From positions 85,581 to 149,580 of the forward strand of contig NZ_JAYTLQ010000042.1 in the NCBI RefSeq assembly GCF_043729335.1: a stretch of 64,000 nt of DNA, written 5' to 3'. Both the position numbers and the translations under genes were made by a program. The notes beneath the pieces were generated by a model. The model made no database searches, was not told the DNA's origin, and saw only the letters and a list, made by a program, of their open reading frames with translations. The stretch comes from Crenothrix sp. GTDB lineage: Bacteria; Pseudomonadota; Gammaproteobacteria; Methylococcales; Methylomonadaceae. Positions 1-64,000 of the stretch are shown piece after piece; positions within the stretch are counted from its first letter, which is position 1; each line of letters starts with the position of its first letter.

Positions 1-332
1 GCTGGTTTGGTTAAATAATGCGTTGCGCCAAGCTTTATGGCTTCAACCGCTGTGGCAATACTGGCAAAACCCGTCAGCATCACACACACAGTTTTTTCAT
101 CCAGCGAAATAAGCTTTTTTACCAACTCCAAACCAGATTCATGACCAATGCGTAAATCAATCACCGCATATTCTGGTAAGTTCTGTTCGGCCAAAAGAAT
201 ACCATTTTTTACATTATTGGCAACCAATACTTCATAATTTCGCTTTTCCAGCGCACTTTTTAACACATTGCAAAAAGTTTCGTCATCGTCCACCAGTAAA
301 AGGCGCGGCTTATCCAATTCATTCTCTATCAT
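1..332 (-). CDS. regA: RegA/PrrA-type response regulator, N-terminal receiver part; runs off the window start
   Basis: Hand translation from ATG at 332: MIENELDKPRLLLVDDDETFCNV...GFASIATAVEAIKLGATHYLTKP. Overlaps the regB stop. Not in the ORF track. Confidence 0.9.
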   Translation of the reverse strand, partial: MIENELDKPRLLLVDDDETFCNVLKSALEKRNYEVLVANNVKNGILLAEQNLPEYAVIDLRIGHESGLELVKKLISLDEKTVCVMLTGFASIATAVEAIKLGATHYLTKP

Positions 333-1692
333 CACTTTCCTCTGTCTGTAAAAGTGGAAGCGTTATTTCCACACATGCGCCTCCGGAATCCAGGTTACCG
401 AAATTAATTTGCCCCCCTAAACGCTTAATGGTCGAATAAGTTAAAAACAAGCCGACACCCAAACCCCGTTTTTGGCTGATAACAGGCGTTTTTCCAGCAA
501 ACTCAACCAATTCTGGCGGCATCCCTGGACCAAAATCGCGAATTTTAAGATGAATATAGTGCATATCCCAAGCGGCATGAAATTCTAAACCTTGTTCAGG
601 GTTTGTTGCCTCAGCAGCATTGTTTAACACGTTAATGATGGAATGAGTCAGCGTTCTTTCGGCAATAATACTGGCTTCACTGGCGATATCCGGGCTAATA
701 AAAAGGCAGAGTTTTGCACCGGGTTTATGGGTGCGCCATTGTTCCAGCACTCCATCGATATAGTCAATGACCGACATAATTCGCCCAGATTCCGCACGCA
801 TTTCACCTGCCGAAGCTGACATTAGCGATAACGCCTGCTTACAGCGGCTGATTTGCTGCTGCACAATAATAATTTTTTCATGTAAATCAGGAAACCGGTG
901 AACCGGAAAATCTTGCTCCAACTCATGGGCAACAATGGCTATCGTGCCTAACGGCGTGCCCATATCATGCGCCGCACTGGCTGCCAGCGTACCCAACGCG
1001 ACTATTTTCTCATCTCTTAAGGCATTTTCTCGCGCTTCTGCCAGGCTTCGTTCCTGATTTTTTAGCGTTCTTGCTAATTCAACAACAAAAAATGCAACTA
1101 AACCCGCACTAAACACAAAACCCGACCACATACCGAACATGTGCAGATTAAAATATTCCATATCGCGCATTTCGTGGGTCATTTGCAACTCTACAAAATG
1201 CTCCATATCGGGATGTAGCATGGCAGGATTAATCATGTGCGGTTCTATTGAGGGCAACGGCACATTAAAGGCAATAAGCATGGTGTACATGGATGATGTC
1301 AAAATCACCATATACCATGCGTAAGCTTGCGGCAACATGATTGCGGTAATAATCAGCGGCAATAAAAACACCCAGGTAATCGGGTTTGATGCGCCGCCGG
1401 TCAGGTATAACAAAGAGGTAATGGCAAAGACATCAATAGAGATATGCGAAAAAATCTCTACATCGGTCACCGGTTTTTCGGATTGTATGCGCATTGAGGT
1501 ATACACATTGACAATAATAATCGATACCATAACCAGCCACAATTGCTGTTCAGGTATGCGAATATTAAGACCGTAAATGCACAAAATAATCAAAATAGCT
1601 TCGCTGAGTATCATCAAGTTTCTGAGGATAAACAGCCATTTTAAATTTTTACGGACAACATCTTCCGATAAGTCTGAAACGTGTGAAAGCAT
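319..1692 (-). CDS. regB: RegB/PrrB-type redox sensor histidine kinase
   Basis: Multi-TM N-terminus with GGASNP, H-box AAHDMGTPL, redox-Cys region SRCK, G-boxes DFGPG and GLGVGL. Confidence 0.9.
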   Translation of the reverse strand: MLSHVSDLSEDVVRKNLKWLFILRNLMILSEAILIILCIYGLNIRIPEQQLWLVMVSIIIVNVYTSMRIQSEKPVTDVEIFSHISIDVFAITSLLYLTGGASNPITWVFLLPLIITAIMLPQAYAWYMVILTSSMYTMLIAFNVPLPSIEPHMINPAMLHPDMEHFVELQMTHEMRDMEYFNLHMFGMWSGFVFSAGLVAFFVVELARTLKNQERSLAEARENALRDEKIVALGTLAASAAHDMGTPLGTIAIVAHELEQDFPVHRFPDLHEKIIIVQQQISRCKQALSLMSASAGEMRAESGRIMSVIDYIDGVLEQWRTHKPGAKLCLFISPDIASEASIIAERTLTHSIINVLNNAAEATNPEQGLEFHAAWDMHYIHLKIRDFGPGMPPELVEFAGKTPVISQKRGLGVGLFLTYSTIKRLGGQINFGNLDSGGACVEITLPLLQTEESDDRE

Positions 1693-1767
1693 AAAATATT
1701 TAGGAGTAACACAACAGTGAAAAAAATCAGGTAAAACGCCGAATTCAATGATGACAACGAGCTTTTG

Positions 1768-2400
1768 CTAACAGAACCCAACACCTAAACCGCCCAGACC
1801 ACAATAGCCTTGTGGATTTTTAGCCAGATATTGCTGATGATAATCTTCAGCATAATAAAACGGGTCGGCAGCCATAATTTCGGTGCTAATTTCGCCAAAA
1901 CCAGCGTCTGTTAAGCACTGCTGATAATGTACTTTTGAGCTATTAGCTTCATCAAATTGTTCTTGGCCGTAGGTATAAATGCCCGATCGGTATTGTGTGC
2001 CGACATCGTTGCCCTGCCCCATGCCTTGCGTGGGATTGTGTGCTTGCCAAAATAATATCAATAGTTGCTGGTAAGTAATCAAAGCCGGATCATAATTAAC
2101 CAATACCACTTCGTTATGGCCTGTAAGCCCTGTACAAACCTCATCGTAGGTGGGGTTAGGTGTAAAACCGGCGCTATAGCCAACCGCTGTACTGAACACA
2201 TTGGGAAGTTGCCAAAACTTGCGTTCAGCACCCCAAAAACACCCTAAACCAAAAACGGCCTGTTGGATAGATTCGGGGAAAGGCGGCACTATCGGATTGC
2301 CGTTTACAAAATGCCGGTTGGTGATGACCATAGGTGCATCTCGCCCAGGTAAAGCACTGTCTTGCGAGGGCATGACGGTTTTTTTTGTCGAAAAAATCAT
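1768..2400 (-). CDS. msrA: Peptide-methionine (S)-S-oxide reductase MsrA
   Basis: GCFWG active site, [18 protein letters not shown]. Start moved to ATG 2400 from the ORF-track start 2421. Confidence 0.95.
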
Positions 2401-2489
2401 AATTTTTGAGCCCATTAACACTGTGTTAAGCTAAAGGTTACTATGATTCCTATTCATAATCAAAGCTTGAAACTTTTCATCGGAGCAGC

Positions 2490-3356
2490 ATGAGCAACCA
2501 AGATTTTTTACACCGATTTTTATTTGAAGAACAGGGTATTCGCGGCGAATGGATTCAACTGACTGACAGCTGGCAGGCTATTAAAAAAAACCAACAGGGG
2601 CCTGAACCAGCACAACAACTGCTAGGCCAAGCCTTGGCCGCCGTGGCCATGTTATCGGCAACCATTAAATTTGAAGGCTCGTTAATTTTACAAGCCCAAG
2701 GCGATGGCGCGATTAAAACATTGGTGGCGCAGGCGACTCATGATCGAAAAATAAGAGGCCTGATAAGAAGCGACGCTTTTGTGCCCACCGGCTCGCTGGA
2801 GGATATGTTTGGATCAGGTAATCTCGTCTTGACCATAAAGCCTGATCATGCCGATCCTTATCAAGGCATTATTGCGCTTCAGGGGCAAAATTTGGCAATG
2901 GCATTTGAAGGTTATTTTAGCCAATCCGAGCAACTTAAAACCCGTCTGTGGTTATTTGCCAATGACACTCAGGCCGTAGGTTTCTTATTACAGCAATTGC
3001 CCGGCAACACCGATTCTAGCCATTGGGAACATATCGAAATACTGGCGAACACCCTTAAAGAACACGAATTAATGACGCTAAATTGCCAGCAAATATTATA
3101 TCGTTTGTTTCATGAAGAAAATATACGCTTGTTTGAGGCAGAGCCCGTCAGTTTTCAATGTATTTGTTCGAAGGCCAGAATCGAAACCATACTAAAAAAT
3201 CTGGGACAAGAAGAGCTGGATAGTATTTTGCGTGAGCGCGGTAATGTTGAAGTTGGCTGTGAATTCTGCAACACCAATTATCATTTTGACGCCATAGATA
3301 TTACCAAGCTTTTTTCTTCGCAGGACTTTGCACAGTCCTCTACCACACGGCACTGA
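2490..3356 (+). CDS. hslO: Hsp33 redox-regulated chaperone
   Basis: C-terminal CICS...CEFC zinc motif; typical length. Confidence 0.95.
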   Translation: MSNQDFLHRFLFEEQGIRGEWIQLTDSWQAIKKNQQGPEPAQQLLGQALAAVAMLSATIKFEGSLILQAQGDGAIKTLVAQATHDRKIRGLIRSDAFVPTGSLEDMFGSGNLVLTIKPDHADPYQGIIALQGQNLAMAFEGYFSQSEQLKTRLWLFANDTQAVGFLLQQLPGNTDSSHWEHIEILANTLKEHELMTLNCQQILYRLFHEENIRLFEAEPVSFQCICSKARIETILKNLGQEELDSILRERGNVEVGCEFCNTNYHFDAIDITKLFSSQDFAQSSTTRH

Positions 3357-3362
3357 GGTATT

Positions 3363-4130
3363 ATGACCATGACATCGCTTACCCATCGTAGTCTGCGTTT
3401 TATCTGCCTGATATTAATAGCCTGTTCTTTGTCGGCGTGTGTTTACTGGATGCGCGCCTATCAAGTTTATTTGCAGATGAGCGAGTTTGACCGTTATTTT
3501 GATGTCGTGGTTAGCGACGATTTCAGTTTGCACTTCAAAAAGCCAATTATGCTCAGTGAAGATTTTGTATCGTTGTCCAAACTTCATGCCAGCGAAGAAA
3601 CCGCTTTAGCCGATGGCAAAAAATGGCGTTACTGGTTTCGTAAAGTTAACGGCTATAAAAAACCCGTTACGCCCGAAGTGAAATTTTATTCAGACTTAAC
3701 CTTCAACAAACAAAACCAACTCACTGCATGGACATTTTCGTCGTTGTTTTTACAGATAGCACCGCCGAAATTTCTGGAAGCTTCTTTGCGCTCGCTAGGG
3801 GGTGCAGAAATCAACAAAGCCGAGATGCAGTTACAGGGCAATAGCGCTGCAGTAGAAAAAATTGCCGACGATTTGCCTAAAAAAGACACGATAATCGCAA
3901 AATTGGGTAAACCTTTTGAAATTAAACCGGATAAAGGCCAGGAAATTTATACCTATCTGTTTTTGCTGGACACGCCGCATATCGACAAAGGCTATGAAGA
4001 CAGGGCATTAAGTGAAGTTAAGCTATCCTTCGATAAAAAAAGCCACGAACTGGTAAGAATGGCGGGACGGTTTGCAGGGCTTAAAATATCGATTAATTAC
4101 CGCAAGTTTCAGGATGAGAAAGCTAAATAA
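3363..4130 (+). CDS. Hypothetical lipoprotein
   Basis: 255-aa ORF with signal peptide and lipobox-like LSAC. Confidence 0.7.
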   Translation: MTMTSLTHRSLRFICLILIACSLSACVYWMRAYQVYLQMSEFDRYFDVVVSDDFSLHFKKPIMLSEDFVSLSKLHASEETALADGKKWRYWFRKVNGYKKPVTPEVKFYSDLTFNKQNQLTAWTFSSLFLQIAPPKFLEASLRSLGGAEINKAEMQLQGNSAAVEKIADDLPKKDTIIAKLGKPFEIKPDKGQEIYTYLFLLDTPHIDKGYEDRALSEVKLSFDKKSHELVRMAGRFAGLKISINYRKFQDEKAK

Positions 4131-4133
4131 TCC

Positions 4134-4298
4134 GGCTTCCAACTTAAGGCGGGACAGGTGAAGGTGTGCCGTTCGTGGTGAGCCATTCGACTAGCTCATG
4201 AGAGCCTTGTCGAACCATGAGCGGCACACAGCACACCCTTCGACAAGCTCAGGCCGAACGGTGTGCCTTATTGAGTGTCCCGTCTTATGTGTGTAGCC
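4134..4298. mobile_element. MITE family 1, copy A (165 bp), with REP-like palindromic interior
   Basis: Imperfect 23-bp TIRs GGCTTCCAACTTAAGGCGGGACA / TGTCCCGTCTTATGTGTGTAGCC; 8-bp direct repeat AATAATCC at 4126-4133 and 4299-4306. Confidence 0.9.
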
Positions 4299-4319
4299 AA
4301 TAATCCTAAGGAAAATAAA

Positions 4320-4351
4320 ATGCAGAGACGCAAAATCTTGCGTCTCTGCAT
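4320..4351. repeat. REP-like perfect hairpin between convergent genes
   Basis: ATGCAGAGACGCAA-AATC-TTGCGTCTCTGCAT, 14-bp stem. Confidence 0.8.
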
Positions 4352-4364
4352 CGTAAAGCCGAAC

Positions 4365-5471
4365 TTAATTAGTTTGCACAGCCTTGAAAAAACCAATAAT
4401 ATCTTTATTTTTTCCAGGCCATTCCGGATGCATCCCCGTGCCTTCACAGTACCAGGTTTGTACGCCGTTTTTACAGCCACTGTAAGCAACGCAACCTTCA
4501 ACACCCTCTACTGGCGTAGTATGGGGTAAAGGCTTTCCGGCTTTAAGATCTTCGGCTTTTTGTGCCAGCTCTTGCTGATAATAGCTTTCCCAACCGCCAG
4601 CCCCCGATATGGCCTTTCGATCAGTTACCTTATAAGTTTTAGTGTCGCATTTATTGCATTTTGCCCACCATTCAATCGCGTGTTTGCCAAAGTTTGGAAA
4701 TAGCTTATCGCGGCTGCTGTGCATGAGCATAACTGGCGTAGGCTTCACACAGTTACGGTCAGCCAGATCCTCGCCGGTAATACCCACGGCGCTAGGTGCG
4801 ATGGCAGTTGGAATATGCTTGGTACCGTTAAAAAAAGCGATGCCCATAGCAATCGTGCCACCGTCCGAATGACCAGTCATGAATATTCTTTTTTTATCGA
4901 TGCACCATTTTTCTTCAACAACCTTAGGTATGTTAGCCAATTGGACCACCGCTTCAGGTGACAAGGCACGATGATCAGCATAGGCCACAATAAATCCTGC
5001 CGCTGTCGCTTCTTTAGTAAGATAAGTAAAATCTTCCGTTTGGCTCCGATCTTTTCCGGCTGGTGCGTAGACCATCAGTAAAGGATGCGCGATGGTGTCG
5101 TTATAATTAGCTGGCGTTCTAACGGAATAATAAACACCGTCATCGGTTTTTTCATCGTCACTGGCACCCGCGTTACCTGACTTTGATCCCGCCTGACATC
5201 CCGCTGTCGCCACATCATTACTGTAAGTTGCCTCACTTAAAACGATGCCTTCTTTAGCCGCCTCAGTGACATGCTCATCAACGGTATAATATGTCCGGCT
5301 CGCGCCCGTAAACCCAATCATAAACAAGGCTATAGATAATACCACCGCCGACATGACCTCCATTTGTTTGCCACGAAAACGCAACCATTCTGTCTTGAAT
5401 AAACCCACAAAAAAAACAACAAACGAAGCGACAATCAATAATCTGAAAAAATACAGGAATAATGTATTCAT
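4365..5471 (-). CDS. Membrane-anchored alpha/beta-hydrolase, PHB-depolymerase/LpqC-like esterase
   Basis: Two N-terminal hydrophobic segments, GHSDGG nucleophile elbow, C-terminal H in GTGMHPEWP. Confidence 0.75.
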   Translation of the reverse strand: MNTLFLYFFRLLIVASFVVFFVGLFKTEWLRFRGKQMEVMSAVVLSIALFMIGFTGASRTYYTVDEHVTEAAKEGIVLSEATYSNDVATAGCQAGSKSGNAGASDDEKTDDGVYYSVRTPANYNDTIAHPLLMVYAPAGKDRSQTEDFTYLTKEATAAGFIVAYADHRALSPEAVVQLANIPKVVEEKWCIDKKRIFMTGHSDGGTIAMGIAFFNGTKHIPTAIAPSAVGITGEDLADRNCVKPTPVMLMHSSRDKLFPNFGKHAIEWWAKCNKCDTKTYKVTDRKAISGAGGWESYYQQELAQKAEDLKAGKPLPHTTPVEGVEGCVAYSGCKNGVQTWYCEGTGMHPEWPGKNKDIIGFFKAVQTN

Positions 5472-5613
5472 GGGGTTAGCCTTAACGAAAGATACGGGGT
5501 TACGAAAATATCCACTGGAATGCTAACTGATGTTATGCATTGTCCACAAGCACAAAGAACACGAAAACCAAGAGCAACTACTGCCAAGATGGCAAATTCT
5601 GCCTGCATATTTG

Positions 5614-5637
5614 GAGAGCTAAGCTGTCTTAGCTCTC
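5614..5637. other. Intergenic hairpin downstream of the EthD-family gene, possible terminator
   Basis: GAGAGCTAAG-CTGT-CTTAGCTCTC, 10-bp stem; no clear U-tract. Confidence 0.4.
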
Positions 5638-5681
5638 GGATGAATAGCAACGACCTAGCGTAGATTAATTAAAGATCAGAT

Positions 5682-6008
5682 TTAAAAATCAAAACTCTCA
5701 ACGTCAGCTGTCATAAACAAAGGTGCGCCACCGCTGGAAATTTTAACCGCATGGCCAGCGGTTTCTTGTCCACCGGGTGAATTCAGGCAGGTTTCCAATG
5801 CCTGCATGGAAGGAAAATAGACTTCGGCAATACGATGATAGGGCGCTTGCGCTTGACCGGGTGCTGAAGTGATTAAAGAGGCGACAAAGCGGGTTTTACC
5901 CGCCAACTTTTCCACGGCCATCGGTACGTGTTCTTGCTCATACAGACGTTCAAAGGTTTCAAGATCGGTGGGTGTGGGGTACATGACAATTAATTTTGCT
6001 TCTTTCAT
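5682..6008 (-). CDS. EthD family protein
   Basis: KLIVMYP...FERLYEQEHVPM...IAEVYFPS pattern, 108 aa. Confidence 0.85.
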   Translation of the reverse strand: MKEAKLIVMYPTPTDLETFERLYEQEHVPMAVEKLAGKTRFVASLITSAPGQAQAPYHRIAEVYFPSMQALETCLNSPGGQETAGHAVKISSGGAPLFMTADVESFDF

Positions 6009-6132
6009 GGCAAAGCCTCTTCATAGGGTTTGTTTATGTTGGGAGCCATCATATTACCTATTTATAAGGCTTGTAAAATACTAACTTTCTATGAAAGAAT
6101 AGGTTTTGTCTATATAAGTTCAGGTTGGTTTT

Positions 6133-7005
6133 ATGGAGATGCACCAAATCCGTTACTTTTTAGCGGTGTGTGATCATGGCAGTTTTACCCGCGCTGCTCA
6201 ATTTAGTTACATTTCCCAGCCCTCATTAACCCAGGCCATCAAAAAACTGGAAGATGAATTAGGCGGGGAATTGTTCACCCGTGACCGCTCCGGTTGTTTG
6301 TTAACCTCGCTTGGCCGTGTAGTTGAACCTAATTTTCGCAAAATTTACAAGACAACAGTCACCACCAAAGCGGATGCCATTCGCTTTACCCATCTCAATA
6401 ACATTCCCTTACGCATTGGCCTAATGGCAACCATCGGCGCACAGCGGTTAAGCCCGGTCTTTGCACAGTACCAGCAAGAATTCCCCAATATTGAGTTTGA
6501 ACTGATTATTGACACCGAAACCAATTTGCTGACCCAACTGGAAGCTGATTTTCTGGATTTAGTGATTAGCGCCCCGCTACAATTACTCAGCGCACCTTAT
6601 CAATCAACATTATTGTATACGGAACGTTATGTGGTGGCCTTTAGCACTAACCACCGTTTTAATCAGCTGACTAAAATCGATTTGAAAGAAATTCAGTTAG
6701 AGCCTTATCTGGATCGGCTAAATTGTGAACTAAGAGAAAGTTTGCGGGCTATTTGTCAGGATCAGGAAATCAACCTTTATGCGGCTTACCGTAGCAATAG
6801 TGAAGACTGGATTATTAATTTGGTACGCGCTAGTATGGGTGTAGCGTTAATGCCTGAGTACAGCTTGCCTTTAAATGCAGACGATGTGCAGTGCCGTTAC
6901 CTGTGTAATCCAGAAATTAGCCGTAAGATTTATGCTATTTATTACCCGCATAACCCAAAAAAGATTGAAATTAAAAGCTTGCTTGCCAGTCTAAGCCATA
7001 GCTAA
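6133..7005 (+). CDS. LysR family transcriptional regulator, divergent from the EthD gene
   Basis: N-terminal HTH FTRAAQFSYISQPSLTQAIKKLEDELG. Confidence 0.95.
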   Translation: MEMHQIRYFLAVCDHGSFTRAAQFSYISQPSLTQAIKKLEDELGGELFTRDRSGCLLTSLGRVVEPNFRKIYKTTVTTKADAIRFTHLNNIPLRIGLMATIGAQRLSPVFAQYQQEFPNIEFELIIDTETNLLTQLEADFLDLVISAPLQLLSAPYQSTLLYTERYVVAFSTNHRFNQLTKIDLKEIQLEPYLDRLNCELRESLRAICQDQEINLYAAYRSNSEDWIINLVRASMGVALMPEYSLPLNADDVQCRYLCNPEISRKIYAIYYPHNPKKIEIKSLLASLSHS

Positions 7006-7100
7006 TCTTATCGGGCGAACCCATTTAAAAAGTACAAGAAATTGGGACATTAAATACCCACCCCTAAAATAACTATCTTGATTACCTTTAAGAGTGATTT

Positions 7101-7895
7101 ATGTCTGAACAACCTGCTGTCATGCAATGCACCGCTTTTTGTCTCGCGCAAAGTTTTGATATTAGCGCGTTAGCAAAATTGCTGTCTGAGACCACGTTAA
7201 TTCGCATTATTAAAGGCGCATTAATGATTGAGGATACGCTCGCTTGGTCAGTGGTGTTTTCTTACGGCGCGGTTGTACATTGGAATGTCAGTGCAGAGCA
7301 GCAAGGAAAATTACATCAGCTGCTATTAAATCATGCCGAAAATCCGCTGACCACACTCGAAGAAGATAACTTCACCTTTGAACTGGATTGTGCCAGCACA
7401 CGCATAGTTGAAGATTATATTGAAATTGAATCGTCTGATCCTATTGTCTTGTTCTCGCTATCGCAAGGTCTGGCGCAATCCATAAAACTGGCTTCCTTTG
7501 AAACCAATGCCATTACCACCATCAATAACACGCGTTATATTCCTAAATCATTGGCGGAAAAAGGCAAAATCAATCTTAGCCGACATAAAATCGCCCAAAT
7601 TCGTGGCCAATTGTTTTTAACCAAAAGCGATATTATTCTCAATTATGATTTACTTGATACACCTGATTTCTTTTGGGAATACCCCGAATACGAAAACTAC
7701 TACAGCATCATGGCAAAATATCTGGAAGTAGCGCCGCGCACCAGTGTGTTGTCAAAAAAACTGGAAACCATACATGAGTTGTTTGAGATGCTGGCGGATG
7801 AACAAAAGCATCGGCATTCGTCGATTTTAGAATTGATTATTATTGGCTTGATTGCCTTTGAAATTGCAATGACTTTAGTGGATAAGGTATTTTAA
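7101..7895 (+). CDS. RMD1/DUF155 family protein
   Basis: FSYGAVVHWN, SQGLAQSIKL, LLDTPDFFWEYP, C-terminal LELIIIGLIAFE. Confidence 0.85.
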   Translation: MSEQPAVMQCTAFCLAQSFDISALAKLLSETTLIRIIKGALMIEDTLAWSVVFSYGAVVHWNVSAEQQGKLHQLLLNHAENPLTTLEEDNFTFELDCASTRIVEDYIEIESSDPIVLFSLSQGLAQSIKLASFETNAITTINNTRYIPKSLAEKGKINLSRHKIAQIRGQLFLTKSDIILNYDLLDTPDFFWEYPEYENYYSIMAKYLEVAPRTSVLSKKLETIHELFEMLADEQKHRHSSILELIIIGLIAFEIAMTLVDKVF

Positions 7896-7969
7896 TTTGA
7901 AGAGAACAAAGTAAGGTATCGTTTTTTACCTCACCCTCCTACATAAGCAAACTGCCTCAATCTTACTGA

Positions 7970-8305
7970 TTATTTTAGTGCTGCCAAAGCAGCTTCAGGT
8001 GCTTTATCGAGTATTTTTAACAGGGTTTTTGCTGCCCCTGTCGGACGACGTTTACCTTGTTCCCAGTTTCGAATAGTATCGAGTGATACCTCTATGCGAT
8101 GAGAAAATTCTGTTTGGCTTAAACCAAGCCGTTTACGAACCCGACGTGCAAATTGAGCCGCATCTAATAAAGCAATAGTTTCGTCGATGTGTTGATGCGC
8201 GGCGATGTCCTGTTCGCTAGTAGCGTTTAAACGCTCAGGGTCAATCCGTCCTTTGGGGAGGGTTGCTGGATTGTTTGGGTCAATACTGACTTTGATTGTT
8301 TTCAT
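7970..8305 (-). CDS. XRE-type HTH antitoxin
   Basis: LGLSQTEFS...TIRNWEQGKRRPTGAA; overlaps the upstream toxin. Confidence 0.85.
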   Translation of the reverse strand: MKTIKVSIDPNNPATLPKGRIDPERLNATSEQDIAAHQHIDETIALLDAAQFARRVRKRLGLSQTEFSHRIEVSLDTIRNWEQGKRRPTGAAKTLLKILDKAPEAALAALK

Positions 8306-8561
8306 AATGCTTTATCTCACGTTGGTTAGCTTTTCGTGCTGAAATAATTCGAATGGTAGAGCCTCGCAGTGTGTAAACAACAACGAATGTGCGTTGCTCA
8401 ATTAAGCCTAAAAGCTGATAACGCTCTTCACCGTAATCCCAGCGGGTATCTTTTTTAATAATGCGATTTTGATCAATGAAGGCTTGCACCACATAATCAA
8501 AATCAAAGCCCCGTTGTACGAAGCAAGCCTCACTTTTATTTTCATCCCATTCAAAATTCAT
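8280..8561 (-). CDS. brnT: BrnT family ribonuclease toxin
   Basis: MNFEWDENK, DYGEERY, RIISARKAN. Confidence 0.9.
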   Translation of the reverse strand: MNFEWDENKSEACFVQRGFDFDYVVQAFIDQNRIIKKDTRWDYGEERYQLLGLIEQRTFVVVYTLRGSTIRIISARKANQREIKHYENNQSQY

Positions 8562-8686
8562 AGCGAGAGTGTAGTTCATTGGACTACCAATAACAACTGT
8601 GAGTAGCTAGAAAGTTCGATACGCCAACATTTCCATAAATGCAGGACATCTTAAGTCGGAACCGGCTTTATTAACTTTGATTTTTG

Positions 8687-8851
8687 GGCTACACACATAA
8701 GATGGGACGCTCAATAAGGCACGCCGTTCGGCCTGAGCTTGTCGAAGGGGTGAAGGTTTGCCGCTCATAGTTCGACAAGGCTCTCATGAGCTAGTCGAAT
8801 GGCTCACCACGAACGGCACACCTTCACCTGTCCCGACTTAAGTTTGAAGCC
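8687..8851. mobile_element. MITE family 1, copy B (165 bp), inverted relative to copy A
   Basis: Reverse complement matches copy A with about a dozen mismatches; 8-bp direct repeat GATTTTTG at 8679-8686 and 8852-8859. Confidence 0.9.
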
Positions 8852-8971
8852 GATTTTTGGTAGTTTGCTAATAAAAACCCAGTTTATGAATTAATTATTG
8901 ATCTCGAATATCTAAGTTTTACTGCAACCTTTAACGCACTGTTTTTAAAGCAAAGTTGTGTGCCGATAAAA

Positions 8972-9008
8972 AGCGCGGTAGGTAGACAAAAAAGCTACCT
9001 ACCGCGCT
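8972..9008. repeat. Perfect 14-bp stem hairpin (REP-like or terminator)
   Basis: AGCGCGGTAGGTAG-ACAAAAAAG-CTACCTACCGCGCT. Confidence 0.7.
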
Positions 9009-9199
9009 AGACTAATAAAGAAACAGTTCTGCCGAAAAAACAGTTGCAACCATTACGCTAATTCCTTAAATACAAATTTGCGCATCTTTAACTGTGCACG
9101 TCATCTTTAAAAATATTTTCGGAGATCCCTCTCCCAAATTTATTTTTTACCAAATGCTGATATTGCTTGATGCTATAATGCCATTTAGTAGCTGATGTC

Positions 9200-9847
9200 T
9201 TAATAAGCTGGTGTGTTGTCCTTTATGAGTTTCACAGATACAAGTTTACTTAAAACTCCTCCCCCGTCGTCGTAGCTAACTTTTACCAATCCAGAAATCT
9301 TGCATATATCGTCCTGTTGGCATTTTTTAAATATTTTGGCGGCCATTTTGCTATCAGAGAGAAAAGTTAGGCCCGGTCCACCGTTGATGTCCTCGATACC
9401 TGAATCAAGTGTCCCGTACAATATCTTACCGGTTACAGTCATTTTTTTAAGCTTACCCGCGTCAGATGCAACTGGTGGGGTTGGATCATCGCCATAAAGA
9501 TCTGAAACACAGGGTTTGCCGTCGCCCATGCAATCCTTATCTATTTTTCCGTTAGTTAATGAATAAATTTTGTCACCTTTTAAAAGCCATTCTTCACCAT
9601 CTTTTGATTTAATATGATTCGAAAATTTACCCTTATATAAAACTGAACTCCCACTTGTTCCATAATGTTTTATTATGGCGCTGCCATTTTTGTTGATGGT
9701 GATTGATTCCCCTGTTCCTGTTCCACCGGAAAAATTAAACGATTTTGTGCCAATAAATGGTAGCTTTCCTCGTGCAATGGCGACATCATTAACCAAAAAA
9801 CATGCGGCTAATAATGATATTGAAATTATTAAGTTAGTTTTTTTCAT
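9200..9847 (-). CDS. Hypothetical secreted two-domain protein
   Basis: Signal-like MKKTNLIISISLLAACFL with AAGG upstream of ATG 9847; Cys pairs; DDPTPP linker. Confidence 0.7.
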   Translation of the reverse strand: MKKTNLIISISLLAACFLVNDVAIARGKLPFIGTKSFNFSGGTGTGESITINKNGSAIIKHYGTSGSSVLYKGKFSNHIKSKDGEEWLLKGDKIYSLTNGKIDKDCMGDGKPCVSDLYGDDPTPPVASDAGKLKKMTVTGKILYGTLDSGIEDINGGPGLTFLSDSKMAAKIFKKCQQDDICKISGLVKVSYDDGGGVLSKLVSVKLIKDNTPAY

Positions 9848-9875
9848 AGTGAGAACCTTTTTATTAACAAAGACT

Positions 9876-10205
9876 TTATTTAATGACATCATGTAAAACA
9901 GCTTTTAAAAAAGCCTTGGTATTATTGTTTTTTGGTTGTGGCAATGGATTGCCGACTTGGTCAAATGGCTCTAGGCTTGAAGATACTACTACCGTTCCAT
10001 TAGCATATAGTTGAGCCAAATCACAGATCGCAAACCATTTGTTAAAGGTACTACCACCCCCATTAGAGTTGTTAATCCGAACGAATAAAACATCATGTGA
10101 ATTTTTTCCAACTTCATAATTAAGGGTAGATTTTCTTTTACTCAAACAACTAGATTTTTTTACTATTTGAATTGGTGAATATAAATTGGAAGGCACAAGG
10201 GTCAT
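9876..10205 (-). CDS. Hypothetical protein
   Basis: 109-aa ORF co-oriented with its neighbours; no function recognised. Confidence 0.55.
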   Translation of the reverse strand: MTLVPSNLYSPIQIVKKSSCLSKRKSTLNYEVGKNSHDVLFVRINNSNGGGSTFNKWFAICDLAQLYANGTVVVSSSLEPFDQVGNPLPQPKNNNTKAFLKAVLHDVIK

Positions 10206-10254
10206 AATATTCCTGAAAATTAAATAAAAAAGTAAACTTTAAACATACAACACA

Positions 10255-10935
10255 TTAAGACTGCTTAATAAAAGTAGCGCTGCAAATAAATGAACCAGAA
10301 TTATTTGCGAACGCAGGAGAAGAATAAGCAGACAATACAAGGGTTTTACCATCCGTCTTTGCACCTATTGGCCCACCCACATCCAAAAATCCTGTTCCTG
10401 AGTAGGGACTACAAGTTGTTAGGTCAAAGTGTCCATTTGTGATAGCACCCCATGTCTGGGTAGTTACGTCTGGTTTTTTTTGTATCTCAGCAGCAGTTAA
10501 GGCGGCAAAGTCTGGATGATCTACTGTTATTGGTCCGGTTGCTAAAGAAAACTCAAATGATGGGCAAGTAAAAAAACTTTGAACACGACCATTACTGAGC
10601 ATTATATTGGTAACTTTGCACACGTCACCACCGACTTCTTTATAAGTCCCTGGCAAAATAGATCGAGTACTAATAGATATTGATGGTTTGGCAGTAAAAC
10701 TCGGTAAAGGATTAAACGAACCGTCATTTTTGACAGTTAGCTTAATGGATATATCGTAATATTTAATTTTTCCAGTGTTATCAATTGTAGGTACTTGAAA
10801 CCCCTTAACTTGATTATCCAAAGCGTATGTCTGAGCTTTTTCTAACATAACACGCGGTGTAGAAGAACCCGTAGCGGGGATAAATGTCGATAATAGAGTA
10901 ACGATAATAAGTTTACGATTAAAATTTTTTTGCAT
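10255..10935 (-). CDS. Secreted hypothetical protein, paralog 1
   Basis: Signal peptide; clearly similar to 11040..11720 (QVPTxDNTGKIKYYD, NGRxQSFFTCP, IGAKTDGKTL). Confidence 0.8.
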   Translation of the reverse strand: MQKNFNRKLIIVTLLSTFIPATGSSTPRVMLEKAQTYALDNQVKGFQVPTIDNTGKIKYYDISIKLTVKNDGSFNPLPSFTAKPSISISTRSILPGTYKEVGGDVCKVTNIMLSNGRVQSFFTCPSFEFSLATGPITVDHPDFAALTAAEIQKKPDVTTQTWGAITNGHFDLTTCSPYSGTGFLDVGGPIGAKTDGKTLVLSAYSSPAFANNSGSFICSATFIKQS

Positions 10936-11039
10936 CTTTTTCTCTTGATGATGGCCTAGTGTTATGCAATGCTTAAAGTGTGCCTTAATTTACTTGTGAT
11001 ATATTAAATTTCACTAGTGAAGTAAAAGCGCACAATGTA

Positions 11040-11720
11040 TTAAGGCTGTTTAGTAAAGGTAGCAGTACATTGAAAACTGCCGTCACCATTAATACCATTT
11101 CCGTATGCAGATAATATAAGGGTCTTGCCATCGGTTTTTGCGCCGATTATCCAACCAGATTTGCAACGATCTATATGGAAGGTATCGATGAGCCTATAGG
11201 TATCCGTGCTTGTTATGCTTGTAACATTACCCCATGCTTGGGTATTTATGTCTGATCTTTTAGTGATACCATTAGAATTTAATATAGGAAAATAAGGATG
11301 GGTAGCTGTTACTCCGCCTGTTGCTAAAGAAAATTCAAACTCTGGGCAAGTAAAGAAACTTTGAATACGTCCATTGGTCAGCGTCATATTGATAGCTTTA
11401 CATACTGTGCCATCAACAACCGATTTATAAGTACCCGCTACAATAGCTTTAGCGTTAATAATGGGTGAAGGCTTGGCAACAACACTAGCAATAGGATTAG
11501 GCGAACCGTCATTTTTAACGGTTAGGTTGATGGTCATATCGTAATATTTAATTTTGCCAGTGTTATCCACTGTTGGCACTTGAAATGCTCTAACTTGGCT
11601 GTCTAAAGCATATGTTTTAGCTTTTTCCAGCATGGCGTGCGGTGCAGCGAAACCTATGGTTGGTATAAGGGTCGAAAATAGGGTAAAAGTAGCGAGTTTA
11701 CGGCAAACATTGTTGTGCAT
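11040..11720 (-). CDS. Secreted hypothetical protein, paralog 2
   Basis: Same length (226 aa) and same motifs as 10255..10935. Confidence 0.8.
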   Translation of the reverse strand: MHNNVCRKLATFTLFSTLIPTIGFAAPHAMLEKAKTYALDSQVRAFQVPTVDNTGKIKYYDMTINLTVKNDGSPNPIASVVAKPSPIINAKAIVAGTYKSVVDGTVCKAINMTLTNGRIQSFFTCPEFEFSLATGGVTATHPYFPILNSNGITKRSDINTQAWGNVTSITSTDTYRLIDTFHIDRCKSGWIIGAKTDGKTLILSAYGNGINGDGSFQCTATFTKQP

Positions 11721-11943
11721 ATTTTCTCTTAGTGAATGGTTTTTTGGTGGTCTACCGCCAATATTGCATTAAAGCGCTAATTAATGCCTGGCATTCATTT
11801 AAGAAATGTAGTTCACCCTAAGATAAATACAATGATTCCAGAAAACATACCCAGACCAGAGTCTAAATTGCCCCATCAAATGAGTATAAAGTAAAAATCC
11901 ACGCCCTAAATATGGGCTTGATTCGACCCTTGAAAAACTGCCA

Positions 11944-12085
11944 TCATTGCATTGCCGATTTGTCGCGGCGATGAACATTATGACCTACCTGGGTATGCCG
12001 GTTTCGGTTCGGGTAGGGATAGCTCTGTCCTAAAAAAATGGGGTAAGGGAAAATGTCCGTATCGATTAATTTATGCACCAACGCC
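11944..12085 (+). mobile_element. Right-end remnant of an IS5-family (IS903-group) element
   Basis: Frame ...AAMNIMTYLGMPVSVRVG resembles IS903-type transposase C-termini. 12068-12085 reverse complement GGCGTTGGTGCATAAATT matches the IS903 IR GGCTTTGTTGAATAAATC at 14 of 18 positions. Confidence 0.7.
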
Positions 12086-12114
12086 TTGCCGATTTCAAAA
12101 CATTTTATGTTGGT

Positions 12115-12200
12115 TACGGTGGGCAAACTGTACCTAAACCGAGTTTTTCGTTAAAAACTCGTTACATGACCAGTCTCAAAATATATAATTAGCCCACACT
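12115..12200. repeat. Degenerate nested REP-like palindromes
   Basis: GGTGGGCAAA...TAGCCCAC outer arms around CGAGTTTTT-CGTT-AAAAACTCG. Confidence 0.45.
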
Positions 12201-12222
12201 CCACCCAATAATACGGCAGGCT

Positions 12223-12659
12223 ATGAATACCAATTACGACAATGATGTAATTGCCTGGGCGCAAGAACAAGCCAACTTGTTACGTTCGGGGCAATTTTCC
12301 CTTTTGGACATTGAACATATTGCTGAGGAGATCGAAGACGTGGGTAAAAGTGAACAGCGCGAACTGGCCAGTCGCATGTCGGTGTTGTTGGCGCACCTTT
12401 TAAAATGGGAATATCAACCCGAACGGCGTGGTAGCAGCTTTGAAGATACCATCCATACCCAACGGGAAAGAATCGCGCGGCGCATTCATAAACCCCCAGC
12501 TTAAAAACATCGTTGACTGATGCCGATTGGCAAGCCGATGTGTGGGATGATGCAGTGGACGATGCGATAAAAGAAACAGGGATTGCACGCAAGGTGTTTC
12601 CTAAAATTTGCCCTTGGTCAAATGAACAGATTATGTCCCTGGATTTTTACCCTGATTAA
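12223..12659 (+). pseudogene. DUF29 family gene with a one-base deletion frameshift (or a sequencing error)
   Basis: N-part MNTNYDNDVIAWAQEQANLLRSGQF...LLKWEYQP. C-part PSLKTSL...FPKICPWSNEQIMSLDFYPD* is in another frame. One more A in CATAAACCCCCAGC (~12485-12498) restores a 145-aa ORF. Confidence 0.85.
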
Positions 12660-12754
12660 GTTGAAATTTATACGCTGTACTTATAATGGGATTAGTCATT
12701 TTTGCTGTTGCGGGGGCTGACAAATATTAACCACTCACGACTGATCACACGCTT

Positions 12755-14371
12755 TTATTTTTCAGGCAGGTCACGAATAATCTTATCGGCTTGCGGCAAC
12801 CAACCCGCCAAATAACTGTTGATATATTTTGCTGTGCCCATAGCAACACCCGCCTCATCGACAGGCCAGCGCCAGCGTGCTGTATTTCTTGCCTTGGCCC
12901 CTGCTTTATTCGATTCATCAATATAGCCTTTAAAACGACTCACCATTTTAGCTTGCCTGAACTCGGTGGCTCGTAATTTTTTCCACCGTGCTTTTAGTTT
13001 TTTGTTAAAACCGGTGGCGGGAATTTTGGTCAATCGCCGGATAAGATTATTGGTATTTGGCTCAAATGCAAACCAATTAACCCCAAAAGAACCGTCATGA
13101 TCCCAGGACAGCATATAAAATTTGCCAGAACCGCTTTTGGCAAGCATAAAATTATGTCTAATATTGTCCTCGGCATGCGACACTAAAACCAGTGCCCACC
13201 AGTCAACAACGCTGTCAAGATCAATCCGCTTAGCGATACCGGTAGCAAACGTTTTATCATTGGCCTTGGCCACGAAGTCAGCAAATTCAACTAAGGGCTC
13301 AAATCTTTTAACGTCTTTGGGTTTGGGATACACCTGCACAAAATTATTTTTAACAGAGCGTGATTCAAAAAAAAGGGTATCCTCATCAATATTTGCTTTA
13401 TACAGTACGCTACCATTTTCTAGGTTTTTGAAATTAACCTTTCCCCACTGTTGCTTACCATTAGCATCGACAGGAACGCTAATTTTTTTCAGGTCGTACA
13501 TCTTACGACCTGGTTTTTCATTTAAAACATAAACGCCATCATAAGCACCGTTCTTAATCACCTCTGTCAAATGTCCGCGCAAGGATGCCTGGCCATGAGC
13601 AACACCCAACTTATCCCGATAAGCACCAGGACGAATAGCGCGAAAAATATCATGGCTTACCAAATTACGATGAAAACTACTGTCAGCATCATGGACACAA
13701 TCCAGAATCCAGTCACTGTCTTTGTTCAAATCTAATAGTTTAATATCATCGCCTTTGGTCCAGTTTGTGGCTTTAGCGATTTCTACATCCAGTGATTTTT
13801 TCGGCAAGGTTTGCGAAAGCTCACTGCCCCGAAATTCTATGCCCATTTTATGGACACCGGTATCTTGCTTAAATTGTCCACTCAATAAGCGAAAAGTGCC
13901 AGGCGATTTTGTCTCATCAACAATTTTCGCCGCAGTAAGTTGTAAGACCGGCAGATTAGTAAACAGCAAGGTGTAAGTATCCAGCAACCGGCCATTTCGA
14001 TAACGTTGCAAAGGAATTTTCGCACCGTATTTGATGCCGTTAAGACGGAAGCGACTGCCATTTTTAATGGATTTTCCTTTGATGACAAACGTATAACCAG
14101 CCACCTGTTTATAACTCAATTTCACATCATAGTTCGCAGGCTTATCAAAACCTTTACCTAGCGGAACAAACAAGATTTTATGCGCCGATTCGACACCCAC
14201 GCCAATATTATTTAACTTCAAATCATGCTGCAACCATTTTACAGGTGCAGCTGATTTTGATTGCGCTACGTTTTCGGGTTGCTTATTAGCAGCTACCGTA
14301 AAACTTGCAGATAACATCAATAAGCCGTAAAGAACCCAACTTAACGTTGAAGATAACTTAAATCTACTCAT
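12755..14371 (-). CDS. CotH-family secreted kinase-like protein, paralog 1
   Basis: Signal peptide; GIEFRG..KKS, DWIL, GVYVLNE, EDNIRHN, WDHDGSFG. Confidence 0.8.
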   Translation of the reverse strand: MSRFKLSSTLSWVLYGLLMLSASFTVAANKQPENVAQSKSAAPVKWLQHDLKLNNIGVGVESAHKILFVPLGKGFDKPANYDVKLSYKQVAGYTFVIKGKSIKNGSRFRLNGIKYGAKIPLQRYRNGRLLDTYTLLFTNLPVLQLTAAKIVDETKSPGTFRLLSGQFKQDTGVHKMGIEFRGSELSQTLPKKSLDVEIAKATNWTKGDDIKLLDLNKDSDWILDCVHDADSSFHRNLVSHDIFRAIRPGAYRDKLGVAHGQASLRGHLTEVIKNGAYDGVYVLNEKPGRKMYDLKKISVPVDANGKQQWGKVNFKNLENGSVLYKANIDEDTLFFESRSVKNNFVQVYPKPKDVKRFEPLVEFADFVAKANDKTFATGIAKRIDLDSVVDWWALVLVSHAEDNIRHNFMLAKSGSGKFYMLSWDHDGSFGVNWFAFEPNTNNLIRRLTKIPATGFNKKLKARWKKLRATEFRQAKMVSRFKGYIDESNKAGAKARNTARWRWPVDEAGVAMGTAKYINSYLAGWLPQADKIIRDLPEK

Positions 14372-14427
14372 TCATTAACCCTCGTAAAAGTTCAATAGCC
14401 TATAAAATAGCTCATTGAATTTGGCTT

Positions 14428-16026
14428 TTATTTCTCAGGCAAAGCCTGAATAAATTTATCGGCCTCAGGTAACCAACTTGCTAAGTACCGGTTGATATAG
14501 GTTGCTGTGCCCATATAGGCATCTGTTGGGTGTTGAGGCCAATGGGCTACATTTCTCCCCCTGGCTCCGCCTTTATTCGATTCATTAATATACGCTGTAA
14601 AGCGGGCAACCATCTTTTTTTGACTGAGTTCAGTAGCTCGCAATATTTCCCAACGTGCCTTTAACTTGGCGTTAAAGGCCGGAAGCTTGAGCAGCCTCTT
14701 AATAAGATTATTTGAATCGGGTTTAAATGCAAACCATTTTACCCCGAAAGAACCTTCATGATCCCAGGGCAATAGATAAAATTTGCCGGAACCGCTTTTG
14801 GCCAGCATAAAATTATGCCTTATATTATCTTCGGCATGTGACGCTAATACCAATGACCACCAGTCCACCACACTGTCAATATCAATCCATTTAGCAATAT
14901 CTGTGGCAAATTTTTGATCATCGGCTTTCGCCACAAAGTTGGCCAATCTCATCAGTGGCAACCATCTTTCAGCATCTTTTAATTTTGGATAGACCTGTTC
15001 AAAGTTAGTTTTAACAGATATCGCATCAAAAAAAACTTTTTTAAAAACACCTGATTTATACAATACGCTGCCATTTTCGGGTTTTGTAAAATCAACTTTA
15101 TGCCACTGCGGCAGGCCCTTTGCATCAACAGGGACGTTAATCTTTTGCAGCTCATACATCTTACGGCTCGGTTTTTCATTTAAAGAATAAACGCCATCGT
15201 AGCTACCATTTTTAATGACTTCAATCAGATGGCCTTTAAGTGCTGCCTGTCCATGAGCAACGCCCTGTTTATCACTATAAGCACCCGGATGAATAGCACG
15301 AAAAATATCCTGGCTCACCACATTACGAAAAAAAGTGGTGTCAACATAGACGGCATCCAGAATCCAGTCGCTATCATTGTTCAGATCCAATAATTTAACA
15401 TTCAAACTTTTCGTCCGGGCAGTTGCCTTAACCATTTGTACACCAAGCGATTTTTTAGCATACTTTTGCGTACCCATGCCTCGAAATTCAATCCCCATCC
15501 TTAAAATACCGGTATCTTGTTTAAATTGCCCGCTCATCAAACGAAAAGTACCAGGCGACTTTGGTTCGTCAATAATTTTCGCCGCATTAAGCTGTAAAAC
15601 AGGCAGATTAGTAAAAAGTAACGTGTACGTTTCCACTACTCCATTTAAAGAACGTTGCAATGGAATCATCGACCCATAGCTAATGCCCTTAAAGCGAAAG
15701 CGACTGCCATTGTTAATAACAGTCCCTTTAATAGTAAACTGATAATCCGGATCAATCGGTTTATAAGTAAAGGTCATATCATAATTAGTGGGCGTATTAA
15801 AACCGTTACCCAGGGGGACGAACAAGATTTTTTGAACTGATTCAACCCCTACGCCAATATTATTTAACTTTAAATTATGCTGCGCCCATTTTACAGGCGG
15901 TGCTAATTCTTGCTGGATTTTATATTTTAACGGATTAGCTAAAGCTGCTGAAAAACCCGCCGATGACGTTAATAGCACACCAAGCCCCAAGCTGAGTATT
16001 AACAATAATCTGAATTTATTTTTCAT
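14428..16026 (-). CDS. CotH-family secreted kinase-like protein, paralog 2
   Basis: GIEFRGMGTQKYAKKS, DWILDAVYVD, EDNIRHN, WDHEGSFG. Confidence 0.8.
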   Translation of the reverse strand: MKNKFRLLLILSLGLGVLLTSSAGFSAALANPLKYKIQQELAPPVKWAQHNLKLNNIGVGVESVQKILFVPLGNGFNTPTNYDMTFTYKPIDPDYQFTIKGTVINNGSRFRFKGISYGSMIPLQRSLNGVVETYTLLFTNLPVLQLNAAKIIDEPKSPGTFRLMSGQFKQDTGILRMGIEFRGMGTQKYAKKSLGVQMVKATARTKSLNVKLLDLNNDSDWILDAVYVDTTFFRNVVSQDIFRAIHPGAYSDKQGVAHGQAALKGHLIEVIKNGSYDGVYSLNEKPSRKMYELQKINVPVDAKGLPQWHKVDFTKPENGSVLYKSGVFKKVFFDAISVKTNFEQVYPKLKDAERWLPLMRLANFVAKADDQKFATDIAKWIDIDSVVDWWSLVLASHAEDNIRHNFMLAKSGSGKFYLLPWDHEGSFGVKWFAFKPDSNNLIKRLLKLPAFNAKLKARWEILRATELSQKKMVARFTAYINESNKGGARGRNVAHWPQHPTDAYMGTATYINRYLASWLPEADKFIQALPEK

Positions 16027-16303
16027 ACCATTCCTCTTAAATTCGATGATTTTTCTACTGTCTAATAACCTAGCATTTAGTCAGTGTTTATTTGTCGGGC
16101 ATATTTTTAAAATTTGCTGACACGAGATAAGGCGCCATAAACGTCCCACATTTACACTCCTATTCGCCAGGCTAAAGCCGAAGCGAATAATTCGCAGAAG
16201 GATCTAAAGGCGGGCAGCCTAAGATTTCTTAAGCGGACAGATGGATATTGATTTTTATGCATTACTTTATTGTGAGTTTCTTAGTAAATATCCTAACTAA
16301 TGT

Positions 16304-16395
16304 GTATGCGTTCACCTCTCCCTTTGAAAAAGGGGGATTTATTTTAAAAATCTCCCCTAACCCCTCTTTTTCAAAGAGGGGGGCTGAACGGTTAC
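16304..16395. mobile_element. MITE family 2 (92 bp) with palindromic interior
   Basis: TIRs GTATGCGTTCACC / GGCTGAACGGTTAC; 8-bp direct repeat ACTAATGT at 16296-16303 and 16396-16403; interior hairpins CCCTTTGAAAAAGGG and CCTCTTTTTCAAAGAGG. Confidence 0.85.
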
Positions 16396-16936
16396 ACTAA
16401 TGTTATGTGTAGTATTTACACAAAAGACGTGAAAAAATTAACGGCCAAACACACTATCTGCACTTGCTAAGTAACAGGCATACGTGCAATTTACGGGTTA
16501 AATTTGATTTACTCGCAAGCAATAACCAAACGGATTACAGCGTGAGGATTTTTTATATCGTTATGTTTTTGTGGCAAATATAGCTAACATCTAGGGTTGT
16601 TTTGAGCTGTCAATTAAGTCAGTAGAGGTGAAGGTTATTTAGTAATAGTGAGCGTTCATCGGTGTTTATAAACGTGCATGAAACAATTGACAACGGTAGG
16701 TGCGAAGTCATTCGCATGGTAGCCGCAGGGCAGAAATGCAAACACATCGACATCCTGTATACAAAATTTACTCAAGTTTTTTGAGCATTTTTTGTATAAA
16801 TGCTCCACCCATTTTTTTGTACCTTTCGTGTCTTTCGAGGACAGTGCGTTGCATTTGCGTGCGTTGAATGCCGCGACATTACAAACTAATTAGAAAAAAT
16901 ATCGGGAAAAAAGTTCAAAACAACACTCGGTATTAG

Positions 16937-18535
16937 CTACTTTTCAGGTAAGCCCGCGATAAGTTTATCGGCTTGTGGCAACCACTGTGCCAAATAAGCA
17001 TTAATATATTTCGCCGTACCCATATTTTCCTCGCCTCTCTCAGGCCAACGCGCGGTATTTCTTGCCCTGGCACCGCCCTTATTTGATTCATTTAAATACT
17101 GCTGGAAGCGGGCTACCATTTTGCCCTGACTGAGTTCAGTAAGGCGCAATGCTTTCCAGCGCGCTTTTAACTTAGTATTAAAATGGGTAGCCGGAAGCTT
17201 GGTCAGTCTTTTGATCAGATTATTGGTATCGGGTTCAAATGCGAACCAATTAATCCCAAAAGAACCTTCATGATCCCACGCCAATAAATAAAATTTACCC
17301 GAGCCACTTTTAGCCAGTGAAAAATTATGTTTTATATTATCCTCACCATGTGACGCCAACACCAGCGCCCACCAATCCACCACGCTATCAAGATCAATCT
17401 TTTTGGCAATATCCGCAGTAAACTTCTGATCGGTTGACGTTGCAACGAAATTGGCAAATTCAACAAGTGGATTCCATCTTACAACATCTTTTGGCTTAGG
17501 ATAAACCTGATCAAAATTTGCTTTAACAGATGCCGAATCATAAAAAACATCCTCAAAAGCCGCCGCTTTATAAAACACACTGCCATTTTCAGGAACACTA
17601 AATTTAACTGTACGCCACTGCGGCAGACCCTTTGTATCGAGAGGTACGGTAATTTTTTGCAGGTCATACATTTTACGACTCGGTTTTTCATTTAAAGAAT
17701 AAACCCCGTCGTAAATTCCATTCTTAATGACTTCTATAAGATGACCTCTTAGGGATGCCTGTCCACGGGCAACGCCATGCGCATCAATATAAGCTCCAGG
17801 ACGTATAGCCCGAAAAATATCATAGCTCACCAGGTCGCGAAAAAAAGAAGTGTCGACATAGACTGCATTCAACATCCAGTCATTATCCTTGTTTAAATCT
17901 AGTAATTTTATATCCGATGCTTTTGTCCAGTCCGTTGCCTTACCAATTTGTACGCCCAGCGATTTTTTAATATAGGATTGCGTACCTGCACCGCGAAATT
18001 CAACCCCCATTTTTAGCACACCGGTATCTTGCTTAAAGCGCTGGCTCATCAATCGAAAACTACCTAGCGACTTTGGCTCATCAACAATTTTCGCTGCATT
18101 AAGCTGTAAAACAGGCAGGTTGGTGAAAATTAAAGTATACGCCTCCACTACACCATTCCGAGAACGTTGTATGGGAATTTTAGCCCCGTATTTGACACGC
18201 TTAAATCGAAAGAGACTACCGTTACTAACGGGAATGCCGTTAATGGCAAACTGATAGCCCGCATCGGCATATTTATAATTAAAGGTCATGTAATAGTCGA
18301 CGGGCTTATCAAAACCATTACCCAACGAGAAAAACACATTTTTATGCGCCCATTCAACACCGACCCCAATACCATTTAATTTCAAATCCTGCTGTAACCA
18401 TGTTACCGATGCAGGCTCAGGCGCTTTTAGCGGCTTATCGGCACTTATCGCAAAACTCGTTGATAAACTAAGGTGCGCGTACAGTAAAAATCTAAGTATT
18501 GACGTTAATCTAAATTTATTTTTCATATCATCCAT
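16937..18535 (-). CDS. CotH-family secreted kinase-like protein, paralog 3
   Basis: GVEFRGAGTQSYIKKS, DWMLNAVYVD, EDNIKHN, WDHEGSFG. Confidence 0.8.
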   Translation of the reverse strand: MDDMKNKFRLTSILRFLLYAHLSLSTSFAISADKPLKAPEPASVTWLQQDLKLNGIGVGVEWAHKNVFFSLGNGFDKPVDYYMTFNYKYADAGYQFAINGIPVSNGSLFRFKRVKYGAKIPIQRSRNGVVEAYTLIFTNLPVLQLNAAKIVDEPKSLGSFRLMSQRFKQDTGVLKMGVEFRGAGTQSYIKKSLGVQIGKATDWTKASDIKLLDLNKDNDWMLNAVYVDTSFFRDLVSYDIFRAIRPGAYIDAHGVARGQASLRGHLIEVIKNGIYDGVYSLNEKPSRKMYDLQKITVPLDTKGLPQWRTVKFSVPENGSVFYKAAAFEDVFYDSASVKANFDQVYPKPKDVVRWNPLVEFANFVATSTDQKFTADIAKKIDLDSVVDWWALVLASHGEDNIKHNFSLAKSGSGKFYLLAWDHEGSFGINWFAFEPDTNNLIKRLTKLPATHFNTKLKARWKALRLTELSQGKMVARFQQYLNESNKGGARARNTARWPERGEENMGTAKYINAYLAQWLPQADKLIAGLPEK

Positions 18536-18856
18536 TTCAAATTCATTCGCTTATAACAGCCCTAAGCTGTAATTAATGGCAGGCAAATTATATCAATGGG
18601 CGCAGAACACAAACATTTAATTCGTTTGCGGTAGAGTTTATGAAGCCCTAAACAAAAAAATATAAGCCCATAGTCGAATAAAAGCCTTACTTTGACAATC
18701 CGTATAAATACCTATAGTGACTGGTTTGTCAAACAGAAAAACCATAGGTTAATTAACCCATGATTATTTACCACTAAAACTGTCTCGTTACTAATAGGGT
18801 GTCTATAGTAAAATCAAAGTTCATTTTAATGTCAAATGGCTTTTAATATCAGGTTT

Positions 18857-20245
18857 ATGAAAAAACAACTCGCTGACACTCCTAACCGCAGCGCATCACC
18901 CGCTACAATCACTTTTTTAAGCGCCTGTCTTTTTTGGTTTAAGTTAGGGTTTATTAGTTTTGGTGGGCCAGCCGGACAAATTTCCGTCATGCACCAAGAG
19001 TTGGTAGAACGTAAACGCTGGATATCCGAACGGCGATTTTTACACGCACTTAATTATTGCATGTTACTGCCAGGGCCTGAAGCACAGCAATTAGCAACCT
19101 ATCTGGGTTGGCTAATGCACCGTACCTGGGGCGGCATTATTGCTGGGCTGTTTTTTATTTTACCCTCGTTGTTTTTGTTAATATTTTTAAGCGGATTATA
19201 TGTGCGCTTTGGCCATATTCCTGAGGTTGCCGCTGTACTGTACGGCATAAAACCTGCTGTGACTGCGATTGTATTATTTGCCGCCTATCGCATCAGTTCA
19301 CGCGCATTAAAGAACAGTGTTATGTGGGGGATTGCGGGTGCGTCATTCCTGGCCATTTTTGTACTGCACCTGCCCTTTCCGTTGATTGTACTACTGGCTG
19401 CTTTAGTGGGGGCTATCGGTGGGCGATTTGCGCCTGAAAAATTCGCTACGGGCGGTGGGCATAGCGCATCCCAAAAAAGTTATGGCTCTGCTGTTATTGA
19501 TGATAATACACCAACCCCAGATCACGCACACTTTAGCTGGCCGCGCCTATTAATAATCGTATTTGTCGGTTTAATATTGTGGGGCAGCGTGTTAGGGTTT
19601 TTATGTTGGCACTATGGATGGAACGGCACGTTCACCCAGATAAGCTGGTTTTTTACCAAAGCCGCGTTACTCACTTTTGGTGGCGCTTATGCTGTCTTAC
19701 CTTATGTTTACCAAGGTGCTGTGGAGCATTATCACTGGCTTAGCGCTACACAAATGATGGATGGTTTGGCGCTTGGCGAAACCACACCTGGGCCTTTAAT
19801 CATGATTGTCACTTTTGTCGGTTTTTTGTCCGGATGGACTCAGCTGCCGTTAGGAGACAATGCATCGCTGCTCGGAGCGACTATAGCCGCGTGCCTGGCC
19901 ACCTATTTCACCTTTCTTCCAAGCTTTGTCTTTATTCTGGCAGGTGGGCCGATAGTAGAATCTACGCAGGGAAAACTAAAATTTACCGCACCACTAACAG
20001 CGATTACCGCTGCCGTGGTGGGTGTTATTTTGAATCTGGCAGTATTTTTTGCCTGGCATGTATTTTGGCCAGCAGGCCTAGCTGGAACGCCAGACTATCC
20101 TGCCTTACTGATTTTCGCTGCTGCGCTGTTGGCACTGTTGCGCTATAAAGTCGGGGTTATTGCGGTGATAGCAGCGTGTGCCTCAGCAGGAGTACTCTTG
20201 TCTTTTATCAAGCCATGGCTAGCTCAACAAGGCATTGAACTCTAG
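18857..20245 (+). CDS. chrA: Long-chain chromate efflux transporter
   Basis: SFGGPAGQI, LPGPEAQQ, TFGGAYAV, ETTPGP; AGGT upstream of ATG 18857. Confidence 0.92.
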   Translation: MKKQLADTPNRSASPATITFLSACLFWFKLGFISFGGPAGQISVMHQELVERKRWISERRFLHALNYCMLLPGPEAQQLATYLGWLMHRTWGGIIAGLFFILPSLFLLIFLSGLYVRFGHIPEVAAVLYGIKPAVTAIVLFAAYRISSRALKNSVMWGIAGASFLAIFVLHLPFPLIVLLAALVGAIGGRFAPEKFATGGGHSASQKSYGSAVIDDNTPTPDHAHFSWPRLLIIVFVGLILWGSVLGFLCWHYGWNGTFTQISWFFTKAALLTFGGAYAVLPYVYQGAVEHYHWLSATQMMDGLALGETTPGPLIMIVTFVGFLSGWTQLPLGDNASLLGATIAACLATYFTFLPSFVFILAGGPIVESTQGKLKFTAPLTAITAAVVGVILNLAVFFAWHVFWPAGLAGTPDYPALLIFAAALLALLRYKVGVIAVIAACASAGVLLSFIKPWLAQQGIEL

Positions 20246-21324
20246 CCACCGTGGTAATAGCCATCCGGTGAACCTTTTCTAACGGGCTCAGACATAGGCT
20301 CTGGCTTTAAAGTCTCATCAGGTATCTGAATATCTTCTACCGGTCTTGATATAGAAGCTTCCGGTGTGGTCGTTTCTAAACTAGGCGGTACACCTTCATA
20401 AATCGCTACAGGATCGCCGGTTAATTCTTTGAGCGCCTGACTTAAGGCTTTTTGGTCGATTTCAGGCGTTTCCTGTTGAGTGGCTTTTTGTATTAATTTG
20501 AAAGCATCTTCATGACGCTGATCATCGCTGATCTCTTCACCTTGTAAATCAGGATGCGCTTCAATATACAAAGTATTATCTAACCAGCCCACTTTAATAG
20601 GCTGTTTAACCAGATAAACCGGAGTACCCACATCCACGGAATTGAACAGCTGTGCTATATCTTCAGGATACATACGCACACAGCCATGGGTAATTTGCAT
20701 GCCTATACCAAAAATCTTGTCGATATCTGTACCATGTATCCGGTATTCACCCGGCAGGTTTAAATACAGAGCGTGCGCACCTAAAGGATTATGCGGCCCA
20801 GGTAAAACGACTTCTGGCAAAGGATCACCGTTAGCGGCGTGTTCTGCCCTAATTGATTCAGGGGGATGCCAGGATGGGTCTTTAACTTTACGGACTATCT
20901 TGGTTTCCCCAAGCGGTGTTTTCCAATCCTGCCGGCCAATACCATGCGCATAAGACATGACCATACCCGGCTGATTGGCGGGGTATTGATACATACGAAA
21001 CTCAGAAATATTAAGAGTGATACCCTTATGCGGGGTATCAGGCAAGATGCGTTTGTTGGCCAATTTAACCATTTCGCCTTTTTTAATTTCCCAGCGATCT
21101 AACTTTGGGTTAAGCCGGACGATTTCATTTTGTCCAAGCGTATTGCGCAATGCGACATCTAACAAGGTTTCATCCAGCTCAGCGCGCTCCAAAGCCATTT
21201 TGTTAGGGTATTGCGTAATAACGGTATCGTTAGGGTTTTCAGGCAGTTGGTATGTTGTAGCCTGTACATTCCCGCTTATACAGGGTAATAAAACGGAAAC
21301 TGCGAGTAATTTGCGAATTTTCAT
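20242..21324 (-). CDS. L,D-transpeptidase (ErfK/YcfS/YnhG family)
   Basis: Signal peptide; YRIHGT...THGCVRM catalytic motif. Confidence 0.9.
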   Translation of the reverse strand: MKIRKLLAVSVLLPCISGNVQATTYQLPENPNDTVITQYPNKMALERAELDETLLDVALRNTLGQNEIVRLNPKLDRWEIKKGEMVKLANKRILPDTPHKGITLNISEFRMYQYPANQPGMVMSYAHGIGRQDWKTPLGETKIVRKVKDPSWHPPESIRAEHAANGDPLPEVVLPGPHNPLGAHALYLNLPGEYRIHGTDIDKIFGIGMQITHGCVRMYPEDIAQLFNSVDVGTPVYLVKQPIKVGWLDNTLYIEAHPDLQGEEISDDQRHEDAFKLIQKATQQETPEIDQKALSQALKELTGDPVAIYEGVPPSLETTTPEASISRPVEDIQIPDETLKPEPMSEPVRKGSPDGYYHGG

Positions 21325-21419
21325 TACAGTAGATTTCTCAAGGAACAATAATAAGGGTAATTTATAAGTGGGTTATTTACAGTTCACGATGCTTAAACAC
21401 AACTCTGACCAAAACAAAG

Positions 21420-21566
21420 GGCTACCCATTTAAGACGGGACACGTTGTAGGCTGGGGTGAGGTAACAAACCCCAACCATACGGCACATGGTGTGTTGGGG
21501 TTCCTAGCGTCACCCCAACCTACACCAGTAACATTACCTTTTGTCCCACCTTAAAAGTGGATAGCC
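21420..21566. mobile_element. MITE family 1 shell, copy C, with a different REP-like interior
   Basis: Ends GGCTACCCATTTAAGACGGGACA / TGTCCCACCTTAAAAGTGGATAGCC; interior TGTAGGCTGGGGTGA...TCACCCCAACCTACA; no intact TSD. Confidence 0.75.
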
Positions 21567-21615
21567 TATTTAAACATTATACATTGCAACGCTGAACTGA
21601 ATCTTAACGTAAGCA

Positions 21616-22380
21616 TTACTTAAGGATACTGTGCGTATTGTAGCCCATATTATGAATTTGTCTTAAAATCCAGCGTTGTCTTTTCAAAATATAACTGGTG
21701 GGATGCCTAACCTGAAAGCGTATGGGATTGGGCAATGTTGCGGCCAGTAACGCCGCTTGAGATTTACTCAGCTGTTTTGCAGAAATACCAAAATGCCGTT
21801 GGCTGGCAGCTTCTATGCCAAAAATATGATCGCCAAATTCGGCAATATTCAAGTACATTTCCAATATTCTCTCTTTACTCCAGAGCCGCTCAATCAAGAA
21901 AGTGAACCATACCTCCAAACCTTTACGGATAAAACTTTTTGACGGTGTTAAAAACAGATTCTTAGCCACTTGCTGCGAAATAGTACTCGCACCTCGCAGT
22001 CGGCCACCATTCAAATAAACGTCAATCGACCTTTCTATTGAAGGCACATCAAAGCCAGCGTGAAAAAAAAACTGTTGATCTTCTGCGGCAATAACAGCGG
22101 CAGAGGCATTAGGAGAGATATTTTTGCCCGCAACCCATCGGTAATCAATTGAATTGTAGCCTTGCCCGGTTATCAAATCTTCATAATGCCGATACAGCAT
22201 AAACATTGAAGTGGGCGCAGGTAGCCATCGCAGCAACACGCATGAACCTACCGAGGAAATAATAACAATAAACATACCGTAAAAAACCAGGTTTCTGAGC
22301 ATGTTTTTAATAAATAGCGGCTGAGTTTGGGTATTTTTTTTAGCTTTATTTGATTTTGACAACGTAAACACTAATAACAA
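21616..22380 (-). CDS. mtgA: Monofunctional peptidoglycan transglycosylase
   Basis: AAEDQQF, RGASTISQQVAKNLF, RKGLE, YLNIAEFG. Confidence 0.93.
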   Translation of the reverse strand: MLLVFTLSKSNKAKKNTQTQPLFIKNMLRNLVFYGMFIVIISSVGSCVLLRWLPAPTSMFMLYRHYEDLITGQGYNSIDYRWVAGKNISPNASAAVIAAEDQQFFFHAGFDVPSIERSIDVYLNGGRLRGASTISQQVAKNLFLTPSKSFIRKGLEVWFTFLIERLWSKERILEMYLNIAEFGDHIFGIEAASQRHFGISAKQLSKSQAALLAATLPNPIRFQVRHPTSYILKRQRWILRQIHNMGYNTHSILK

Positions 22381-22469
22381 TTATAGATAGCGTAGCGGAT
22401 GCTGCATGATGGCATCGATACATGAGAGGCTTTGAACCTGTATGGGTTTTTTAATTCAAATCGAAACCG

Positions 22470-24545
22470 CTATTTGTTAGGCGCAAGTGGCAACTTAATG
22501 GTAAACATTGTACCTTTACCCAATTCGCTATCAACCGTAATCTGCCCCGTGTGTTTAAGTATGTAATCTCTTGCTTCATACACACCAATTCCCATACCGG
22601 CATTACCTTTTGTGGTATCAAACGGCTTAAACAAGCGTTCGGCAATAAACTTGCTGTCCATGCCAGTGCCATTATCGCTCACCTTAATAATGGCATGGTG
22701 CTTATCTGTACTTAGCTCCATTTTAACAAATCCATCATCAGCCGTGGCATCTTGTGCATTTTGCACTAAATGTCCTAAGATAGCGGCCATTTTTTCCTTT
22801 TCGGCCATGATTTCAACACGATTTTTATGAGCTACCAACTGCAATGTCGGCTTGTTACCGGCCTGCTGTATAGCGACGTCACTCATAATATCAACAAGAT
22901 TAATGATAGTTTTGCCGGTATCTTTAATTTCACCTTGCCTTAACTGACTCAACAAAAAATCAATCTTATTCACTACATTTTTCAGTGTCTCAATAGAATC
23001 ATCAATAAATTCTGGATTATGCCTATGTTTTTCGGCATTTTTTACAATAAGCGCTATCTGGGCAACCAAATTTTTTAAATCGTGAACAAGATAAGCCGAT
23101 AGGCGGTTATAAGCCTCAAACTGCCGTGAACGGGCTAACTCATCACTGGCTCGGTTCAGTGCCAGAGCATTGGTCAACTGCATACCGACCGTTTTTAGCA
23201 AATCGTGATCTTCCCAATTCAATCTTCGAATGACCCGTGCTTTAGTCAGCACCACAAACGCAGCGATTTCGTTTTGACGAAACAATGGAATAAGTAACCA
23301 GACATTATTTTTTTCTGCATCCCAAATTGAAAGATCGACGTCCTCATATAGTTCCGGCTTATAAGAGAACTCGAAAAAATCAATCACCCAGCGCTTAGCT
23401 TTGATAAAACTTATTAATGATGATTCCGCTCCAATCACCGGTGGCGCATCAAAACCCAGATAATAATTTTCAGCCAGATAAAAATCGCCCTGGTCATTTT
23501 TTAACCACAAGCCCCCCCCTGAACTGTCGACCAAATCGGCCATGGTCCTGATAATAAAACCAGACAATTCATCAATAGAATTTAGCTGCGAAATGGTTTT
23601 ACTCAGTTTAATCCACTCATCTCGGTAATCATACCGGTAATGAAAAAAGTGTTTATTTAAAAAAACCTTGGTAAGTGCACGCATTTTTCCCGAAAACGAA
23701 AAAATCAAAAATACCAAAACAGCTAAAAAAATGAAAACTATCTGGGCGATTTCACCCCAATTACCACCATAATCCCGAATATAAAATCCCGCCAGGGACA
23801 TCAATACCAGATAAACACCCGAACAAAATAGTACCGTGGTATGAAAAACCAACTTTCTAGAAAAACTGATACGCGGCTTTTCTTCTTGCAAGCGCAAAAT
23901 CGATAAGGCTAATAAAGGCGCAACGACTGCATTCATCAATCCTCTGGAATACCAAAGCAGAGAATCCAGGCGGAAAAACAGCAGCGATTTACTGTATACA
24001 ATGAAATCAACAAAAAACAACCCACCCAAACCCATGCACAAAAACTTAACGGCCCATCGCAACTCTATAGACGCATTACGGTAGAGCTGCTCAACTAATA
24101 TCAGTCCTAAAATTGCAAAAATAACATGCGCCACAAGGCGAATATCCCGGCCTAAAAATTCCTGAAATTGGTAGCGAAAATCATTAAAAAATTCGATTGC
24201 GAAAACAAACACAATCAACAAAATAATAAGAATACTGGACTTAAATTTAACCAGAAAAAAGTAGTTACTGTTAGAGTATTGCCTGGAAATCAATGCCGAC
24301 AGTAAAAATAGCCATGCACCATCCCGTAAAGTTTCAATGGATAATGTCCCCGAAATAAAGTATTTCTCACTGGGTATGGCAAATGCCGTGTAACTAGACC
24401 ACGCTAGGGAAAGGGCAATAGCAAGTATAAAAGGGACGACGTAGTAGTTATTTTTAATTTTTTTTAATAACAAAATTAGCAACAGCAGATAGGTTATTGC
24501 TGCTATCAAATAACTGTAAAAACCATAGTTTTCTGTGAAATTCAT
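22470..24545 (-). CDS. prsK: PEP-CTERM/XrtA-system histidine kinase PrsK
   Basis: Multi-TM N-terminus, FFHYRYDYRDEW, GAF region, FEAYNRLSAYLVHDLKN, FDTTKGNAGMGIG. Confidence 0.88.
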   Translation of the reverse strand: MNFTENYGFYSYLIAAITYLLLLILLLKKIKNNYYVVPFILAIALSLAWSSYTAFAIPSEKYFISGTLSIETLRDGAWLFLLSALISRQYSNSNYFFLVKFKSSILIILLIVFVFAIEFFNDFRYQFQEFLGRDIRLVAHVIFAILGLILVEQLYRNASIELRWAVKFLCMGLGGLFFVDFIVYSKSLLFFRLDSLLWYSRGLMNAVVAPLLALSILRLQEEKPRISFSRKLVFHTTVLFCSGVYLVLMSLAGFYIRDYGGNWGEIAQIVFIFLAVLVFLIFSFSGKMRALTKVFLNKHFFHYRYDYRDEWIKLSKTISQLNSIDELSGFIIRTMADLVDSSGGGLWLKNDQGDFYLAENYYLGFDAPPVIGAESSLISFIKAKRWVIDFFEFSYKPELYEDVDLSIWDAEKNNVWLLIPLFRQNEIAAFVVLTKARVIRRLNWEDHDLLKTVGMQLTNALALNRASDELARSRQFEAYNRLSAYLVHDLKNLVAQIALIVKNAEKHRHNPEFIDDSIETLKNVVNKIDFLLSQLRQGEIKDTGKTIINLVDIMSDVAIQQAGNKPTLQLVAHKNRVEIMAEKEKMAAILGHLVQNAQDATADDGFVKMELSTDKHHAIIKVSDNGTGMDSKFIAERLFKPFDTTKGNAGMGIGVYEARDYILKHTGQITVDSELGKGTMFTIKLPLAPNK

Positions 24546-24816
24546 ATCGTACCTGTATGACTTAAAATTGATACGTTAAGCGAGCGCATTGTTATTTTTT
24601 GATCAATGGGCAATAACGCGTCAATAACAGTCGAAAGTATAGCGTCAGTTATGGGTTTGTTTTTAAAAATTACCTACTTCAGATTACAAAATAGCAGGAT
24701 AACCAGAATTCAAGCTTACCTATAACTAAGCATAAGCAAAAATATTTTAAAGCAACGATGGCTAAGACAAGGCGGCCTAGCATGAACAATTTAACTGAAC
24801 AGTTAAAATTACACTT

Positions 24817-24844
24817 AAAAAAAAGAGCCTTACGGCTCTTTTTT
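24817..24844. terminator. Intrinsic terminator downstream of pnp
   Basis: A-run-GAGCC-TTAC-GGCTC-T-run. Confidence 0.85.
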
Positions 24845-24869
24845 ACTACAGCATTAATAAAACCTAAAC

Positions 24870-26948
24870 TTAGTCTTTATCAACTTCTTTAATACTCAGC
24901 CTAACCCGACCTTGACGGTCAATTTCCAGTACCTTCACTCTAACCACATCGCCTTCGTTCAGCCTATCACTGACTTTATCAACGTGCTCATCAGAGATTT
25001 GCGAGATATGCACCAAGCCATCTTTACCTGGAAGAATGGTCACAAATGCACCAAAGTCCATTAATCTAACCACTTTACCTTCATAAACCTTACCCACTTC
25101 AACTTCAGCGGTAATTTCTTCAATCAAACGACGCGCTTCTTCACCGGCCGCTTTATCAACCGATGCCACTTTGACAACACCGTCATCAGTCAAATCGACA
25201 CTGGCACCGGTTTGTTCAGTAATGCTACGGATAGTTGCACCGCCCTTGCCAATCACTTCGCGAATTTTACTCGGATCAATCTTGAAAGTGATAATGCGCG
25301 GGGCAAAATCAGACATTTCATCACGAGTCGCCGCCAAAGCTTTGTTCATTTCGCCTAAAATATGCAAACGGCCTTGTTTGGCCTGAGCCAGAGCCACTTT
25401 CATAATTTCTGCGGTAATGCCATCAATCTTGATGTCCATTTGCAATGCAGTAATGCCATGCTCAGAGCCTGCGACTTTAAAATCCATATCGCCCAAGTGA
25501 TCTTCATCACCTAAAATGTCAGACAGCACCGCAAAACGCTCGCCTTCTTTAATCAGGCCCATTGCAATACCTGCAACCGGTGCGCTAAGCGGTACACCTG
25601 CATCCATCAGTGCCAAGCTGCTGCCACACACGGAAGCCATAGAGCTTGAACCGTTGGATTCAGTAATTTCAGACACCACGCGGATGGTATACGGAAAATC
25701 TTCCATATTCGGCAATACGGCTGCCACACCGCGCTTGGCCAAACGGCCATGACCAATTTCACGGCGCTTAGGTGAACCGACAAAGCCGGTTTCACCCACG
25801 CTATACGGAGGGAAATTGTAATGCAGCATGAACGGTTCTTTGTATTCACCGGCCAATGCATCAATAATCTGTGCATCACGTTGTGTGCCTAATGTCGCCA
25901 CTACCAAAGCTTGGGTTTCGCCACGGGTAAACAATGCCGAACCGTGGGTTCTTGGCAATACACCGGTTTTAATGCTGATTGGGCGAATAGTGAACACGTC
26001 ACGGCCATCAATACGTTTGCCTTCATCCAAAATGGCATTACGCACGATGTCAGATTCTAAATGTTCGATAATGCCGCGGATGTTCTTTTCAGAATACTCA
26101 CCCAGTGCCATGATCTTTTCAACAGCGGCTGATCTAAGCCCGTTTAAGCGCTCTTGTCTGATCAGTTTTTCAACAATTTGATACGAGGTTTTAATATCTG
26201 CTTCAAGCTCTGCAACAACCAGTTGCTTAAGTGTGGCATCAACCGCAGGTGCTGTCCATTCAACACTGCCAGTGCCCGCAGCAGCGGCAAATTCATTAAT
26301 GGCGGTAATCGCCAATTGCATTTGCTCGTGGCCAAACAACACCGCGCCCAGCATAATCTCTTCAGATAAGCCCTGTGCTTGCGATTCAACCATTAATACC
26401 GCATGCGCTGTACCTGCAACTACTAATTCCAGTTGCGATTCTTTTAAATCAGCTGGAGATGGGTTTAACAGATACGCGCCGTCTTTATAACCGACAGTAG
26501 CTGCGCCCAACGGGCCATTGAACGGCAGGCCTGAAATCGCCAATGCCGCAGATGCGCCCAGTAAAGCAGGGATTTCTGGATTAACCGCCGGATTTAACGA
26601 CACAACCGTCGCAATAATCTGAACTTCGTGGGTGTAGCCATCAGGGAACAACGGGCGAATCGGTCGATCAATTAACCGCGAGGTCAAAGTTTCTTGTTCG
26701 CTAGGACGACCTTCCCGCTTAAAAAAACCACCGGGTATTTTACCCGCTGCATAAGCTTTTTCTTGATAGTTAACGGTTAATGGAAAAAAATCGCCGTCAC
26801 TGGGTTTCTTTTTAGCCACTACCGTCACTAAAATCGACGTGCCGTTGACATCAATCATAACAGCGCCGTCTGCTTGACGCGCTATTTCACCCGTTTCTAG
26901 CGTAACTTTTTGATCGCCGTACTGAAATTCTTTCCTAATAGGAGTCAC
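24870..26948 (-). CDS. pnp: Polyribonucleotide nucleotidyltransferase
   Basis: [30 protein letters not shown]; KH and S1 domains. Confidence 0.98.
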
Positions 26949-27014
26949 TATAAGGTTCCTTTGCTAAGATTATGCGCAGCTGTGTGCTGCAAGGGCCGAC
27001 TGTTGGGTTGGATT

Positions 27015-27284
27015 TTACTTACGCAAACCAAGGCGTTCAATCAATGAACGGTAACGGGCGCTGTCTTTGTTTTTAAGATAGTCGAGCAATTTACGACGGC
27101 TGTTAACCATACGCAGCAATCCACGACGGGAATGGTTGTCTTTTTTGTGCGCCGCAAAATGCGGGGTCAAATGCAAAATATGCGCAGTCAATAACGCAAC
27201 TTGCACTTCTGGTGATCCGGTATCGGTTTCGGTTAAACGATAGGCTTCAACGACCGCTTTTTTTTGTTCTGCTGTAAATGGCAT
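27015..27284 (-). CDS. rpsO: 30S ribosomal protein S15
   Basis: [20 protein letters not shown]. Confidence 0.98.
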
Positions 27285-27383
27285 GGTAATCCCTAGTATT
27301 TTTTAGTTAAGATTAAAATTGAAAGTCGTGTTGTCACGACCGATAAAACTTGGCTTCCACAATAGGGTGCAGAAACCAGAGTA

Positions 27384-28289
27384 CTACGGTTTATTTAAAT
27401 TAAACAACCGTGTGGGCGCTAGTTTACCATCCAAAAGGATTTCTCCCAACCCCAAAAAATCACTGTCACGGTACAAACGCACCGTGCCTAAAAAGCTGTC
27501 TTGCCAGTCAATGCTCTGGCCATAATTAATACGCAGCGCCTGATCTTCCGACAACTGCACCGCTGGCAATCCGGCTAAGGGCTTGTCGGCGGCGATTAAG
27601 CACTCGGATAATTCGGCTGCTGACATCGCAATCAATTGCTCTATCGTATAGGCATCGCTCAAGCTAAATTGCCCAGCCTGCAAACGCCGCAAGGCTTTTA
27701 CTGTGCCGCCACAACCCAAATCATGGCCGATGTCTTCTGCTAATGAGCGAATATACGTGCCTTTAGAACACGCCACTTCCAAGCTTAGCTCATTGTGGGT
27801 AAACGCCAATAACTGAATATCATAAATCGTGATGCGACGGGCTTTGCGCTCAACGGTGATACCGGCTCTGGCCAGTTCGTACAGTTTTTTGCCATTTTGT
27901 TTCAAGGCCGAATACATCGGCGGCACTTGATCAATCGCACCGGTAAACTTTGCCAAACACGCGGTAATAGCATCCAGCGTCAATTCAGGTACAGGCTTGG
28001 TGGCTATCACCTCGCCTTCCAAATCGCCGGTGTCGGTCATCACGCCAAGCTGAACCAACACTTGGTAGCACTTGTCATCATCCAGCATCATGCCTGACAC
28101 TTTGGTGGCCTCACCAAAACACAACGGTAATAAACCGGTGGCTAAAGGATCAAGACTGCCGGTATGCCCTGCTTTATTGGCATTAAACAAGCGCCGCACT
28201 TCTTGCAGCGCCTTGTTGGACGACACGCCTAAACGTTTATCCAACAAGATAATGCCGTGGACATTGAGTCCCGAAGTGCGTTTACTCAT
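27384..28289 (-). CDS. truB: tRNA pseudouridine(55) synthase
   Basis: GHTGSLDPLATG, VPPMYSALK, CSKGTYIRSL. Confidence 0.98.
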   Translation of the reverse strand: MSKRTSGLNVHGIILLDKRLGVSSNKALQEVRRLFNANKAGHTGSLDPLATGLLPLCFGEATKVSGMMLDDDKCYQVLVQLGVMTDTGDLEGEVIATKPVPELTLDAITACLAKFTGAIDQVPPMYSALKQNGKKLYELARAGITVERKARRITIYDIQLLAFTHNELSLEVACSKGTYIRSLAEDIGHDLGCGGTVKALRRLQAGQFSLSDAYTIEQLIAMSAAELSECLIAADKPLAGLPAVQLSEDQALRINYGQSIDWQDSFLGTVRLYRDSDFLGLGEILLDGKLAPTRLFNLNKP

Positions 28290-28302
28290 AAAGTGACGCT
28301 AG

Positions 28303-28644
28303 TTAATCGCGCAACAGCTCAGCGACGCGCATACCGGTATCAAACGAATCATCGTAAAAAAACCGCAATTCCGAGATATGCCGCAGGCGCATACGCTTGG
28401 CCAATTCGTGGCGGATAATCGGCGACAATTCATTCAAGCGCTTCACATTGTCGCGCTTGCCTTGTTCATCGACGTTTAACACCGTCACATAAATCTTTGC
28501 CGAGGCCAAATCTTTGGTCACCACGACTTCATTGATGGTAATAAAACCCAGTCGTGCATCACGTACATCGCGTTGAAAAATGGTTGCCAACTCTTTTTGC
28601 ATCTGTGATGACACACGGGCATTGCGGCCAAATTCTCTTGCCAT
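28303..28644 (-). CDS. rbfA: Ribosome-binding factor A
   Basis: DLASAKIYV, LRFFYDDS; position between infB and truB. Confidence 0.96.
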   Translation of the reverse strand: MAREFGRNARVSSQMQKELATIFQRDVRDARLGFITINEVVVTKDLASAKIYVTVLNVDEQGKRDNVKRLNELSPIIRHELAKRMRLRHISELRFFYDDSFDTGMRVAELLRD

Positions 28645-28649
28645 AATGC

Positions 28650-31262
28650 CTACAGTACCCGCTTGATTTCGGTGCGCTCAAAGACTTCGATTTGATCGCC
28701 TACTCTAACATCGTTGTAGTTTTTAACGCCAATACCACATTCCATGCCCATCTTGACTTCAGCGGCATCGTCTTTAAAGCGGCGCAGTGACTCCAACTGG
28801 CCTTCATAGATGACCACGTTTTCACGTAGAACACGGATCGGCAGGTTGCGTTTGACAAAACCATCGATGACCATACAGCCAGCAACTGCGCCAAATTTCG
28901 GTGACTTAAATACATCACGGACAGCCGCAAGGCCAACAATTTGCTCGCGGATTTCAGGTGCCAACATACCGCTGATGGCTTTCTTGACTTCATCAATCGC
29001 ATCGTAAATGACGCTGTAGTAATGCAGGTCCACGCCTTTTTCTTCAATCAGGCGTCTAGCGGTAGCATCAGCACGCACGTTAAAGCCGATCAGGATAGCG
29101 CCAGAAGCCAATGCCAAATTGACATCGCCTTCGTTAATGCCGCCGACACCGCCAAAAATAACCTTTACTTCAACTTCTTCGTTAGACAAGCTCACCAATG
29201 AACCGCGTAAGGCTTCTAAGCTGCCTTGTACGTCGGTTTTAATCACCAGATTAACACTGGCCAATTCACCGGTGGTCATGCGTGAGAACACTTCATCCAG
29301 TTTAGACGCTTGTTGTGCGGCATGACGGGTGAATTTTTTACGGTCTTCACGATGCTTGGCCAAATCTTTGGCGATGCGCTCATTTTGCACGACCAAAAAT
29401 TCATCACCGGCATTCGGTGTGCCAGAAAGCCCTAAAATTTCCACCGGTACACAAGGTCCAGCGTCTTTAATCGGCTTGCCATTTTCATTAAACATGGCGC
29501 GGACACGGCCATATTCATGACCACACAACACCATTTGGCCATTTTCCAGCGTGCCTTTTTGAATCAATACCGTGGCTACTGCACCACGGCCTTTATCAAG
29601 ACGTGATTCAATGACAATACCGGAAGCCACACCTTCAACAGGCGCAGTTAATTCCAGAATTTCAGTTTGAACAATCAGGGCTTCGATCAATTCATCAATA
29701 CCGGCGCCGGTTTTGGCGGATATTTTCAGGAACTGTACATCGCCGCCCCACTCTTCTGCCAGAACCCCAATAACCGACAGCTCTTGCATTACCTTATCAG
29801 GATTGGCATCGGGCTTGTCCATCTTGTTCATGGCAATAATGATAGGCACGTTAGCTGCTTTCGCATGCTCAACCGCTTCTTTGGTTTGCGGCATCACACC
29901 ATCGTCAGCCGCAACCACCACGATAACCACGTCAGTGATATCAGCGCCACGAGCACGCATAGCGGTAAACGCTGCATGGCCCGGAGTATCTAAAAAGGTG
30001 ACCGCACCATGATCGGTTTTAACTTGATACGCACCGATATGCTGAGTAATACCACCGGCTTCGCCAGCAGCAACACGCGTTTTACGGATATAATCCAGCA
30101 GCGAGGTTTTACCGTGGTCAACGTGACCCATAATGGTCACAATCGGCGCACGCGGCAAAGCAACGCGGACATCTTCTATTTGCGCTTCAGCCAGCATTTC
30201 TTTTTCAAGATCGTCATCACTTTGCATGATAACTTTATGCCCCATTTCTTCCACCAAAATGGCGGCTGTGTCTTGATCTATGCTTTGATTGATGGTGGCC
30301 ATAATGCCCAACTTCATCAAATGCTTGATCACTAATGCTGCTTTAATGTTCATTTTCTGCGCGAGGTCAGACACAATGATCATTTCAGGAATGGTCACAT
30401 CATAAACAATCGGCGCACTTGGCATTTCAAACTGATGCTTACTATCAGAGACGGGCGCTACGCGCTGTGGCTGCTTACCTTTTTTCTTAAGTTTTTTGGT
30501 ATCTCTACCGCCGCCGCCACGATTATTTTCATCTTGTTGTTTCTTTTTATGGGCAGCGGCTTGCTTTTCTTCGGCTTGCTGTCTAACCCTCTCCTGATTT
30601 CTACTGATAGATTCCTGAAGGCGACGATCTTTATCGTCCTGCTTCTTTTTTACTTCATCCAGCTCTTTGGGTTTAACAGGCACTTTAACTTTCGTATCGC
30701 CCTTGATAGGTTGAACTAAAAATTTATCTTCTAGATCAATTTCAGGCTTAAGATCAGCATCAATAGTTGCAGTTACCGCCTCATCCTGGAAGTCATCGGG
30801 AACCGATTTTTCTGGCACGGACTTTACGGCTTCAGTAAGCGTTTCAACTGTCGCCTCAACAGCTATCGTTTGCTCTTGCGGCAATTCGACTTCATCAGAT
30901 ACTGCCGATTCAGCAATAGGATTAACGGTTTCTTTCAATTCATCCGGTTCGCGTTTTATGTAAGTTTTCTTTTTACGCACTTCAACTTGTATTGTTTTTG
31001 GTGCACTGCCTGGCGCATGGGTTTGTTTAATTTCAATAAACTTTTTACGCTCTAAAGTCACTCGCTTAGGCGCATCTTCTCCACCCACTTCAAGCTTGCC
31101 ATGCCGTTTGCGCAGATGACTGAGCAAGCGCATTTTTTCATCTTCGGAAATAACATCATCAGGAGAACTTGCAGATAACCCCGCTTCTTTCAGCTGTTCC
31201 AATAATCGTTCCAGAGGTATACGCACTACCTCAGCCAATTGCCGTACTGTTTTATCACTCAT
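28650..31262 (-). CDS. infB: Translation initiation factor IF-2
   Basis: [17 protein letters not shown]; start moved to MSDKTVRQ at 31262. Confidence 0.98.
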
Positions 31263-31275
31263 GTTCACCCCTACC

Positions 31276-32790
31276 CTACTTCGTTTTAGCCTCAGCAAAC
31301 CAAGGCTCACGCGCTTTCATAATCAACCGTGCCGCCCGCTCTTCAGTCATACCGGAAAACTTAAGCACGTCATCTATTGACTGTTCTGCTAAATCTTCCA
31401 TCGTAATAACCCCGCCACTGGCTAAATCATAAGCCAGATCTTTATCCATGCCTTCCATTTCCAGCAAATCTTGCGCCGGCGTGGCTGTTTCTATCTTTTC
31501 TTCTGCCGCAATAGCAATAATCAGCAAAGCATCTTTAGCTCGACTTTTCAGCTCGTTGACCAACTCTTCATCAAAACCTTCAATTTCCAGCATTTCGCTG
31601 ACCGGAACGTAAGCAATTTCCTCAACGGAATTAAAGCCTACTTCAGCTAAAATGGCGGCAATATCGGCATTAACATCCAATTGCTCAATGAACATTTGAG
31701 TAATTTTTTCAGCTTCAGCCTCGCTATTTTGCTCTGCCTTAGACGCATCAATAACATTTAATTCCCATCCGGTTAACTGAGTGGCCAATCTTACATTTTG
31801 GCCGCCACGGCCTATCGCCTGAGACAAGTTTTCAGTGCTCACTGCCAAATCCATGCTGTGCCTATCTTCATCGACAACAATAGATTGAATTTCAGCGGGT
31901 GACATGGCGTTAATAACAAATTGCGCTTCGTTAGGATTCCATAAAATAATATCGATACGCTCGCCGGATAACTCATTAGTTACCGATTGCACTCTAGACC
32001 CTCGCATGCCTACACATGCACCAACGGGGTCGAGTCTTGGATCGTTACCTTTGACGGCAATCTTGGCTCTGGAACCTGGATCACGCGCAGCACCCATCAC
32101 TGAAATCATGCCCTCACCTACCTCGGGCACTTCAAGACGGAACAGCGCTATCAATAATTCCGGTGCAGTACGACTAACAAACAGTTGTGGCCCACGCGGT
32201 TCAGAGCGAACATCTTTCAGGTAGCCTCTGATGCGATCACCAATACGAACCGGCTCACGGGGAATCATGTCTTCTTTAGCAATAAAGGCTTCAACATGGC
32301 CACCTAAATCCAGATAGACACTGCCTTTTTCGATACGTTTAACAATACCGGTTATCAAATCGCCAACACGCGATTGATAGGCTTCAACAATTTTTTTGCG
32401 TTCCGCTTCCCTAACTTTATGGATAATAACTTGTTTAGCAGTTTGCGCAGCAATACGACCAAAATCGACAGAGTCAATTTCTTCTTCGATTATATCGCCG
32501 ATCTGGGCATCGGGGTTATCAAATTGCGCCACATCCAGTAGAATTTGCGTGGTTGGAAATTCCACATCGCCATCAACCTGATCATCTGCAGCAACCACTT
32601 CCCACTGTCTATAGGTTGAATAATCGCCGGTTTTTCTATCAATAGAAACCCGCGCTCTAATCTGGTTAACATGACGTTTTACAGTTGCCGTTTCCAATGC
32701 TGACTCAATTGCCTGAAAAACAATTTCTTTGTCAATCTCCTTCTCATTTGAAAAGACTTCAGCTACCAACAAAATTTCTTTATTTGCCAT
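31276..32790 (-). CDS. nusA: Transcription elongation factor NusA
   Basis: [37 protein letters not shown]. Confidence 0.98.
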
Positions 32791-32803
32791 TGTATCCTCC
32801 TTT

Positions 32804-33265
32804 CTAAATTAAATACTCAGGCATTAAACGCGCTTTGCTCATGGCATCAAACGGGATTTCAAAAACCTGATCTGCATCTTTCAGCAGTATCACATCACCT
32901 TGAACACCGACAATCTCAGCAGTTATTTTACGACGACCCGCTATCGACTTGTATAGATGCACTGCTACCTTGCTGCCGATAAAGCGCTCAAATTGACTGA
33001 CTTTAAAAAACGGCCTGTCCGCACCTGGCGACGACACTTCTAACTGATATTCATCTTTAATGGGATCTTCAACATCCAGAACACCGCTAATTTGATGACT
33101 GACTTTAGTGCAGTCTTCAACCAAGATGCCATTTTCGCTGTCGATATAAATTCTTAATAGGCCGTGTTTTGGATGTGGGCTGTAATCAATCCCTACGCAT
33201 TCATACCCTAAACCTACAATAATTGGCTCAATCAACGCACTCAAATGTTCTGGGGGCTGTCTCAT
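32804..33265 (-). CDS. rimP: Ribosome maturation factor RimP
   Basis: LRIYID, LEVSSPGADRP; start moved to ATG 33265. Confidence 0.95.
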   Translation of the reverse strand: MRQPPEHLSALIEPIIVGLGYECVGIDYSPHPKHGLLRIYIDSENGILVEDCTKVSHQISGVLDVEDPIKDEYQLEVSSPGADRPFFKVSQFERFIGSKVAVHLYKSIAGRRKITAEIVGVQGDVILLKDADQVFEIPFDAMSKARLMPEYLI

Positions 33266-33290
33266 TTTTTTATCACTTATTTCCGCACAT

Positions 33291-33312
33291 AAAAAAAGAG
33301 CCCAAGGCTCTT
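33291..33312 (-). terminator. Terminator/attenuator hairpin just upstream of rimP
   Basis: Minus strand AAGAGCC-TTG-GGCTCTTTTTTT. Confidence 0.7.
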
Positions 33313-33356
33313 CCGTTGATACCCAATGCCAACCTTTTTTCCAAAGGCCAGAAAAC

Positions 33357-33376
33357 AAAAAACCCCTAAAAGGGGT
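33357..33376 (-). terminator. Terminator after tRNA-fMet
   Basis: Minus strand ACCCCT-TTT-AGGGGT-TTTTT. Confidence 0.75.
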
Positions 33377-33429
33377 CTCCAGGCAAGTTCCATTTTTTGC
33401 CTATACTACATATCCGTACACTATAAATC

Positions 33430-33506
<77 letters not shown>

Positions 33507-33519
33507 ATTGATTTGAGCC

Positions 33520-33547
33520 ATTATAGACAGTTTTTGGAAATACGCAA
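33520..33547 (-). promoter_or_regulatory. Sigma70 promoter of the tRNA-fMet-rimP operon
   Basis: TTGCGT-16 bp-TATAAT, ending 13 bp before the tRNA. Confidence 0.7.
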
Positions 33548-33682
33548 CTTAAATTTATAGAGTTATCAACTTCTGCAATAGAACCACTGGATCTGTAACG
33601 CCGCTTAAATTGGGCTTAGCTACAGTTTAGGCAGACTAGTAAGCTGTTTAACCTATGCTACGGATTCAATGTCTTTCACAAT

Positions 33683-33821
33683 TTATTTTAATTTTGCAAT
33701 TAGCATCTTAATTAACCTCAGCCCAATTAGCCTTGCCCTACATTTCCCGCATCACCTGCCCAACAAAGAAACCGAACACCTTATCCTTACCACTGCGGTA
33801 TTGCTCAACCTGATCCATATT
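33683..33821 (-). pseudogene. Decayed duplicate of the last 46 codons of gatB
   Basis: Translates [36 protein letters not shown](+T)KMLIAKLK*, against gat[46 protein letters not shown] (42413-42550). Confidence 0.93.
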
Positions 33822-34162
33822 ATTGATAATACCGCTGCTGACGATGAGCTTGTTAAGACAACTGCGAATGCGGGTTAAAGTTTAAATTTACGAACCTACC
33901 CAAAAAATTTTGGTGTTGATGTTTTTGTTTTACATAAAAAAGTTGTCATTCACAAAAAAATATTATTTCTTTCAATCTAATTGACAGATTGATGCTATCA
34001 GCCTAATGGACACCTAAATTTAGGCAAACTATTCGATAAACTCAATCGCCCCCTTCACAGCAATATCGAGCTTGGTAAGGCTCGGAATTGTACATTTAAT
34101 TGCTGTTCGGTTTCTCGTATGCTAGATTGTAAGGGCATTGATTTTCAACTCAGAGGGGCATT

Positions 34163-34582
34163 GTGATAACAGCGTTGCATTCCAAAAGAAACCGCCCTTA
34201 CCTGCACACGATAGTGTTCTTGCTGTTGGTGAGCTGGATTTCTTTTGCCATTTCGGCGACCTGTACCATGCCAATGCTTACGGTATCGTCGGCGATGCCC
34301 GATAATATGCCGGGATGTTCGGATTCTGGCACACCTAAGCATACATCCAATACTATGCAAGATTGTGCATTCAAGCCTTGCCTTGACTCGCAAGCCGATT
34401 CGCTCACCGATCTAAATCGTCTGGAGAAGCCAGATCTACCTGTTTTTATTTTGAGTCTCATTTGCACGTTTTTGTGCTTATTTCTAAGTTATCCACCCAC
34501 AAAAATTCCTCGTAAAAAATTTGATCCGCCGCTTTGGCGACGGATTCCACTCATTTATCGATTCTGCAGACTGCTGAATTAG
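34163..34582 (+). CDS. Small Cys/Met-containing membrane or periplasmic protein leading the metal-efflux operon
   Basis: Hydrophobic N-segment, CTMPM...GCS...CAFKPC, second hydrophobic segment. Confidence 0.65.
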   Translation: MITALHSKRNRPYLHTIVFLLLVSWISFAISATCTMPMLTVSSAMPDNMPGCSDSGTPKHTSNTMQDCAFKPCLDSQADSLTDLNRLEKPDLPVFILSLICTFLCLFLSYPPTKIPRKKFDPPLWRRIPLIYRFCRLLN

Positions 34583-34683
34583 CCAACCCTTTAAATCACC
34601 GTGCCACACCTTTAAACCGGTTTGGCATACTGGAGTTCTGCGTCTGCGGAGCCTGTTTTGTTCTGATTTGAGAGGGAAACTCA

Positions 34684-36060
34684 ATGTTTCTTGTTATTTG
34701 TCCGTGGCCATTGCGTCGCACTTATTCGGCGTGGACGGCTGTGTTTTTTGGGCTGGCGTTGTTTTCGCCCGGCCTGGTCTTTCATATTTCAACTGGCACA
34801 TTCCGCGTTAGTTGGGCTGAGGCAGTAGCCGAAACCCGGCTCGCTAACAACGATGAATCCATCCTGACACTAACCCAGGCGATTGAACTCGCCCTCACCG
34901 GCAACCCCGGACTGGCGGAAATCAGGGCGCGAGCCGAGGCGATGGCTGCCGTACCTTCCCAAGAAGGCACTTTGCCCGATCCGACGCTCAGGTTCGGTGC
35001 CCTTTACCTGCCGACCAGCAGCTTTAATCCTCGGCAGGATGATTTCACGATGATGGAAGTCGGCATCAGCCAGGACATTCCTTTTCCAGGCAAACTGGCA
35101 TTGCGGGAAAAAATCGCCAAACAGGAAGCACTGGCCGCCGCTGATTCCATTGATGAAGCGCGGTTGCGGTTGACGCGTGATGTAAAACAGGGCTGGTGGC
35201 GGCTGTTTTATTACGACCATGCCTTGACGCTACTGGACGAAGCCGAACACTTTTTCCAGCAGCTTATCGACATCGCCCAGGAAAAATACAAGGTGGGCAT
35301 AGGCACACAGCAAGATGTGCTGCTAGCCCAGCTTGAGCTGTCCAAACTTAAAAATGAAAAACTGGATCTGGCCAGTATGCGCCACGGCCAGAACGCCCGT
35401 ATCAATGCCTTGCTGGATCGAACACCGGAAATGCTTGTGCAGATTCCAGAGAAAGTCGAGTTCAAGTTGCCGGTCATTATCGGGTCTGCTTTACAAGACA
35501 AGGCGCTAAAAATGCGGCCTTTATTTACCCAACACCGCAACATGCTTGGGGCGGCGAAGGACAGGGTTGCTCTGGCGAAAAAGGCTTTTTACCCCGACTT
35601 CACCGTGGGTGCGTTTTATGATGTCCGGCAGAGTACGCCGTCAGGCCAGTCGCGTAGCGATTTCGCCAGTGTCCAATTAAGCATGAACCTGCCGATTTAT
35701 GCCGACCGCAAGCAAGCCAAGGCGGTTGCTCAGCGCCAGGGCGAACTCTTGCAAGCCCAATATGCCTTACAGGACGACCACCACAAAATTCAGGCCGAGA
35801 TCGCCGCCAAAGCCGCCGAGTACCAACAGACCAAAGAAAAGCTGCTGTTGCTCGAACAGGAAATCATCCCACAGGCGCAGCAAACCGTGGATGCGCTTCT
35901 GGCGGGTTATGAAGTCAGCCAAACCAACTTTACCGACCTGCTCCGCACGCAATTAAGTTTTTTCCAATACCAGACCCAGTATTGGCAAGCATTGACCAAC
36001 ACGCAACAAATCCTGGCTGAGCTGTCCGCCGAAGTGGGCGAAGAGGTAGGCCATGATTAA
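34684..36060 (+). CDS. TolC-family outer-membrane factor of heavy-metal RND efflux (CusC-like)
   Basis: LPDP, QDIPFPGKL, YKVG/YEVS...DLLRTQ helical repeats; overlaps the adaptor start. Confidence 0.88.
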   Translation: MFLVICPWPLRRTYSAWTAVFFGLALFSPGLVFHISTGTFRVSWAEAVAETRLANNDESILTLTQAIELALTGNPGLAEIRARAEAMAAVPSQEGTLPDPTLRFGALYLPTSSFNPRQDDFTMMEVGISQDIPFPGKLALREKIAKQEALAAADSIDEARLRLTRDVKQGWWRLFYYDHALTLLDEAEHFFQQLIDIAQEKYKVGIGTQQDVLLAQLELSKLKNEKLDLASMRHGQNARINALLDRTPEMLVQIPEKVEFKLPVIIGSALQDKALKMRPLFTQHRNMLGAAKDRVALAKKAFYPDFTVGAFYDVRQSTPSGQSRSDFASVQLSMNLPIYADRKQAKAVAQRQGELLQAQYALQDDHHKIQAEIAAKAAEYQQTKEKLLLLEQEIIPQAQQTVDALLAGYEVSQTNFTDLLRTQLSFFQYQTQYWQALTNTQQILAELSAEVGEEVGHD

Positions 36061-37477
36061 ATATTTTCTGGCAAGTTTGATTTTGATGCTGGGCGCTGGT
36101 CTTGGATTTTTGGCCGCACGACATCAAGGTTTATCGTTAAATTGGGACGCTAACGCCGTCAGCGAAAAAAAGCCGCTGTATTACCGCCATCCGATGAATC
36201 CCAAAGTCACCTCACAAACGCCCGCCAAGGACGAGATGGGGATGGACTATGTGGCGGTTTACGCAGAACCGCCAGCCTCAACCGCACCACCGCCAAAATC
36301 CGGAAAAATTCTCTATTACCGGCATCCGATGGGTGCGGCGGACACGTCACCTGTGCCGAAAAAAGATGAAATGGGCATGGACTATCTTCCGGTTTATGAA
36401 GGTGAACAGTTCGCACCTGGGCAGATTCAGATCAGCCCTGAAAAAATCCAGAAACTGGGCGTAACAACAGTAACTGTGGCAAAGCGAACGCTGACCCGCA
36501 GCATCCGTGCGTTGGGCAGCATTCAGGTGGACGAGCGGCGTGTCCACGCCGTGACACCGAAGTTTGAAGGTTGGATTCAGCATTTGTATGCCAATGCAAC
36601 CGGACAAACCATAAAACGCGGCCAGCCGCTGCTGGACATCTACAGCCCGGAACTGATGACCGCGCAACAGGAATATCTCATCGCCCGGCAAGGACAACGG
36701 GCGCTGCAACAGGCTAGCGACCAGGCGCAAGATACGGCGGCGCGTTTGGCTGACAACGCCTTGCAGCGCTTGCATTATTGGGATATTGGCCAGACTCAAT
36801 TACAGCGCTTACAACATCTGGAACAACCGCTGGAGACGCTGCTGCTGTTGTCGCCGGTCAATGGCGTGGTGCTGGACAAACCCGCCATTGAAGGGATGCG
36901 TTTCATGCCCGGCGAGTTGTTGTTTCGTATTGCCGATTTAAGCACGGTGTGGCTGTTGGCGGACGTGTTTGAGCAAGACAGCGGCGTAGTGCGCCCAGGC
37001 CAAACCGCGCAAGTGGCCATCAACGCTTACCCTAATCGGGTGTTCAGCGGCAAGGTTAGCTTTATTTATCCGACGCTGGCAACGGAAACCCGCACCGTTA
37101 AAGTGCGTATCGAGTTGCCTAATGGCGAAGGTTTGCTGAAGCCTGGACTGTATGGCAGCGTGACGCTAACCGCACGGGAAAATAAAAATACGCCTTTGGC
37201 GGTTCCCGATTCGGCGGTCATTGACAGTGGCACTCGGCAGATTGTGCTACTACAACGGGGTGATGGACAGTTCGAGCCGCGTGCCGTGAAACTGGGGCTA
37301 CAGGCCGATGGATACCGGCAAGTATTGACGGGGCTGAAAGCAGGTGATGAAGTCGTGACCCGGGCTAATTTCCTGATTGATGCCGAAAGTAACCTCAAGT
37401 CGGCCTTGGACAGTTTTAACAGTCCTGGTGCTGATGCGAATCGGGTTATGACCGAAACACAACACGGAGGCCACTAG
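36053..37477 (+). CDS. cusB: CusB-like periplasmic adaptor with two YYRHPM...KDEMGMDY metal-binding repeats
   Basis: Duplicated motif; GWIQHL, IYPTLATETRT, NFLIDAES. Confidence 0.88.
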   Translation: MIKYFLASLILMLGAGLGFLAARHQGLSLNWDANAVSEKKPLYYRHPMNPKVTSQTPAKDEMGMDYVAVYAEPPASTAPPPKSGKILYYRHPMGAADTSPVPKKDEMGMDYLPVYEGEQFAPGQIQISPEKIQKLGVTTVTVAKRTLTRSIRALGSIQVDERRVHAVTPKFEGWIQHLYANATGQTIKRGQPLLDIYSPELMTAQQEYLIARQGQRALQQASDQAQDTAARLADNALQRLHYWDIGQTQLQRLQHLEQPLETLLLLSPVNGVVLDKPAIEGMRFMPGELLFRIADLSTVWLLADVFEQDSGVVRPGQTAQVAINAYPNRVFSGKVSFIYPTLATETRTVKVRIELPNGEGLLKPGLYGSVTLTARENKNTPLAVPDSAVIDSGTRQIVLLQRGDGQFEPRAVKLGLQADGYRQVLTGLKAGDEVVTRANFLIDAESNLKSALDSFNSPGADANRVMTETQHGGH

Positions 37478-37479
37478 CC

Positions 37480-40400
37480 ATGTTGAACCATGTCATTGTT
37501 TGGTCTTTACGCAACGTATTTCTGGTGCTGCTGGCAACGCTGGCTATCGTAATTGGCGGGGTTTACGCGTTGTCGAGAATGCCGCTGGATGCGCTGCCCG
37601 ACCTGTCCGATGCACAAGTGATCGTTTACACCGAATTTCCAGGACAAGCGCCGCAAGTGGTCGAGGATCAAGTCACCTATCCTTTGACCACCGCCATGCT
37701 GAGCGTGCCACGCTCAAAAGTCGTGCGTGGCTTTTCCTTCTTCGGTGCATCTTTTGTTTACGTCATTTTTGAGGACGGCACCGATATTTACTGGGCGCGT
37801 TCACGGGTTCTGGAATATCTCACCACGCTCAGCGGACGCTTGCCGTCCAACGTGGCGCCGAAATTGGGGCCGGATGCCACCGGTGTCGGCTGGGTTTATC
37901 AATATGCGCTGTTGGCAAAGGATTATTCGCTGGCAGAATTGCGTACCCTGCAAGACTGGTTTGTACGTTACCAATTGACCAAAGCCAAAGGTGTGGCCGA
38001 GGTCGCCAGTATCGGCGGTTTTGTGCAGCAATATCAAGTCACCGTCGATCCGCATAAGCTGCAAGCTTACGGCATTGCTTTATCGACGCTCAGCAACACC
38101 ATCCGCAACAGTAACCGTGATGTCGGTGGACGGATTATCGAATTGGCCGAAACCGAGTACATGGTACGTGGACACGGTTATTTGCGCGGCCAGGCCGACT
38201 TGGAACGCTTGGTTCTGAAAGCTGAGCGTGGTATCCCTGTGTTGCTGCGTGATGTGGCTCGCGTGGAACTGGTTCCCGATGAACGCCGTGGCATCACCGA
38301 ATGGAACGGTGAAGGCGAGGCGGTTTCCGGCATTGCGCTGGCGCGTTACGGCCAAAATGCCCTGGAAGTCATCAGCAATATAAAAGACCGCTTGCATGAA
38401 ATCAGCGCCGGATTGCCAATCGGTGTTCGTATACAAACGGTTTATGACCGTTCCGAACTGATCCATCGCGCCATTGACAATTTGCGCCATACCTTGCTGG
38501 AAGAAAGCGCGGTGGTCGCCGTGGTTTGTGTGGTGTTCCTGCTGCATTTGCGTAGCGCCCTGGTGGCGATTTTGATGCTGCCAGTTGGCGTACTTTTTGC
38601 CTTCATCATCATGCAGGAGCTAGGGATGAATTCCAACATTATGAGCCTGGGCGGTATTGCCATCGCTATCGGTGCGATGGTGGATGCCGCCATTGTCATG
38701 ATCGAGAACGCCCATAAACATTTGGAGCGCGATTCCGGCCGCCTGCCGCGTTTTGAAATATTGCTCAATGCCTGCAAGGAAGTCGGTCCGCCGCTGTTTT
38801 TCAGCCTGTTGATTATCACTGTCTCATTCCTGCCGGTGTTCGCGCTGGAAGCGCAGGAAGGCCGCTTGTTTCATCCTTTGGCCTACACCAAGACGTTCGC
38901 AATGGCGGGTGCGGCATTGCTGTCGGTGACGCTGGTGCCGGTGTTGATGTGGCTGTTTGTACGCGGAAAAATTCTGCCGGAACAGCGCAATCCCATCAAC
39001 CGGGTCTTGATCTGGATTTACCGCCCAGTCATCGCCGGTGTCATGCGCCACAAAAAGCTGACGCTCGCTTTCGCGCTGCTGATGCTGGCGGCAAGTTGGT
39101 ATCCGGCCTCGCGTCTGGGTGGTGAATTCATGCCGACGCTGAATGAAGGCACGCTGTTGTTCATGCCGTTGACGGTACCCGGTTTGCCCCCGACCAAGGC
39201 CGCCGAATTGCTGCAAACCCAGGATCGCATTATCAAAAGTTTTCCCGAAGTTGAGTCGGTGTTCGGTAAAGCCGGACGCGCCCTGACTGCCACCGACCCG
39301 GCACCGTTGGAAATGTCGGAAACCATTGTCAACCTGAAACCAGAATCCAGCTGGCGACCTGGCCTGACGGTCGATAAGCTGATTGCAGAGATGGATCTGG
39401 CGCTGCAAATCCCCGGTGTCAGCAACTCCTGGACGATGCCGATCAAAAACCGTATTGATATGTTGGCCACCGGTATCCGCACACCTATCGGTATCAAGCT
39501 GTTCGGCAAAGACTTGGCGGAAATGGAACGCCTGGCGCAACAGATTGAACAGGCCGTTAAAACTGTCCACGGCACCACCAGTGCTTATGCCGAACGCATC
39601 ACCAGCGGCTTTTATCTGAACATCACGCCGGACTACGAGGCTTTGGCGCGTTATGGGCTGTTAATTGGCGATGTGCAAGATGTCATTGCCACCGCCATTG
39701 GTGGCGAGACCGTCACGACAATGTTGGAAGGACGCGAACGTTTCGCCGTCACCGTCCGTTACCCGCGCGAACTGCGGGATACCCCGCAAGCCATTGCCGA
39801 GCATGTTCTTGTCCCCACATCCGGCGGGGCGATGGTTCCCTTGGGGCAGTTGGCGCATCTGAGCCTGGACAAAGGCCCACCGTCAATACGTACCGAAAAT
39901 GCCTTGTTGTCCGCTTATATCTATGTCGATATGCGTGGCCGCGATATTGACGGTTATGTGCAGGATGCCAAACGGGCGGTACAAAAAGCGGTCAAGTTCC
40001 CTACCGGTTACTACATTGCCTGGAGTGGCCAGTTCGAGTACATGGAACGCGCCAAACAGCGTCTGCAACTGGTTGTTCCGCTTACACTGTGTATTATTTT
40101 CATCCTGCTGTATCTCAATTTCGGGCGCTTGACCGAAACCCTGATTGTCATGTTGTCCGTGCCCTTCGCGCTGATTGGCGGCATTTGGCTACTGTGGTTT
40201 CTGGATTACAACGTTAGCGTGGCGGTCGGTGTTGGCTTTATCGCCTTGGCGGGAGTCGCCGCAGAAACTGGCGTGGTGATGCTGATTTATCTGGATCATG
40301 CGTATCTTGACAAGCAACGGCAATGCCTGGAAGAAAAACGGGCTTTCACCGAGACTGATCTTTACGATGCGCTAATGACCGGCGCGGCAGAACGTTTGCG

Positions 40401-40602
40401 ACCGAAAATAATGACTGTCACCGCAATTATGGCTGGTCTCTTGCCCATTCTTTGGAGCACCGGCACGGGTTCGGAAGTCATGCGCCGCATCGCCGCGCCG
40501 ATGGTGGGCGGCATGGTGTCTTCAACGCTGTTGACCTTGATCGTCATTCCGGCGCTTTATGCCCTGTGCAAACAATATTCCATCAATAAACAACCCCGAT
40601 GA
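37480..40602 (+). CDS. cusA: CusA/SilA-type Cu(I)/Ag(I) RND transporter
   Basis: DALPDLSDAQVIV, FMPTLNEG, EMSET, WTMPIKNRIDMLATG, MRRIAAPMVGGM; Met triad of the CusA type. Confidence 0.93.
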   Translation: MLNHVIVWSLRNVFLVLLATLAIVIGGVYALSRMPLDALPDLSDAQVIVYTEFPGQAPQVVEDQVTYPLTTAMLSVPRSKVVRGFSFFGASFVYVIFEDGTDIYWARSRVLEYLTTLSGRLPSNVAPKLGPDATGVGWVYQYALLAKDYSLAELRTLQDWFVRYQLTKAKGVAEVASIGGFVQQYQVTVDPHKLQAYGIALSTLSNTIRNSNRDVGGRIIELAETEYMVRGHGYLRGQADLERLVLKAERGIPVLLRDVARVELVPDERRGITEWNGEGEAVSGIALARYGQNALEVISNIKDRLHEISAGLPIGVRIQTVYDRSELIHRAIDNLRHTLLEESAVVAVVCVVFLLHLRSALVAILMLPVGVLFAFIIMQELGMNSNIMSLGGIAIAIGAMVDAAIVMIENAHKHLERDSGRLPRFEILLNACKEVGPPLFFSLLIITVSFLPVFALEAQEGRLFHPLAYTKTFAMAGAALLSVTLVPVLMWLFVRGKILPEQRNPINRVLIWIYRPVIAGVMRHKKLTLAFALLMLAASWYPASRLGGEFMPTLNEGTLLFMPLTVPGLPPTKAAELLQTQDRIIKSFPEVESVFGKAGRALTATDPAPLEMSETIVNLKPESSWRPGLTVDKLIAEMDLALQIPGVSNSWTMPIKNRIDMLATGIRTPIGIKLFGKDLAEMERLAQQIEQAVKTVHGTTSAYAERITSGFYLNITPDYEALARYGLLIGDVQDVIATAIGGETVTTMLEGRERFAVTVRYPRELRDTPQAIAEHVLVPTSGGAMVPLGQLAHLSLDKGPPSIRTENALLSAYIYVDMRGRDIDGYVQDAKRAVQKAVKFPTGYYIAWSGQFEYMERAKQRLQLVVPLTLCIIFILLYLNFGRLTETLIVMLSVPFALIGGIWLLWFLDYNVSVAVGVGFIALAGVAAETGVVMLIYLDHAYLDKQRQCLEEKRAFTETDLYDALMTGAAERLRPKIMTVTAIMAGLLPILWSTGTGSEVMRRIAAPMVGGMVSSTLLTLIVIPALYALCKQYSINKQPR

Positions 40603-40678
40603 AGGAGACAACTGAACGATACATTAACAAACTGAAAAACAATATCACTAACCTATTGAATTATCTTGGAGAAAACCC

Positions 40679-41023
40679 ATGAAAACGAAATTACTGATTA
40701 CCCCATTTTTGGTGCTTGGTTTACTGACCGCCTGTGCCGAAATGAACCCGCATCCAATGGATATGAGCCAAGCCGTGCTAAATGCTGAAACCAAAGCCGA
40801 TCATGCCGCATTGGCGAAACACTATGATGAGGTAGCGGACGAAATGCAGCTTAAGGTGGATGAACACAAGAAACTGCTTAGCCAGTACGAATCAAAAGCC
40901 TATCTCTACGGTCGGCAGGCGGAAGATTTTAAGGCGCATTGTCAAAGGCTGGTTGATGATTATGAAAAAGTCGTCGCCTCTAACCGGAAAATGGCTGAGA
41001 TGCATCGCGGAATGGCGCAGTAG
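40679..41023 (+). CDS. Small His/Met-rich helical lipoprotein, putative metal binder
   Basis: Lipobox LTAC; DHAALAKHY, EHKK, AHCQ, MAEMHRGM; GGAGA upstream of ATG. Confidence 0.75.
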   Translation: MKTKLLITPFLVLGLLTACAEMNPHPMDMSQAVLNAETKADHAALAKHYDEVADEMQLKVDEHKKLLSQYESKAYLYGRQAEDFKAHCQRLVDDYEKVVASNRKMAEMHRGMAQ

Positions 41024-41026
41024 AAC

Positions 41027-41099
41027 CATAGGATGTGCCAACGATAGGAGGCGCATCACTCACGAACGATGCGCTTCACTTCGTTCAGCACATCCTATG
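41027..41099. repeat. REP-like nested palindrome
   Basis: CATAGGATGTGC...GCGCATC...GATGCGC...GCACATCCTATG. Confidence 0.8.
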
Positions 41100-41184
41100 C
41101 ACTTTTTTCAATCTCATCGCGATGACCTGAAGAATATTTGTGGGCTTTAATAATATCCGTATTATTATTTTTTTCATCTGACAA
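41095..41184 (-). pseudogene. Probable 5' fragment of a small cytoplasmic protein, cut at the REP
   Basis: AAGGGTG upstream of TTG; MSDEKNNNTDIIKAHKYSSGHRDEIEKS; the stop lies inside the REP arm. Confidence 0.4.
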
Positions 41185-41274
41185 TACACACCCTTGATGA
41201 AACAATCATTAATAATCAACTCGTGATTCCGCGCCAGAAAACCACGACAACTGGAATGGCGAACGATGCTGGCT

Positions 41275-42306
41275 CTAACCGTTCAGTAACTCTTCAGGGG
41301 TTTTAGCCTGAAAAATCTGTTTAGTCCAGGCTTCAATTTGCTCAGGGCTGGCACTGCGCACCTTATCTTGTAACAACTGGCTCACCGTGCCAAATTTGGA
41401 TTCGAGCAACAATAAAAAAAGCTTAGCCGCTTCTTGTTTTCGGCCCTCTTGTAGCCCTTGATGCATTCCCTCTTGTCGCCCTTTTTGTCGTCCTTCTTGC
41501 AATCCTTTTTCCAGTCCTTTTTCCAATCCTTTTTGCAGCCCTTCCTGTTCTGCTTGTTGTGTCCATTGTTTAACGGTTTCAGCTAACATGTCATGTACCT
41601 CTTGAAGATCGTTGAATTCTTTAATGTCAGCATTGGGAGCTTTTCTTGGCAATAACACACGGTTAATCCACACTGTAAAAGCACGCCTCAGGCTGGTTTG
41701 TTCCGCCGCTTTCAACCAGTCAATCAACCGCCATAATACACCTTGAATATCCTGGGCTGTCCGGCTGTTTTCCAGTTGGAACAAGGCCGCCACCAAATTA
41801 TGCAGGCTGCTTAACTCATCTTTGCTAAAGCTGCCTTCATCCAGTAATAAGTAACTGACCTGCGGACGGTATTTTTCCAAACCGGACGGTGCCGGATGGA
41901 TTAGAAAATCCAGATCTACCGGGGCTTGCCAGCGCCGCTCGCCGTTGTAGAGCACTACCGGTAACACAGGTGGTAATTTATCTGTTTTTGTTAAGTTGCC
42001 AGTGCGGATAATGTCCTGATACAGCAGTGCCAGATAGCCCAAAATACGCACGGCCATAAAGTGGTCGACAGTGGACTGGAATTCCAGCAGCAAATACACG
42101 TACAGCCACTCATCGCCCCAACGTACCCGCCAGATCAGGTCGTCTTCCCGATCACGCAGGTCATCAGTGACATAACTGCCGCTGACTTTTTCCAGGGTGG
42201 CAAAGTCGCATTGTTCTACCCACGCCTCTTTAACAAAGCCCTTGAGCAGGTCGGCAACCATTTCTGGATGGGAAAACAGTAGTTTATAGCTGTTGTCGTG
42301 CGACAT
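41275..42306 (-). CDS. Rpn (YhgA-like, PD-(D/E)XK) recombination-promoting nuclease
   Basis: HDNSYKLLFSHPEMVADLL, DLRDREDDLIWRV, LLEFQSTVD, PVVLYNG; C-terminal (E/Q)(K/E)G repeats. Confidence 0.92.
   Translation of the reverse strand: MSHDNSYKLLFSHPEMVADLLKGFVKEAWVEQCDFATLEKVSGSYVTDDLRDREDDLIWRVRWGDEWLYVYLLLEFQSTVDHFMAVRILGYLALLYQDIIRTGNLTKTDKLPPVLPVVLYNGERRWQAPVDLDFLIHPAPSGLEKYRPQVSYLLLDEGSFSKDELSSLHNLVAALFQLENSRTAQDIQGVLWRLIDWLKAAEQTSLRRAFTVWINRVLLPRKAPNADIKEFNDLQEVHDMLAETVKQWTQQAEQEGLQKGLEKGLEKGLQEGRQKGRQEGMHQGLQEGRKQEAAKLFLLLLESKFGTVSQLLQDKVRSASPEQIEAWTKQIFQAKTPEELLNG
41431..41547 (-). repeat. 12-bp-period coding repeat in Rpn (QEGLQKGLEKGLEKGLQEGRQKGRQEGMHQGLQEG)
   Basis: Direct reading of the translation. 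Confidence 0.85.
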
Positions 42307-42412
42307 GGCAAGGTTTGTTAATGTTAAGTTAAACTATACGCGCACACCATGAACGTATTAGCCCTGAAAATAGGGAACGCACACTCCCGAACGATGCACT
42401 AATCCAGCAACA

Positions 42413-43852
42413 CTATTTCAATTTTTCAATCAGCATTTTATTAACTTCAGCCGGATTAGCCTTACCCTGCATTTCCCGCATCACCTGCCCTACAAAGAAA
42501 CCAAATACCTTCTCTTTACCACTGCGGTATTGTTCAACCTGATCCATATTAGCAGCCATAATGCCATCAATAATAGCTTCTATCGCACCGCTATCACTGA
42601 TCTGTTTTAAGCCTTTAGCACTAATAACCTCATCAGCACTGACAGGATGCTGCCACATTTCTTCAAACACCTGCTTGGCGATTTTTCCGGAAATGGTATC
42701 GTCGCTGATACGCAGCAATAACCCCGCCAAACCTTGATAATCCACTGGCGAAGCAGAAATTTCAAGGCCCGCCTTATTCAGCGCCGCAGACAGTTCGCCG
42801 GTAATCCAGTTGGCACACAGCTTAGCATCACAACCGGATGTTGCAACCGTGGCTTCAAAATAATCCGCCAACGGGCGAGATGACGTTAATTGCGTGGCAT
42901 TGTCCTCATCCAAGCCATAGCTGTCTTTAAAGCGCTGCTTTTTGGCTACCGGCAATTCAGGCAACTGCGCCTTAATCTGCGCTTTAAACTCTTCGCTGAT
43001 GATGACCGGCAACAAATCGGGATCGGGAAAATACCGGTAATCATTGGCTTCTTCCTTACTGCGCATGGAACGAGTTTCATCTTTGACCGAATCGTACAAA
43101 CGGGTTTCCTGCACCACCCTGCCACCGCTTTCGATCAACTCGATTTGGCGCTCGACTTCATGGTTAATGGCTTTTTCGACAAACTTAAAGGAATTGATGT
43201 TTTTGATTTCGGCACGCGTACCAAATTCTGCCTGGCCTTTTGGGCGCACCGAGACATTGGCATCACAGCGGAATGAGCCTTCCTGCATATTGCCGTCACA
43301 TATCCCCAAGTAACGCACCAGCTCGTGCAGCTTGCGCATGTACGCCACCGCTTCTTTGGCCGAGCGCATATCCGGTTCGGAGACGATCTCCAGCAACGGC
43401 GTGCCAGCACGGTTTAAATCAATGCCACTCAAGCCCTGAAAGTTTTCATGCAGCGACTTGCCGGCATCTTCTTCTAAATGGGCGCGGGTAATACCGATGC
43501 GCTTGGTTTCGCCGTCGACCTCAATATCCAGATGACCTATGCCAACAATGGGCAAATCCATCTGGCTGATTTGATAGCCTTTCGGTAAATCAGGGTAAAA
43601 ATAATTTTTGCGGGCAAACACCGAATACGGGGCAATATGCGCCTCAATCGCCATGCCAAAGATAACCGCCATACGCACGGCTTCTTGATTTAATACGGGC
43701 AATACGCCTGGAAAACCCAAGTCAACCGCACAAGCTTGGGTATTGGGCGCTGCGCCATATGCTGTCGCTGCGCCCGAAAAAATCTTTGATTTTGTTGCTA
43801 ACTGAGTATGAATTTCCAGACCTATTACGACTTCCCAATTTTCCATATTCAT
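42413..43852 (-). CDS. gatB: Asp/Glu-tRNA amidotransferase subunit B
   Basis: [40 protein letters not shown]. Confidence 0.98.
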
Positions 43853-43855
43853 CCC

Positions 43856-45307
43856 CTACTCGAAGCCTTTAGGTCTTTTTTGATGCCAATCAGTCACTTT
43901 TTGGTACTGATGGGCAATATTTAACAAACGCTGTTCGGCAAAATAATTACCGATGATGTGCAAGCCGACCGGCTTGTTTTGGGCAAAGCCCGCCGGAACT
44001 GACATCGCAGGCAAACCTGCCAAATTAATGGCAATGGTATAAATATCGGACAGGTACATTTCAATCGGGTTGTTGATTTTTTCGCCAATACCAAACGCCA
44101 CCGACGGCGCGACCGGCCCCATAATCACATCCACTTCTTGCAGGGCGCGTTTAAAGTCTTCGGCGATTAAGCGCCTTACTTTTTGGGCTTTTAAGTAATA
44201 AGCATCATAGTAACCGGCAGATAACGCATAAGTCCCCATCAGGATACGGCGCTTAACTTCCTTGCCGAATGCCTCGCCGCGTGAACGCACGTACAAATCG
44301 GTTAAATCGACCGGATCTTTGCAGCGATAGCCAAAGCGCACGCCGTCAAAACGCGACAAATTAGCGGAACATTCGGCGGAGGCAATCACGTAATAGGCAG
44401 GAATCGCCAAATTTAAGTTGGGAATGGAAATTTCCTTGATGGTTGCGCCGAGCTTTTGATATTCATTAATCGCCGCTTCAATGACCACAGCGACATCAGG
44501 GGCTAAGCCTTCCCCAAAAAACTCTTTTGGCAAACCGATGGTTAGGCCTTGCAAGCTATTATTAAGCCCTGCCAGATAATCCGGCACAGGGCTATCGACG
44601 CTGGTGGAGTCTTTTGGATCAAATCCTGCCATCGTTTGCAACACAACAGCGGCATCTTCCGCGCTGCGCGTCATCGGGCCGCCTTGGTCCAAACTGGAGG
44701 CATAGGCAATCATACCGTAACGGGATACGCGACCGTAAGTAGGTTTTAAACCGGTAATGCCGCAATGCGAAGCCGGTTGACGAATAGAACCGCCTGTATC
44801 GGTACCGGTGGCGCATACCGCCAATCCCGCCGCTACCGCCGCCGCTGAACCACCGGATGAACCGCCCGGTACAGCGTTCAGATCCCAAGGATTTTTGACC
44901 GCACCGTAATAGCTGTTCTCATTAGATGAACCCATCGCAAACTCATCCATATTGAGCTTGCCTAGCATGACCGCACCTGCCGCATTAAACTTGTCTATTA
45001 CCGTGGCGTTATAGGGTGCCAAAAAATTATCCAGCATTTTAGAGCCGCAACTGGTTTTAATGCCCTGTGTACAAAAAATATCTTTTTGCGCAATGGGAAT
45101 GCCAGTGAGTAGATTGCTGTCGCCCGATGCCAGTTTTAAATCGGCAGTTTTGGCCGTTTGCAAAGCCAGTTCTTCGGTGACGGTAATATAAGCATTCAGT
45201 GCTTGGTGCTGCTTAATTCTATTTAAGTAGGATTGCGTTAACTCAACGCTGGAAAACTCACCGGCACGCAAACCCTGCGCCAGTTCAATAATGGTTTTAC
45301 TGTGCAT
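43856..45307 (-). CDS. gatA: Asp/Glu-tRNA amidotransferase subunit A
   Basis: [21 protein letters not shown]; start moved to 45307. Confidence 0.98.
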
Positions 45308-45323
45308 ATATTTAGGGGACTTG

Positions 45324-45611
45324 TTACTCAATAACCTTAGGGACGAGATACAACCCAGCGTCAACTTGCGGGGCTATCGATTGAAATTGTTGGTGCTGAT
45401 CGTATTCGGTGACTTCATCTGTCCTTAAGCGCTGTCCCTGTTCCATAGGATGTGCCATAGGCTCTATACCGTCGGTGTTTAAGTCGCTCATTTGCTCCAT
45501 TAAACTTAACATGCCTGATAAATCTTGGGTGTAAGCTTCAATATCAAGCTCATCAATGCCTAGCCGCGCCAAATGCGCAATTTTCTTTACATCACTTGCC
45601 GTTAACGACAT
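45324..45611 (-). CDS. gatC: Asp/Glu-tRNA amidotransferase subunit C
   Basis: [23 protein letters not shown]. Confidence 0.97.
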
Positions 45612-46069
45612 TTTTTTTCCTATCAAGAAACAAAATTTATTGATCAATACAGGTTACTCATCATACAAAACTTAACCGTAGCGACTTATCTGATAAAGTG
45701 TATAAAAACTTCACCTTATTAGCGTGCTTATTGTCAGCTTTTTTGCCTTTTAAAAATTTCCTATCGATAACAATGTGCAATAAAAAACATAACTTGTTAA
45801 TATTCAACACAGTATAAAAAAGGCATGATTTTTGCTTTAATTTAGGATTATCGCTTTACCTAAGAAAGCACATTAAGACTCTGCTTTTACACTCATCTAA
45901 CTACTTATTGAAAGATAATAGTATTTTTTAACACCTACACCGTCTTTTAATAAAAGCACTTTACTTCCAGACAAAGTTTTTACACATATTTGAGCTATAT
46001 GATACTTTATATCTTGCTCAAATACCCGCTTGATTGATAAAGTAACCCTATTTTTCATACCTTAGCTAA

Positions 46070-47128
<1,059 letters not shown>

Positions 47129-47135
47129 AAAAAAG

Positions 47136-47259
47136 GGCTACTAACTTAAGACGGGGCAATTTAAAAAAAGCCGTTCGTGATATGAGCTTGTCGAACCATG
47201 AACAACAAACCCTTCGACAAGTTCAGGGCGAGCGAATGTCCCACCTTAATTTGGTAGTC
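47136..47259. mobile_element. MITE family 1, copy D (124 bp), between mreB and mreC
   Basis: TIRs GGCTACTAACTTAAGACGGGGCA / TGTCCCACCTTAATTTGGTAGTC; 8-bp direct repeat GAAAAAAG at 47128-47135 and 47260-47267; shorter version of the A/B interior. Confidence 0.9.
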
Positions 47260-47346
47260 GAAAAAAGTAACTGCACATTCAGATAGCGGCCGAAATGACT
47301 CAATCCGGCCGCTTGGCTTTGTTAACCAAATACGAGATCACCCGCT

Positions 47347-48273
47347 ATAAAACTTATATTTGCTACCGGCCCCTCCATCACCACCCGCCTAATTGTCGCC
47401 CTTATTGCGTCTATCGCTTTACTGGTAACTGAACAAAAAAGTCCACGCCTGGACGCATTGCGTTCAAGCTTGTCTGTTTTGGTTGACCCCATAAAATACC
47501 TGGTTGATACGCCTATTGTGGCATTGAACAATGCTAAAGAGTCAGTCAGTTCTTATTCAAGCTTGAAAGAAGAAAATAAAAAATTGCGTGAAGATCAGTT
47601 TATAACCAAATCCAAGCTGCTTAAGTTTGATGCGCTAGAAAAAGAAAACATTCATCTTAGGGCGCTACTGGAGAATTCTTTCAAACTCGGTGAGCAGGTG
47701 TTAATCGCTGAGTTGCTGTCCATTAAAATGGTGCCTTACGAACATATTGTCGTCGTCAACAAAGGCACGCGTTTTGGTGTGCATCCGCAGCAGCCCGTGC
47801 TCGATACCAACGGTGTAGTGGGACAGGTTTTTAGAGCGTTACCGTTTAGCTCAGAAATAATGCTGATTACTGATTTAAACCATGCTATCCCTGTACAAGT
47901 TAATCGTAATGGCTTGCTAACCATTGCGGTAGGCAGTGGCCAAATTAATCGGCTTAATCTGCCTTTCTTGCCCAATAATGCCGATATTCGTCCTGGCGAT
48001 CTGCTGATCACATCAGGGCTGGGCGGCATTTTTCCTCCAGGTTATCCGGTTGGCGTAGTGGATAACTTTACCCCAGACGCGACCAAGCCTTTTCCAACTA
48101 TTACCGCAACACCCAAAGCTATGCTGGATAGAAATAGAGAACTGATGATCGTGTGGAGCAAATCCAGTCCCGTACTCTTAAGCGCACCGCCAATGCCACC
48201 TACACCAAGCACATCAACATCAATGACACCAGCACCAGGCACACCAGCACCCGCAAAACCTAAAGATGAATAA
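47347..48273 (+). CDS. mreC: Rod shape-determining protein MreC, probable ATA start
   Basis: In-frame IKLIFATGPSITTRL lies upstream of the ORF-track start and matches the MreC N-terminus; GDLLITSGLGGIFPPGYPVG. Confidence 0.9.
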   Translation: MKLIFATGPSITTRLIVALIASIALLVTEQKSPRLDALRSSLSVLVDPIKYLVDTPIVALNNAKESVSSYSSLKEENKKLREDQFITKSKLLKFDALEKENIHLRALLENSFKLGEQVLIAELLSIKMVPYEHIVVVNKGTRFGVHPQQPVLDTNGVVGQVFRALPFSSEIMLITDLNHAIPVQVNRNGLLTIAVGSGQINRLNLPFLPNNADIRPGDLLITSGLGGIFPPGYPVGVVDNFTPDATKPFPTITATPKAMLDRNRELMIVWSKSSPVLLSAPPMPPTPSTSTSMTPAPGTPAPAKPKDE

Positions 48274-48748
48274 CTACTACAGGTTTGGCCGTATTATTAG
48301 CACCATCATTATGGCTATGATTTTGAGAATAGCACCCTGGCCAGATTTTATCGCTACTATCAATCCAGACTGGGTTTTACTGACACTAATCTACTGGACG
48401 CTTGCCATACCGGAACGTGTTGGCATTTTTCACGCATGGACATTTGGACTCTTAACCGATGTGTTAACCGGCAGATCATTTGGACAATATGCCCTAACCT
48501 ACTCGCTAGTCAGTTATGTGTGCATAAAATTACATAAACGGCTTCGTCCATTCCCTTTGATCCAACAAGAATTGTTCATTTTTCTATTTCTGCTTTTATC
48601 CCAGCTCTTGCTTTTTTGGATAAAAAACCTGCAAACGCCCGGGCAACTGAGCGCCAGCTTCTGGCTACCCGTAGTAAGCGGTACGCTGTGCTGGCCTATT
48701 GTGTACAAATCACTGCGTTTTATCCGACTGTTACGTAGCAACAAGTGA
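48266..48748 (+). CDS. mreD: Rod shape-determining protein MreD
   Basis: PDWVLLTLIYW, GLLTDVL. Confidence 0.95.
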   Translation: MNNYYRFGRIISTIIMAMILRIAPWPDFIATINPDWVLLTLIYWTLAIPERVGIFHAWTFGLLTDVLTGRSFGQYALTYSLVSYVCIKLHKRLRPFPLIQQELFIFLFLLLSQLLLFWIKNLQTPGQLSASFWLPVVSGTLCWPIVYKSLRFIRLLRSNK

Positions 48749-48758
48749 AAAATTAGCC

Positions 48759-50630
48759 ATGTCATCTCGTTCATACACCATGAGGGATAAGTTTCTGGAG
48801 GAACGTTTGTTTCTTAACCGGATAGTGAGCGCTTTTATTGCCATTACCGTGTTAACTTCCGGATTAATAGTGCGGCTGATCTATTTACAAATTGTCGGCC
48901 ACATTCACTATGCAACCCTGGCAAAAGAAAACAGTATTAAAATTACACCGTTAGTACCTACACGCGGCATGATTTATGATCGCCACGGGCGCGTTCTGGC
49001 TGAAAACACCCAAACGTTTAAACTGGAAATAACCACAGATAAAATGGGCGACGATCCAGAAGCTCTCAACGACACCTTACTGCGACTGCAAAAACTACTC
49101 AACATTCCCGACGAAAAAATTGCGCAGTTCCATAAGCTTAAAATCCGGCAAAAACGCTTTGCTCCCACAACATTGCTAACCAACATGACCAATGAAGACA
49201 TGGTGAAGTTTGCTGTGGTCAGGCCTTATTTTCCAGGCGTTGATATTAAAACCCATTTGGTCAGAAACTATCCTTTCAAGGATTTAACCGCCCATGTGGT
49301 TGGCTACGTAGGCCGCATTAACGAAAAAGACCTCAAATCCTTACCGGTGACAGAATACAGTGGCTCCACTTATATCGGTAAACTAGGTATTGAAAGCTCG
49401 TATGAAACCACCCTGCATGGCAAAACCGGTTATGCAGAAATGGAAACTAACGTGCAGGCACGCGAGCTTAAAACGCTAAATGAAGTCAATCCAATCGCGG
49501 GAGCAAATCTTTACCTTACCCTGGATATTGATTTACAAAAAACCGCTTACGATGCCTTAGACAAATTTAATGGCGCTGTCGTGGCCATAGACATTAAAAC
49601 GGGCGGCGTACTTGTCTTTGTGAGTAGGCCCGGCTTTGATCCCAACCCTTTTGTCTCCGGCATCGGGAGCGACGAATATAAGGCATTAACTTCATTAGAT
49701 GACCAACCGCTTTATAATCGGGCTTTACGTGGCTTGTATCCTCCAGGTTCTACGGTTAAACCGTTTATTGCTTTGGCCGGGCTTGAGTACAACGCCATTG
49801 GTAAACAACAACGCTTACATTGCCCAGGATTTTACCAATTACCCAATGATAAACATCGTTTCCGCGACTGGAAAAAATCCGGCCATGGCTCTGTGGGTAT
49901 GAACGAAGCGATTACGCAATCGTGCGATGTTTACTTTTACCGTCTGGCCAATCTGCTCGGTATTGAACGTATGCATAATTTTATGCAAAAAATGGGTTTT
50001 GGTGAAAAAACCGGCATTGATCTTATGGGTGAAAAAGCGGGCGTATTCCCTTCCAAAGAATGGAAGCTTAAAGAAAAAAAGCAACGCTGGTATCCTGGAG
50101 AAACCTTAATTACCGGCATTGGCCAAGGTTTTAACCTAGTAACGCCCTTACAGCTGGCCAGAGCGACCGCAACGCTGGCTAACAAAGGCCATGTCGTCAC
50201 GCCTTTTTTGGTCGATAAAATTGTATCCGCTAGCGCCACCACCAAAGGCCCGGAAATACATAAAGACGTGATTAATCTCAAGCCTGACAACATCAATAAT
50301 ATTATTTCAGCCATGGTTAACGTAGTACACAGCGCGCGCGGGACTGCAAAAGGCATCAGCCACGGCATCAACTATCATATTGCCGGAAAAACCGGTACTG
50401 CCCAGGTGTTTAATATTAAACAAGGTGCAAAATATAACGAAAGAAGCATAGGCTTTAAGCTGCATGACCATGCCTTGTTTATTTCATTTGCCCCAGCCGA
50501 TAATCCCCAAATTGCCGTTGCCGTTATTGCCGAACACGGTGGGCACGGCGGTTCAGTGGCGGCTCCCATCGCAGCCAAAGTTATCAAGCAATATTTAGGA
50601 GACAATGGTGAGAACCGAAACACGCCATGA
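48759..50630 (+). CDS. mrdA: Penicillin-binding protein 2
   Basis: RGMIYDRHG, PPGSTVK (SxxK), SCD, KTGTAQ. Confidence 0.96.
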   Translation: MSSRSYTMRDKFLEERLFLNRIVSAFIAITVLTSGLIVRLIYLQIVGHIHYATLAKENSIKITPLVPTRGMIYDRHGRVLAENTQTFKLEITTDKMGDDPEALNDTLLRLQKLLNIPDEKIAQFHKLKIRQKRFAPTTLLTNMTNEDMVKFAVVRPYFPGVDIKTHLVRNYPFKDLTAHVVGYVGRINEKDLKSLPVTEYSGSTYIGKLGIESSYETTLHGKTGYAEMETNVQARELKTLNEVNPIAGANLYLTLDIDLQKTAYDALDKFNGAVVAIDIKTGGVLVFVSRPGFDPNPFVSGIGSDEYKALTSLDDQPLYNRALRGLYPPGSTVKPFIALAGLEYNAIGKQQRLHCPGFYQLPNDKHRFRDWKKSGHGSVGMNEAITQSCDVYFYRLANLLGIERMHNFMQKMGFGEKTGIDLMGEKAGVFPSKEWKLKEKKQRWYPGETLITGIGQGFNLVTPLQLARATATLANKGHVVTPFLVDKIVSASATTKGPEIHKDVINLKPDNINNIISAMVNVVHSARGTAKGISHGINYHIAGKTGTAQVFNIKQGAKYNERSIGFKLHDHALFISFAPADNPQIAVAVIAEHGGHGGSVAAPIAAKVIKQYLGDNGENRNTP

Positions 50631-51738
50631 GCATTTTCGACAACCTTCGCTCATGGGCAATATCCTTAGAAGGCTGCATATCGACATCCCCTTATTTATC
50701 GCTCTGGTACTTACTTCGTTATTAAGTCTTTTCATCCTTTATAGCGCAGGTGGGCAGGATATGGGGGTATTATCCCGCCAAGCCACGCGTATGCTGATGG
50801 CTTTTAGCCTGATGATATTATTGGCACAAATTAATCCCAATCAATTTAAACGTTTTTCCGCTGGATTATTTGGTTTAGGTATTTTTTTACTGCTCGCCGT
50901 ATTAATTATGGGTACCATTGGCAAAGGCGCACAACGCTGGCTGGATTTAGGCTTTTTCCGCTTTCAACCCTCAGAAATCATTAAAATCACCACGCCCATG
51001 ATGATAGCCTGGTATCTGTCAGAACACCCTTTACCGCCTAAATCCAAGCATTTATTTACGGCTGTCCTGTTGATTATGATACCCACCTTATTAATCGCAA
51101 AACAGCCGGATTTGGGCACCGCCATATTAGTGGCCAGCGCTGGCGCGGGGGTATTATTTTTTGCGGGTTTATCCTGGCGGTTTATATTAAGCATTATTGG
51201 CGTACTGGCAGCTTTGGCACCTATTATTTGGCATTTTATGATTCCGTATCAGAAAGCACGGGTCATTACCTTGCTAAATCCGGAAGCTGATCCTTTAGGT
51301 AAGGGTTATCATATTATTCAGTCAAAAATCGCCATTGGCTCCGGTGGCATTTATGGCAAAGGTTGGACGGGCAGCACTCAATCCGAGCTCAATTTTTTAC
51401 CTGAAAGCCATACCGACTTCATTTTTGCCGTGTTTGCTGAAGAATTCGGGCTTTTTGGCTGCTTAGGCTTATTGTCACTGTATTTGTTTATTATCGGACG
51501 CTGCCTGTATATTTCAGTGCAGGCACAAGATGTTTACTGCCGACTGTTAGCCAGTAGCTTGGCCTTTACTTTTTTTGTCTACGTTTTTGTTAATATTGGC
51601 ATGGTTATCGGCATACTGCCTGTAGTGGGTGTTCCTTTGCCTTTAATCAGTTACGGCGGCACGTCAGCCGTTACCTTGCAATGTGGTTTTGGCATTTTGA
51701 TGTCTATACACACCCATAGAAAACTTCTACCTCGTTAA
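50605..51738 (+). CDS. mrdB: Rod shape-determining protein RodA
   Basis: GAQRWL, QPSE, PESHTDFIF, PLISYGG. Confidence 0.96.
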   Translation: MVRTETRHEHFRQPSLMGNILRRLHIDIPLFIALVLTSLLSLFILYSAGGQDMGVLSRQATRMLMAFSLMILLAQINPNQFKRFSAGLFGLGIFLLLAVLIMGTIGKGAQRWLDLGFFRFQPSEIIKITTPMMIAWYLSEHPLPPKSKHLFTAVLLIMIPTLLIAKQPDLGTAILVASAGAGVLFFAGLSWRFILSIIGVLAALAPIIWHFMIPYQKARVITLLNPEADPLGKGYHIIQSKIAIGSGGIYGKGWTGSTQSELNFLPESHTDFIFAVFAEEFGLFGCLGLLSLYLFIIGRCLYISVQAQDVYCRLLASSLAFTFFVYVFVNIGMVIGILPVVGVPLPLISYGGTSAVTLQCGFGILMSIHTHRKLLPR

Positions 51739-51739
51739 A

Positions 51740-52732
51740 ATGAAACTATCAAAATTTGTTTTTCGTAGCGCCTTGTGTTGCACCTATTTTATGCTGGCAT
51801 CTTGTGCCAACTCGCCTAAACAACCTGATGCCATGACTAACTTTATTGAGCGCATGGCGACAAGTCATCAATTCAATAAAGCGGAACTGGAGGCATTGTT
51901 TCAAAATGTTGAGATAAAGCAGGAGATCATCAAGAAAATATCATCACCTGCCGAAGGCATGCCCTGGTATAAATACCGAAAAATATTTATGACCGATGCC
52001 CGCATTAATGCAGGCGTAAAATTCTGGCAGGACAACGCACAGGCCTTAGCAAAAGCAGAACAGCAATACGGTGTACCGGCACAAATTATCATTGCTATTT
52101 TAGGTGTTGAAACGCTTTATGGCCAAAAAACCGGCAACTACCGCGTGATTGATGCGTTATCTACACTCAGCTTTGCCTACCCGCCGCGTAGTCAATTTTT
52201 TGTGGGTGAATTAGAAAAATTTTTAGTGCTGTGCAAAAAAGACAATATTAGCCCATTAAATCCAACGGGTTCTTACGCGGGCGCTATGGGAATGCCGCAG
52301 TTCATGCCCAGCAGCTTTTTATCTTATGCCATTGATTTTAATAACGATAAACATGCAGACATTTGGCACACGCCAGAAGACGCTATCGCCAGTATTGCCA
52401 ATTATTTGGCCAAACATCACTGGCAAGCCAATCAACCTATTGCTATACCGATAACAGCCAAAGATGAGCAATATAAAGCCAAACTTACCAAAGGCCTTAA
52501 GCCCGACTTAAGAATAGCTGAGTTAGAATCGGTCAACTTGACTCCATTGAGACCATTACCTTTAGACACCGAAGTAAAGCTACTTAGCTTTGAACAGCCA
52601 CAGGGCAACGAGTTGTGGGCGGGATTGAACAATTTTTATGTCATTACCCGATATAACCACAGCCCCTTATACGCCATGGCGGTTTTTCAGTTAAGTGAAT
52701 CTATCTTAAATAAAAAAGGTTCTTTCCCGTGA
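51740..52732 (+). CDS. mltB: Lytic murein transglycosylase B
   Basis: GVETLYG, GSYAGAMGMPQFMPSS, ITRYNHS. Confidence 0.95.
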   Translation: MKLSKFVFRSALCCTYFMLASCANSPKQPDAMTNFIERMATSHQFNKAELEALFQNVEIKQEIIKKISSPAEGMPWYKYRKIFMTDARINAGVKFWQDNAQALAKAEQQYGVPAQIIIAILGVETLYGQKTGNYRVIDALSTLSFAYPPRSQFFVGELEKFLVLCKKDNISPLNPTGSYAGAMGMPQFMPSSFLSYAIDFNNDKHADIWHTPEDAIASIANYLAKHHWQANQPIAIPITAKDEQYKAKLTKGLKPDLRIAELESVNLTPLRPLPLDTEVKLLSFEQPQGNELWAGLNNFYVITRYNHSPLYAMAVFQLSESILNKKGSFP

Positions 52733-53490
52733 ACAAATTAAAAGCCGTTGTTACCAGTGTTCTGTTATGTTTTATTTTCACCCACAGCCTAACCGCTCAA
52801 GCCTCTCGAAAAGATTACCATAGTACGCTAATTCCCCCCGCCTCTTCAGGCAATGTTCAATCCACCGGCTCTTCTGACCAAGACGGTTTCTTCCCCCGCT
52901 TCACTGGATACATCAAAAAAGGCGTAGCTTCCTGGTACGGCCCTGGATTTCAGGGTAAAAAAACCGCCACCGGCGAACGCTTTAATATGTACGCCATGAC
53001 CGCCGCGCACAAAACTTTGCCTTTATCGTCTTACGCCGAAATTACCAACCCTGCCAATCACCGTAGCGTCATTGTCCGCATCAACGACAGAGGCCCTTTT
53101 CACGGCAACAGAATTTTAGATTTGTCTTATGCCGCTGCCAAAAAACTCGGCATTCACAGTAAAGGTGCCGGCTCTGTGGTAATTAAAGCCATAGGAAACC
53201 CACGTCATATTGCACAGAACGAACAACCCGACCCAACGCCTGAACAAAGTATTTATGTAAAAGTAGGCAGCTTCCCTAGCCAAAAATCAGCACAAGCTAT
53301 GCAAAGTACAATTTCAGCGCAACATTTGCCCAAACCTAGCATCAAGCAAGCAAGTTATAAAAAATCCACGTTTTATACTGTACAAATCGGTCCTTTAAAA
53401 TCAGAACAACACGCTGACCAACTGACTAACAAGCTGTTAAAAATAGGCATCAAAAATACACAATTTATGGCTTACGCCAAACAAATGTAA
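52729..53490 (+). CDS. rlpA: Septal ring lytic transglycosylase RlpA
   Basis: ASWYG, TAAHKTLP, RINDRGPF; C-terminal SPOR domain. Confidence 0.95.
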   Translation: MNKLKAVVTSVLLCFIFTHSLTAQASRKDYHSTLIPPASSGNVQSTGSSDQDGFFPRFTGYIKKGVASWYGPGFQGKKTATGERFNMYAMTAAHKTLPLSSYAEITNPANHRSVIVRINDRGPFHGNRILDLSYAAAKKLGIHSKGAGSVVIKAIGNPRHIAQNEQPDPTPEQSIYVKVGSFPSQKSAQAMQSTISAQHLPKPSIKQASYKKSTFYTVQIGPLKSEQHADQLTNKLLKIGIKNTQFMAYAKQM

Positions 53491-53544
53491 AAGCTCATGC
53501 TACAATATAGGGAATGTTTTACTTGAACTTTCCCTATAAAATTA

Positions 53545-54768
53545 ATGATACTTGCTAAAAAATTTACCCGTATTTACCCTGTTTTATGCATTAGCTTACT
53601 GAGCTTTTCCATTCAGGCACTTTCGGAAGATACAAAACCCCTACCTATTGCCTCACCCCCTGCTGTAGTAGAAGATGCCAAGGTGATGACGCCTTCGTCA
53701 CCTACCATAGCGGCCACCAGCCATATCTTGTTGGACTTTCACACCGGCAAGGTGATGGCAGAAAATAATGCCGATGCTAAACTGGCTCCGGCTAGCCTGA
53801 CCAAGATTATGACCACCTACGTGGTGTTTAAAGAAATCGAAAGTGGCCGCCTGCATTTAGATGATGTCGCTACCGTTAGTGAAAAAGCCTGGAAAACCAG
53901 CGGTTCCAAAATGTTTGTTCAGGTTAACGACCGTGTCAAAGTGGAGGATTTGCTGCAAGGTGTGATTATTCAATCCGGTAACGATGCCAGTGTTACACTC
54001 GCAGAACACGTAGCGGGTGACGAAGCGACCTTTGCCCAGATGATGAACCAAAATGCCGAACGTCTGGGGATGATCAACACCCATTTTGAAAACAGCGACG
54101 GTTTACCAACTGAAAATCATTACACCACGGCACGTGATCTCAGCATTCTGACTCGCGCTCTGATTAAAGAATTTCCGCAATATTACAAATGGTTTTCTCA
54201 AAAAGAGTTTACCTACAACAAAATTACCCAACAAAACCGAAATTTATTGCTGTCGCGTGACGGTACAGTGGATGGCGTTAAAACGGGCCATACCGAAGAA
54301 GCGGGCTATTGCCTGGTTGCCTCTGCACTCAGGGATGACATGCGCCTTATTTCCATCGTTATGGGTACCAAAAGTCAAATGGCCAGAGCGGTCGAAAATC
54401 AAACACTACTGAATTACGGCTTCCGCTTCTTCGAATCACATCGTTTATACGAAGGCAAAAAAGCCTTAAACGAAGCCAGAATATGGAAAGGCCAAGAAAA
54501 AACCTTACCCTTGGGGTTAGCGGAAGATTTATATGTCACCGTGCCACGCCGCCATTACCAAGACTTAAAAGCCGCCGTGAATGTTGACAAAAAAATTCTT
54601 GCTCCCGTTAAAGCCGGCGACAAATTTGGTTCTGTCAATGTGACTTTAAAAGGCGAAGTCATTGCCAACAAGGATTTAATCGCACTGAAAGCCGTGGAAA
54701 AAGGCAGCATTTTTAGACGACTTACTGACAGCATGTTACAAATGATGGACAAATCAGATGACAAATAA
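53545..54768 (+). CDS. D-alanyl-D-alanine carboxypeptidase (PBP5/6 type)
   Basis: PASLTK, SGN, KTG motifs. Confidence 0.95.
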   Translation: MILAKKFTRIYPVLCISLLSFSIQALSEDTKPLPIASPPAVVEDAKVMTPSSPTIAATSHILLDFHTGKVMAENNADAKLAPASLTKIMTTYVVFKEIESGRLHLDDVATVSEKAWKTSGSKMFVQVNDRVKVEDLLQGVIIQSGNDASVTLAEHVAGDEATFAQMMNQNAERLGMINTHFENSDGLPTENHYTTARDLSILTRALIKEFPQYYKWFSQKEFTYNKITQQNRNLLLSRDGTVDGVKTGHTEEAGYCLVASALRDDMRLISIVMGTKSQMARAVENQTLLNYGFRFFESHRLYEGKKALNEARIWKGQEKTLPLGLAEDLYVTVPRRHYQDLKAAVNVDKKILAPVKAGDKFGSVNVTLKGEVIANKDLIALKAVEKGSIFRRLTDSMLQMMDKSDDK

Positions 54769-55600
54769 TACAGTTTATCTAAACGGGCACTATCTTCCTT
54801 TAAGCGACGCTAAAATATCGGTTATGGATCGCGGCTTCTTGTTTGGAGATGGTATTTATGAAGTCATTCCCTCTTATTTTGGACGCTTCTTCCATTTCGA
54901 AGCGCACATGGAGAGACTGGATAATAGCCTTGCCGCCATACGTTTGGCCAATCCTAATAGCCATAAAAAATGGCTGAAAATTTTATCGCCGCTATTAATC
55001 GGCACACAGGATCAATACGTTTACCTGCAAATCACTAGAGGCACTGCCCCTAAAAGAGACCATGGCTTTCCGGAAAACACTGTACCTACTGTGTTTGCCA
55101 TGGGTTCGCCTATAGTACCTATGGCAGAGCGCGATACCGGTGTTAAAGTACTGACTATGCCGGATAGTCGATGGAAGCTGTGCAACACCAAAGCCATTAC
55201 CTTGCTGGCCAATATTTTGCACCGCCAAGAAGCCATTGACCAAAACTGCGCAGAAGCCTTGTTAGTAAAAGATGGCTATGTTACAGAAGGTGCCGCCAGT
55301 AACGTGTTTGCAGTCATTGATGGCGTGTTAATGACGCCGCCCAAAAGCGCTGAAATATTGCCTGGCATTACCCGTGATGTCATTTTGGATTTGGCGCGAG
55401 AACATGGTATTCCCTGTAAAGAAGAGAGTTTCAGTTTGACAGCGCTACAAACTGCCAGCGAGATTTGGATCACCAGTTCTACCCGTGAAATCATACCTGT
55501 AGTTGAATGCGACGAACAAAAAGTTGGCGATGGTAAACCTGGCCCTATCTGGCACAAAATGAATCAACTGTTTCAAACTTACAAGCAATCATTAGCATGA
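54758..55600 (+). CDS. dat: D-amino acid aminotransferase (class IV PLP)
   Basis: DRGFLFGDGIYE, EGAASN, ILPGITR. Confidence 0.88.
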   Translation: MTNNTVYLNGHYLPLSDAKISVMDRGFLFGDGIYEVIPSYFGRFFHFEAHMERLDNSLAAIRLANPNSHKKWLKILSPLLIGTQDQYVYLQITRGTAPKRDHGFPENTVPTVFAMGSPIVPMAERDTGVKVLTMPDSRWKLCNTKAITLLANILHRQEAIDQNCAEALLVKDGYVTEGAASNVFAVIDGVLMTPPKSAEILPGITRDVILDLAREHGIPCKEESFSLTALQTASEIWITSSTREIIPVVECDEQKVGDGKPGPIWHKMNQLFQTYKQSLA

Positions 55601-55860
55601 GCGAAGAAACGCTGTTAGTGTTCCCGTGCGAATTTCCCATTAAAGCAATGGGCAAAGCGGATGTGGAACTTGATTTACTGGTGCTGGATATTGTCCGTCG
55701 CCATACTGATAGCGTTACGCAAGACCGTGTAAACACACGCCCCAGCAAAAACGGTACTTATGTTTCAATAACCGTTACTGTTACCGCCACCAGCAAGCCG
55801 CAATTGGATGCTATTTATCAAGATTTAAGTGGCCACCCGCATATTTTGATGGTTTTGTAG
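55597..55860 (+). CDS. ybeD: YbeD/DUF493 family protein
   Basis: FPCEFPIKAMG, SKNGTYVS; position before lipB. Confidence 0.93.
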   Translation: MSEETLLVFPCEFPIKAMGKADVELDLLVLDIVRRHTDSVTQDRVNTRPSKNGTYVSITVTVTATSKPQLDAIYQDLSGHPHILMVL

Positions 55861-55885
55861 CGCCCCTTTCTGTATCGCCTAAGCA

Positions 55886-56491
55886 ATGACTGCCATCCGC
55901 CATCTAGGCATCCAAGACTACGAACCCATCTGGCGCGACATGCAGCAATTCACTGTTAATCGCACACCTGAAACCGAAGATGAACTGTGGATAGTCGAAC
56001 ACCCACCTGTCTACACGCTAGGGCTGAGCGGCAAACGCGAACACTTATTAAATACCGGCAACATTCCCATCATTCAAAGCGATCGTGGCGGCCAAGTCAC
56101 TTATCACGGCCCAGGCCAAGTCGTTATCTATACGCTGTTGGATTTAACCCGTTTAAAACTCAATATCCGCCAACTGGTTAGCCTGTTAGAACAAGCCATG
56201 ATTGATGTCTTAAGCAGTTACGACATAGATTCCAAAGCCAGAGCCGATGCGCCCGGGGTGTATGTCGGCGCTAAAAAAATCGGCTCCATTGGCATCCGTA
56301 TTAAAAAAAACTGTAGTTATCATGGATTAAGCCTTAATAACAATATGGATTTACGCCCGTTTTCTGGCATTAACCCGTGCGGCTATGCGGATCTAAAAGT
56401 CACGCAACTGGCCGATCTAGGTATAATTATAAATACTGGCGAACTTGCCAACCAAGTTGCCCACGCACTCATTAAGGCGTTAAACACATGA
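55886..56491 (+). CDS. lipB: Lipoyl(octanoyl) transferase
   Basis: [27 protein letters not shown]. Confidence 0.97.
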
Positions 56492-57447
56492 CTTATCAAG
56501 CACCCTCGCGTTCTACACCGCAATCGCATCAGCGTAATAGCGAAAAACTGTCGCGCATACCCATTAAAGTGGAACAGCCGGAAACCGTGTTACGTAAACC
56601 CGAATGGATACGCGTAAAAGTCTCGGCCAGCAGCGAAATTACCCGCATAAAACAACTGCTACGCCAATACGAATTACACACGGTTTGCGAAGAAGCCGCC
56701 TGCCCTAATCTCGCTGAATGTTTTAATCACGGTACAGCGACTTTTATGATTATGGGTGATTTATGTACACGGCGCTGCCCGTTTTGTGATGTCGCGCACG
56801 GCAAACCGTTGCCCTTAGATGCCAATGAACCGCAACATCTGGCCGATGCCATCAGTGCAATGGCATTGAAATATGTGGTGATTACTTCAGTGGATCGTGA
56901 TGATTTACGCGATGGCGGCGCGGGCCATTTTGCAGACTGCATCAATAAGATTCGCCAACAAAGCCCAGCAACTAAAATAGAAGTTTTAGTGCCTGATTTT
57001 CGTGGCCGTATTGAAAAAGCCATTAATATTCTGGCGCAAGCACCGTGTGACGTGTTTAATCACAATCTGGAAACTGTACCCAGATTGTATAAACAAGTGC
57101 GTCCGGGGTCTGATTACTTGGGTTCATTGGATTTACTGCGCCAATATAAGCAAGTTTTGCCAGATGTACCGACTAAATCCGGATTAATGCTGGGTGTCGG
57201 TGAAGAACCCGAAGAAGTCCATCAAGTGATGAAAGATTTGCTGGCGCATGGTGCATCTATGCTAACTTTAGGTCAGTATTTGCAACCCAGTAAAGTGCAT
57301 TTACCGGTTAAAGAATACATAACGCCGCAACAATTTGATGATTACGCTGCAATGGCAACCGCATTAGGCTTTAAGCAAGTTGCCAGTGCGCCAATGGTTC
57401 GGTCGTCTTATCATGCTGATCTTCAGGCTAAATCGATCATAACGTGA
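56488..57447 (+). CDS. lipA: Lipoyl synthase
   Basis: [24 protein letters not shown]. Confidence 0.97.
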
Positions 57448-57494
57448 ACGAAGAACAAACGTTTCATACTTTCTATGAACAAAAATAACAGCCG

Positions 57495-58181
57495 CTATTG
57501 AATATTTTGATAATAACGCGCCAGCGCCTTAATTTCATTATCTTTGAGCTGCTTGGCAATTAAGCGCATACGACTGTAAATATCATTGTGACGCTGATCG
57601 TTTTTATAAGCCATTAGCGTGCGTTCAAAATAATCTGCGTGTTGCCCCGCCAAACTTGGAATATCCATCTTTTCGCCTTGGCCATTAGCCCCATGGCAGA
57701 CAAAACAAGGCGGCAAAATGCGCTTACCATCACCTTCTTTTGCCATTTTTTCGGCAATAGCAAGCTTCTCATTATTAGCCGTTTTCTGTTTCGGTGCTGG
57801 CAACCACGCATACCACGCCGCCAAATCAGCAGCATCCTGCTCGGTTAAACCCTTGGCGATTGAAGTCATCGAATCATTGCTACGATCACCGTTAAAATAA
57901 TCACGCAACTGTTTAAACGTATAATTCGCCACTTGACCTGCTAATGCGGGGATTGCCGGGATAGTTTCATCATCAACAACCTCGGCTGGCATACCTTGCC
58001 CAAATTCACCATGACAAGACTTACAAGACTCCGCCAGACTCTTGCCTTTTTCAACATTGCCTTGCTTGACCAAGCTCAAGGCTTCCGTCGTCCAGGCAAC
58101 TTGCGACCCCGATTCAACAGCAAACCCAAAAACAGGAACAGCCAGTGCCGCCAGTAATACAAGCATTCGTGTCATCATCAA
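57495..58181 (-). CDS. Diheme cytochrome c (c4-like)
   Basis: CKSCH and CFVCH heme motifs; signal peptide. Confidence 0.9.
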   Translation of the reverse strand: MMMTRMLVLLAALAVPVFGFAVESGSQVAWTTEALSLVKQGNVEKGKSLAESCKSCHGEFGQGMPAEVVDDETIPAIPALAGQVANYTFKQLRDYFNGDRSNDSMTSIAKGLTEQDAADLAAWYAWLPAPKQKTANNEKLAIAEKMAKEGDGKRILPPCFVCHGANGQGEKMDIPSLAGQHADYFERTLMAYKNDQRHNDIYSRMRLIAKQLKDNEIKALARYYQNIQ

Positions 58182-59806
58182 TATCCCCAGCCCGGTGAAC
58201 CAAAAGTATCCATAAAAAAGAACTGCAAGATAGGCACACCAAAACTGATCAGCATCAATACGGCAATCACCCGATTCCAGAGTTTAAAATCATTAAGATA
58301 TTCGGGCAGCTCTTTAACAGGATGGATAGGCTCGGCATATTCAACTTGTTGTGTAAATGCTCCTGTGGGTGCTGGAGCTATGTGCGTTTTGGCCAGGTTG
58401 TAGATAAACAAACACGCCGAACCCAACAGAATTAAGCCTCCAAATATCATGGCCAGTTCGTAGGGTTTCCAGGCCAAAGTCAGCAAGGTGTTATACACCA
58501 CACTGGAAATACGCCGTGGTTGTCCTAGTAATCCCAGGACATGCCAAGGCGTGGTTAAAATACCCATGCCAATAAACCACGTCCATAACTGAATTAATGC
58601 CATTGAATTGGAAAACAACGGCTTTTGCACAAGCATCGGCCATAAATAATAAGCAATCGCAAAGTACATGATGACGGTCGTGCCGGCAAAAATCAGGTGA
58701 AAATGGCCTGATACCCAAGCGGTATTGTGTATCATTGCATTCATGGCGTAACTGGCATTAATCACCCCACCAAAGCCACCAAGAATCAGCATCAACAACG
58801 ACAAAATGACCGCCAGTACCATCGGGTTACTCCAAGGCAAGCACCCTATCCAGCCGAACAAGCCTTTACCGCCCCGTAAGCGCCCGGCAACCTCCAGAGA
58901 GGCAATCACGGTAAAGCCGGTTACCAAGGTCGGAATGGAGACGACAAACGTGCCAATGCCGTGCAATAATTTCCAGCCCTTCGCTTGCTCAGGATCCATA
59001 TACAGATGGTGGAAGCCGATGGGTAGAGAGAATACCGCCAACACGATAAACGCGCCTCTCGCCGCTTCATCACTAAACAAAAATCCACCCGCTTGTTTGG
59101 GAACAAACACGTAAAAGGCCGTGTAAGCAGGGATCAGCCAAAAATACACGATGGGATGTAACGTCCAGGCAAATAAGGTCCTGGCCAAGCCCGGATCAAC
59201 CGTATCAATCCAGCCCAATGCCAGCGGTATCGCCTGAAACAACACTTCTAATGCAACACCTGCACTCGCCCACAACCACAATAAGGCATTAGCCGTGGTG
59301 GCAAACATAGCCAAAGGCACGGGTTGTTTAGGATGGGCTTGCTTCCATTGATTGAACATCACCACCATGATGCCACACCAGATCCATGAGCCGACAATCA
59401 GTAATGTCGCCCCAAAGTAAAACGCAACATGCGCCTGAATCGGCAAATAAAAGGTGTACAGAACAGACGCATTACCCGTCAGTAGCGGAATAGCCGCCAT
59501 CACCGTACCCAATAAAGAAATCCAGAAGCCAGACCAGGCCAGCGTGTTATTCCATACCGGTACTTTTAAACTGGTGGTAGCGGTGTAATAACCGAAACCC
59601 ATAATAAAGAAAGTGGTTAATACAAAGCCCATCAACACCCCGTGGGTACTGACCGAGGCAAAATACACAGTGGGGGAATCGAGCGCGGGAATCAAACCGC
59701 TGCGTTCCAGCACCTGATATTCGCCCATAAAACAAGCCACAATAAAGGCTATAAAAGCCACCCATAAATGGCTTAATGCCAGCTTTCGCTCTGCTGCATC
59801 ATTCAT
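58178..59806 (-). CDS. cbaA: B-family (ba3-type) heme-copper oxidase subunit I
   Basis: HGVLM, HPIVYFW, GFHHLY, GHFH; start moved to 59806. Confidence 0.92.
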   Translation of the reverse strand: MNDAAERKLALSHLWVAFIAFIVACFMGEYQVLERSGLIPALDSPTVYFASVSTHGVLMGFVLTTFFIMGFGYYTATTSLKVPVWNNTLAWSGFWISLLGTVMAAIPLLTGNASVLYTFYLPIQAHVAFYFGATLLIVGSWIWCGIMVVMFNQWKQAHPKQPVPLAMFATTANALLWLWASAGVALEVLFQAIPLALGWIDTVDPGLARTLFAWTLHPIVYFWLIPAYTAFYVFVPKQAGGFLFSDEAARGAFIVLAVFSLPIGFHHLYMDPEQAKGWKLLHGIGTFVVSIPTLVTGFTVIASLEVAGRLRGGKGLFGWIGCLPWSNPMVLAVILSLLMLILGGFGGVINASYAMNAMIHNTAWVSGHFHLIFAGTTVIMYFAIAYYLWPMLVQKPLFSNSMALIQLWTWFIGMGILTTPWHVLGLLGQPRRISSVVYNTLLTLAWKPYELAMIFGGLILLGSACLFIYNLAKTHIAPAPTGAFTQQVEYAEPIHPVKELPEYLNDFKLWNRVIAVLMLISFGVPILQFFFMDTFGSPGWGY

Positions 59807-60425
59807 TGTTTGATTCCTTTTTGGCAGCGGCAATATTCGAAGGTACAATCCAGTCTTCTTTGGCAACCACAGAAATATTGCTCCACATGTGATTATGTCC
59901 TAAGCCGCAATATTCATTACATAACACCGGATATTCACCGGGTTTGGGAAACGAGGTGGTTATTTCTGCGACATAACCCGGCACAATCATGGTACTCATA
60001 TTGGTCATCGGGATATGTACGCCGTGTAATACATCCATACTCACCCAGCGGAACGTTATTTTGGTTTCTGCCGGAACGGCAATATGTTTAGGGAAAAACG
60101 AATACCGACCTGCCACCATGCGGACGACAATGTCACCCTTGGCGTCAAGTTGCACGCCCAAATTGCTTTCTGCAAACTCTTTGCTTAAATGCAGCTTGGC
60201 AGAATCAATGGTTTCAACCTTACTGGGTGGGTTAACCCCATGAAAAAAAGCATCAATGGTAATGATAGCCACCAAAAGGCTGACAACCAGTAGTGAGATA
60301 TTGATCCATTTTCGCTCCAGCTGTTCGACATGGATCGAGCGCAATTGAAGATAAAAATCCTTAATAAAATCGGTACATTGGCCTGTTAAGGCATGACATT
60401 TTTTGACAATCGTTTCGGTTTGCAT
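59799..60425 (-). CDS. cbaB: B-family oxidase subunit II (CuA)
   Basis: DVLHGV, CNEYCGLGHNHM. Confidence 0.92.
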   Translation of the reverse strand: MQTETIVKKCHALTGQCTDFIKDFYLQLRSIHVEQLERKWINISLLVVSLLVAIITIDAFFHGVNPPSKVETIDSAKLHLSKEFAESNLGVQLDAKGDIVVRMVAGRYSFFPKHIAVPAETKITFRWVSMDVLHGVHIPMTNMSTMIVPGYVAEITTSFPKPGEYPVLCNEYCGLGHNHMWSNISVVAKEDWIVPSNIAAAKKESNNE

Positions 60426-60433
60426 GATTAAAC

Positions 60434-60586
60434 CTAATTGATTATGCCGCGTGGAATAAACACGCCAAAGTATAAAAACAACCAACCGATAACCATACTA
60501 CCCACAACTGCCGCCATCAACGCAAACGTACCGACAGGTGAGCTTTCGAGAATACGTTGACGTTCTTCTTCGCTTATTTTATTCAT
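60434..60586 (-). CDS. cbaD: B-family oxidase small subunit IIa
   Basis: 50-aa single TM helix, PVGTFAL...WLFLYFGVFIPRG, directly upstream of subunit II. Confidence 0.8.
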   Translation of the reverse strand: MNKISEEERQRILESSPVGTFALMAAVVGSMVIGWLFLYFGVFIPRGIIN

Positions 60587-60639
60587 GATTCCCACTAACA
60601 CTATTAACAACGTAAAATATCTAGTAAATTTCCCTCCGG

Positions 60640-61020
60640 TCATCGACACCATTCCGCAATCAATTTCCGGCATTCAGCCCGCCATTGACAACCATCGCGT
60701 TCATGACAATTTGTAAAATACTCAGAGCGGAAGCAGGGGTTCTGGTAAGTTATATTTTGAATGGCCTGAACCAGGTCTATTTCCAGGGTGATATTTTCAG
60801 CGCCTTTAACACCAACCGACCTTGCCAACTGCTGCAAACCCAAAAGGGTTATGGTGCCATCTTCTTCAACAGCAGATAGATAGCGTGCAATTTGAGTTTT
60901 CACATATTCATTTTCAGCAATCTGCCCGTCATCCAGCGCCTTATCGTGGGCAAAATGTGCGACTTCTGCCCTGTAATAAGCAGTTTCCGAAATCCATTGA
61001 TGAAATGTTATGTTTTTCAT
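60640..61020 (-). CDS. Hypothetical protein with DUF2934-like N-terminus and a four-Cys C-terminal motif
   Basis: ISETAYYRAE...; CFRS...C...CQWRAEC. Confidence 0.7.
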   Translation of the reverse strand: MKNITFHQWISETAYYRAEVAHFAHDKALDDGQIAENEYVKTQIARYLSAVEEDGTITLLGLQQLARSVGVKGAENITLEIDLVQAIQNITYQNPCFRSEYFTNCHERDGCQWRAECRKLIAEWCR

Positions 61021-61133
61021 GATCTGATATAAATCCAGGTGAATTGAATACAAGCAAACTCAGCGCTACCCGTTTTTCGATACCTCATTCACTTTATAGC
61101 GCGACTACTATATAGTAGCGATTTGATGATACC

Positions 61134-61147
61134 TTGATCTATGTCAA
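61134..61147. promoter_or_regulatory. FNR-type box in the divergent oxidase/regulator promoter
   Basis: TTGAT-CTAT-GTCAA, one mismatch to TTGAT-N4-ATCAA. Confidence 0.75.
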
Positions 61148-61161
61148 TAGAAGGAAAAACA

Positions 61162-61902
61162 GTGGAATCCAACGTACACAAGATTTCTTGCCCGGATTGC
61201 AGGCTGTCTGAGTTATGCTTGCCTTACGGGTTACAACAAAAGGAAGTACAGCAACTGGCGACCATCGTTAAAAGCAAACGCCCCATTCACTCAAATGAAT
61301 ACCTTTATCTTCAAGGTGATGCGTGTTTAAACCTCTATGCGGTTAAATCGGGTTCTTTTCGCAGTTTTATAACAGATGACGATGGCAGCGAACAAACCAT
61401 AGGTTTTTATCTACCTGGCGAATTAATGGGATTGGATGCATTGCAGCATGGCCGATCTACCTGCACTATTATTGCATTGGAAACCAGCACGGTTTGTGAA
61501 CTCCCATTATCCCGCCTCAATGAACTGTGCAGCCAAATACCCAACCTGCAACACCAAATGATGCGGGTTTTAGGAAAAGAAATCACTTCCGACCATGACA
61601 AAATAATCATGCTTAGCCATCGCACAGCCAAAGAAAAAATCGCCACATTTTTATTGTTATTGTCACGCAGGTACGCAGGCCTGGGCTTTTCCAGCACAGA
61701 ATTTAACTTAACCATGAGCCGCCAGGACATTGCTAATTTCCTGGGGTTATCGAACGAGACAGTGAGCCGTCAATTTACCGAGTTAAACAAAGACGGCGTT
61801 ATTACCGTCAAGCAACGTGGCATTCAAATCAACAATATGGCATCCCTCAAGGGCATTGTTAAGCCTTGTCTACCTGATGATCAATTGTCTTTTATTGCCT
61901 GA
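61162..61902 (+). CDS. fnr: FNR/Anr-type Crp family regulator
   Basis: N-terminal CxxCxxxxxC, GFYLPGELMG, HTH MSRQDIANFLGLSNETVSR. GTG 61162 is preferred because AAGGA lies upstream and ATG 61141 falls inside the FNR box. Confidence 0.88.
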   Translation: MESNVHKISCPDCRLSELCLPYGLQQKEVQQLATIVKSKRPIHSNEYLYLQGDACLNLYAVKSGSFRSFITDDDGSEQTIGFYLPGELMGLDALQHGRSTCTIIALETSTVCELPLSRLNELCSQIPNLQHQMMRVLGKEITSDHDKIIMLSHRTAKEKIATFLLLLSRRYAGLGFSSTEFNLTMSRQDIANFLGLSNETVSRQFTELNKDGVITVKQRGIQINNMASLKGIVKPCLPDDQLSFIA

Positions 61903-61984
61903 CAGAATCATTCACAAGCGACCAACACAGTGAGAAACAGCCTTGCTGCTTCTCACCAACCGCTCATAAGCCCTAATAATGGGG

Positions 61985-62134
61985 TTATTCAGCTGTATTA
62001 TTTTGGGTATGCTTATAACCGGTCACCTTGTCTGCCTGAGCCCCACCTTGCATCTTACCTGCATCGGCATCTACACACGCTGCCAAGCTAACAACAGCGG
62101 TCAATAACAATAATAATTGGCTTATAGTTTTCAT
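61985..62134 (-). CDS. Small lipoprotein (49 aa), not in the ORF track
   Basis: MKTISQLLLLLTAVVSLAACVDADAGKMQGGAQADKVTGYKHTQNNTAE*; lipobox LAAC; GAGAG upstream. Confidence 0.7.
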   Translation of the reverse strand: MKTISQLLLLLTAVVSLAACVDADAGKMQGGAQADKVTGYKHTQNNTAE

Positions 62135-62251
62135 AATATTCTCTCGTGCATAATTTAAATATCTGTCTTCTTAATCTTGGCTTAGATAACAAGTAGACTC
62201 AACAGCCTCTATCGGCTGGTGATCATTCTCACATTCTTGCTAAATCCTAAA

Positions 62252-62265
62252 TTGATATATATCAA
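62252..62265. promoter_or_regulatory. Perfect FNR consensus box
   Basis: TTGAT-ATAT-ATCAA. Confidence 0.8.
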
Positions 62266-62775
62266 TTTTGCTTCAACTAGCTTCCCACAGATTCAAACTC
62301 AAAAATTCTTACATAAATTATTGGCCTTATTCATTTTCATCAAATTGCACAAATGCCGATATAAGTAAGCCATTGACAACACCCATAAAAGTACAGATTT
62401 CGACTTTTGCACATCCAAAATAGTCTGTTTTTTACAAAACACAGGTTATTCACAAGCCATTTTCTTAACACATCTACTTGATGTCCAATATAATAAATAA
62501 ATAGCTGTAAATATATTTGACATTATTAAAAATAGCTTGCGCTTTACCATTGAAATATTAAAATATGATGACAGCGCATCTAAAATACCGCCGATGCCCA
62601 TTCCAGCTTCCACATATTAACGACCTTGTTTAGTGTAATTGCGGGGCTAAGCTGGTAAAAACTCATTTAAATCCAAGAATTGCAAACGCTCGGCGGCAAT
62701 GCTTTTTTATAAGCATATTAGTGTCGTAGTAGTTTTATTGAGATTTTTTATCACAACCATCATGTAAGGATCTTT

Positions 62776-63462
62776 ATGTTTGACGCCATAACCGTCCAAA
62801 CTGCGGCTGAAAATGCCAGCATTTGGACGTTAATATTTACTATTCTATTGGCGTTTGTGTTATCCACACTGTTGGCGTATGTTTATCAAAAAACCTTTAG
62901 AGGCTTATCGTATTCGCGTAACTATGTGCAATCGATTGTATTAATTTCAATTATTGCCGCAGTAGTTATTCAGTCGGTGGGCGATAGCATGTCACGTGGT
63001 ATAGGCATTATGGCCGCCATGTCTATCATCCGGTTTAGAACCAATTTTAAAGATCCGCGCGACACTTTGTTTATGTTTGCATCACTTGCTGAAGGGATTT
63101 CCTGTGGCGCTTATGCCTTCCCGGTTGCCATTACCGGAACAATAGGTTTCGCCTTGGCTACCATTATTTTGTACTACTCGCCGCTAGGCCCTAACAGTTA
63201 TTTTGACGGTATGCTCAGATTTAATTTACCCACCACCCACAATGAAGACAAAAAACAGCTAGAAATTTTGCTGGATAAATATTGCCGCGCTTTTGCACTG
63301 GTAACCCTGAGAGAAATTGCCCAAGGCCAGCGCCTGGATTATGCCTACCATATTAAATTACGCAAAAAAATGAGTTATGACAACTTTATGATCGAACTGA
63401 AAACCATTAAAGAACTCCAAGGATTGAGTTTGATGATGCAAGAAGCAACTGTTGACTTATAA
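62776..63462 (+). CDS. DUF4956 family membrane protein
   Basis: GIMAAMSIIRFRTNFKDPRD, GISCG; C-terminal soluble domain. Confidence 0.88.
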   Translation: MFDAITVQTAAENASIWTLIFTILLAFVLSTLLAYVYQKTFRGLSYSRNYVQSIVLISIIAAVVIQSVGDSMSRGIGIMAAMSIIRFRTNFKDPRDTLFMFASLAEGISCGAYAFPVAITGTIGFALATIILYYSPLGPNSYFDGMLRFNLPTTHNEDKKQLEILLDKYCRAFALVTLREIAQGQRLDYAYHIKLRKKMSYDNFMIELKTIKELQGLSLMMQEATVDL

Positions 63463-63472
63463 GGGAATTGGG

Positions 63473-64000
63473 ATGAAAAAAGCAATACTGCCTATATTTT
63501 GGATTTTAGCCATGATTGGCATCTTCGAATTAGCCGATGCCTTTAACCGTAAATCTGAGCATTTTTTCGGTATCGCGGATAATCGCGAGCAAAATATCAG
63601 CTTTCAATACCCTGTTGAAATCATCCAGACACTCGCATTAGAAGGTGAAGATGTTAGCCAAGGCATGTCTATACTGGAAGTCAAGCGCCATGATTTAGTG
63701 TCAAACCAAAATACTCTGGATGAGCAAATCAAAAAACTTAAGCTGGAAAAAAATGAAGCACAGCAGACCATCACCAGCCAAATTGAAAGTTTAGTTGCTA
63801 ACAAACAATCCACATTAGCAGATATAGATCAAAAAATTCATGAGGTTGAGGCGCGATTACAGCTGATACAACACAATAAAATGCTTGCTGAAAGCATTTC
63901 TGGAACACGTATAGCCCAAGAAACGATCGCATCAGAAACACTTGAAATTGCCGATCTGCACAAAAAAAGTCACTATGCGGCTGAAGCCATACAAGCGGAA
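63473..64000 (+). CDS. HlyD/membrane-fusion-like coiled-coil protein; runs off the window end
   Basis: Open frame from ATG 63473 to the window end: TM anchor, FFGIAD, EGEDVSQG biotinyl/lipoyl-like segment, then coiled coil. Confidence 0.7.
   Translation, partial: MKKAILPIFWILAMIGIFELADAFNRKSEHFFGIADNREQNISFQYPVEIIQTLALEGEDVSQGMSILEVKRHDLVSNQNTLDEQIKKLKLEKNEAQQTITSQIESLVANKQSTLADIDQKIHEVEARLQLIQHNKMLAESISGTRIAQETIASETLEIADLHKKSHYAAEAIQAE

Follow-up and report, generated by a model that had tools for sequence, protein, structure and literature searches.

How did a Crenothrix methanotroph come to carry a metal-efflux operon and an Rpn nuclease gene between two copies of the 3' end of one housekeeping gene, gatB? 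We analyzed this locus within the whole stretch of 64,000 nucleotides presented here, referred to as the 64-kb window. The original prediction saw in it an integration by replacement of a gene end and went on to suggest an undescribed, gatB-anchored capture route. Our analysis upholds much of the architecture that was claimed and points to a different way in which it may have arisen.

The duplicated gatB end

The features that define the repeat and its native flank are as follows.

42413-43852, minus strand: gatB, intact (479 amino acids), the last gene of gatCAB (Pfam GatB_N, E = 1e-123; GatB_Yqey, E = 4e-52)
42413-42550, minus strand: live gatB 3' end (last 45 codons plus stop), which probably arrived with the cargo; island DNA lies directly after it
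33683-33821, minus strand: relic of the native gatB 3' end (46 codons, 139 bp), with a nonsense codon, a +1 frameshift, and a Pro-to-Trp change; adjoins the native spacer
33507-33682: native gatB-tRNA spacer, which aligns with the spacer of L001 and of L189-L191
33430-33506, minus strand: tRNA-Met (CAT), upstream of rimP-nusA-infB (ARAGORN, Rfam)

The intact gatB encodes a protein with 96% amino acid identity to GatB of Crenothrix polyspora, and its 3' end and the relic lie in the same orientation, 8,729 bp apart. The second copy was found where it had been predicted, and a recount of the alignment returned the same 16 substitutions and a single inserted base, an extra T in the relic. By the Nei-Gojobori method, the substitutions comprise 10 synonymous and 4 nonsynonymous changes, a TAG/TAA stop codon difference, and a CAG-to-TAG nonsense change. 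The alignment also bears out the abrupt loss of similarity that had been described: live end and relic share a 35-bp core with one mismatch (34/35), 5' of which their similarity drops to random level, and a codon-by-codon comparison by eye gave no sign that the relic continues 5' of the core. This 139-bp repeat, at 88% identity, is the sole such pair around the island, and chance is excluded as an explanation.

Two contigs, each from a different ENA metagenome assembly, show the same arrangement at 100% identity over 14.7 to 17.6 kb, and another contig of 4.9 kb (99.98% identical) spans gatB to the start of the Rpn gene. The exact GatB sequence is present in eight contigs in total; in a metagenome scan with GatB, none of the matches listed was closer than 85%. 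Because independent metagenome assemblies contain the identical arrangement, a misassembly, for which the original prediction had looked to long reads, is unlikely.

Independent histories of the two ends

The relatives of this organism indicate which end is the older resident. In two of them (loci L001 and L189-L192), the site is empty, and gatB is followed by tRNA-fMet at approximately 146 bp, an arrangement that had been predicted with a distance of approximately 180 bp. We take the tRNA at 33430-33506 to be of the same initiator type, as suggested by its C1-A72 mismatch, the three G-C pairs in its anticodon stem, and its position. The window is homologous to L001 at 30944-33824 on one side of the island and at 42413-45638 on the other, such that both segments align to the single gatB end of L001. 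The far junction lies at 33821/33822, and homology to L001 ends at 33824. Since the relatives' spacer aligns with the DNA adjoining the relic, the relic can be identified as the native end; the DNA after the live end has no homology to this spacer. The empty sites and the native spacer that continues from the relic thus support the earlier claim that the relic is the displaced original end of gatB.

Differences between the live end and the relic are mostly synonymous (dS 0.59, dN 0.038; dN/dS approximately 0.065), and we conclude that the live end originated in a different lineage. The dS value is similar to the divergence of this gatB from that of C. polyspora (dS 0.57). Could the 139 bp simply have been duplicated in place, or the contig be chimeric? 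Nothing beyond the existence of the repeat speaks for either, and both are scarcely credible: a duplication in place predicts that approximately 30% of the changes are synonymous, 10 of 15 were observed to be so, and this excess rejects an in-place origin (P = 0.004), while the identical independent assemblies stand against an artifact. As the original prediction proposed, comparison of the two sequences supports a history in which each evolved as a working gatB end in a separate lineage.

It had further been proposed to place the live end relative to the gatB body. The dS ordering and the clade-diagnostic sites fall within noise, as 24 synonymous sites and 139 bp hold little signal. An assignment of the relic as Crenothrix-like and the live end as Methylobacter-like at seven polymorphic sites was withdrawn because each site could match either of two sequences per clade. 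Sliding identity along the gatB body reveals no visible breakpoint; the nearest relative is approximately 90% identical, and so the power of this comparison is low.

The island cargo

Between the two copies, an island of approximately 8.6 kb contains the following features.

33822-34162: A+T-rich island end adjoining the relic (GC 0.37-0.39)
34163-34582, plus strand: orf139, a small membrane ORF that precedes cusC; the public assemblies also call it as a gene
34684-36060, plus strand: cusC-type outer-membrane factor (PF02321 OEP, E = 2.7e-40)
36053-37477, plus strand: cusB-type periplasmic adaptor (PF16576, E = 1.7e-77)
37480-40602, plus strand: cusA-type heavy-metal RND pump (TIGR00914, 1234 against a cutoff of 701)
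40679-41023, plus strand: orf114, small predicted lipoprotein (its translation shows a signal peptide and a Cys)
41027-41099, plus strand: hairpin and then a T run, terminator-like or REP-like, after orf114 (DNA fold, -25.2 kcal/mol, z = -7.5)
41275-42306, minus strand: Rpn (YhgA-like) PD-(D/E)XK nuclease gene with a C-terminal DUF4351 (PF04754, E = 1.4e-31; PF14261)
42307-42412: spacer from the gatB stop to the Rpn start, with a partial copy of the hairpin repeat (approximately 42360-42400) that includes the 19-bp repeat

The original prediction listed only a cus-type operon and an Rpn nuclease here; both are present, together with the hairpin and two small ORFs, orf139 and orf114, neither of which matched a family in Pfam or NCBIfam. 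The operon shares the C-B-A order of Escherichia coli cusCFBA, and its CusA is 54% identical to the E. coli protein, with Met573, Met623, and Met672 all aligned to Met. These residues, numbered as in the CusA structure paper, make up the three-methionine metal site of CusA, which is thus kept. The top NCBIfam match of the adaptor is CusB, yet the score is below the cutoff of that model. Unlike the E. coli system, the island yielded neither cusF nor cusRS in family searches of its ORFs, and its operon is flanked by the two unrelated small ORFs. Distant cus relatives (approximately 70% nucleotide identity) are found on Methylomonas and Methylobacter plasmids.

The Rpn protein scores 110 bits against PF04754 (cutoff 21) and 66.3 against TIGR01784 (cutoff 52.1), and it has a C-terminal tract of four-residue GLQK/GLEK-type repeats that is encoded by 12-nt repeats at 41444-41503. 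Many of the listed Rpn homologues differ in length by four residues (315, 319, 323, 327, 331, and 335 amino acids). The 19-bp repeat CACTCNCGAACGATGCNCT flanks the gene, at 41057-41075 and at 42382-42400, and is found nowhere else within the 64-kb window; the hairpin repeat has a 41-bp match in a Methylomicrobium locus. Known Rpn and RpnL-RpnS genes likewise combine PF04754 and TIGR01784 with a variable C-terminal tail of four-residue repeats, are multicopy, and are gained and lost as single genes with variable ends (PMC5350276, PMC10400941). They are reported to be toxin-antitoxin defence genes for which there is no evidence of transposition and which have no terminal repeats (PMC10400941). 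The gene in the island looks like a multicopy defence toxin-antitoxin gene with flanking 19-bp repeats of its own. A position beside a displaced gene end is unreported for known Rpn genes, and we judge it to be incidental here.

Recombinases, recurrence, and the route of entry

The claim that no integrase is visible held up. Searches of the island ORFs against Pfam and NCBIfam found neither an integrase nor a transposase, and a jackhmmer profile found no tyrosine recombinase in the 64-kb window or, at 167 gatB loci, in the 8 kb that follow the gene. The profile, which represents the tyrosine type, was seeded from an XerD-like ORF (P4 and lambda integrases gave no match as lone queries), and the largest island ORF without a family assignment has 139 amino acids. 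Of the families in 114 ORF clusters downstream of gatB, a Pfam scan listed the 25 commonest, and the jackhmmer profile was used for single integrases.

Among 135 other gatB loci for which at least 1 kb of downstream sequence is available, a duplicated gatB end was found in one, L012 from Methylomonas lenta. The 95-bp duplicated ends of this locus differ at six synonymous positions and in the stop codon, with zero amino acid changes (dS 0.39, dN 0), and sliding identity revealed no breakpoint in its gatB. The cargo is a 1.3-kb Zeta-toxin (toxin-antitoxin) module, in which neither an integrase nor Rpn was found. In the congeneric locus L011, decayed Zeta-gene remnants lie right behind an intact gatB, and there is no relic.

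Some integrative islands restore the 3' end of a protein-coding gene, for instance, SGI1 in trmE, the MGIs in yicC, and SCCmec in rlmH, and integrase-less CIMEs exist as well. As in these elements, direct repeats of a gene 3' end flank the cargo of the gatB island, and the gene is intact via a carried end, a layout equivalent to classical attL and attR sites. The island might then be what is left of an integrative element whose attP included the 139-bp gatB end, or might have been mobilized by such an element in trans. The integrase would have disappeared, perhaps from the position that Rpn now occupies, or would be encoded at another locus, as for CIMEs. The best-kept 35 bp are at the 5' edge of the repeat, which is the usual place of crossover; Rpn occupies the usual position of an integrase beside the target gene, and the 19-bp repeats that flank it suggest that it was inserted later; and in Rhodoferax (L112) and Accumulibacter (L165), tyrosine recombinases come directly after related cus operons. 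Nevertheless, we consider site-specific integration unlikely, if a serious contender. In contrast to the known islands, this one has no integrase in cis, its repeats are 88% identical rather than nearly identical, and its site is not recurrent among the 135 other loci, with a different boundary in the sole other case (95 versus 139 bp). These last observations lend no support to gatB as a dedicated or recurrent attachment target. We found no viral contig with a GatB C terminus and no literature report of gatB as an attB site. Moreover, the 35-bp core is kept in all relatives (33/35), and so its identity between live end and relic needs no special cause, and the M. lenta cargo is native after gatB in L011.

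A Campbell-type RecA crossover would generate the exact topology without an integrase. Here, a circle with one copy of the gatB end, looped out between the repeats in an earlier host, would have reintegrated within the 35-bp core. The core contains two identical 17-bp stretches, a 21-bp identical block lies further on, and the direct repeats that flank the island could loop it out. This process, however, accounts for the spread of the duplicated structure and not for its first appearance, repeats of 139 bp with 88% identity offer RecA a poor substrate, and no further copy of the island was found among CusA homologues or by tblastn with the small ORFs. We regard it as distinctly improbable.

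Could Rpn itself have cut at or near the gatB end and promoted the insertion of itself and its neighbors, by the undescribed gatB-anchored route of the original prediction? Rpn is the sole nuclease in the island and adjoins the live end; further, RecA-independent recombination increases when E. coli Rpn proteins are overexpressed, and rpnC apparently entered one intergenic site twice (PMC5350276). However, RpnA cuts without sequence specificity (PMC5350276), Rpn proteins have shown neither transposase nor site-specific activity in published work, and the lack of transposition evidence and of terminal repeats in these genes (PMC10400941) counts against such a role too. None of 20 related Rpn loci is near a gatB fragment, and the duplicated end of M. 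lenta occurs without Rpn. Capture by Rpn is thus highly improbable, and a dedicated gatB-anchored route is unsupported as well, since M. lenta stands alone among the 135 loci with a different boundary and a toxin-antitoxin cargo, while L011 has remnants without a relic. We remain very doubtful that the gatB 3' end is a genuine unlisted landing site in methanotrophs at which small integrase-less modules (defence, toxin-antitoxin, and metal resistance) are captured repeatedly, with the gene end as the recombination site and possibly with help from the PD-(D/E)XK nucleases (Rpn and Uma2) that recur around gatB.

The reading that we favor, with roughly even confidence, is one-ended homologous recombination with an illegitimate far joint rather than a new gatB-specific mobile system. 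By the pathway that we infer, a chromosomal fragment of a related methanotroph would have entered the lineage, carrying the 3' part of the donor gatB and the genes downstream of it. In the donor, these genes would have been the Rpn defence gene and an earlier-acquired, higher-GC cusCBA copper/silver efflux operon. The donor gatB sequence would have served as the homologous anchor on one side, and the far, nonhomologous end would have been joined illegitimately inside the resident gene, at a point 139 bp ahead of the gatB stop codon. The outcome would be a gatB completed by the donor end, 8.6 kb of cargo, and a resident end, now decaying, beside tRNA-fMet. Such homology-facilitated illegitimate recombination, or "gene-end displacement," would make Rpn and cus mere cargo and a dedicated recombinase unnecessary. 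The Zeta remnants after gatB in L011, without a relic, fit the arrangement that gene-end displacement expects of a donor. This reading also draws on the empty sites, on the divergence of the two ends, on the recombinase searches described above, on the second case in M. lenta, and on the slot after gatB, which varies in close relatives and holds SIMPL, Uma2, Rpn, or toxin-antitoxin genes. For the island itself, no donor with gatB directly before Rpn or cus was found among Rpn homologues, among CusA homologues, or by tblastn with the small ORFs: the nearest Rpn proteins are 83 to 96% identical (the 96% match is partial), the nearest CusA is 87% identical, and none adjoins gatB. Two further points count against one-ended recombination: the gatB body shows no visible breakpoint, in a comparison of low power, and the position of the 35-bp core at the 5' edge of the repeat would equally suit a site-specific or a single homologous crossover.

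De Vries and Wackernagel in 2002, Prudhomme et al. in 2002, and Jackson et al. in 2009 reportedly described homology-facilitated illegitimate recombination and the C-terminal displacement seen at Rhs, CDI, and T6SS effector-immunity loci. For arrays of T6SS effector-immunity genes and for the displacement of Rhs C termini, the same model has already been put forward (Kirchberger et al. 2017, PMC5361080). There, as we propose here, the incoming DNA begins with a conserved anchor segment followed by new cargo, and the 3' part of the resident gene, moved downstream, survives as an orphan that retains some of the conserved gene; no integrase takes part. The gatB case differs in that the anchor is an essential housekeeping gene and not a polymorphic toxin, the displaced piece is functionless and decaying, the cargo is a metal-efflux operon with a defence gene, and the pathway is a putative one.

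The locus does not reveal a new recombination system. Rather, it would be a clean natural example, with a second in Methylomonas, of the gain of foreign genes without the enzyme of a mobile element, in which the end of a housekeeping gene provides the homologous handle and the old end persists as a datable footprint. A systematic search for such footprints could measure, for uncultured bacteria, the share of horizontal transfer that is due to one-sided homologous recombination as opposed to integrases. For the organism itself, the event would account for the gain of a copper/silver efflux pump by a Crenothrix/Methylobacter-like methanotroph that depends on copper to oxidize methane.

The duplicated gatB 3' end and its cargo

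The 3' end of gatB occurs twice in the window, once in the intact gene (the live end) and once as a broken copy (the relic). Realignment reproduced every count in the original prediction: the relic differs from the live end by 16 substitutions and one extra T, and its lesions comprise CAG>TAG, a +1 frameshift, and CCG>TGG. The initial 35 bp of the repeat (the core) are identical at 34 of 35 positions, and upstream of the core similarity is at random level. Reading from gatB, the region is organized as follows.

Features of the gatB region
42413-43852, minus strand: gatB, final gene of gatCAB
42413-42550, minus strand: live gatB 3' end, last 45 codons plus stop (alignment)
106 bp between gatB and Rpn: spacer containing a partial hairpin repeat
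41275-42306, convergent: Rpn (YhgA-like) gene; PF04754, DUF4351, and TIGR01784 above cut-off; four-residue repeat tract
41027-41099: strong hairpin plus T run (z = -7.5)
Beyond the hairpin: orf114, a small lipoprotein-like ORF
Past orf114: cusA, cusB, and cusC, in that order
After cusC: orf139
340 bp between orf139 and the relic: A+T-rich DNA
33683-33821, same orientation as the live end: relic copy of the gatB 3' end (alignment)
Beyond the relic: 176-bp spacer, then tRNA-Met(CAT), with rimP-nusA-infB next

Misassembly is unlikely, since the whole arrangement recurs with 100% identity across 14.7 to 17.6 kb in two contigs of separate ENA metagenome assemblies. A third contig, of 4.9 kb and 99.98% identical, spans gatB to the start of the Rpn gene, and the exact GatB of the window is present in eight contigs.

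The island lacks cusF, cusRS, and any unassigned ORF longer than 139 aa. Its CusA is 54% identical to that of E. coli and keeps the three metal-binding methionines; the nearest relatives are in Methylococcaceae MAGs (84 to 87% aa), followed by Betaproteobacteria (about 75%), and cus relatives at about 70% nucleotide identity lie on Methylomonas and Methylobacter plasmids. GC content is 51 to 57% in the cus block versus about 42 to 50% in the flanks, and the operon was probably an earlier arrival, in the donor of the island, from a higher-GC source. A tyrosine-recombinase gene directly 3' of cusA in a Rhodoferax MAG (L112 13438-14499) and an Accumulibacter MAG (L165 13344-14045) hints that these cus relatives travel on integrative elements there.

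Elsewhere in the window, a 178-nt inverted repeat (4133-4310 and 8675-8852; 90% complementary, with no Rfam family match) encloses a 4.4-kb segment with a hydrolase-like gene, a LysR regulator, and a DUF155 gene. At 12755-18535, three CotH-kinase-like paralogues stand in tandem (about 71 to 81% nucleotide identity between copies); they adjoin two tandem 226-aa paralogues without a family match (10255-11720).

Lineage of the two ends and the empty site

The live end and the relic are separated by 10 synonymous and 4 nonsynonymous differences, plus the nonsense change and a stop-codon variant (dS 0.59, dN 0.038). Under in-place duplication, with the relic drifting neutrally, about 30% of differences would be synonymous, versus the 10 of 15 found (P = 0.004). 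Given this excess and the identical independent assemblies, an artefact or local duplication is hardly credible. The synonymous divergence of the two ends matches that of this gatB from its Crenothrix counterpart (dS 0.57). From this we infer, as the original prediction did, that each end served as a functional gatB end in its own lineage, the two lineages being separated by about this distance. Polarization with four relatives assigns seven differences to the relic, the inactivating ones among them, and three to the live end (D>E, A>E, and one silent); the remainder fall at positions where relatives differ as well. Both live-specific residues are present in other Methylobacter GatB proteins. 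The placements of the two ends among relatives did not differ beyond noise over 24 synonymous sites. A scan of gatB revealed no visible recombination breakpoint, the nearest relative being only about 90% identical in nucleotides. At clade-diagnostic sites, gatA is nearly all Crenothrix-like (29 to 5) and gatB is mixed along its whole length (26 to 22), a pattern that hints at older recombination inside gatB.

The window GatB is 96% identical in amino acids to that of Crenothrix polyspora, 94% to another lineage, and 92% to Methylobacter tundripaludum-like genomes; NusA agrees, with C. polyspora within the same 90% cluster. An island-free site with gatB followed by tRNA-fMet had been predicted, and it exists in the M. 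tundripaludum-like genomes (L001 and L189 to L192), where the tRNA lies about 146 bp past gatB, although those relatives nearest in sequence have undergone rearrangement. Homology with L001 runs over 30944-33824 and 42413-45638, so both window segments match its one single gatB end, and stretches of the spacer in L001 and L189 align with the window DNA between relic and tRNA. In C. polyspora, gatB (followed by a small ORF, SIMPL, MFS, and UDG genes) and tRNA-fMet (preceded by cysH, without a relic) are at separate loci. By this comparison of relatives' loci, the window retains an ancestral adjacency of gatB and tRNA-fMet, and the relic is, by position, the native gatB end.

The slot after gatB varies among close relatives, holding SIMPL, Uma2, Rpn, or toxin-antitoxin genes. 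For instance, two Crenothrix-type genomes differ solely in what separates gatB from an MFS gene common to both: L186 (11531-12726) has a small ORF and SIMPL there, and L187 (3226-3786) a Uma2 PD-(D/E)XK nuclease, neither with a relic. Uma2 also lies just upstream of gatB in Methylomonas lenta (L012 9365-9970).

Recombinases, Rpn, and gatB as a target

A jackhmmer tyrosine-recombinase profile was applied to 6,269 ORFs, drawn from the window and all the loci compared. The window gave no hit, consistent with the earlier remark that no integrase is visible, and neither did the first 8 kb downstream of gatB at any locus; past gatB, the profile recovered just XerD-like genes, at 8 to 10 kb in three loci. 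The profile does work, since it picked up recombinases next to some of the Rpn paralogues and, in two Betaproteobacteria, immediately 3' of cusA. An integrase that was lost or acts in trans would suit the layout of the region and the position of the core at one edge of the repeat, but nothing else fits it, and we consider it rather unlikely.

Rpn proteins are nonspecific endonucleases whose overexpression increases RecA-independent recombination (PMC5350276). A later study casts them as defence genes of toxin-antitoxin type, the antitoxin being internal, and found for them neither terminal repeats nor target duplications nor evidence of transposition (PMC10400941). The family of the window Rpn is multicopy in Crenothrix and in related MAGs, and none of 20 related Rpn loci has a gatB fragment nearby. 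The M. lenta duplication described below lacks Rpn. The proposal that Rpn is the capture agent finds no support, and an Rpn-driven route is very improbable. A 19-bp direct repeat (CACTCNCGAACGATGCNCT) with only two copies in the window brackets Rpn, one (41057-41075) inside the very stable hairpin and the other (42382-42400) in its partial copy between Rpn and gatB, which suggests that Rpn arrived as its own cassette.

Many of the listed Rpn homologues (P0121 to P0240) show four-residue length spacing (315, 319, 323, 327, 331, and 335 aa), which fits published four-residue repeat variation, and many are on very short contigs, as expected of a multicopy gene that breaks assemblies. In several MAG loci, Rpn paralogues have tyrosine-recombinase ORFs 0.3 to 4 kb away: the distance is 0.3 to 1.4 kb on three contigs from the MAG MFD00082.bin.3.91 and about 3.9 kb for a Methylococcales MAG (L084).

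Recombinase ORFs near Rpn paralogues
L086: 9174-9725 and 11281-12045
L090: 8015-8587
L091: 8117-9526
L084: 13264-14796

Among 167 gammaproteobacterial gatB loci (at least 1 kb downstream in 135, at least 5 kb in 104), gatB does not emerge as a recurrent attachment target: a single other duplicated end was found in the 135, in M. lenta (L012, NZ_LUUI01000126.1, 11333-11428 and 12729-12824), and its repeat boundary is at 95 bp versus 139 bp in the window. Its ends differ by six substitutions, all synonymous, plus the stop codon (dS 0.39, dN 0). The 1.3-kb insert has neither an integrase nor Rpn; it encodes a Zeta-toxin-like ATPase and contains one small ORF and a repeated element. Because a congener (L011, 11435-11832) has two decayed Zeta-gene remnants immediately 3' of intact gatB, without a relic, the M. 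lenta live end plus cargo corresponds to a relative's normal chromosomal neighbourhood. This duplication is independent of that in the window. No viral contig encoding a GatB C-terminus was found, and a literature search yielded no report of gatB as an attachment site. At locus L059 (3-161, minus), a contig edge about 10 kb upstream of full gatB holds an inverted fragment that encodes the first 53 GatB residues (81% identity to those of the window) and may reflect either a duplication or an edge effect of the assembly.

A proposed displacement of a housekeeping gene's end

One-ended homologous recombination is the best fit for the island, a reading to which we give about even credence. DNA from a related methanotroph would have paired via gatB, and its nonhomologous far end would have been joined illegitimately, 139 bp ahead of the resident stop codon, leaving the resident gatB end as the relic. 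A joint past the stop codon would leave no footprint, and the rarity of such relics may follow from this. Searches with Rpn and CusA homologues and small-ORF tblastn did not find a donor locus for the cargo. A RecA-mediated single crossover of a looped-out circle is a distinctly improbable alternative.

The one-ended model has also been put forward for T6SS orphan immunity arrays and Rhs C-terminal displacement (PMC5361080); here, in contrast, the anchor is a housekeeping gene. Rather than the undescribed capture system first envisaged, the island is real and tidy, and it is best read as gene-end displacement at a housekeeping gene, an event of a known kind.
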